Notes under the pieces: generated by a model
What the model saw: the letters and a program-made list of their open reading frames with translations, nothing else
What the model was told of the DNA's origin: nothing
Database searches by the model: none
Part shown: positions 1 through 64,000 of the stretch, in pieces
Numbering within the stretch: the first letter of the stretch is position 1
How the letters are laid out: each line of letters opens with the position of its first letter
NCBI RefSeq assembly: GCF_044704955.1
Contig: NC_091980.1
Location: 130,696,001-130,760,000 of the forward strand
Source: Pristiophorus japonicus
Lineage: Eukaryota
Length of the DNA stretch: 64,000 nucleotides
Direction: 5' to 3'
Made by a program: the position numbers and the translations under genes

Positions 1-129
1 ACAAATATCCAATGAGTTGTTTGGATGTTGCTTCAAACCCGCAGATACCTGCAAATGACCAACCTACTGAACAATCCAGAACTCTTAAAAAGACACTGAA
101 TCGCAAACAACAGAGGATTCAATGAACCT

Positions 130-430
130 TTCAAGGTGGCCATTAACTGGTCCAGGCAGAGCACGGTCGATAGGGTGTTCTCTCTGTCTGCCTGCCTTTG
201 TTCAGCGGCTATATCCGTGCCCGGGTATCCCTGGATTGGGAGCACGTGGTGTCTGCCGGTATGCTTGAGGCTTTCCGTCATCGGAGGGCACCAGAGAGAG
301 GGGAGCGCAGCGTGGATACAAGGAAATATTGTAAATTTTTAAAGTTTTTATGTTAGTTTTGTCATAATGTGGATCTGACAGTTTATTCCCCCTTATAAAG
401 GGAGCACTTATGGTTTAAGTGTTTCCGATA
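130..430 (+). mobile_element. Older Tx1-like 3' fragment upstream of type A promoters (also about 23900-24200 and 52158-52460)
   Basis: One frame reads GYIRARVSLDWEHVVSAGMLEAFRHR, similar to the Tx1-like C-terminus at 20747. Confidence 0.62.
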
Positions 431-540
431 GCTGAATTAAAATGCCCAAAGAATAGAGAATCCAATTAAACCTGTGACTCTGGATATTTGAACTGTGTTT
501 GAGGAAAGTTCGGACAATTGAGATCCTCATTGAGATGTCA

Positions 541-705
541 GCCAATGATGCTCATTCTTCAAAGATGTGATTGGCTCTGGGAGTCCATCTCCCTCCTCCC
601 TTTACTTGATTGGTGCTCTGAGAAGATGCAACTTCTGATTGGGTATTGATGACTGTCACTCATCATCAAGAGTGCCACACCCAGGATTATCCCTCAGTAT
701 AAATA
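541..705 (+). promoter_or_regulatory. Type A ferritin promoter: CCAAT boxes plus TATA
   Basis: CCAAT 542-546, ATTGG at 570, 609 and 638, TATAAATA 698-705, about 80 nt before the ATG. Homologous blocks at about 24310-24475, 52580-52746 and (type C) 32550-32720. Confidence 0.75.
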
Positions 706-780
706 TTGGAGTTTGATATTAGTGAAATGTTATCTTTGTACTTCTAAAAAGTTTTTACTTTGGAAAAATAAAATATTAAG

Positions 781-8923
<8,143 letters not shown>

Positions 8924-9038
8924 AGCTTCTGATCAGTACTCTTGTTTATACAATATGTGTGAGACTCTGTCCTACATAGAATGATGGCTTTGTACAGGCT
9001 GAGACCTGGGCTCTTGATGTGAAATGTAATCAACTGTA

Positions 9039-9044
9039 AATAAA
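9039..9044 (+). terminator. Polyadenylation signal of ferritin copy 1
   Basis: AATAAA about 115 nt after the stop, in the context GTAAATAAACTG shared with copies 2 and 3. Confidence 0.75.
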
Positions 9045-9499
9045 CTGTTCAATATTGGACTGGGTTTTGTCTCCTTGCAATTAGTGGTTGCTTATTTTCC
9101 ATTTACCGTAACTTGTTTGCAGCACAAGTATTGCACTAGACTATGCAACAATCATACATTGGCCTCCTGTGCTGTAACCACTCAGCTGGCTCTCCAAGAA
9201 CACTTCAGCTAGTCCTACTCCCTTGCATTTTCCCTGTAGCCCTGCAATGTTTTTCCTTCATGTACTTGTTCAATCCTATGATTGAAACTGCTTTCACCAC
9301 CCTCTCGGGCAGTGCAATCCAGATATTAACCACTCACTGCATAAAAGTTTATCCTCATGTCAGCTGTGTTACTTCTGCCAATTGTCTGAAATTTGTGTCT
9401 GCAGGTTCTCATCCCTTCTGCCAGTGTGAACAGTCCTATAATTTTGCTCTTTGCTGGGATAATTTCAATATATTGACATTTTATATTCACAAACATAAA

Positions 9500-11400
9500 T
9501 AGGAGCAGTTGTCGCCCATTTGCTCCTTGAATGGCGGTGCAGGCTTTAAATATGATCATAACTGATCCTTTACCACCACCATGTTTATGCTTTTACCCCG
9601 TAGCCCTTGACTCCTTTTTTTGAATCAAGATATCTCATCTCATCTTGTTAAATATATTCAGCAATTGGGCTCCACTGCCTTCTGTAGTCAACAGTTCCCC
9701 CAGCTTCCCTATCCTGACTGAAAATATTTCTCATCTCAGTGCGAAATTTCCTACTTCCTCCCCACATCCAATCTCTCCAAACCAGTCCAAATTTTATGAT
9801 TCAATAAGATCCTCTTTCACTCTTGTGAATACAGGCCTGGTCAAGCCATTCTCTCTTTATATGACAATCTTTCCATCCAAGGAATCAGTCTGGTGGAACT
9901 TCGCTGTACTCTTTCTTGGTTAAGGAGACCCAAAACTGTGCACAATACACCAGGTGTCATTTCACCAAGGCAGTATATGATTGTAAGACATCCTTGCTCC
10001 TGTACTGTGGAAAAATTGTAAATATTACATTTGGTTTCCTCCTCCAAATCTATTAATATATATGACTAGCTGGGGCCCAAGCACTGATCCCTGTGGTATC
10101 CCACTCGTCACTACCCACCACCCAGGCAAAGACCTGTTTAGTCCGACTCGGTTTTCTATCAATTAACCAATTTTCAATCCATGGCAGTATATTACACCCA
10201 ATCCTATGTGCTTTAATTTTGCGCACTAACCTCTTGTGGGACTTTATCAAAGGCCTTCTGAAAATCCAAATACATTACATCCACTGGTTCTCCCTTATTT
10301 AATCTCCGTTACATCCTCAAAAAAATCTCCAGTAGGTTTGTCAAACACTATGTTCTTTTCATAAATCCATATTGACTTTGTCTAATCCTGTTGATTTTTT
10401 CTAAGTGTCCCTTTATCACATTTTACTAATGTTAGGCGAACCAGGCTGCAGTTACCTGTTCTTTCTCCTTCTTTTTTAAAATAGTGGGGTTACATTTGCC
10501 ACCCTCCATTCTGCAGCAACTGTTCCATAATCTGTAGAAATTTGGAAGGTTGATAACCAATGCATCCACTATATCCATGGCTACCACTTTTATTCCTCTG
10601 GGATGCAGATTATCAGGCCCTGGGGATTTATCAGCTTTCAGTCCCATTAGTTTCTCCAGCACTATTTTCTGGCTAATAATCATTCCCTTTAATTTCTCTT
10701 GCTCACTGGACCCTTAGTTCCCTAGCATTTCTGGGATGTTATTTGTGTCCTCTTCTGTGAAGACAGAACCAAAGTATTTAATTGTTCTGCCATTTCCTTG
10801 TTCCCCATTATAAATTATCCCATTTGTTACTGTAAAGGACCTACATTTGTCTTCATTAATCTTTTCCTTTTTACATACTGAGAGAAACTTTTACAGTCGG
10901 TTTTTATGATCCTTGCAAATTTAGTCTCATACCCTATTTTCCCCCTCTTAAACAATCTCTTGGTCCTTTTTTGCTGAATACTAAACTGCTCCCAATCCTT
11001 AGGATTGCTACTTGTTCTGGCAACTTTGTATGACTCCTCTTTGGATCTAATATTATGCTTATTTCTTGTGCAAACCATGGTTGGGCCACTTTTCCTTTTG
11101 TGTTTTTGCAGCAGAAAGGAATGTATAATTGTTGCAATTCATGCATTTGTTCCTTAAATGTTAGCCATTGACTATACACCATCATGCCTTTTAATGACTC
11201 TTACCAATCTATCATCGCCATTCCTCATACCTTTGTAGTTTGCTCTGTTTAGATTTAGGACCTAGTTTTGGATTGGACAACTTCACTTTCAATCTTCATG
11301 AAGAATTCAATCATGTTATCATTCTTCCCTTAAGGACCCCGCACAAAAAGACTATTAATTAACCCCTTCTCATTGTACAATACCCAATCTACGATAGCTA
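9500..11400 (-). mobile_element. CR1-clade LINE, decayed (also about 29420-31360)
   Basis: Minus ORFs with LKADKSPGPDNLHPRVLK, KSFSQYVKRKR and HKRLVRKIKAH motifs. Confidence 0.88.
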
Positions 11401-11439
11401 TTCAGACATGTTGAAGCCCTAATTTCAATTGTACGTATA

Positions 11440-11639
11440 TGTAACATCTCAAAAATCTGGTTACTGTAAACTCACTCAGGTGCAACCTCATCCATCTTTA
11501 TTCCAGCCCAAGAGTGTCAGTGTGACAAAGACACCCAGCTTATATACAGGTGATCAAGCACACATGCCACGTGTGTACAGCCCGATGATCTCCGACCGCG
11601 GCGCCCTCTGGAGTCTTGTGACTCCCAAGCATTAATACA
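11440..11639 (-). mobile_element. Probable solo LTR (also about 31400-31610)
   Basis: About 200 bp, TG...CA ends, minus-strand TATA and AATAAA, CCCTCTGG motif shared with the other short LTRs. No clear TSD. Confidence 0.5.
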
Positions 11640-11967
11640 TCAGAATATATCTTGCAAATTATATTCATGCATTTCAATCTAGCGTTGCAATGCTGTAATA
11701 TAACAAGTGAAAATGTTCACGTTTGTTCAGCCACATAAGGCAGTGGGACCACAGATACATTTTAGTGTCTTAACGGAGGCAGAGAGGTTTACATAATAAC
11801 ATTCGTGTGCCATTTGGCACCTCGAGCCTGTTCTGCCATTCAGTAAAATCATGACTGGTCTGATCTTGGTCTCAACACTTTCCTGCCTGTTCCCCATAAC
11901 CCTTGACTCCCTTAATGTTCAAAAATCTATCTATCTCCACCTTAAATGTATTCAATGATCCTGCCTA

Positions 11968-12180
11968 CACACACACACACACACAGACAGACAGGACTGC
12001 GTGAGTGCCGCACTGTCAGAGGGGCAGTACTGAGGGAGCACCGCACTGTTGGAGGGGCATTACTGAGGGAGCGCCGCACTGTCAGAGGGGCAATACTCAC
12101 AGGATTTTGCACTGTCGGAGCGACAGCACTAAGGGATTGCCACACTGTCTGAAGGGCAGTACTGAGGCATTGTTGCACAG
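11968..12180 (+). repeat. (CA)n microsatellite followed by about 33-bp tandem repeats of a shark-type SINE (also about 31938-32400)
   Basis: Repeated unit CACTGTCAGAGGGGCAGTACTGAGGGAGYGCCG. In unit 2 it runs on into a SINE body (CTTTCAGATGAGA...GGTGGACGTAAAA). Confidence 0.75.
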
Positions 12181-12429
12181 ACTCATGTTTGATTCAGGTG
12201 GGTCAACTGTGCTCATTGGTGGCATCTCCCCTGAAAGGGTAGCGCTTGTGGTGTGATTGGTGGCTCCAGATCTGTATCACTGCCGCACTCTCTGCCCCAT
12301 CTAAAGCAGAGTTTTAATCCAAGGGAACACGTCTCATCAGCTCATCCAGGACTGAACCACTTCTGCACTGAAACCAGACGTCACGGCTTTGGATCTCCGA
12401 GATACACCAGCATGAAAGGTCAATGACCA

Positions 12430-13265
12430 GAGGGGAGAGATGAGGACAATTATTTTAACGCAGCGAGTTGTTGTGATCCGGAACGCGCTGCCTGAAAGGG
12501 CGGTGGAATCAGATTCAACAGTAACTTTGAAGAGGGAATTGCATATACACTTGACAAAAGTTGCAGGGCTATGGGGAAGGAGCTGAGGAGTGGGACTAAT
12601 TGGATCGCTCTTACAAAGTGCCTGCACAGGCACGATGGGCCGAATGGCCTCTTTCTGTGCTGATAGAATCTATGATGAGCCAGACAGTTAGAGCATATCT
12701 GAGCCTCATCATTTCAATCAGATTTAAATATTCATCATTTCAATCAGATTTAAATATTCATCATTTCGATCAGATTGAAATATTCTTTCGCCTCACTGAA
12801 AGCCGACTGTAAAAGGACACGTCTAACACATCAAATTGAGGGGCAGGAATAGACCAGCTGGTCCATCAAGCCTGCCCCAAAACACGCCGGAGCAAATCAT
12901 AGAATCATAGAATGGTTGCAGCACAGAGGGAGGCCATTCGGCCCGTCGAGCCTGTGCCAGCTCTCTGCAAGAGCACTTCAGCTAGTCCCAGTCCCACGCC
13001 CTTCCCCCACAACCCTGCTATTAATTTTACCTTCAGGTACTTATCCAATTTCCTTTTGAAAACCACGATTGAATCTACCCCCACCACCCTCTCAGGCATT
13101 GCATTCCAGATCCCAACCACTCGCTGTGTAAACATGTCGCCTTTGTTCTTTTGCCAGTCACTTTAAATCTGTGTCCTCTGGTTCTCGACCCTTCTGCCAA
13201 TGGGAACAGTTCCTGTCTATCGACTCTGTCCAGACACCTCATGATTTTGAATCCCTCTATCAAAT
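12430..13265. mobile_element. Two opposed CR1 3'-end fragments (12430-12670 plus, 12900-13265 minus); homologs at about 40993-41775
   Basis: FTQRVVGIWNAMPERVV...FKRKLDKYL peptide and ATAGAATC tail repeats. Confidence 0.75.
12708..12785 (+). repeat. 26-bp tandem repeat x3, unit 1 only
   Basis: ATCATTTCAATCAGATTTAAATATTC repeated three times; single copy at 41271-41296. Confidence 0.8.
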
Positions 13266-13730
13266 GGAGATGTGGGTGACAATGTGTTCAGTAATGTTCA
13301 CTCCCTCTCATTCTCACTCAATATATTGAATTTTACCAGGCATCATTCCATGAGAATGAAAATGACAGATCGTTGATGCCCCCATGTAGCCAATCCTCAG
13401 ACACATGCCAATTCTCTATATTCGAACTGGGGGCAGTTCACACCCACAGGAATGAAATTCCATTCCGCTGGCCAATGCTTGGTTTGTAAATGCACCAAGA
13501 AGACTTGATTGCTTTGAATATTGTCTCAGTGCCACAGAAACTTGCAATTAACAAACTTCGCCAGATTATGAAAAACCCCTTTGGCGAAAGTAGAAAATTA
13601 TCATTTCATTCAAGTGAGAGCGTGAAACAACGGCACACTTTCAGATTTGAAGACGTTCAAGGAACCCAAAGGCAGTGACATCACCAAGACTGATCTCCCC
13701 CAGCACCCTCCCCCAAACCCCCTCTCCTCT

Positions 13731-13842
13731 GTTAATTGGTGCCTCAATTCAGGGAAGATTCCTGATTGGCTCTGAGGGATTTTCAATCATCATTGGTGAT
13801 GTCATACCCTATTTGAATGCAGCTGTTCCAATAGTATAAATA
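13731..13842 (+). promoter_or_regulatory. Type B ferritin promoter: CCAAT/Y-box array, CRE-like site, TATA
   Basis: ATTGG at 13735, 13765 (CTGATTGGCT) and 13792; TGATGTCA 13797-13804; CCAAT 13828; TATAAATA 13835-13842. Homolog at about 42250-42360 has a degraded TATA. Confidence 0.72.
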
Positions 13843-13911
13843 CAGGAGCTTGTGCAAGACACTGTGAGTTCCAGAACTGTGCAGAGGATAGTGAGATATA
13901 AGATAGTGAAG

Positions 13912-16464
13912 ATGGCCTCCCAAGTATGTCAGAACTACCACAAGGACTGTGAGGCTGCTGTCAACAAGCAGATCAACATGGAGCTCTGTTCCTCCTATGT
14001 TTATCTCTCCATGGTGAGTTGTGTATTCCTTGTTGCTGCATTCTGAAAAGTTGTTAATTCTCCAGTTCAATGAATTGGCTTTAAGTTGTATTTCTCTGGC
14101 CTTACTTTGCTGGGGGAGCAGAGTCTTTGGGCAGTGAGAACTTCAGGTGTGTAATATAGGGGATCTTGTTGAGTTCATGGACTGCTCTCTACAGCAGCTG
14201 CCCTCTATTGAGGTTTAATATTGGAAACCAGCTCAGTTGCTGCCTGAGTGTGTGACAGAAGAGCACAAACCTGGTCAGTGCCCTCTTGGCCTGAAACAAT
14301 GTTCAATTTCAGTGGGGACTGCAGTGAGTGAAATGTGGGTAGGCTCTCACTAGTGCTCTCATTAATTGGAGGTGATGTACTGAGAATCCTGCTGTTGGAG
14401 CCCTGCTCACTGCTGAGATCTTTATGGCACTATTGCTGTGTAAACTACTGGAGTGGAGGATTTTTCTCACTCCATGCCCAAACTTTGATTAGAATGGAAT
14501 AAGAATCATTTCTATAATGCCTTTCACTACCTTGGAATATCCAAAGTGCTTTTGTAGCCAATGAAGGAGTTAAGTGTAGTTACCTGTTATGTGGGAAATA
14601 CAGCAGCCAATTAGTGCACTGGATGCTCCCACAAACTGCAATGAGATAATGATCAGATCATCTGTTTTAGTGGTGTTGGTTGAGGGATAAATATTAGCCA
14701 GGACACTGCAGTTAGCTCCTGCAGTAGTATCTAGAACATGGAGAAGGCTTGAGGGACCAATGGCTCATTCACTAAGATCATTGCTAATCTTGTACCTCAA
14801 CTCCACCTCCTGCACTGTCCCCATATCCTTTACTATCCAAAAATCTATTGCTCTTGAATATACTCTGACTGGAATTCTCTACCCCAGGAGTTGTGGAGGC
14901 TCAGTCATCACATTGAGTGAAGAAATTCCTCCTCATCTTAGTCCTCAATGACCCCTGGTTCTAGACTCTTCAGCGGGAACCATCCTCCCTGCATCCAATC
15001 CTTCAAGCCCTGTAAGAATTGTGTACATTCCTAATGACATCACCTCTCATCCTTTGAACCTCTAGAATAGAGGCTCAGTCTGCTCAATCTCTCCTTGATC
15101 TTTCACATCCACCTGATGACTGACACACTCTTGTGTGAATGACAGAAAGTAGAGGAGGTATTGCTTATCCAGGAGTAGAATTTAGTTTGACTGGACATAA
15201 AACTAAAGTTCAGGATTATATTTCATGTTCAACCAGCAAAGCAAAAACTTTCATCATGCTATGGGGAGGTGAGGCTCAACTCCAATTGATGAAGTCAATG
15301 GCATTTTGCTAGTTTACAAATGGTGTCTATCTTTTAAGAATTCATTCACTTGGATGAAAAATAACACTTGCATTGTATATGAAGATCAAGGTCGAAATAG
15401 GCTGTCTTAATTTCTCTGCAGTCCTTCTACTTTGACCGGGATGATGTTGCCCTGTGTCACTTTGCTGAGTTCTTCAAGGAGCAGTCACATGAGGAACGTG
15501 AGCATGCTGAGAAACTGATGCAATTCCAGAATCACCGTGGAGGACTGATCATCTTGTCTGACATCAAGGTTTGGTTCAATTATCTAGTGGCTGTCTGTCT
15601 GGATACCCTTAGACCTGATTGTTTCAAATATCTCCTAAAGCAATTGATTCCATGGTTGTGGTAGTGGAATTCAGTAATTCTATATTCCTGTGACATTATT
15701 TATGGTAAAATGGAATTCTGGTTGCTTTTTAATCCTATTTTCCTTTGTTCTGTCTTTTGTATTTTGTTTGTTCCATTGTAAGTGAACTCTGATTTTCCTC
15801 TTCAGAAACCAGAGCAGGATGAGTGGAGCAATGGTCTGGATGCATTGCAGAGAGCTCTGCAGATGGAGAAGAATGTGAACCAGAGTCTGCTGGATCTGCA
15901 CAAAACCTCCACTGGGAGCACTGACCCTCATGTAAGTTCCTCATGTGGGTTTCTGGGCAACTTGGAGGTGGTGGAACATTGCTATCCTTGAGCTGTTTCA
16001 AAAGTGCTCCATGCCCAATAGCTTTGTTTTTTTTTTTGGGGGGGGGTCTCTCTGGTTCTTCAGGGGGTGGGGGAGAGGACCATGAAGTTGGCCTACTGTG
16101 GACATTGAGAAATAAATGGGTCCCAATGTTTCTAGGATCTAAGCTCACATTGTACAGTAGCTACTGCATCATTAGAGCAAATGTACATCAATTTCAATTG
16201 CCCTACCTGATCCTTCACTCCTAGAGAATTAAAATCCTAACTTGGGGGGGATGCTCTGATCCTTGATATCTGCGACTGGCCATAACTTATTTCCCTCTTC
16301 TCTTTCAGATGTGTGACTTCCTGGAGACCCACTACTTGGATGAACAAGTGAAGATGATCAAGAAGCTTGGAGATCACATCACCAACCTGAAGAGACTGGG
16401 AGCCCCTGAGAATGGCATGGGAGTGTACTTGTTTGACAAGCACACCCTAGGGGAGAGTGAATAA
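13912..16464 (+). CDS. fth1-like: Ferritin heavy/middle-chain-like gene, copy 2 (type B), intact, 176 aa, 4 exons
   Basis: Exons 13912-14013, 15422-15568, 15806-15931, 16309-16464, GT-AG introns, open frame to TAA. Ferroxidase residues intact. TATAAATA at 13835 and AATAAA at 16582. 15 amino-acid differences from copy 1 by hand count. Confidence 0.95.
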
Positions 16465-16581
16465 ACTGACTGGGCTCAAGCTTATTGTGTTTTGTACTTG
16501 TATTTATATAATCAGGCCCCTATCCTGTAGGGAATGAAGGCTTGTGACTTTGTACAAAAAGAGCTGAAACCCATAACAGTA

Positions 16582-16587
16582 AATAAA
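16582..16587 (+). terminator. Polyadenylation signal of ferritin copy 2
   Basis: AATAAA about 117 nt after the stop, same context as copy 1. Confidence 0.75.
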
Positions 16588-18229
16588 CTGTTCAACATTG
16601 GGCTGTGTTTTGTCACCTTGGAAGTTTAAGTGGTTACTTATTTTTCATTTAACATAACTTTATTTCCATCAAACAAGAATTACACTGAGCTGTGCAACAT
16701 TTATATGTGATTCAGTCCTATGAAATGTGTTTTCCCCTTGTGTAATGTCTATGTATTGACTGGGCCATTCAGGCACCTGTTATAAGATCTAAAATGTTCA
16801 ATGGTGTGTTTAGACAACTGGCAGCCCTATGGGATATTGGCCCAGTGACAAAGTCTGGTCAGAGGTATGTAGTGAGGAGGTACAGAGATGTTTTGGAAGG
16901 TATCTCGAGAGCTTGGGACTGATAAGCTGTATACAATTACCTGTTCCAATTATCTATCTTTGTACAAATGACAATTCAATCCAACAAGATGTAACATCTG
17001 CTAAACTCAGGGCCAATTTGCCAGTAATTCATTGTTGCACCATTTCAGTCCAATGAAGAAAAAGTCCTGGATTCGCTTCCTATTTAGTCTATCTGCCCTG
17101 TGAATGAACAGCAGTTTGTATTCAATAGCTGCAACAGATCCATTTCAGTTATCCAGCTAGTTCAGTAAAGGGACTCATCAATGCTGCTATAGGCTTGCTG
17201 TTAAGCTTTGTAGACAGAAAAGCAATATCTCAGCACATTGAACTCTGGGCACTACAATTGGGTGAGGAGAGAAAGCAACAGCTGTCATAACTTCAGTGCT
17301 TAGTGTGGATACTCTAGTGGTTCTGGAACAGCTTCTCCTCTGCCTGCTCCTATCATGGTTGAATAACTTACCAACACAACCTCCATTCACATGAATAAGG
17401 AATTGGGTAAGGTATCGCAAGACTAACGATACTCTAACAACATTTAATAGTTGGTGAAGGAGTAAATATATTTAATTCCACAAAGCAAAAGGCACAAGAT
17501 GTCAAACCCATTTCTGGCCACAATACTCAATTATAAGCCTATCAATTTTTTTTGTTATTACCATTGTGAATTTCATTACTTTCACCCTTGATTAGATCTC
17601 CATTTCTCTCCTTCGTGGCGATGAATCGATACAAATGGTATTGCTGCAGTTCCAATAATCCAGTGTTTACAAGTTATTTTTAGTAATTTAGCTGAGAACT
17701 GTGTTGAGTGCAATTAAATTGCCGAGTACAGATATTCCACGTTAATGTCTTGGCAACATTCAAGCGCCTTTCGGATATCGATGTTACAAAATGTCATATA
17801 TTGATGAGCCACAGTTCCACGAGTCGGCCTGGGTTTGCGTGTTGAAGAATTTGATGGCTTCATGTATCAACAACTCTCCAGCTCACTCGATGTGAAACTT
17901 TACAGGTGCTCGTGTTTTAAGAATTTCTTACAATTTACAGCACAGGAAAAATATCATTTGGGCCAACTGGCCCATGCTGTGGTTTATGCTCCATATGAAA
18001 CCTGTCCCACCCCACTTCATCGAGACCTATTAGCATATCCTTCTATTCCTTTCTCCCTTGTGTTTATCGAGCTTTCCCTTAAATGCATCTGTGCTCTTTG
18101 CATTCAGAGTTATTACTGCGGGTAGCTCAGTAAATGCACCGCTGCTGCTGTGGATTTTCTGTTCAGCTGTGTGGGTAAAGAAGTGAGTAATAGCTATAGA
18201 GACCCGCAATGTTTGAGATCAAGGAAAGC

Positions 18230-20520
18230 ATTTATTGTCCGTCACTAATTGCCTTTGAGAAGGTGCTGGTCAGCCATCTTCTTGAACCGCTGCAGTCTTG
18301 TGGTGAAGGTACTCCAACAGTGCTTTTCGGGAGGGAGTTCCTGGATTTTGCTGCAGTGACGAAAAAGGAATGGTGATATATTTCCAAGTCAGGTTGGTGT
18401 GTAACGTGGAGGTGAACTTGCAGGCGATAGTATTCCCAAACTTCTGCTGCCCTTGTCCTTCTAATTGCTAGAGCTCGTGGGAAGGCTTGTGCTGCTGAAA
18501 AAGCCTTGGCGAGTTGCTGCAGTGCATCTTGTCGATGGTACACACTGCAGCCATGGTGCACCGATGGTGGAAGCAGTGAATGTGGAAGGTGGTGGATGGG
18601 ATGCCAATCAAGCTGCCTGTTTTGTCCTGGATGGTGTCGAGCTTCTTGATGATTGCTGAAGCTGCACTCAGCCAGTCAAGTGGAGAGTATTCCACCACAC
18701 ACCTGACCTGCGCCTTGTCGATGCTGGAAAGACTTTCGGGTGTCAGGAGGTGAGACACTCACTGCAAAATACCCAGCCTCTGGCCTGCTCTTATTACCAC
18801 AGTATTTATGCAGCCGGGCTAGTTCAGTTCCTGATCAGCGATCACCCCCCAGGGGTTAAAGCCGGGGAATTTAGTGGCAGTGAATGTTAAGGGCAGGTGG
18901 TTAGACTCTCGCTTTTTGCAGATAGCCATTGCCTGGCACTTGTGTGCTGCCATTTTTACTTGCCCATTATCAGCCCCACACTGAATGTCATCCAGGTCTT
19001 GCTGCATGTGGGCATGGACTGCTTCATTTTCTGATGTCTTGCAAATGGAACAGAACACTGTGTAATCATCAGCAAACATTCCCACTTCTGGCCTTTATGA
19101 TGGAGGGAAGTTCATTGATGAAGCAGCTTAAGATAGTTGGGCCAAGGACACTGCCCTGAGGTATTCCTGCAGCGATATCCTGGGACTGAGATGATTGACC
19201 TCCAACAACCACTTCCTTTGTGCTAGATATGAGTCCAGCTCATCGAGAGTTTTCTATATTCGCATTGACTTCAATTTTACAAGGGTTACTTGATGCTGCA
19301 CTCCATCAGATGCTGCCTTGCTGTGAAAGGCAGTCACTCTCACCTCAACTGGAATTCAGCTCCTTTGTACATGTTTGGACCAAGGCTGCAATGAGATCAA
19401 GAGCCGAGTGGTCCTGGCATAACCCAAATTGGGCATCGGTGAGCAGATTATTGGCGACAAAATCTTCCCTCACTTTGCTGATGATTGAGTGTAGACTGAT
19501 GGGGTGGTAATTGGCCTGAATGGATTTGTCCTGCTTTTTCTGGACAGGACGTACAAGGGCAATTTTTCACATTGTTGGGTAGATGCCAGTGTCTCTGTAC
19601 TGGAACATCTTGGCTGGAGGTGTGGCCATAAATTTACAGATTGTGGTGCAATACAATTCTGCAGTTGCTGATGACCCACAGTGCCTCATGGATGACCAGT
19701 TTTGAGCTGCTAGATCTGTTTTGGATCTATTCCATTTAACACTGTGGTCAAGCCAGTCACCACGAAGGAGGGTGTCCTCAGTGTGAAGACAAGACTTTGT
19801 CTCCACAAGAACTGTGTGGTGGTCACTGCTACCAATACTGTCATGGACAGATGAATCTGTGACAGGTAGATTGCTGAGGGCAAGATCAGTCGGTGTTTCC
19901 CTTGTGTTGATTTTCTCACCATCTGTCGGAAGCCCAATCTGGATGCTATGTCCTTCAGGACTCAGCCCGCTTGCTCAGTGCTACCGAGCCCCTCTTGGTG
20001 ATGGATATTGAAGCCTATTGCTAATATCAGTGCTTCTTTCAAGTGGCCTTCAACATGGTGGAGTACTGATTCATCAGCTGAGGGAGGGCGGTAGGTGGTA
20101 ATCAGCAGGAGGTTTCCATGTCCAAGCTTGACCTGATCCCATGAGACTTGATAAGGTCCAGAGTAAATGTTCAGGATTCCCGCTACTCCCTCCCGACTAT
20201 ATACCACTGAGCCGCCACTTCTGGTGTGTCTGCCCTTCTGGTGGGACAGGACATACGCAGGGATGGTGAAGGAGGATTCTGGGACATTGGCTGAAAGGTG
20301 TGATTCTGTGCTTATGACTATGTCGGGCTGTTGCTTGACTAACCTGTAGGACAGCTCTCCCCATTTAGGCACAAGATACCAGATGTTAGTGAGGAGGACT
20401 TTGCAGGGTCGACTGGACTGGGTGTACCATTGTCATGTCAGAAGCCGGTGCCAAGATCAGTGCCGGGTTGTCCATCCTGTTTTATTCTAATTATTGTTTC
20501 TCGTAGCGGTTTGTTATAAC
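18230..20520 (-). mobile_element. CR1/L2-group LINE with APE endonuclease and RT fragments (also about 46810-49080)
   Basis: Minus ORFs: KWGELSYRLVKQQPDIVISTES and YRPPS (endonuclease), GMFADDYTVF (RT), KAQVRCVVEYSP (C-terminal). Confidence 0.87.
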
Positions 20521-21130
20521 TGATTGACTTGCTAGGCCATTTCAGAGGGCAGTTGCTTTGGGTTTGGAGTCATATCGGCCAGATTTCCTTCCCGAAGGAC
20601 ATTAGTGAAGCAGATGGGTTTTTACAACAATCCGATAGCTCCCTGGGCAACATTACTGATACTAGCTTTTTATTCCAGATTTTAATTTAATTAACTGAAT
20701 TTCAATTCCCCAGCTGCCGCGGTGGGACTTTGGATCATTAGTCCAGGTGTCCTTGGAGATGGAGCACGCGGTGTCCACCGGTACACTTGCGGCCTTCCGT
20801 GAGAGGTGGGCAACGGAGGGACTGGAGTGCATCATCACGCCCGGCAACCAAATTTTAATTTGATTTTATGTTTTTAAGTTAATTTGTTTTAATTGCCGGT
20901 GCTGTTAGTGTCCCCCTCCCCTTTTATAGGGGGCACTTGGAGAAAAAATACGATTTTGTGCCCCAAAAAAAAACACAAAAAAAAACACAAAAAAATAAAA
21001 GGGCCTTGTAAATGTTTGGTGTTTCCCCCAGATCGGGGGGCATGGTTTAATGTTTTTTGTTTGCTACCAAAAGAGTTCATTGGTCCAGTCCTTGAATTTT
21101 TGTCCAGTAACATAACCACTGTTTTATCGT
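20520..21130 (-). mobile_element. tRNA-derived SINE, interrupted by the Tx1 insert (intact homolog at about 49085-49380)
   Basis: Reverse-strand SINE head GTGGTTATGTTACTGGAC...TAATGATCC...CCCACC and body typical of shark SINEs. Confidence 0.6.
20747..21076 (+). mobile_element. Tx1/L1-clade non-LTR retrotransposon 3' end, unit 1 only
   Basis: Encodes VSLEMEHAVSTGTLAAFRERWATEGLECIITPGNQILI*, flanked by a 12-bp TSD (TCATTAGTCCAG 20735-20746 / TCATTGGTCCAG 21077-21088). Empty site at about 49324. Confidence 0.75.
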
Positions 21131-21360
21131 AATCTTTGCATCTCTCAATGGCACTTTTGGGGTATCGATGTCACCACAATTCATACGTTGATGAGACACA
21201 ATTCTACAAGTCATGTTGGGTTTTGCGTGCTGATGGGTTTGACGACTTCATGTTTCAGATAAAACAAATTCTTCAGCTCACTCGATGTGAAAAACTTTAC
21301 AGATGCCCTTGTTTTAAGAATTACATAGAATTTACAGCACAGAAAAAGACCATTCAGCCT

Positions 21361-21501
21361 GGCAAATTGCAGTGGTGAGCGGTTCTTTTTGAACGTAAAA
21401 CACATCAAGAATGAGGTGAGGAACCGAATGGGACAAGATCGATTTAATAGTCTTTCAATCATGAGCATGGAGAGCGAAGTACTGAGAGGACTTGACTTCA
21501 C
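21361..21501 (+). mobile_element. hAT transposase C-terminal dimerisation-domain fragment (also about 49610-49750)
   Basis: Unit-2 copy translates ANCSGERSFLNVKRIKDEVRNRMRQDRFNSLSIMSMESEVLRGLDF, matching the hAT C-terminal pattern ERxFS...K..LR..M...RL..L. Confidence 0.72.
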
Positions 21502-21814
21502 ACACTGAGCCTCCTCCCAACCTCATTTAACCCGATCAGCATATCCTTCCAATCCTTCCTCCCTCACGTGTTTATCCAGCTTCCCCTTAAACGCGTCTAT
21601 GCTGTTTGTCTCAACTATTCCTTTTGATAGCGAGTTAAACATTCTGAACACTCTCTGAGTAAAGAAGTTTCTTTTGAAGTCTCTCTTAGATTATTAATTC
21701 TAACTTTCTATATAATTCTATGGAGATCAGAACTGTGCGCAATACTCCAAGTGTTGTCTAGCCAAGGTTCTATATAAACTTAACATGCTGCACAGGGATA
21801 TGGTTCAGTTCACC

Positions 21815-23310
21815 TCAACCGTGTTCTCCCTGTGGCCGAGGAGCTCCGTCCGGAGCCACAGTGCGTATTTCGGCCCCTACGGGTAACAACGGACATGATC
21901 TCTGCAGCACGCCAAGTGCAGGAAAAATGCAGGGAGCAGTGCCAGCCCTTATACATGGCATTTTTCGATCTTATAAAGGCCTTTGAGACAGTCGACCTTG
22001 AGGGCTTATGGAGCGTCCTACCTCCATTTTGGATATGCCCAAAAGTTTGTCAACTTCCTTCGCCTGCTCCACGACGACATGCATGCCGTGATCCTTATCA
22101 GCGGATTTGTGACAGACCCATTCAACGTCTGAAGCGGGGTCAAACAGGGCTGCGTCATCGCTCCAACACTTTTCTCAATCTTCCTCGCTGCCAACTCCAC
22201 CTCACTGTCAACAAGCTCCCCGCTGGAGTGGAACTAAACTACAGAATCAGTGGGAAGCAGTTTAACCTATGCCCTCTCCAGACCAGTGCAAGACCACCCA
22301 AACCTCTGTCGTTGAACTGCAGTATGCGGACGACGCCTGCGTCTGCGCACATTCTGAGGCTGAACTCTAGGATATAGTCGATGTATTCACCGAGGCATAT
22401 AAAATCATGGGCCTTACACTTAAGATCCTTAAGACAAAGGTCCACATCAGCCTGTCTTCGCTGCACAGCACGACCCCCAGACATCAAGATTCACGGCGTG
22501 GCCCTCGACAACGTGGACCACTTCCCATACCTCGGGAGCCTCCTGTCAACAAAGGCAGACATTGATGCGGAGATTCAATGTCGCCTCCAGTGCACCAGTG
22601 CAGTCTTCGGCTGCCTGAGGAAAGGAGTGTTCGAAGACCAGGCCCTCAAACCTACCACCAAGCTCACGCTCTACAGGGCTGCAGTAATACCACCCTTCTG
22701 CATGGATCAGAGGCATGGACGACTTACAGAAGGCACATCCAGTCGCTGGAGATATATCACCAAAGATGCCTCCGTAAGATCCTGCAAATTCCCTGGGAGG
22801 ACAGACGCACCGACATCAGTGTCCTCGTGCAGGCTAACATCCCTAACATTGAAGCACGAGCCACATGCGATCAGCTTTGCTGGGCAGGCCACTTAGTCCA
22901 CATGCCAGACATGAGACTCTCTAAGCAACTGCTCTATGCGGAACTCCTTTATGGCAAACGAGCCAAAGTTGAGCAGTGGAAACGTTACAAGGACACCCTC
23001 AAAACCTCTCTGATGAAGTGCGACAGCACCACTGATGCCTGGGAGACTCTGGCCGAAGTCCATCCTAGTTGGAAAAAGTGCATCCAGGAGGGTGTTGAGC
23101 TCTTCGAATCTCAACGCTGCGAGCGTGAAGAGGTCAGGCAGCGGAAGGAGCATGTGGTAAATCAGTGCCACCCTTCCCCCGATGAATATCTGTCCCATCT
23201 GTGACAGGGTCTGTGGCTTTCATGTTGGACTGTTCAGCCACCAAAAAACTCACTTTAGGTGTGAAAGCAAGTCTTCCTGGATGCTGAGCGACTGCCTATG
23301 ATGATGGGTT
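21815..23310 (+). mobile_element. RTE-clade (BovB-like) LINE, 5'-truncated (also about 50065-51565)
   Basis: QCVFRPLRVTTDMISAARQVQEKCREQ, GVKQGCVIAP, QYADDA, FPYLGS, WAGHLVHMPD motifs, C-terminal CPICDRVC zinc finger and a GAT-type tail. Confidence 0.9.
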
Positions 23311-23604
23311 CAGCTGCAGGTATTCCTCGCTCTGAGCTCAGAACTGCGCCAATGGTTAACACTCATCTGTGCCTTTTTATCTCTAGAATTGACTATTTCA
23401 ATGCTCTCCTCCTAGCGTAACATGCTCCATAAACTTAAGCTTATCCAAAACTCTGCTGCCTGTATCCTAACACACACCTAGTCCCACTCACCCATGACCC
23501 CTGTGCTTGTGAACCATCATTGGCTCCCAGTCTGACAGCGCCTCATATTCAAGATTCTTATCCTTGTATTAAAATTCCACCATGGCCCTTCCCTCACCTC
23601 TTTT

Positions 23605-23770
23605 CCCAGCACATTGATAATATCGGTGCTGTTTCCTGCTCTCACAATAAACTGGAACATTTAATTCACTATGTTCCCAATTTCCACCCTTCACTCACCT
23701 TCACATGGTTCATCTCGGTCACTTCACTTCCCTTTCTCGACTTCTCTGTCTATCGTCTCAGTCTATCAGA
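23605..23770 (+). mobile_element. Penelope-like RT fragment (also about 51865-52030), preceded by an L2-like 3' fragment at about 23330-23600
   Basis: HIDNIGAVSCSHNKLEHLIHYVPNFHPSLTFTW.SVTSLPFLDFSV resembles the Penelope RT segment YIDD...FHPxLxFT...LPFLD. Confidence 0.7.
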
Positions 23771-24550
23771 CAAATATCCAATGAGTTGTTTGGATGTTGC
23801 TTCAAACCGCAGATACCTGCAAATGATCAACCCACTGAACAATACAGAACTATTAAAAAAACACTGACTCGCAAACAACAGAGGATTCAATGAACCTTTC
23901 AAGGTGGCCATTAACTGGTCCAGGCAGAGCACGGTCGATGGGGTGTTCTCTCAGTCTGCCTGCCTCTCTTCCGCGGCGATATCCGTGCCAGGGTATCCCT
24001 GGATTGGGAGCACGCAGTGTCTCCCGGTATGCTTGAGGCTTTCCGTCATCGGAGGGCACCAGAGGGAGGGGAGCGCAGCGTGGATACAGGGAAATAATGT
24101 AAATTTTTTAAGTTTTTATGTTAGTTTTGTCATAATGTGGATCTGACAGTTTATTCCCCCTTTTCAAGGGAGCACTTATGGTTTAAGTGTTTCCGATAGC
24201 TGAATTAAACATTCCAATTAATTAGCCCAAAGAATCGAGAATCCAATCAAACTTGTGACTCTGGATATTTGAGGAAAGTTCGGACAATTGAGATCCTCAT
24301 TGAGAAGTCAGCCAATGATGTTCATTCTTCAAAGATCTGACTGGCTCTGGGAGTCCATCTCCCTCCTCCCTTTACTTGATTGGTGCTCTGAGAAGATGCA
24401 ACTTCTGATTGGGTATTGATGACTGTCACTCATCATCAAGAGTGCCACACCCTGGATTATCCCTCAGTATAAATATAGGAGTTTGAGTTTGGTTAAATGT
24501 TATCTTTGTACTTCTAGAAAGTTTTTACTTTGGAAAAATAAAATATTAAG

Positions 24551-28824
<4,274 letters not shown>

Positions 28825-31800
28825 CTGAAGCTTCTGATCAGTACTCGTGTTTAAACAATGTGTGTGTGTGTGTGAGACTTTGTCCTACATAGAATGGTGG
28901 CTTTGTACAGCCTGGGACCTGGACGCTTGATGTGAAATATAATTAACTGTAAATAAACTGTCTAATATTGGACTGGCTTTTGTCTCCTTGCAAGTTTGAC
29001 TGGCTGCTTATTTTCCATTTACCATAACTTGGTTGCAGCACAAGTATTGCACTCGGCTATGCAACAGCCATACATTGGTTACAGCACATGAGGCCATTCA
29101 GCCTGTCGAGCCTGTGCCGGCTCTCCAAGAGCACCTTAGCTAGTCCTACTCCCTTGCATTTTCCCTGTAGCCCTGCAATTATTTTCCTTCAGGTACTTGT
29201 CCAATTCCATGATTGAAACTGCCTCCACCACCCTCTTGGGCAGCACAATCCAGATACTAACCACTCACTGCATAAAAGTTTTTCCTTATGTCAGCTGTGG
29301 TTCTTCTGTCAATTGCCTTAAATTTGTGTCTGCTGTTCTTGTCCCTTCTGCCAGTGGGAACAGTCCTATAATTTTTGGCTTTTTGCTGGGGTAATTTCAA
29401 TATATTGACATTTATATTCATAAGAACTTAGGAGCAGTAGCAGCCCATTTGGACCTTTGAAGCCTGCAATCCCATTCAATATGATCATAACTGATCCTTT
29501 AACAACACCATGCTTTTACCCCATAGCCCTTGATGCCTTTTGTATCAAGATATCTATCTCCTTCTTAAATATATTCAGTGATTGGGCTCCACTGCCTTCT
29601 GTGGTTAATAGTTCCCCAGCTTCCCCATCCTCTGAGTGAAAACATTTTTTATCTCAGTGCTAAATTTCCTACCCCATATCCTGAGCCTGTGACACTTTTT
29701 AGTCTCAACTTCCCGGCCAGGGGCAACTTCCTCCCCACATCCAGTCTATCCAATAAGATCCCCTTTCACTCTTCTAGTGAATACAGGCCTGGTCAACCCA
29801 ATCTCTCATGATAATCTTTCCATCCAAGGAATCAGTCTGGTGGGACTTTGCTGCACTCTTTCTTGGCTAAGGAGACCCAAAACTGTGCATAATACACCAG
29901 GTGTAGTTTCACCAAGGCCCTGTATAATTGTAGTAAGACATCCTTGCTCCTGTTCTGTGAACAATTGTAAATATTACATTTGGTTTCCTCCTCTCAATCT
30001 ATTTATTTATATATATCTATATAAAGATATATATATATATGACTAGCTGGTGCCCAAGCACTGAGCCCTGTGGTTTCTCACTAGTTACTGGCCACCACCC
30101 AGGAAAAGACTTGTTTATTCCTACTCTGTTTCCTATCAATTAACCAATATTCAATCCATGCCAGTATATTACACCCAATCCTATGTGCTTTAATTTTGCA
30201 CACTAACCTCTTGTGGGATATTATCAAAGGCCTTCTGAAAATCCAAATACACTACATGCACTGGTTGTCCCTTATCTAATTTCAGTTACATCCTCAAAAG
30301 AAACTCCAGTAGGTTTGTCAAACACTTTGATTTTCATGAATCCATATTGACTTTGTCTAATCCCGTTGATATTTTCTAAGTGTCCCTTTATCACATTCTA
30401 CTAATGTTCGGCTAAACAGGCGGTAGTTACCTCTTTTCTTTCTCCTTCCTTTTTAAAATAGTGGGATTACATTTGCCACCCTCCAATCTGCAGCAACTGT
30501 TCCATAATCGGTAGAATTTTGGAAGATAATAACCAATGCATCCACTATTTCCATGGCTACCACTTTTAGTACTCTGGGATGCAGATTATCAGGCCCTGGG
30601 GATTTATCAGCTTTCAATCGCATTTGTTTCTCCAGCACTGTTTTCTGACTAATAATCCTTTCCTTTACTTTCTCTTGCTCACGATCCTCGGATGTTATTT
30701 GTGTCCTCTTCTGTGAAGACAGAACCGAGGTATTTAATTGTTCTGCCATTTCCTTGTTCCCCATTATAAATTATCCCATTTGTGACTGTAAAGGACCTAC
30801 ATTTATCTTCGCTAATCTTTTTCTTTTTACATACTGGGAGAAACTTTTACTGTCGTTTTTTATGATCCTTGCAAGTTTAGTCTCATACACTATTTTCCCC
30901 CTCTTAAACAATCTCTTGGTCCTTTTTTGCTGAATTCTAAACTGCTCCCAATCCTCAGGCTTGTTACTTTTTCTGGCAACTTTGTATAACTCCTCTTTGG
31001 ATCTAATACTATCCTTAATTGCTTTTGTAATCCATGGTTGGGGCACTTTTCCTTTTGTGTTTTTGCAGCAGAAAGGAAAGTATAACTGTTGCAATTCATG
31101 CATTCGTTCCTTAAATGTTAGCCATTGACTATCCACCATCATGCCTTTTAATGACTCTTCCCAATCTATCATAGCCATTCCTCATACCTTCATAGTTTCC
31201 TTTGTTTAGATTTTGGACCTAGTTTTGGATTGGACATCTTCACTTTCAATCTTCATGAAGAATTCAATCATGTTCTGATCATTCTTCCCGAAAGGACCCC
31301 GCACAAAAAGACGATTAATTAACTCCTTCTCATTGCATAATACCCAATCTACGACAGTTATTCAGACATGTTGAAGACCTAATTTCAATTGTACTTATAT
31401 GTAATGACTCAAAAATCTGGTTACTGTAGACTCACTCAGGTGCAACTTCATCCATCTTTATTCCAGCCCAAGAGTGCCAGAGTGACAAAGACACCCAGCT
31501 TACACCCAGCTTACATACAGGTGATCAAGCACACATGCCGCGTGTGTACAGCCTGACGACCTCCGACCGTGGCACCCTCTGATGTCTTGTGACCCCCACG
31601 CATTAATACATAAGAGAATATCTTGCAAATTCTATTCATGCATTTCAATCTAGCGTTGCAATGCTGCAATACAACAGTTGAAAATGTTCACGTTTGTTCA
31701 GCCACATAAGGCAGTGGGACCACAGGTAAATGTTAATGTCTTAAAGGAGGCAGAGAGGTTTACATAATAACATGCAATGTCATTTGGCACCTCGAGCCTG

Positions 31801-32747
31801 TTCCGCCATTCAATAAAATCATGGCTGGTCTGAACTTGGTCTCAACACTTTCCTGCCTGTTCCCCATAACCCTTGACTCCCCTATTGTTCAAAAATCTAT
31901 CTATCTCCACCTTAAATGTATTCAATGACCCTGCCCCACACACGCACACACACACACACACACACACAGTACTGAGGGAGTGCCGCACTGTCAGAGGGGC
32001 AATACTGAGGGAGTGCCGCACTGTCGGAGGGGCAGTACTAAAGGAGTGCTGCAGTGTTGGAGAGGAAGTACTGAGGGAGCATTGTATTGTCAGAGGGGCA
32101 GTACTGACAGGGTTCTGCACTGTCTGAGGGGCAGTACTGAGGGATTGCTGCACTGTCGGAGGTACCATCTTTCAGATGAGATGCGAGGCTGTCTGCTCTC
32201 TTAGGTGGACGTAAAAATTCTCAGGTTGCTATTTCGAAGAAGCGCAGGGAGTGTTCTCTCCGGTGTCCTTGATAATATTTATCCCGCAACCAAAACAGAT
32301 TATCTGGTCATTAACATACTGCTGAACTTGATTGGTTGTAAAGAGCTTTGAGACATCCTGAGGCCATGAAAGGGCTATATAAATGGAATTCTTTCTTCTT
32401 TCTAAGAGGATAAACGTTCCCAAGCCTCCTTTAAGTTTAAGTTTCTTTCAACATCTTTTGTGAAGTTGCAATCTTTGTTGGTTGTGCCTTTTGAAAAAGG
32501 GGCCCATGCTTGACTTTAAATTGACAATTGCCGCCGACAAAAAGAAGAGTCAGCCAAAGATGCTCATTCTTCAAAATTCATGACTGGCTCTGGGAGTCAT
32601 GGCCCCTCCTCCCTTTACTTGATTGGTGCTCTGACAGAGGCTGCAACTTGTGATTGGGTATTGAGGAATGACACTCACAGCTAGACTGTCCCGCCCTGGA
32701 TTATCCAGCAGTGTAAAGACAGGAGTTTGAAAATCGGTAACTCTCAG

Positions 32748-32775
32748 CTTCATGCTTCAACAAGGCTCAGATTTT
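32748..32775 (+). promoter_or_regulatory. Degenerate iron-responsive element relic in 5' UTR (copy 4); weaker relics at about 735-762, 24505-24532, 52775-52802
   Basis: TGCTTCAA-CAAGGC-TCAGA versus the canonical ferritin IRE TGCTTCAA-CAGTGY-TTGRA. The 5' half is exact; the loop and 3' stem are broken. It sits just after the predicted TSS, where ferritin IREs lie. Confidence 0.6.
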
Positions 32776-32792
32776 TGGAAAAGCAAATTAGG

Positions 32793-35700
32793 ATGGCCTC
32801 TCAGAACTACCACAAGGACTGTGAGGCTGCTGTCAACCAGCAGGTCAACATGGAGCTCAGTTCCTCCTATGTTTATCTCTCCATGGTGAGTCTTGTATTT
32901 CTGAGCACTTCACAATGCACCTGCTGCAATGTCAATTTACTAGATTCTGTGCTGTATCTGGCCCACCCTCACTTGATGTACAGTGAATTCATTTGTTAAA
33001 GCTCTGCTATAATGGTTGGGAAGCAAATTTTCACTCGTGTGGTGGAAGTCTGGAACATATTCTCTCTCTCCTTGCTTCCCACATTCCACCCACCCAAGGC
33101 TGTGGCTGCCTGGGCAAGGTTTTTGTTGGCTAAGGGTATCAAGGGATTGGAACATCAGCAATAGGAGTAGGCCATTTGGCTGATCTCTCCCCTCAATTCC
33201 ACCTTCCTGCACTATCCCCATGGGCCATAATTTCTTAAGTTTCAAAAAATTTATTGACCTCTGTCTTGAATATACTCAATGACTGAGCATCCACAGCCCT
33301 CTGGGGTAGAGAATTCCATAAATTCATCACCCTGTGAGTGAGGAAATTTCAACTGCTCTCAGTCTTTAATGGCCAACCCCTTATTCTCAGACTTTGACCC
33401 CCCTGGTCCGAGATTTCCCCAGTTAGGGTAAACATTATTTCTGCATTAACCCTGTCAAGCCCCTTTAAGAATTTTGTTTAATTAGATTTGCATCTCATTC
33501 TACTAAACTCTAGAACATTGGCCTAGTCTACTCAACCTTTTCCCATCGGGCCATCTCATCATTCCAGAAACCAGTCTCGTGAAACTTTGTTGTTTCACCT
33601 CTAATTCAAGTATGTCCTTCATTGGGTAAGGAGACCAGCACTGTACACAATACTTTGGTGACACACCGAATGCCCTGTGCAATTATAGCTACATTTTTAC
33701 ATAAACTCCAATCCCTTTAACAAAAGCTCACATACCATTTGCTTTCCTAATTACTTGCTGGATAAATAGAGTTAAGCTGCAGATCTGACGAAATTGAATG
33801 GTGGAACAGGTTTGAGGGGCTGAATGGCCTACTCTTGATCTCCTCGCTTTAGTTACCAGTTTTTGCCCTTCTGTTTTTTTCTCTAACTCCCTTTTGCTTT
33901 ATTGGTGGTAAAGCCTTCAGCCATTTCCCCCCCGACTCGGTGGAGCTCTCCCTTAACCCCTCTGCTTCCCTACCTTGACCTTCATTGGTGACCTCCAACT
34001 GAAGGGTAGTATCTGGTTGTCTGCTGGAATGCCTTGATGTTTAGTTTTGAAGGTGCCAAATGAATGCTGATTAGTTTTGGTTCCACGGGATGAATGTAGC
34101 CAGTAACACTTGGGCCAGATGTACTATGAATTGTGTGCTGTGACTAGATCTCTACTTTAAGGGCTTTGCTTCTAGTTCCAGTAGTGCCCATTACATAGCC
34201 TGTACAAAATGGATCTTGGTCAATAAACCATGATTGGAATGGTACTGTTAATAATCATTCACTAATTTCTAAACCTACACCTTGAGCATTGGGTGCCAAG
34301 ATTAAGGTTATAGCTTTGAGCATGTTCTATCAAAGCTGAATTGATAACCATGGGATGATGCAGCAGTGAAGGAGGCCATCCGGCCCATTCTGCCTGTGCT
34401 GACTGTTGGGTGGAGCTATCCAACTCGTCCCACTCCCCTGCTCCATCCCATAGCCCTGCAAAATTGTCTATGTAGTTTTTTTTTAAGCTGTTGCCATTTA
34501 AATTACTTCCACCATCCTTTCTAGCACCCCATGTATTTATTTAAAAAAAAAAGTTGTCTCTTGTTGCCTCTGGTCCATTTGCCAATCACCTTTTGATTTT
34601 CCATTATCCAGCTTCCCTATTGCTAGGGGATTATCCCCTCTCTACCACATTAGTGAAGTCAGTCGGCTGGTGCGAGCTTGTATAACATTGTACATGGAAA
34701 TTCAGGGAGACATTGTACCCTTTGAAAGAAGCAAAATTGAGTTTATGTACAATACGCACAATAATAGATCTGCCATGTGATACCCAACTACTCTTCTGAT
34801 CTCTCTGCAGTCCTTCTACGTTGACCGAGATGATGTTGCCCTGTGTTACTTTGCTGAGTTCTTCAAGGAGCAGTCACATGAGGAACGTGAGCATGCTGAG
34901 AAACTGATGCAATTCCAGAATCGGCGTGGAGGCCGCATCATCTTGGCGGACATCAAGGTTTGGCTCCATAAACAATGGGCCTTCTGTCTGGCTTCCCTTG
35001 GACTGATGGCTCCCCATACATTCTAAAGCAGTTGGTTCCAATTTACAGCACAGAAACTAGCCATTTGGACAAACTGGTCTATGCTGGTGATTAGGCTCCA
35101 GATGTCTCCCACCTTGCTTTTATACAGCAACATATCCTTTGATTTATTTTTCCCTTGTCTACTTATTTAGCTCCCCATGCAATACATCTATTCTACTCAC
35201 CTGATCAATTTGACTCCAGTGGTTGATGGCTTAATGCAGTAATTCTATATTCTAACACATAGGTTCATTGCATCCTTGACTTCTGATTGCATTTTTTTCA
35301 TCCCTAATTCCTTCAATACTTGTTTGTTTAATCCATTGTAAAGGAACTGTGACGTTCCTCTTCAGGAACCAGAGCAGGATGAGTGGACCAATGGTCTGGA
35401 GGTGATGCAGAGAGCTCTGCAGATGGCGTAGAATGTGAACCAGAATCTGCTGGATCTGCATAAACACTCCACTGGGAGCACTGACCCTCATGTAAGTTCC
35501 TCATGTGGGGTTCTGGGTAAGTTGGAGGCGGTGGAACCTTGCTGTCCTTGAGCCTATTATAAAAATCTCTGCCCAATAGCTTCATGTTGGTGTGTATTTT
35601 TTTGGTGGGGGGAGTGGAGCAGTAGTAGGAAGGGACAGGAGGTTGGCCTACTGTGGACATTGACTAGTAAATGTGTGCCAGCAACTTTCGTGCAGCAAGT

Positions 35701-36009
35701 TTAATCGAAATGATGCAGTAATTCCATTAAGTTCAATTGCACCACTTAACTAACCTCCAGTTCAAGAGGATTAAAATCCAAACTCTTGATGGGTAAGCTC
35801 TGATATTCATTGATATCTGCTCCTGGTCACAACTAGTTTCCCTCTTCTCCTGCAGTTGTGACTTCCTGGAGACCCACAACTTGGATGAACAAGTGAAGAT
35901 GATCAAGAAGCTTGGAGATCACATCATCAACCTGAAGAGACTGGGAGCCCCTGAAAATGGCCTGGGGAAGTACCTGTTTGATAAGCACATGCTAGGGATG
36001 AGCGGTTGA
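32793..36009 (+). pseudogene. Ferritin pseudogene, copy 4 (type C)
   Basis: Exons 32793-32885 (9-nt deletion removing VCQ), 34811-34957, 35366-35491 (E107-equivalent changed to Ala, then TAG 35429-35431), 35856-36009 (2-nt deletion at exon start). TATA reads TGTAAAGA and the polyA signal reads TATAAA. Confidence 0.92.
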
Positions 36010-37003
36010 ACTGACTGCCAGGAACAAGCTTATTGTGTTCAGTACGAGTGTTTATATAATTATGTGTGAGACTCATTCCTGTAGAGAATGACAGCCTGTG
36101 ACTTTATGCAGGCTGTGAGACTTGGCCTCGTGATGTGAAGTGTATATAAACTGTTCAGTATGGGACTGGATTTTGTCTCATTGTAAATTTGAGTGAGTGG
36201 TTGCTTATTTTCAACTTTACATCAGCCCAGAATTACACTGGGCTGTGTAACCACTTTATTGTTCCTCTTTCCTGCTGGTGTACATCTGACTTGTTGAGCG
36301 GCATTGTCAACGTCTTGTGTTGAAGATGTCATTCCAATTCTGTGTGTCCATTTAGAGTAAATTATTTGGTGCATTTCACTGATTGTTGCAATGCTGTAAT
36401 CTAACAACTTGCATTGATGTAGTACCTGTAAACGTATGCTCTTTGGGAGTTGATGATTATGGGGAGCATGCAGCAAAGTGAAGTTGAGGCTAAGATCAGA
36501 TCAGTTGTGATCTTACTGAATAGTGCACTAAGCTCGAGGGCCCAAATGGCCAACTCCTGCTCCTATTTCTTAGGGAGGGAACTCTCGAGCAGGGGGCCAA
36601 GGCAGCTGAATACAAGTAACTGCTCCCACTAATGATGAATATTCTCTCTGCCCTTTGCATCAATGGCAACAATTTAACCCCTCAATACAACAAAATGTCA
36701 GCTGCTGTAATGTTCAATGCATGGAGAGTTTTCCAGTCCATTAGTGTTTAACCATTTCATTCCAAACTAACACTCCCAGTTTAGGTATTTATTTAAAGTA
36801 AGCTACCAACACCACTCAGTTACTCCTGTAGACTACACTGCAGGTTGCTTACTCAACTGAACTCATCATTGCTGTTATTGACTTTCTGTTCCGCTTTGTG
36901 GGCAACGTAGCACAGAATGCTGATTTTGATTCCCAATATCTGAGCTCATTAAGTGAGCCATGATATTATGGGGCAAGGGAAGTACAATTGGGTGACTGGG
37001 AAA

Positions 37004-39881
37004 TGTTATGTGTTGTCCAGGTACATTAAGTGTATAAGTACAATGGTGCATCACAGAAGGTGGTGTGGTGGGAGATGTGAAAGTACCTGCAAGACAGAGT
37101 ATAAAAGGCTACCCACCACACCTGAGGCATTCTGGAGTTACACAATAAAGGACTAAGGTCATAGCAGTTGTATCAACACCAGCCTGTGTGGAGTCAGTGA
37201 TGTGTGTACTACATCCATTACAGTGACAACGAGGAAGTGGATGAACTCCATGCAACCATGGCTACTCTGGGCTCGCTAAAGGATTTTACCGTGGGCAATG
37301 ATCGAGAGGCTTTTACCGAAAGGCTTGCGTACTACTTCACAGCAAACGACCTGAAGGGGGACACAGACGCACTGAGATGTATAAGGCGATATTGCTTTCC
37401 AGTTGTGGCGATGAGGTTTACTGTCTCATCAAGGATTTGCTGGCACCTGCGAGCGCCAAAGCCAAATCACATGAGGAGCTGGTCGCTCTCATTCGTGACC
37501 AGTTGAAACCAAAGGAGAGCATCCAGATACAAATTCTACTGCAGACCCGAGGGCCAGAATGTCACCAAATATGCTGCGGACCTCAGGAGACTCGCGGTGC
37601 CTTGTGATTTTGGCGCACACCTTGACTCGGCGTTGCGGGATGTTTTTGTTCTAGGGATTGGCCATGAGTGCCTCCTTCACAAGTTCCTAGCCACAGAACC
37701 CAGAGTCACCCTGACAAAAGCCATCATCAACCGGGCCGATATGATCTCGACTTGCAGCACCAAGCAAATGATCCACACAGTCTCGAAACCGGCAGGCACT
37801 GTCCACAGGATAGCGCCCGCCACAGACAAAACTGCAGAACGTGGCTCTGCCCGGGGCAGAGACCACGGACCTCATGGTCCTAGAACTCAGAGTCCTCTGA
37901 GGGGGGCCAATCAAGCAGCACCATGCTGGCACTGCGGAGAAAACCATAGGGCTCACCGGTGCAGGTTTGCGGAGTATACGTGCAATACCTGCCACCTGAA
38001 AGGCCACCTTCAGCGTATGTGTAAAAGAAATCTGACTCATCATATGGCTGAGGAGATGGTGGATGATCCACTGTTCAGCGAGGAGCAGGCAGAAGAAGAT
38101 GAGGTGTTGAGATTGTATACATGTAATGACGATTCTCCCCCAGTGATAATGGAAGTAAAAATTGACGGAGTCCCAGTGAGTATGGCAGTGGATATGGGAT
38201 CGGGTCCGTCGTTGATGAGTCAGAGAACTTTTGAGAAACTGTGGGGTAACCCGGCTGCAAGACCCAAACTGGTCCCGACACGGCAAAGCAGCGTACCTAC
38301 ACCAAGGAACTGATACCTGTTCTCGGCAGAGCGGATGTGCAGGTATCTCGGGGGTGAGACACACGGTTTAACTTTGTGGGTCATTGCAGGCGATGGGCCA
38401 ATGATTCTCGGCAGAAGATGGATGGGAAAAGTCCGTGGGAAATGGGAAGACTTCATTCCTCCACAGACTACTGTTCCCCGGGTTCCCAACGAGCTGGAGC
38501 TGCAACCTAAATCCACACACAGGCGACAGCAGCCCAGAACTCCTGACCTCAAGCTATCCTGCAGCCTCAGCCTCCACAGATGAGCAGACCGTGGAAGAGC
38601 AAGTTTGCAGGTGCGGGCCGATTGCTGGGGTGCTGGCCGGCGGGGCGCTGCGGGCGATGAGCGGGAGGTCCATCGAGGGCTGGCGGATCCGGGGGCCCAC
38701 GCAGAGGAAAAGCCAGGCGACGGTAGCGGCTGCAATGGTGGCGGCCACAGGAGAGGTGGCCACGGCGGCCGCAGGAGGGGCGGCAAGTGCGGAGACAGCG
38801 GTAAGAGCGGAGGCTGCGGCGGCGGCTGGCATGACTCGGGAGAACGCGAGCCAGAGTGATGGATGCAGCAGCAAGTACAGAGGGACTCACAGTGACTGTG
38901 ACTGATCGAGTCCAGGGAGCCACTTCTGCAAAGATGGGTTGCTCTGGGCTGTTTTTTTACCTTCCTTTCTTCCTTGTCCCTTCTGCTCTTTCTTCGCCAG
39001 CGAGCTCAAGATGGTGGTGAGCCTCGTGGCAACGGAGCTCTGTAGACAAAGGCCAGCAGAACACCTCAGATGGCGGCGCTCAAGGGAAGCCTCGTGGGAG
39101 CCACAAGATGGCGTCCTAAAAGGGAAATGGATGTGGGAGTCTTAAAAGGGCCTTACACCATTGGCGGTCCCCACATAAAGACTTTTGGAAGGCAAGAGTG
39201 AGTCTAAATGAGCTATGAGAATGTAGGATGACGTATTTATGATGAGAATTAAGATTTTAATGCTGAATGGTTACTGTGTTTAAAATAATGGATATGAATT
39301 ACGGAAAGAGTTTTTACCTTGGGCAAAAAGGGGCTGTGTACTGCCACCATATCTCACCCAGAGGAGTTGGGATTAAATAACTGTTTAGTGGACCTGCAAA
39401 CTTTTGACATAACATCTGTACCAAATATTGTATGTACCATACAAATGTACCGTCTATGTATACCTGCTTTTTGTTGGAGGTTATGCTCGTGTACCTTATC
39501 ACCCAGGTAAGGACTGCAAATACCACATGCTTGCACCGGGTCCTCCACATGGGGGAGAAGAGGGAAGTGGATGGTCATGGACTCACACTCAGAAATCAAC
39601 CAGGGCGAACAAGGCCAAGGTCACGGGCAATGGCTTTTGGAACTGGCGGGGGTAGTGAGATGTAATGTATTGTTCAGGTACATTAAATGTATAAGTACAA
39701 TGGTGCACCACGGAGGGCGCTGTGTTGGGAGACCTAGGGGTACCTGCAAGACAGAGTATAAAAGGCTGCCCACCACACCTCAGAGGTACTCTGGAGTTAC
39801 ACAATAAAGGACTAAGGTCACAGCAGTTGTATCAACACCAGACTGTGTGGAGTCAGTGATTTGTGTGCTACATACACGACA
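37004..39881 (+). mobile_element. Non-autonomous Gypsy-like LTR element (gag + protease only)
   Basis: LTRs 37004-37222 and 39661-39881, TSD GGAAA on both sides, purine-rich PPT before 39661. Gag has two CCHC knuckles (CWHCGENHRAHRC, CNTCHLKGHLQRMC) and the protease motif reads VDMGS. No RT or integrase seen. Confidence 0.9.
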
Positions 39882-40109
39882 GGAAATCCCCCCTCAACTT
39901 CCCATTTACACAAACTAATTTTAGAAAATTAGTTCAGAACTGCAGTGAGTGTAATGAAATTGTTGTTGTCATTCCATGTATTTGCATCACGAAGAAGTTT
40001 CCAGTCACCATATATCGAATGGCAGTATCTGGTGCCCACCGGGGTGGCCATTGAGTGTAACCATGTGATGTCCATCAGTTTGCTCGCAGCCCTTTGTGAG
40101 GACATCCAC

Positions 40110-40712
40110 TGCATAGAAATGTAGAAAATAGGTGCAGGAGCAGGCCATTCGGTCGTTTGAGCCTGCATCATCATTCAATAAGATCATGACTGATCATTCA
40201 CCTCAGTTCTCCTTTCCTGCTCTCTCTCCATACCCTTGATCCCTTTAGCCATAAAGGCCATATCTAAGTCCTTCCTGACTATATCCAATGAGCTGGCATC
40301 AACCACTCTCTGTGGTAGTAAATTCCACAGGTTAACAATTCTCTGAAGAAGTTTCTACTCATCTAAGTCCTAAATGGCTTACCCCTTATCCTTCGACTTT
40401 GTCCCCTGATTCAAGACTTCCCCAACATTGAGAACATTCTTCCTGCATCTAACCTGTCCAGTCCCGTCTGAACTTTATATGTTTCTGTGAGATCCCCTCT
40501 CATCCTTCTAAACTCCAGTGAATACAAGACTAGTCGATCCAGTCTCTCCTCATATGTCAGTCCTGCTATTGCGGGAATCAGTCTGGTGAACCTTCACTGC
40601 ACTCCCTCAACAGCAAGAACATCCTTCCTCAGATTAGGAGACCAAAACAGAACACAATATTTCAGGTGAGACCTCACTCATGCCCTGTACAACTGCAGTA
40701 AGACCTCCCTGC
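40110..40712 (-). mobile_element. CR1 3' fragment
   Basis: ATAGAAA tail repeats and typical CR1 3' coding remnant on the minus strand. Confidence 0.7.
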
Positions 40713-42429
40713 TTCTTCGATCAATACAGGTGTAAATACACAGACACATGTTTGATTCAGGTGGGTCAACTGGGCACATTGTTGGCATCTCCCGCAAAAG
40801 GGCAGTGCCTGTGGTGTGATTGGTGGCTCTGGCTCTCAATCACTGCCGCACTCTCTGCCCAATCTAAAGCAGAGTTTTAATCCAAGGGAACACCTCTCAT
40901 CAGCTCATCCAGGACTGAACCACTTCTGCACTGAAACCAGAAGTCACGGCTTTGGATCTCCGAGAAACACAAACATGAAAGGCCAATGACCAGAGGGGAG
41001 AGATGAGGACGATTATTTTTACGCAGCAAGTTGTGGTGATCCGGGACGCGCTGCCTGAAAGGGCGGAGGAATCAGATTCAATAGTAACTTTAAAGAGGGA
41101 ATTGCATATATACTTGACAAAAGTTGCAGGTCTATGGGGAAGGAGCTGAGAAGTGGAACTAATTGGATCACTCTTTGAAAGAGCCTGCACAGGCACGATG
41201 GGCTGAATGTCCTCTTTCTGTGCTGATAGAATCTATGATGAGCCAGACAGTTGGAGCATATCTGAGCCTCATCATTTCAATCAGATTTAAATATTCTTTT
41301 GCCTCACTGAAAGCCGACTGTAAAAGGACGCGTCCAACACATCAAATTGAGGGTCAGGAAAAGACCAGCTGGTCTATCAAGCCTGCCCCAAAACACGGCA
41401 GAGCAAATCATAGAATCATAGAATGGTTACAGCACAGAGGGAGGCCATTCGGCCCATCGAACCCGTGCCGGCTCTCTGCAAGAGCATTTCAGCTTGTCCC
41501 ACTCCCCCGCCCTTCCCCCGCAAACCTGCTATTAATTTTTCCTTCGGGTACTTATCCAATTCCCTTTTGAAAGCCACGATTGAGTCTACCTCCACCACCC
41601 TCTCGGGCATTGCATTCCAGATCCCAACCACTCGCTGTGTAAACATATCGACTTTGTTCTTTTGCCAGTCACTTTAAATCTGTGTCCTCTGGTTCTCGAC
41701 CCTTCCGCCAAAGGGAACAGTTACTGTCTATCGACTCTGTCCAGACACCTCATGATTTTGAATCCCTCTTTCAAATGGAGACGTGTCTGTGGGTGACAAT
41801 GTGTTCAGTAATGTTCACTCCCTCTCATTCTCGCTCAATATATTGAATTTTACCAGGCATCATTCCATGAGAATAAAAATGACAGATCGTTGATGCCCCC
41901 ATGTAGCCAATCCTCAGACACATGCCCATTCTCTATATTCGAACTGGGGGCAGTTCACACCATCCACAGGATGGAATTCCCATTTCACTGGCCAATGCTT
42001 GGTTTGTAAATGCACCGAGACGACTTGATTGCTTTGAATATTGTCTCAGTGCCACAGAAACTTGCAAGTAACAAACTTCGCCAGATTATGAAAAACCCCT
42101 TTGGCGAAAGTAGAAAATTATCATTTCATTCAAGTGAGAGTGTTAAACAACGGCACACTTTCAGATTTGAAGAGGTTCAAGGAACCCAAAGGCAGTGACA
42201 GCACTGAGACTGATCACCCCAGAACCCGCCCCCAAACCCCCTCTCCTTTTTTAATTGGTGCCTGAATTCAGCGAAGATTCCTGATTGGCTCTCAGGGATT
42301 GTCAATCATCATTGGTGATGTCATACTCTGTTTGCATGCAGCCCTTCCGATCGTATAACTGCAGGAGCTTGTGTCAGACATAGTGAGTTCTCGAACTGTG
42401 TAGGTGATAGTGAAATATAGATCGTGAAG

Positions 42430-45026
<2,597 letters not shown>

Positions 45027-48000
45027 TAGCTTATTGTGTTTAGTACTTGTATTTATATAATCAGGCCCCTGTCATGTAGGGAATGAAGGCTTGTGACTTT
45101 GTACAAAGAGCTGAAACCCATAACTGTAAATATACTGTTCAATATTGGGCTGTGTTTTGTCACCTTGTAAGTTTGAGTGGTTATTTATTTTTCATTTAAC
45201 ATAACTTGGTTTCCATCGAACAAGAATTGCACTGAGCTGTGCAACATTTATATGGGATTCAGTCCTTTGAAATGTGTTTTCCTCTCGTGTAATGTCTATG
45301 TATTGACTGGGACATTCAGCCACCTGTTATAAGATCTAAAATGTTCAACGGTGTGGTCAGACAACTGACAGCCCCATGGGATACTGGCCCAGTAACCAAA
45401 AGTCTGGTCAGAGGTATGTATTAAGGACGTACAGAGATGTATAGAGAGGCATCTCTCGAGCTTGGGACGGAGAAACTGTATACAATTACCTGTTCCAACT
45501 ATCTGTCTTTGTACAAATGACAATTCAATCCAACAAGATGTAACATCTGTTAAACACAGGGCCAATTTGCCAGTAATTCATTGTTGCACCATTTCAGTCC
45601 AGTGAAGAAAAAGTCCTGAATTAGCTTCCTATTTCGTGTATCTGCCTCGTGAACAGCAGTTTATATTCAATAGTCACAACAGATCCTCTTCAGTTATACA
45701 GGTAGTTCAGTAATAGGACTCACCACTGCTGCTATAGGCTTGCTGTTAAGCTTTGTAGGCAGACAAGCAATGTCTCAGCACACTGAACTCTGGGCACTAC
45801 AATTGGATGAGGAGGGAAAGCATCAGCTGTCATCAGCTTGCTGTCACAGCTTCAGTGGTTAGTGTGGATACCCGAGTCTGGTGGTTCTGGGACAGCTTCT
45901 CTTCTGCCTGCTCCCCTCATGGTTGAATAACTTGTCAGCACAACCTCCATTCACATGAATAAGGAATTGGGTAAAGTATTGAAATACTAACGATACTCCA
46001 ACAAAATTTAATGCTTGGGGAAGGAGCAAATGTATTTAATTCCACAAAGCAAAAGGCACAAGATATTAAACCCATTTCTACCCTGGCCACAATGCATAAA
46101 CACTCAATTTATAAGCCAACTATCAATTATTTTTTTAGTACCATTGTGAATTTCATTACTATCACCCTGGGTTAGATCTCCATTTCTCTCCTTCGTGGCG
46201 ATGAATGGATACAAATGGTATTGCTGCAGCTCCAATAATCCAGTGTTTACAAGTTATTTTTAGGAATTTAGCTGAGAACTGTGTTGAGTGCAATTAAATT
46301 GCCATGTACAGACATTCCACGTTGATGTCTTGGCAATACTCAAGCGCCTTTGGGATATCGATGTTACAAAATTTCATATATTGATGAGCCACAGTTCCAC
46401 GAGTCGGCCTGGGTTTGCGTGCTGAAGGGTTTGATGGCTTCATGTATCAACAAAGTCTCCAGCTCACTCGATGTGAAACTTTACAGGTGCTCGTGTTTTA
46501 AGAATTACTTACAATTTACAGCACAGAAAAAGACCATTCGGGCCAGTGGGCCATGCTGTGGTTTATGCTCCAAGTGAGTCTTCTCCCACCCCACTTCATC
46601 TAGACCTATTAGCATATCCTTCTATTCCTTTCTCCCTTGTGTTTATCTAGCTTTCCCTTAAATGTATCTATGCTCTTTGCATTCAGAGTTATTACTGCGT
46701 GTAGCTCAGTAAACGCACCGCTGCTGCTGTGGATTTTCTGTTAAGCTGTGTGGGTAAAGAAGTGAGTAACAGCTATTGAGCGCAGCAATGTTTGAGCTCA
46801 AGGACAGCATTTATTGTCCGTCCCTAATTGCCTTTGAGAAGGTGCTGGTCAGCCATCTTCTGGAACCGCTGCAGTCTTGTGGTGAAGGTACTCCCACAGT
46901 GCTTTTAGGGAGGGAGTTCCTGGATTTTGATGCAGTGACGAAAAAGGAATGGTGATATATTTCCAAGTCAGGTTGGTGGTAACGTGGAGGTGAACTTGCA
47001 GGTGATAGTATTCCCAAACTTCTGCTGCCCTTGTCCTGCTAATTGCTAGAGCTCTTGGGATGACATGTGCTGCTGAAAAAGCCTTGGCGAGTTGCTGCAG
47101 TGCATCTTGTCGATGGTATACACTGCAGCCATGGTGCGCCGGTGGTGGAAGCAGTGAATGTGGAAGGTGGTGGATGGGATGCCAATCAACCGGGCTGCTT
47201 TGTCCTGGACGATGTCGAGCTTCTTGATGATTGCTGAAGCTGCACTCAGCCAGTCAAGTGGAGAGTACTCCACCACACTCCTGACTTGTGCCTTGTCGAT
47301 GCTTGAAAGACTTTCGGGTGTCAGGAGGTGAGACACCCAGCGCAAAACACCCAGCCACTGGTCCGCTCTTATTACCAGAGTAGTTATGCGGCTGGGCGAG
47401 TTCAGTTCCTGATCAGCGATGACCCCCAGAGGTTAATGCTGAGGAATTCAGCGGCAGTGAATGTTAAGGGTGGGTGGTTAGACTCTCGCTTTTTGCAGTT
47501 AGTCATTGCCTGGCACTTGTGTGGTGCCATTGTTACTTGCCCATTATCAGCCCCACACTGAATGTCATCCAGGTCTTGCTGCATGTGGGCATGGACTGCT
47601 TCATTTTCTGATGTCTTGCAAATGGAACATAGCACTGTGTAATCATCAGCGAACATCCCCACTTCTGGCCTTTATGATGGAGGGAAGTTCATTGATGAAG
47701 CAGCTTAAGATAGCTGGGCCAAAGACACTGCCCTGAGGTATTCCTGCAGAGATGTCCTGGGGCTGAGATGATTGACCTCCAACAACCACTTCCTTTGTGC
47801 TAGATATGAGTCCAGCTCAACGAGAGTTTTCTATATTCGCATTGACTTCAATTTTACAAGGGCTACTTGATGCTGCACTCCATCAGATGCTGCCTTGCTG
47901 TGAAAGGTAGTCACTCTCACCTCACCTGGAATTCAGCTCCTTTGTACATGTTTGGACCAAGGCTGCAACGAGATCAGGAGCCGAGTGGTCCTGGCACAAC

Positions 48001-51000
48001 CCAAACTGGGCATCGGTGAGCAGATTATTGTCGACAAAATCTTCCCTCACTTTGCTGATGATTGAGTGTAGACTGATGGGGCGGTAATTGGCCTGAATGG
48101 ATTTGTCCTGCTTTTTCTAGACAGGACGTGCCAGGGCAATTTTTCACATTGTTGGGTAGATGTCAGTGTCTCTGTACTGGAACAGCTTGGCTAGAGGTGT
48201 GGCCATGAATTTACAGATTGTGTTGCAATACAATTCTGCAGTTGCTGATGACACAGTGCCCCATGGATGCCCAGTTTTGAGCTGCGAGATCTGTTTTGAA
48301 TCTATTCCATTTAACACTGTGGTCAAGCCACTCACCACGAAGGAGGGTGTCCTCCGTGTGAAGACAAGACTTTGTCTCCACAAGGACTGTGTGGTGGTCA
48401 CTGCTACCAATGCTGTCATGGAGAGATGAATCTGTGACAGGTAGATTGCTGTGGACAAGATCAGTAGGTTTTTCCCTTGTGTTGATTCTCTCACCATCTG
48501 TCGGAAGCTCAATCTGGATGCTATGTCCTTTAGGACTCAGCTCGCTTGCTCAGTGACACCGAGCCCCTTTTGCTGATGGACATTGAAGCCTATTGCTAAT
48601 ATCAGTGCTTCTTCCAAGTGGCCTTCAACATGGTGGAGTACTGATTCATCAGCTGAGGGAGGGCAGTAGGTGGTAATCAGCAGGAGGTTTCCATGCCCAA
48701 GCTTGACCTGAACCCATGAGACTTAATCGGGTCCAGATTAAATGTTCAGGACTCCTACCGCTACTCCCTCCCGACTAGATACCACTGAGCCGCCACCTCT
48801 GGTGTGTCTGCCCTTCTGGTGGGACAGGACATACGCAGGGATGGTGAAGGAGGAATCTGGGACATTGGCTGAAAGGTATGATTCTGTGATTATGACTATG
48901 TCAGCTGTTGCTTGACTAACCTGTGGGACAGCTCTCCCCATTTAGGCACAAGATACCAGATGTTAGTGAGGAGGACTTTGCAGGGTCGACTGGGCTGGGT
49001 GTACCATTGTCATGTCAGAAGCCGGTGCCGAGGTCAATGCCGGGTTGTCCTGTTTTATTCTAATTATTGTTTCTCGTAACGGTTTGTTATAACTGATTGG
49101 CTAGCTTGGCCATTTCAGAGGGCAGTTAAGACTCAACCACATTGCTTTGGGTTTGAAGTCATATCGGCCAGATTTCCTTCCCTATGGACATTAGTGAAGC
49201 AGATTGGTTTTTATGACAATCCGATAGCTCCCTGGGCATCATTACTGATACTAGCTTTTTATTCCAGATTTTAATTTAATTAATTGAATTTCAATTCCCC
49301 AGCTGCCATGGTGGGACTTTGGATCATTAGTCCAGGCCTCTGAATTACTCGTCCAATAACATAACCACTATGTTATCGCACTCTTTGCATCTCTCAATGG
49401 CACTTTTGGAGTATCGATGTCACCACAATTCATACGTTGATGAGTCACAATTCTACAAGTAATGTTGGGTTTTGCGTGCTGATGAGTTTCACGGCTTCAT
49501 GTTTCAGATAAAACAAATTCTTCAGCTCACTCGATGTGAAAAACTTTACAGATACCCTTGTTTTAAGAATTACATAGAATTTACAGCACAGAAAAAGGCC
49601 ATTCAGCCTGGCAAATTGCAGTGGTGAGCGGTCCTTCTTGAACGTAAAACGCATCAAGGATGAGGTGAGGAACCGAATGAGACAAGATCGATTTAATAGT
49701 CTTTCAATCATGAGCATGGAGAGTGAAGTACTGAGAGGACTTGACTTCAAACACTGAGCCTCCTCCCAACTTCATTTAACCCTGTCAGCATATCCTGCCA
49801 ATCCTTCCTCCCTCATGTGTTCATCCAGCTTCCCCTTAAACGCGTCTATGCTTTTTGTCTCAACTATTCCTTTCGAAAGCGAGTTAAACATTCTGAACAC
49901 TCTCTGAGTAAAGAAGTTTCTTTGAAGTCTCTCTTAGATTATTAATTCTAACTTTCTATATAATTCTATGGAGATCAGAACTTTGCACCATACTCCAAGT
50001 GTTGTCTAGCCAAGGTTCTATATAAACTTAACAAGCTGCACAGGGATGTGGTTCAGTTCACCTCAACTGTGTTCTCCCTGTGGCCGAGGAGCTCCGTCCG
50101 GAGTCAGAGTGTGGATTTCGTCCCCTACGGGTAACAACGGACATGATCTTTGCAGCACGCCAATTGCAGGAAAATGCAGGGAGCAGCGCCAGCCCTTATA
50201 CATGGCATTTTTAGATCTTTTCCACGCCTTTGAAACTGTCGACCGTGAGGGCTATTGGAGCGTCCTACCTCCATTTTGGATAGCCCCAAAAGTTTGTCAA
50301 CATCCTTCGCCTGCTCCATGTCGACATGCATGCCGTGATCCTTATCAGCGGATTTGTTACAGACCCATTCCTCGTCCGAAGCGGGGTCAAACAGGGCTGC
50401 GTCATCGCTCCAACGCTTTTCTCAATCTTTCTCGCTGCCAACTCCACCTCACTGGCAACAAGCTTCCTGCTGGAGTGGAACTAAACTACAGAATCAGTGG
50501 GAAGCAGTGTAACCTATGCCCTCTCCAGACCAGGTCCAAGACCACCCAAACTTCTGTCGTTGACCTGCAGTATGCGGACGACGCCTGCGTCTGCGCACAT
50601 TCTGAGGCTGAACTCCAGGATTTAGTCAATGTAGTCACTGAGGCATATGAAATCATGGGCCTTGCACTTAACATCCATAAGGGAAAGTGCCTCCATCAGC
50701 CTGTCTTCGCTGCACAGCACGGCCCCCGAGACATGAAGATTCACGGCATGGCCCTCGACAATGTGGACCACTTCCCAGACCGCGGGAGCCTCCTGTCAAC
50801 AAAGGCAGACATCGATGCGGAGATTCAATATCGCCTCCAGTGCGCCAGTGCAGCCTTCGGCTGCCTGAGGAAAGGAGTGTTCGAAGACCAGGCCCTCAAA
50901 CCTACCACCAAGCTCACGCTCTACAGGGCTGTAGTAATACCCACCCTACTGTATGAATCAGAGGCATGGACGACTTACAGAAGGCACATCCAGTCGCTGG

Positions 51001-53729
51001 AGATATATCACCAAAGATTCCTCTGTAAGATCCTGTAAATTCCCTGGGAGGACAGATGCACCAACATCAGTGTCCTCGCGCAGGCTAACATCCCCAGCAT
51101 TGAAGCACTAACCACATGTGATCAGCTTTGCTGGGCAGGCCACTTAGTCCACATGCCAGACATGAGACTCCCTAAGCAACTGCTCTATGCGGAACTCCTT
51201 TTTGGCAAACGAGCCAAAGTTAAGCAGCGGAAACGTTACAAGGACACCCTCAAAACCTCTCTGATGAAGTGCGACAGCACCACTGATGCCTGGGAGACTC
51301 TGGCCGAAGTCCATCCTAGTTGGAAAAAGTGTATCCGGGAGGGTGTTGAGCTCTTCGAATCTCAACGCTGCGAGCGTGAAGAGGTCAGGCAGCGGAAGGA
51401 AGGTGTGGTATATTAGTGCCACCCACCCACTTCCCCCGACGAATATCTGTCCCATCTGTGACAGGGTCTGTGGCTTTCATGTTGGACTGTTCAGCCACCA
51501 ACGAACTCACTTTAGGAGTGAAAGCAAGTCTTCCTCGATACTGAGTGACTGCCTATGATGATGGGTTCAGCTGCAGGTATTCCTCGCTCTGAGCTCAGAA
51601 CTGCGCCAATGGTTAACACTCATCTGTGCCTTTTTATCTCTAGAATTGACTATTTCAATGCTCTCCTGCTTGCCTTACATGCTCCATAAACTTAAGCTTA
51701 TCCAAAACTCTGCTGCCCGTATCCTAACACACACCTAGTCCCACTCACCCATGACCCCTGTGCTTGTGGACCATCATTGGCTCCCGGTCTGACAGCGCCT
51801 CAAATTCAAGATTCTTATCCTTGTATTAAAATCCCACCATGGCCCTTCCCTCACCTCTTTTCCCAGCACATTGATAATATCGGTGCTGTTTCCTGCTCTC
51901 ACAATAAACTGGAACATTTAATTCACTATGTTCCCAATTTCCACCCTTCACTCACCTTCACATGGTCCATTTCTGTCACTTCACTTCCCTTTCTCGACTT
52001 CTCTGTCTATCGTCTCAGTCGATCAGACAAATATCCAATGAGTTGTTTGGATGTTGCTTCAAACCCACAGATACCTGCAAATGATCAACCCACTGAACAA
52101 TCCAGAACTATTAAAAAAACACTGACTCGCAAACAACAGAAGATTCAATGAATCTTTCAAGGTGGCCATTAACTGGTCCAGGCAGAGCACGGTCGATGGG
52201 GTGTTCCCTCTGTCTGCCTGCCTCTCTTCTGCGGCTATATCCGCGCCCGGGTATCCCTGGATTGGGAGCATGCGGTGTCTGCCGGTATGCTTGAGGCTTT
52301 CCGTCATCGGAGGGCACCAGAGGGAGGGGAGCGCAGCGTGGATACAGGGAAATAATGTAAAATTTTAAAAGTTTTTTTGTTAGTTTTGTCATAATGTGGG
52401 TCTGAAAGTTTATTCCCCCTTATAAAGGGAGCACTTATGGTTTAAGTGTTTCCGATAGCTGAATTAAACATTCCAATTAATTAGCCCAAAGAATAGAGAA
52501 TCCAATTAAACCTGTGACTCTGGATATTTGAACTGTGTTTGAGGATAGTTAGGACAATTGAGATCCTCATTGAGTTGTCAGCCAATGATGCTCATTCTTC
52601 AAAGATCTGACTGGCTCTGGGAGTCCATCTCCCTCCTTCCTTTACTTGATTGGTGCTCTGAGAAGATGCAACTTCTGATTGGGTATTGATGACTGTCACT
52701 CATCATCAAGAATGCCACACCCTGGATTATCCCTCAGTATAAATATAGGTGTTTGAGATTGGCAAAATGTTACCTTTGTACTTCAACAAAGTTTTTACTT
52801 TGGAAAAATAAAATATTAAGATGGCTTCTCAAGTGCGTCAGAATTACCACCAGGACTGTAAGGATGCTGTCAACAAGCAGATCAACATGGAGCTTTCTTT
52901 CTCCTATGTTTATCTCTTTCTGGTGAGTTTTGTGTTTTTGCCACTTTACAATGGAGACTATGTAATGTGAATTTATGAAATCCTGTGCTGTACACAGCTC
53001 ACCTCTTGCTCTCTTTCTGTCCACCCCGCCTTCCCCCCCCCCCCCCCAACCCGCCCTGAATCTATGCAGTGAATTCACATTTAAAGCTATAATATAATAC
53101 AATTTATCTTAATTTGTATTTGTTAACAAATTCTCTCTGTTCCTTGTATCATCTGATTATCTTGATTCTTTCTTTTTCCTGGAATCTTGAGCTTGATTAA
53201 GTTTATTTGGAATACATTCTGCACACAATGCAAGGAATTCAGAATTAGTATCCTCATTCTAAATCACTGCATGGATTGTCCTTACCTTGCTGGTTCAATG
53301 GGTGGTGTCATAAAAATAAATCTAAGCCATTTAGGAGGGAAGTTAGGAAGTATTCTTTCCCACAAGTGTGGTGAAAATCTGAAACGCTTTCTTTCCCAGC
53401 CATCTCTCACCTCCACAGGGGGAGGATGGGAGGAAAGTGTTACAAATGTTTCTGCTTCCCTCCTGTTCCTAGTGTTTCTAACCTCTAAATTTTAAGTACC
53501 AGATTGTATCCTTTTTTCCTCGCACTTTTAGCACCAATAAAGCAAAGAAAGTTCATCAATTGTCTACACTGTGGACTCTACCTTAACCCCTGTGATCTTC
53601 ACCAAGCACCTCAAATTCTGAGGGGTTCTCCGAACACTTTTTTTTTCTGTGGTCTCTGCTTCTCCGCTACTGTGCCAAATTAATGCTGCATGTGGTAGTT
53701 TTAGTTCTTTGGCATGATTGTAGCCAGTA

Positions 53730-56700
53730 TGTTAGCATGAATGTTTTCTCAGAAGAATCACTCAACACTCAGTCGGTTCCAATGCCCATGCGGGGAGGAA
53801 GCCTCAGGACTGGATCCAGGCACTTCTCTTCGACGAACGAAGAAACTCATCGTTATTTATATGTTTTACAATAGTTCTTTAGTTACTCAGCCCACTTCGG
53901 CTGGTCACAATCCAATCATAATGATTATAAATTACATATCGGTTTCTTTAACCCAATAAAATTCCCCATATACCTCAGGGGCTGTATGTTCGGTTTTGTC
54001 AGCTCGGGCTGATTAATGACCTCGTTATGTGAGGCAGGTTCTCCCCTTATCTCTGTTCCTCGTGGCTCGGCTGTGTGAAGTCACTGATTATACCAGTGTA
54101 CTATAATGGTTCGTTATAATTATCTTGTATCCAAGGCATTCCTGGTAGTGGGCCTCACTAGGTCATTGCTCAGTCATTGCTCGAGTTCATTACTTGACTA
54201 ATTGAGTACCCATCATGCCTGGGCAGCCATTTTATGTGTGGCCACTTTAAACTTGAGTTTAGATATATTCATTAGGTGCCTAATGCCAACAACAATTCTC
54301 CCCCCCCCCCCCCCTTCAGTAAAGGGACTAGTCCTAGTCCCCCTTTAACCGACCGTCCTACTTTTATTAGTTTTGTGCACGGCCTGGTACTCCCTGCCTC
54401 AATGTGCTGGCGAGTCATGTGGTTTCAGGAGTCCCGGTTGCTTAAATCAAATTAACAAAGGCCAAATCCTCCCCCTTTATTAGACAGGCTTGTTTAGTAT
54501 TTGGGGACCGGTCATGGGTCCCTTTTTGTCGTGCTTTGTGCCTGCATGCCTGGCAGGCCATTCTGCCCCATGTTATTACTAAGATTAATTGTATCCCGAC
54601 TAGTATGTGAAATTATTTGAATCCAAGGATGGATGTTCAAATTTATTCCCCAGTCCCAGACCTTTATCCACCAAATCTGACTTTCAGTCTCCTTCGATAT
54701 CTTCTTCCAGTACTTTGATTTTAGTTTGCAGTTGGTGGTAGAGCTTTATGGATTGACCCACCGAGCCTCAATTCTCGTAATACTTCGGTTAGATGTTGGA
54801 TAGGGACCTGAACTGGCTCGTCATAATCCTGCAAATGATCGTGGAGCTGATCGGTTACATCAATAACTTCAGGCTTCCGGCGCCTAACCTGGGTGATGTG
54901 CGCTTGCCCGATTGTGACAGGTCGTAGCGGCGCAAAGCAAATGTTCGGTTGGTATCGGGTACTGCAGGTCATTATACCGGTATGAACGCTCTGTGGTAGA
55001 GACGCAGTATCTTCCCTTCCCTCTGTAGCCTACCCTCGCGAAGTGCCTGTGTGCGGGCACTATTTCTAGTACACACCCGTCGGTTCGCTTAAACCCGCAC
55101 TCGTCCAGCTCACCTCGGCCTACCGGGTGAGAGCATACTGTGATCTCCCCCCTTTGCTTGCATTCTGTTTGGGAGATCCCGGTTTCTCCTCATCTCAGTC
55201 CCAAATGGCCTGACCCCTATCCTGAGACTGTGACTCCTGGTTCTAGACTCCCCAGCCCGGAGGGGAAACAGCCTCCCAGTATCTAAGCTGAATTATATAT
55301 GTCGTATGCCGTTTCAACAAACGGCGGAGGTGCTGGTCAGATAGTAACGTATGGAGACATTTTCCTGTATTACTCCGATATTCTCGTTGGTACAGGGGGA
55401 ACGGCCCTGAATCCGGTGTGGCTATAGGGGTCATCAGGAGTATCCCTATCCCAGTATTCCTACCCATCTGGCAATCTGGAATTGTTGGGTGTACTCGGTC
55501 AGTCCCTTCAGAGTACAATTATCCAGTGTCCCCCTCTGGTTAGCCAACTGAGCAAAATGTGAACTGTCTATCCAATTGGGTACTTCTGAGATTGTGGCGG
55601 ATCTGTCCCACCATCCACAGACCATAAGCGTGACAGAGTTGCCCCTGTCTTTGCTTTCCTGTATCTTCTTTTTCTCTATCAATGAGGTGATTGGTTTTGA
55701 CGTGAGCTTCCAGGACTGAGATGCCATCCAACTGGATTTCGGCACCCTCCTTTCCTAGGTTGGCTTGGTCTTCCTGGTTTTGCTCCACTCTCTAATAACT
55801 TAACCCCTTCATCACCCCTCTAAGCTGTTGCACCCTCTCATTTTACCCTTGTATATCTATCGAGTTTACTACGGAGGCCCCTGTATTGAAACCGGTAGCA
55901 ACATCATTAACTATTTCCCTCTTTATCCTGGGGGCTGACCCCTGTCCTCGGAATCTACTGGCACCCATTGCATCGGCAGCCTGCTGCATTACAACTTTAC
56001 TTAATACATTGTACATTTTCCTTTACTGTTCTGTACAGTATTCTGGCATCTGGATGCCTGAAATATTGATCAGGACAGGCACAATTTCATGTTTAACATT
56101 ATCATACAATAATTCCCCTTCGTTGTACATTACAATCGCATTTTCTGGTCCCTCAGTAGTTATGTGACAAGGCAATTCCTCGGGCAATGTAGTGGTTCTT
56201 ATGGGGTGTAGTGTCGGAGGGGGTGAGAAGCATACATACAATGATATTGCAGCCGCCCCCACCTCCTCGTAGTACCCACACAGCCCCACTCTCTTTTTGC
56301 AGATGCCTAATTGCTGGGACTGTCCCGGAGGTGTGCAAATTATGCCGAAAGTACATTCATCGGGCCCTTTGACATCCCTCCGTTTAATGCAGCTGCTCCT
56401 TGTACCCGTGGAGCACTGTACACATACCCGGTTCTTAAGATTCACTTGTAACCATGCATTAAAATAAGTCCTGTCCTTGCTCCAGTCCTTGGCTGCTGGG
56501 ATGCACATTCCATCCGTTAAATTAAACAAGACTCCATAGTTCATGTAGTTGTTTATTTCCTGAGTGTGCTGCAATCTCTTGGTATCATCCAGTGTTTGCG
56601 TGGGTCTTGAGGTTCCCAGTATCATGAGTCCCCAGAGTGGAAGTCACCACTGCGGTCCCATCTTGGTGAGTGTTTTATCTGAAAATTTTAAACCGATAGC

Positions 56701-59700
56701 CTGGTTGTCACCAGGTGTTAGGTTCTGGTCTACTTGTGTCGTTGTCACTCTGTGGAATCGGAGGTAAGGATTAGGTTAACCATATTCTTTATAGTCGTAC
56801 CATCTCTATCACTTGTCCCTGTCTGGGCTGCTGTCGGTTTTGCGTATGAGCCTGCTGTGCTTGAGCCTGCATGATGACCCATCTAAATATTATCCAAACT
56901 CCAATCAACACCAAAGCCACCATTATTCCTCCAAACATCGCTGTCTGCTTTACCTTTAGGTTGGGTTTGTGGACGACACCTACCCACCGTGGGGTACATT
57001 GGCTCTATTGCCATAGGTGATGGTGCTATGGCTGCGCACTGCACTATCCATCTAGTCCTGTTTTTTAAAACATCTCTTCCAGCCTGTTTATCTTAGCTTT
57101 TAACTCTTGACCAGCTAGTTCCGTTTTATTTTTGTTCTGAATATTCCACCATTTCCTCTGTCTGTCAAGTGAGTCTTCTTTATTTTATTAAGAAATCCAA
57201 ATTAATAATGTCCAGTATAAAACAGCTGTCAATGGAAAGGGTTATCTCCTTTACAGGTTTGTAAGAAAGTCTGATGTCATTACGTGACTTCACATAATCA
57301 TCCAAAAAATAATTTTTTTTCAAGTCTGTGCCTTAAACTTGCTTAGAAATTAGGAATCTGTTAAACAGCATAAATCATTAGTAAAGTGGTCATAATAAAA
57401 ATCTTCTCATCGGGAAAGACAGCATTTTAGATTAAACTCCAATTTTTTCTTAACTTCTAATTCAAGTACTTGCCAAATAATTTTTTTTAAATTGGTTTAA
57501 GATGAGACCACACATTTTTAGTAGCTCTTTTGTTTACTGAAGTTCAATTTTGTTTTTTACATTTCTCTCAGCACAAAATCTAAACTTCTGTGCCAGTTCC
57601 ATTTCTTCTTTCTGTGCTGAGTTAGCATAGCTTAGATCTCCTCTTGTTGTTTTCATACATTCCAACATTTCGGGTTTTTTTTTTAAACAGTTCTGTTCAC
57701 TGGGCAAATCTTGTGTTTTATTTCGCTCTCAGCACAAAATCTAAACATCTGTGCTAGTTCCATTTTCTATAAGAATTTAAAAATTCAGTAAGATTCTCTA
57801 ATTCCCAGTTTTTTTCTTTCTGTGCTGAGTTTGCATAGCTTTGATCTTTTCTCCTCGTTATCTTCAAAACCCTCCTGCTTGTTTAGACTGTTCGGGACTT
57901 TTCTTGATAAACACTGTCCATTTTGGAAATTTTTTCAAACTGCATTGAAACTTTCTCATAATTTAAAATCATTATCAATGTAGAGTGTCTTTTACCTCTT
58001 CCAATTTTTTCTTTTTCTAATTAAACCAATATCTTTTTCACAGCAAACATCAACTCGTATTTAGTAAGTTATGTCTTGTCCCATCACAAACATTTTTTTA
58101 GCACTTATTTAGTACGTTGCATCTTTTTTTTCAGATCTCCTTTCTTCAAGTTAGGTTTTGTATTCTACACTGAGGGCTCGTGACTCCATAAATTTGTTAA
58201 TTTAAAATCATTTGTTTACTTTCAAAGTTATCTTTTTCTTTTCTCCATGACTAGAATGGAGTCCAGCAATTAGGTTTTGAGGGCTGCTTTTCGTTATCTC
58301 AAAATGCTCCAGTTTCAGTTGTTAAAATGTCTCTTCTAAACTGCTAAAGCTTGCTGTTTTTAACATTTTTCAAAAGTCCCTTTTACACCTTCACAGATAG
58401 CTCGCCACTCGCCCAGGAGTTTGACCTGATCCCTGAAGGTATTTCTAGATTGTTTCCAAACCTTTTAGTTTTCTATCTCCTTTTTTCCTTTAAGAGATCA
58501 GATTTAATTTTTTTTTGAATCCACCTCAATATTTTGCTGTGCCTTCTCTGAATATCTCAAAATCCCAATTCAAACGTTGTAATTTCAATCTTTATTTAAA
58601 ATATTTTTTTGAGCGAGAAGTTTTTTTTAAAAAGGCATTCTTTATCTCATTCCTAGACTAAATTTATGTCTTTCAACCCAATGTAATCAATCATTGCATG
58701 TTTTCTTTCGACAAGTAAGTGAGCGTGTCAAATAAATTCTTTTTTTAACCACCGGGACCATGTATTTTTTATCTTTTGCTCAACAAACCTATCCTTTGTA
58801 CATTTCCGAGCTCTGTAACACATCATCTGAATAAATCCATACCTGCATTTCTAACTTAAAATATCTTAACTTCCCACATACAGGACAACACTACAAAGGG
58901 TTTAAAAAAATTAAAAAAAACTTTCACTCTGTTTAGAAAAGTGGGTGGAGCTAAAATAAACAGACACTTGCATTCCTCTTCCAACCAGGCTTTCGGAAAA
59001 ATGAAAACATAAAAAAATTCATTCCGCAGTCATAAAATCACAAGGACTCAATGACAGACATTCACAAAAGTCTCTTCATTCAACAAGTTTATTAATTTGT
59101 TTTTTTGGCTGGCTCTATTCTTGCATCCATAGTTCACTTAAGATAATCACTATCAGGTTTTTTTATTTCTTGCATGTTGATTTACTTCCCCTCAGTTTTA
59201 TGTGGGCTCGCAGTATCAAAACTACAGCCTTTTCATTTTTATCTTTCTTTTCCTTCTCCCACCATTCTGCTGGTCTGCTGGCAGGTCCTGAAGATCCCAC
59301 CCTGCTCTAATCATTTTCTCGATTTGTTTCTTTTGTTTTTCCGCCAGGTGGCGGGTAAGGGACCCTTCTGGTCACCACTCGGTTATTTGTTTTATTGGCC
59401 ATACCTGGGTAGGACTAGAACCGTTAGGAATCTACTCTCGGAGGTCCGCTTTCTACCTAGCGTAACTTGTAGTAGACCGTCTCCTGGCTACTGTCAGGTC
59501 ACAAGTTCTGCTGTTGCACAAACTTATTCAATTCTTAAAACGCGTTTCAGCAATTCCCACAGTGCTCTACGTATCCTTAACGACTTCCTACCACCGCTCT
59601 ACCCGTTAGTCCGACCCTGTTCACAGGTTTGGATTCCGTTAGCTGCTGTACACCGCTTGGTTCTACCCCGGGGTATATTTCAAATTACACTAATGGGTCC

Positions 59701-60566
59701 GGAAGATGTCTTTCAGTATCACGATCCCACGGTCCAAGTGTGTTCCCGGCACCTACTTAGTTCCTGGCCATCACGTGGGACTAAAGTCCTCTTAATTAAG
59801 GCTCAGGCTAGGTGTTTGAGATATTGGACCGCCTCCTCGTGTTGATCTTCCAGCATCGACCTTCTGCACCGTTATAAAATTTTGTTTAAGGTATACTCAC
59901 CCGGTTTCTCCAAGAGCGTCAGTGACCCCAAAATCTTGTTAATGATGGCACTGTTAGCATGAATGTTTTCTCAGAAGAATCACTCAACACTGAGTCGGTT
60001 CCAACGCCAGTGCGGCCTTTATTTTTGCATGCGGGAAGGAAGCCTCAAGACTGGATCCAGGCACTTCTCTCTGACGAATAAAGAAACTCATCGATATTTA
60101 TGTTTTACAATAGTTCTTTACAGTTACTCAGCCCACTTCGGCTGGACACAATCCAATCGTAATGATTATAGATTACATATAGGTTTCTTTAACCCAACAG
60201 AATTCCCCATATAACTCAAGGGCTGTATGTTCGGTTTTGTCAGCTTGGGCTAATTAATGACCTCGTTATGTGAGGCAGGTTCTCCCCTTATCTCTGTTCC
60301 TCGGGGCTCGGCTGTGTGAAGTCACTGATTATACCAGTGTACTATAATGGTTCGTTATAATTATCTTGTATCTAAGGCATTCCTGGTAGTGGGCCTCACT
60401 AGGTCATTGCTCATTCAGCCCCAGTTCATCACTTGACTAATTGAGTACCCATCATGCCTGGGCAGCCATTTTGTGTGTCCACTTTAAAGTTGAGTTTAGA
60501 TATATTCAGCAGGTGCCTAATGCCTAGTGTTTTGATATATTCAGCAAGTGCCTAATGCCGACAACA
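53730..60566 (-). mobile_element. Endogenous retrovirus-like LTR element with decayed envelope gene and no visible pol
   Basis: LTRs 53730-54294 and 59952-60566 (TG...CA). TSD CAGTA at 53725-53729 and 60567-60571; empty site GCCAGTAAAA in copy 1 at about 1681. Minus-strand AATAAA at 60018-60023, poly-G PPT at about 54295-54315, PBS-like sequence 59932-59950. Confidence 0.93.
54440..56938 (-). pseudogene. Decayed class I fusion glycoprotein (env) of the LTR element
   Basis: N-terminal hydrophobic segment MFGGIMVALVLIGVWIIF (ATG 56938), Cys-rich ectodomain (ORF 56023-56625), furin site RIKR at about 55918-55929 followed by EIVNDVATGFNTGASVVNSIDI, heptad-like LDGISVLEAHVKTNHLIDRE, Cys-rich region, Trp-rich WWIKVWDWG and a TM-like PWIQIISH..LVGIQLILVITWG at about 54565-54675. 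Several stops and frameshifts. Confidence 0.8.
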
Positions 60567-63207
60567 CAGTAAAACTCAGCTAGTTTTTCTCTTTTTTTTT
60601 TATATACAATATGAATTCTGCACTGTGACTCGATCTCTAGTTTAGGAAGTTGCTTTGACTGCCAATACTGCCCCTCAACTAGCCTGTACAAAATGTATTT
60701 GGGGTAATAAAGTAGTATTATTAGAGCATGCTACTGATGACCAGGGTATAAATCTTGTGGCAACTCCGTCACTAATTTCCAAAGCTACAATGGATATAGG
60801 GTGCCAAGATTAAGGTTCCAGTTTTAAGCATGTTCAATCAAAGCTGAATTGGTGATTGTGGAGTGATGCAGCACAGGAGGCCATTCAGCCCATTGTGCCT
60901 TGCTGAATGTTGGGCGGAGTGATACAACTGTTTCCATAGCCTGCAAATTTTTCTAAATCACGCAAGAGGATGAGACTGGGGAATTAGTAATGGGCAACAT
61001 AGAGATGGCAGAAAATCTGAACAAATATCTTGTATCTGTTTTGACAGTAGAGGACAGTAACAACATTCCAATGGTGGATAGTCAAGGGGCTATAGAGGGG
61101 AGGTATTTAATGCAGTAACAATCACCTGATGAGGTAGGACTCAGTAAGATAATTGGGCGAAAGTCAGATAAATGGTCCTGAAGGCTTGCATCCTAGGGTC
61201 TTGAGAAGTAGCGGCAGGGATTGTGGATGCATTGGTTGTAATTTACCAAAATTCCCTGGATTCTGGGGAGGTCCCAGCAGATTGGAAAGATGCAAATGTA
61301 ATGCCCCTATTTTTTTTAAAAGTTGGAAACTATAGACCAGTTTGCCTAAAATCTGATTGGAAAAATGTTGGAGTCCATTATTAACATAGCAGCAGGGACA
61401 TTTGGAAAAGCAAAATTTGATCAGTAGAGTCGGCATGGATTTATGAAGGGGAAGTCATGTTTGATATATTTGCTGGCATTCTTTGAGGATGTAACAAACC
61501 CAGTTGATGGTGAACCAGTGGCTGTGGTGTATTTGGACTTCCAGAAGGCATTTGACAAGGTGCCACAAAATTACTGCACAAGATGAAAGTTCACAGGCTT
61601 TGGGGGTAATATACGAGGATGGATAGAGGATTGGCTAAAGAACCGAGTTGGGATAAATGGTTCATTCTCTGATTGGCAACCAGTATCTAGTAGAGTGCCG
61701 CAGGGATCAGTGTTGGTACCCCAACTATTTACAATCTATATATTACACTCTGTCCCTCCATCCAAGTCTGTAACGTAGCCTAGTTTGTTGTTCCTCCCAA
61801 CTTTGTCAGTGATGTGTGAGAACACACATCTGCAAAAGGACATAGGCAGGCTAAGTGAGTGGGCAAAAATTTGACTGTTGGAAAGTGAGGTCATGCACTT
61901 TAGCAGAAAAAAAAAATCAGCAAATTTTTATTTAAATGGAGAAAGATTGCAAAGTGCCACAGTACAGCAGGAGTGGAGGGGGGTGGGGTGCCTTTACTCA
62001 ATGGAATTCAGAAGAACGAGGTGATCTTATTGAAATGTATAAGATTGAGGGGGCTTGACTGCGTGGATACAGAGAGGATGTTCCCGCTGATGGGGGAGAC
62101 TACAACTAGAGGCATGATCTTAGAATAAGGGGCTGCCCATATAGAACTGAGAAAGTTCTTAAGGGTTGTCAACCTGTGGAATTTGCTGCCTGAGCTGTGG
62201 AAAGCTGAGACATTGAATAAATTTAAGACTGTAATACAGTTTCTTAAATGCTAGGGGATTATGTGGGGATAAGTCAATGATCAGATCAGCCATAATAAAT
62301 GGTGGAAAAGGCTCAGAGCTGTGTGATCTACTCCTGTTCATATTTCTCATAAGTTTCCCTATGGCTGGAGCTGAAATTATCCAATGTCTTTACCAGGTTA
62401 GTTGAGTAGGTGTTAGTTTCCATAACTATACATTCAAGTTCAGTGAGACTGAGCCCTTAAAGCAAGAAAAATGAGTTTGACTTCATGTACAATGCCCATA
62501 ATGGGTGTGCCATGGAATAATCAACTACTCTTCTGAGCCCTCCGCAGTCCGTCTACTTTGACCGGGATGATGTTGCCCTGCGTCACTTTGCGTTCTTCAA
62601 GGAGCAGTCACATGAGGAACATGAGCATGCTGAGAAACTGATGGAATTCCAGAATCGGCGTGGAGGCCGAATCATCTAGGCAGACATCAAGGTTTGGCTC
62701 CATAAACGAGGGCCCTTCTGTTTGGTTCCCCTTAGACTGATTGTTCACAATACATTGTAAAGGAGTTGGTTACAATTTACAGCACAGGAACCAGCCATTT
62801 GGACAAACTGGTCCATGCTGGTGATCAGCTTCAGACGACGTAATCCCACCTTGCTTTATCCAGCAACATATCATTCTATTCCTTTTTCCCTCATGTACTT
62901 ATTTAGTTTCCCCTCAAATACATCTATGCTATTCACCTCATAAATTTGACATCGGTAGTTGACTTAATGCAGTAATTCAATATTCTAACACATTGTTTCA
63001 TGGTAACCTAGACTTCTGATTGCAATTTTTCCATCCCTAATTTCCTTCAATACTGTCCTATTTCCAAACCTGTTTTTACTGCTTGTACTATTACATATGT
63101 GCCACCAGAGGGCACTGCAGTCAGACTTGCAGGTGACCTGTACAGGTGTGCCTTGCCCAGTATAAAAGGCAGGCCAACAGGTGTGATTCTCACCACGAGT
63201 TCCATTA

Positions 63208-64000
63208 TGTAAAGTCCTGTCCCCTCAGTACAGCTTTTCACAAGGCATGTAGTGAAGTCAAGGTCACTCTGGACCTGCACCTTTATTTCACAGCTCTGGA
63301 ATGCTGCACTTGTCTGAGACCTGTCCTTGTATAACCTGTCTCTCGCAAGTGCACCCCTGGTGGTCAGGTATGCTGGTGGTTACAGGTCATATCTTAGTCA
63401 TGTATAGTATGTTAGGATACAGTTATTTATAATGTAAGATACATGACATCACCCTCCCCAAGGTCTTATTGTCTTTATAGGTTCAGTCTCTCAGGTGGTC
63501 TACACTCTCGCGTGGAGCATCTGAGTTGTGGTTCAGTTGTTTGCCTTTGGGTGTGGTTGCTGTTATCTCGCCTGGGCTGTCTGTTTCAATTGGTGTGATT
63601 GTTGTTGACTCGCCTGGGCTGTCTGTTGCAGTTGCACTTTCCTCAGGTTGTTCCCTCTCTGTCCACCAGGTGTGATGCGAGTTCCACATTGTAGTCTGGT
63701 TCTGCAGTGTTGGTAAATCTGCTTTTTACTTGGTCTACATGCCTCTGGCGGGTTTTGCAATTGTCTACTTGTACTACCAGTAGCCTGTTTCCTTCCTTGC
63801 CCATTACTGTCCCTGCAAGCCATTTGGGACCCCTGCCATAGTTTAGTACAAACACTTTGTCCCCTATCTCATTCCATCTCCCCCTTGAATTTCTGTCATG
63901 GTACTCGGTCAGCTTAGAGCACTTTGCCTCAAGGATTTCGTGGATGTCTGGGAGGATTAATGAGAGCCTTGTTTTTAAAGTCCATTTCATCAACAGTTGC
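63208..64000 (-). mobile_element. Second copy of the intron-2 Gypsy element (3' LTR and integrase C-terminus; truncated by window end)
   Basis: LTR 63208-63448 follows the same CATTA site as at 4312. PPT GGGGAGGGTGA on the minus strand. ORF 63643-63993 matches integrase C-terminal GPKW region (VFVLNYGRGPKWLAG). Confidence 0.92.

Follow-up and report, generated by a model that had tools for sequence, protein, structure and literature searches.

An amplified, IRE-less ferritin family of sharks in Pristiophorus japonicus and its likely part in the iron store of the egg

FTHL17 is an H-type ferritin that has a ferroxidase site, is not known to carry an IRE and shows a restricted, germline-biased expression. 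FTMT, the mitochondrial ferritin of mammals, resembles the ferritins described here in being a vertebrate H-type ferritin with a ferroxidase site, no IRE and a restricted, germline-biased expression, but it is described as an intronless, single-copy gene encoding a targeting leader (PMC8393899), whereas the present genes are split into four exons, encode no such leader and number in the hundreds. The yolk ferritin of snails (Lymnaea, Biomphalaria) is likewise egg-linked and has an IRE-less 5' UTR beside IRE-bearing ferritins; it is described as carrying a signal peptide and a 42-aa insertion (PMC10799875), both of which are missing from the shark proteins. The likeness to the snail protein is a convergent way of working and not membership. 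Tandem amplification of a fish ferritin has also been described for fthl27 of snailfish, but with 14 recent and broadly expressed copies, and the available text of that paper never mentions IREs (PMC10746142).

The closest described system is found in sharks. In the Greenland shark, 155 FTL and 179 FTH1 calls are reported, in clusters that are syntenic with those of the great white shark, and the largest ferritin cluster is reported to be expressed specifically in the ovary; the terms IRE, iron and UTR do not occur in the main text of this preprint (10.1101/2024.09.09.611499). The array analysed here agrees with these clusters, as far as the preprint describes them, in comprising hundreds of mostly full-length copies shared by distant sharks, and its proteins group with Carcharodon proteins. 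It differs in that the genes labelled FTH1 or FTL there form a clade of their own here, apart from both IRE-bearing genes, in which the IRE has been lost. Compared with vertebrate FTH1 and FTL/middle-subunit genes carrying IRE_I (RF00037), the array genes have the same exon structure, ~71% identity, the ferroxidase residues and a homologous 5' arm of the IRE, but the loop and stem are broken, the NCOA4-contact residues are changed, and the genome has its own intact-IRE orthologs on contigs C14 and C19.

The stretch of DNA analysed (64 kb; hereafter the window) lies at 130.70–130.76 Mb of contig C4 and contains six ferritin genes of four exons, all on the + strand, with ATGs at positions 781, 13912, 24551, 32793, 42430 and 52821 (copies 1 to 6). 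Only copies 1 and 2 have intact ORFs, of 176 aa each. Copy 1 (781..8923; exons 781-882, 3655-3801, 8334-8459 and 8768-8923; AATAAA at 9039) has a type A promoter with a TATA box (698..705) and several CCAAT boxes upstream, and a predicted 53-nt 5' UTR (728..780, with the TSS inferred from the TATA box) that contains a dead IRE remnant with the loop AAAAGT (747-752). Copy 2 (13912..16464; exons 13912-14013, 15422-15568, 15806-15931 and 16309-16464; AATAAA at 16582) is preceded by a TATA box (13835-13842) and a type B leader, together 13835..13911, without any recognisable IRE remnant. Copy 3 is a type A pseudogene with three in-frame stops (24468..28828; TATA at 24468) and the remnant loop GAAAGT (24517-24522). 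Copy 4, a type C pseudogene (32712..36009; degraded TATA at 32712) with a stop in exon 3 and a 9-nt deletion in exon 1, carries the best preserved remnant of the window, with the loop CAAGGC (32761-32766), and an upstream ATG at 32752. The type B copy 5 (42354..45010), whose leader has no remnant, is broken, since exon 2 lacks a base at its end and exon 4 carries a 2-nt insertion. Copy 6 is of type A (52738..62691; TATA at 52738) with the remnant loop CAAAGT (52787-52792); its exon 2 (62548-62691) contains a stop, and the window ends before the later exons.

These genes belong to an array that spans ~127.8-133.4 Mb of C4, i.e., ~5.6 million bases. An exon-2 search returned at least 150 matches, all at C4 127.85-133.40 Mb (150 scored of 366 candidates). 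Genome-wide, 202 sites match a tight exon-1 pattern exactly, and 99 of the 100 that were listed lie inside the array interval. Since this pattern catches 46 of 68 sampled first exons, the copy number of the array is estimated at ~300, and at least ~200, so that it belongs with the mega-clusters of more than 200 tandem copies that are common to sharks. One copy was found at 127.785 Mb, near the lower edge; there was none in nine tiles at 127.25-127.78 Mb and none in 12 tiles above 133.41 Mb, and as these tiles are sparse, both edges are approximate. Leaders were sampled from 60 tiles spread evenly among the best exon-2 matches, from 20 tiles chosen for copy-4-like leaders and from the edge tiles. 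This non-random sample, which favours intact copies and in which gene models were called automatically, yielded 96 distinct first exons, corresponding to 47 intact models, 33 broken ones and 16 cut by tile ends. Thus 33 of 80 complete models are broken and 47 are intact in this biased set, and 20 of the 23 models of type C are broken. Among named proteins, those nearest to the array are annotated in sharks as 'ferritin heavy chain B-like' or 'higher subunit-like' and fall into clusters with as many as 180 members. At C4 129.04-129.70 and 132.3-133.1 Mb there are large segmental duplications, both direct and inverted, whose copies are nearly identical; the spacing of identical matches gives periods of ~260 kb and ~130 kb, and part of these duplications could be assembly redundancy.

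The absence of an intact IRE from all six copies, as stated by the original prediction, holds. No Rfam family matched the 64-kb window at its gathering score, and IRE_I gave no match there even at E<=10. At 34 bits or more, IRE_I was found neither in the window nor in 10 array tiles, while both control genes were detected, at 46.2 bits (C14) and 45.2 bits (C19). The remnant strings that had been quoted were located at 739, 24509, 32753 and 52779 as claimed, a string check likewise found no CAGTG in the type B leaders of copies 2 and 5, and the proposed leaders of ~50 nt fit the TATA-like boxes lying 76-83 nt before the ATG, which predict 46-53 nt with the TSS inferred. The loss extends over the array: with a canonical core defined by SIREs-like pairing rules and two canonical loops (rules from PMC2896125), none of the 99 array leaders (96 distinct) contains such a core. 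Up to 3 kb upstream of the 99 ATGs only three cores were found, all weak (-1.8 to -5.7 kcal/mol), whereas the true IREs of the C14 and C19 genes fold at -7.5 and -11.1 kcal/mol. CAGTG lies 20-48 nt before the ATG in seven exon-1 matches genome-wide, all of type B, and no stem surrounds it in the three of these seven that were scanned. Two IRE-like hairpins with a CAGAGT loop occur on the - strand of the window (8020-8050 and 63254-63284), in an intronic repeat; they are antisense to the ferritin genes and under the Rfam threshold. Hairpins with this loop in the tiles are also repeat, antisense or outside leaders, and were rejected as regulatory elements.

The set used for the loop comprises 71 leaders scored as types A or C, one of which is a mis-typed type B. 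At loop position 16, 70 of them have A, one has C and none has G; A, G and C all occur at position 17, where T is absent throughout. CAAAGT (24) and CAAGGC (15) are the most frequent loops. Five of the 71, all of type C, preserve the 14 nt of the 5' arm of the C19 IRE without any change. In 43 of 70 leaders, which are related copies and not independent ones, no other site within 300 nt matches the core as well as the remnant does. Compared with dinucleotide shuffles, the 20-nt core reaches p=0.045 in copy 4, p=0.013 in copy 6 and p=0.0015-0.014 in four copies from beyond the window; copies 1 and 3 (p 0.21 and 0.22) and the type B copies 2 and 5 (0.36 and 0.32) do not reach significance. Judging from these similarities, the remnant is a genuine IRE homologue in the best-kept copies. 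Copies 1, 3, 4 and 6 keep 2, 2, 3 and 3 of the five upper-stem pairs, together with C8. Array-wide, 35 of 71 leaders have four or five pairs, with all five present in nine, and C8 (58/71), C14 (57/71) and G18 (57/71) are often retained; with such residues, a weak binding of IRPs by these leaders is conceivable.

Promoter and exon-1 trees separate three families, A, B and C, with SH-aLRT supports of 98, 99 and 99. As none of the 70 leaders with a remnant retains the loop G, the loop was likely broken once, before the A/C split, in the common ancestor of these two families. The part of the original prediction that saw a visible 'erosion series' in the window is not supported by this comparison: the CAAGGC loop of copy 4 and the most frequent loop, CAAAGT, each differ from CAGTGN by two changes, and copy 4 belongs to promoter clade C while copies 1, 3 and 6 belong to clade A. 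Graded erosion as a time series was rejected, the series being one of paralogs ordered by later drift, and so was copy 4 as a functional intermediate. The remnant shows no stronger conservation (0.80, 0.88 and 0.72) than the remaining leader (0.83), which fits drift.

Array promoters combine a TATA box with two to five CCAAT boxes, and the IRE genes have one CCAAT box each. From this organisation, regulation of the array genes by transcription is plausible. The position of the remnant fits a cap-proximal 5' UTR, given the TSS inferred from the TATA box. In an intronless retrocopy on C3 (216.27 Mb), exons 1-4 are joined and preceded by 44 nt of a type A leader, in which the dead loop is preserved and which runs directly into the ATG. 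It shows that a spliced transcript with the dead leader existed, and implies expression in the germline or early embryo. A LINE-like repeat interrupts the 3' end of this processed pseudogene of a type A mRNA. Contigs from two runs of other organisms, tentatively taken for RNA, match the exons of copy 2 and bridge its predicted introns with the exons joined. A replacement of the IRE by CPE control is not supported, as a canonical CPE is present in just three of 72 3' UTRs (those with a polyA signal among 82 examined).

The 36 intact gap-free copies have a dN/dS of 0.23; intact copies are under purifying selection. All seven residues that we take to form the ferroxidase centre, the numbering of which was checked against a PDB H chain, are present in 35 of these 36 copies, which places the array proteins with the ferroxidase-active (H/M-type) ferritins. 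The array proteins, of 176 aa, appear from their sequence to have neither a signal peptide nor the 42-aa insertion; a close homolog aligns end to end and without gaps to solved cytosolic ferritins, and the four-exon genes start with an ATG placed directly at the mature start, without any targeting leader.

In human FTH1, the changes A19Y, N22A and R23A are reported to abolish NCOA4 binding, and R23K does not occur in the available text of that study (PMC11076521). The contact residue R23 is replaced by K in all 36 intact array copies, and D90 by E in all 36; L27 is M in 35 of 36 and A19 is D, H or N in 27 of 36. The C14 and C19 IRE genes retain A19, R23 and D90. A pattern search found K at the R23 site in 21 of 28 shark array-type database proteins, and the N-termini visible among the remaining seven add K three times and Q once; of 15 non-shark proteins that were parsed, 14 have R. 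R23K is a conservative change; still, array ferritin may perhaps be free of ferritinophagy. The FTH1 of this genome itself differs from the human protein at N22 (S) and F82 (L), so that shark NCOA4 may bind differently.

A search for a separate IRE-bearing fth1 elsewhere in the genome, which the original prediction had proposed as a check, was successful: two genes with perfect IREs exist, one on C14 and one on C19 (the genome-wide Rfam search gave at least six matches, with 82 candidates scored). The C14 gene lies ~60 kb from a bestrophin gene on the opposite strand, which we take to be the tail-to-tail arrangement of human FTH1; the array has no such arrangement. On C19, and not on C4, a RUVBL-family gene and a glycogen synthase-family gene are found at 1.6 Mb and 4.3 Mb from the IRE gene, which is reminiscent of the linkage to RUVBL2 and GYS1 at the FTL/middle-subunit locus. 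Three aconitase-family loci are present in the genome. A genome-wide loss of ferritin iron control was rejected, given the C14 and C19 genes. The proposed escape from IRP control is therefore well supported, by sequence, across the array (96 distinct leaders) and fails for the organism, in which IRE-bearing ferritins persist: iron control, as read from these leaders, is lost by one specialised paralog family and not by the animal.

The identity of the array proteins to the three ferritins of the genome that lie outside the array is 69-71%. In a protein tree of 46 rows, made up of 11 array copies, the three own genes and 32 homologs taken from 105, they form one clade, with support of 100/99, together with proteins of eight shark genera (Heterodontus, Heptranchias, Carcharodon, Cetorhinus, Scyliorhinus, Mustelus, Chiloscyllium and Stegostoma); this 46-row tree does not place the sister of the array among the IRE genes. 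Three broken array-type copies, the leaders of which have been replaced, adjoin the C19 IRE gene and suggest that the array originated from the C19 locus. The array promoters bear a weak likeness to the one in front of the C19 IRE gene (p 0.006-0.24).

Several other ferritin sequences were encountered. On C19, an intron-containing ferritin without IRE (~93.128-93.142 Mb, +) has intact ferroxidase residues and an Arg/Ala/Leu-rich N-terminal extension, and is possibly, from this extension, an independent mitochondrial ferritin. It lies near a divergent IRE-less ferritin (~93.109-93.122 Mb, -), the exons of which were located and the TATA region of which resembles array promoters (p 0.002-0.064). 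Copies of 91-102 nt of the C19 leader, with a perfect IRE, are dispersed at C10:8.57, C12:134.27, C17:127.18 and C18:13.52 Mb. All four begin near the predicted cap site and end at the same T-rich point, and two are inside LINE-like repeats; they resemble tailless 5' retrocopies, target-site duplications being not clearly shown. At C14:140.72 Mb, the promoter and leader of the C19 ferritin recur as a decayed copy (76% identity) with a broken IRE, and no coding exon was seen nearby. Two ferritins of vertebrate type that are deposited under the names of bacteria, on contigs of less than 1 kb, are likely host contamination; one of them groups with the C19 IRE gene in the protein tree.

Taken as a whole, the array can be viewed as part of a shark-wide, amplified and IRE-less ferritin family that is likely translated whatever the iron level of the cell and so builds the iron store of the egg, a reading to which we give a probability of about 0.6. 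The role that comes out ahead from the comparison with known systems would be that of a cytosolic iron store in the oocyte for a long yolk-fed development. This role is suggested by the ovary-specific expression in another shark, by the ferritin reported in amphibian eggs (cited in PMC1488847) and by the IRE-less yolk ferritin of snails. The following model can be drawn. An IRE-bearing ferritin of the FTL/middle-subunit locus would have been duplicated, its loop would have changed once, and type B would later have lost the remnant. IRP1 and IRP2 would then no longer block cap-proximal initiation, leading to translation whatever the labile iron level, with an output set by gene dosage and by a TATA/multi-CCAAT promoter active in the ovary. 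More speculatively, R23K and A19D at the NCOA4 cleft might slow lysosomal turnover, and this slower turnover might allow the cages to persist as the store of the embryo. The full version of this model, in which a shark egg ferritin freed from both IRP repression and NCOA4 degradation was amplified for yolky eggs and converged on that of snails, is tentative and rather doubtful.

Part of the same evidence could be read differently. The amplification might provide a general antioxidant or stress dosage in many tissues, as proposed for fthl27 of snailfish, whose 14 copies are described as highly expressed in most tissues and protective against ROS in cells (PMC10746142). The intact ferroxidase site of the array copies would suit such a role, but the shark cluster is reported to be ovary-specific (10.1101/2024.09.09.611499) and the multi-copy family is present in many shark genera and not tied to one habitat, so that this explanation is unlikely. 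A neutral birth-and-death array, in which the IRE decayed in redundant copies and copy number came from segmental duplication, appears equally improbable. It would account for the broken models (33 of 80, and 20 of 23 in type C), for the numerous near-identical segmental repeats and for a remnant without special conservation. It does not account for the dN/dS of 0.23 with an intact ferroxidase site, nor for a family kept across sharks with shared derived residues, and the splicing seen in array-type contigs of two runs, tentatively taken for RNA, also argues against it.

Least probable of all is a hidden IRP control, exerted through a non-canonical loop or through an IRE in an unannotated upstream exon. 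C8, C14, G18 and some of the upper stem do often persist in the leaders, and SELEX loops other than CAGWGH are reported to bind IRPs (PMC2896125). However, the window has no IRE_I match at E<=10, the three cores found within 3 kb upstream of the 99 ATGs are weak, and of the two intact copies of the window, copy 1 has 2/5 stem pairs and copy 2 no remnant at all. The retrocopy, moreover, shows the remnant contiguous with the ATG in a spliced mRNA. The reading as an IRE-less egg store is preferred.

The array itself is already known, as the shark cluster is in print (10.1101/2024.09.09.611499). No report of the IRE loss, of the separate lineage or of the NCOA4-site changes in this cluster was found in the literature covered, outside of which lie most subscription journals and the preprint supplements. 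A second shark genome paper is said to describe an expansion of FTH1b. The shark expansion thus stands in print as a curiosity, labelled FTH1/FTL and loosely tied to longevity and ferroptosis. IRE-less ferritins such as FTMT and the snail yolk ferritin being known already, the surprise is limited. The expanded genes nevertheless appear as a separate lineage in which the IRE was likely lost once, whereas the true IRE-bearing genes stayed single. As a natural collection from a vertebrate, the array offers both leaders with a dead IRE and variants of the NCOA4 site, and it is to be read no longer as 'more housekeeping ferritin' but as a specialised iron store that is probably maternal.
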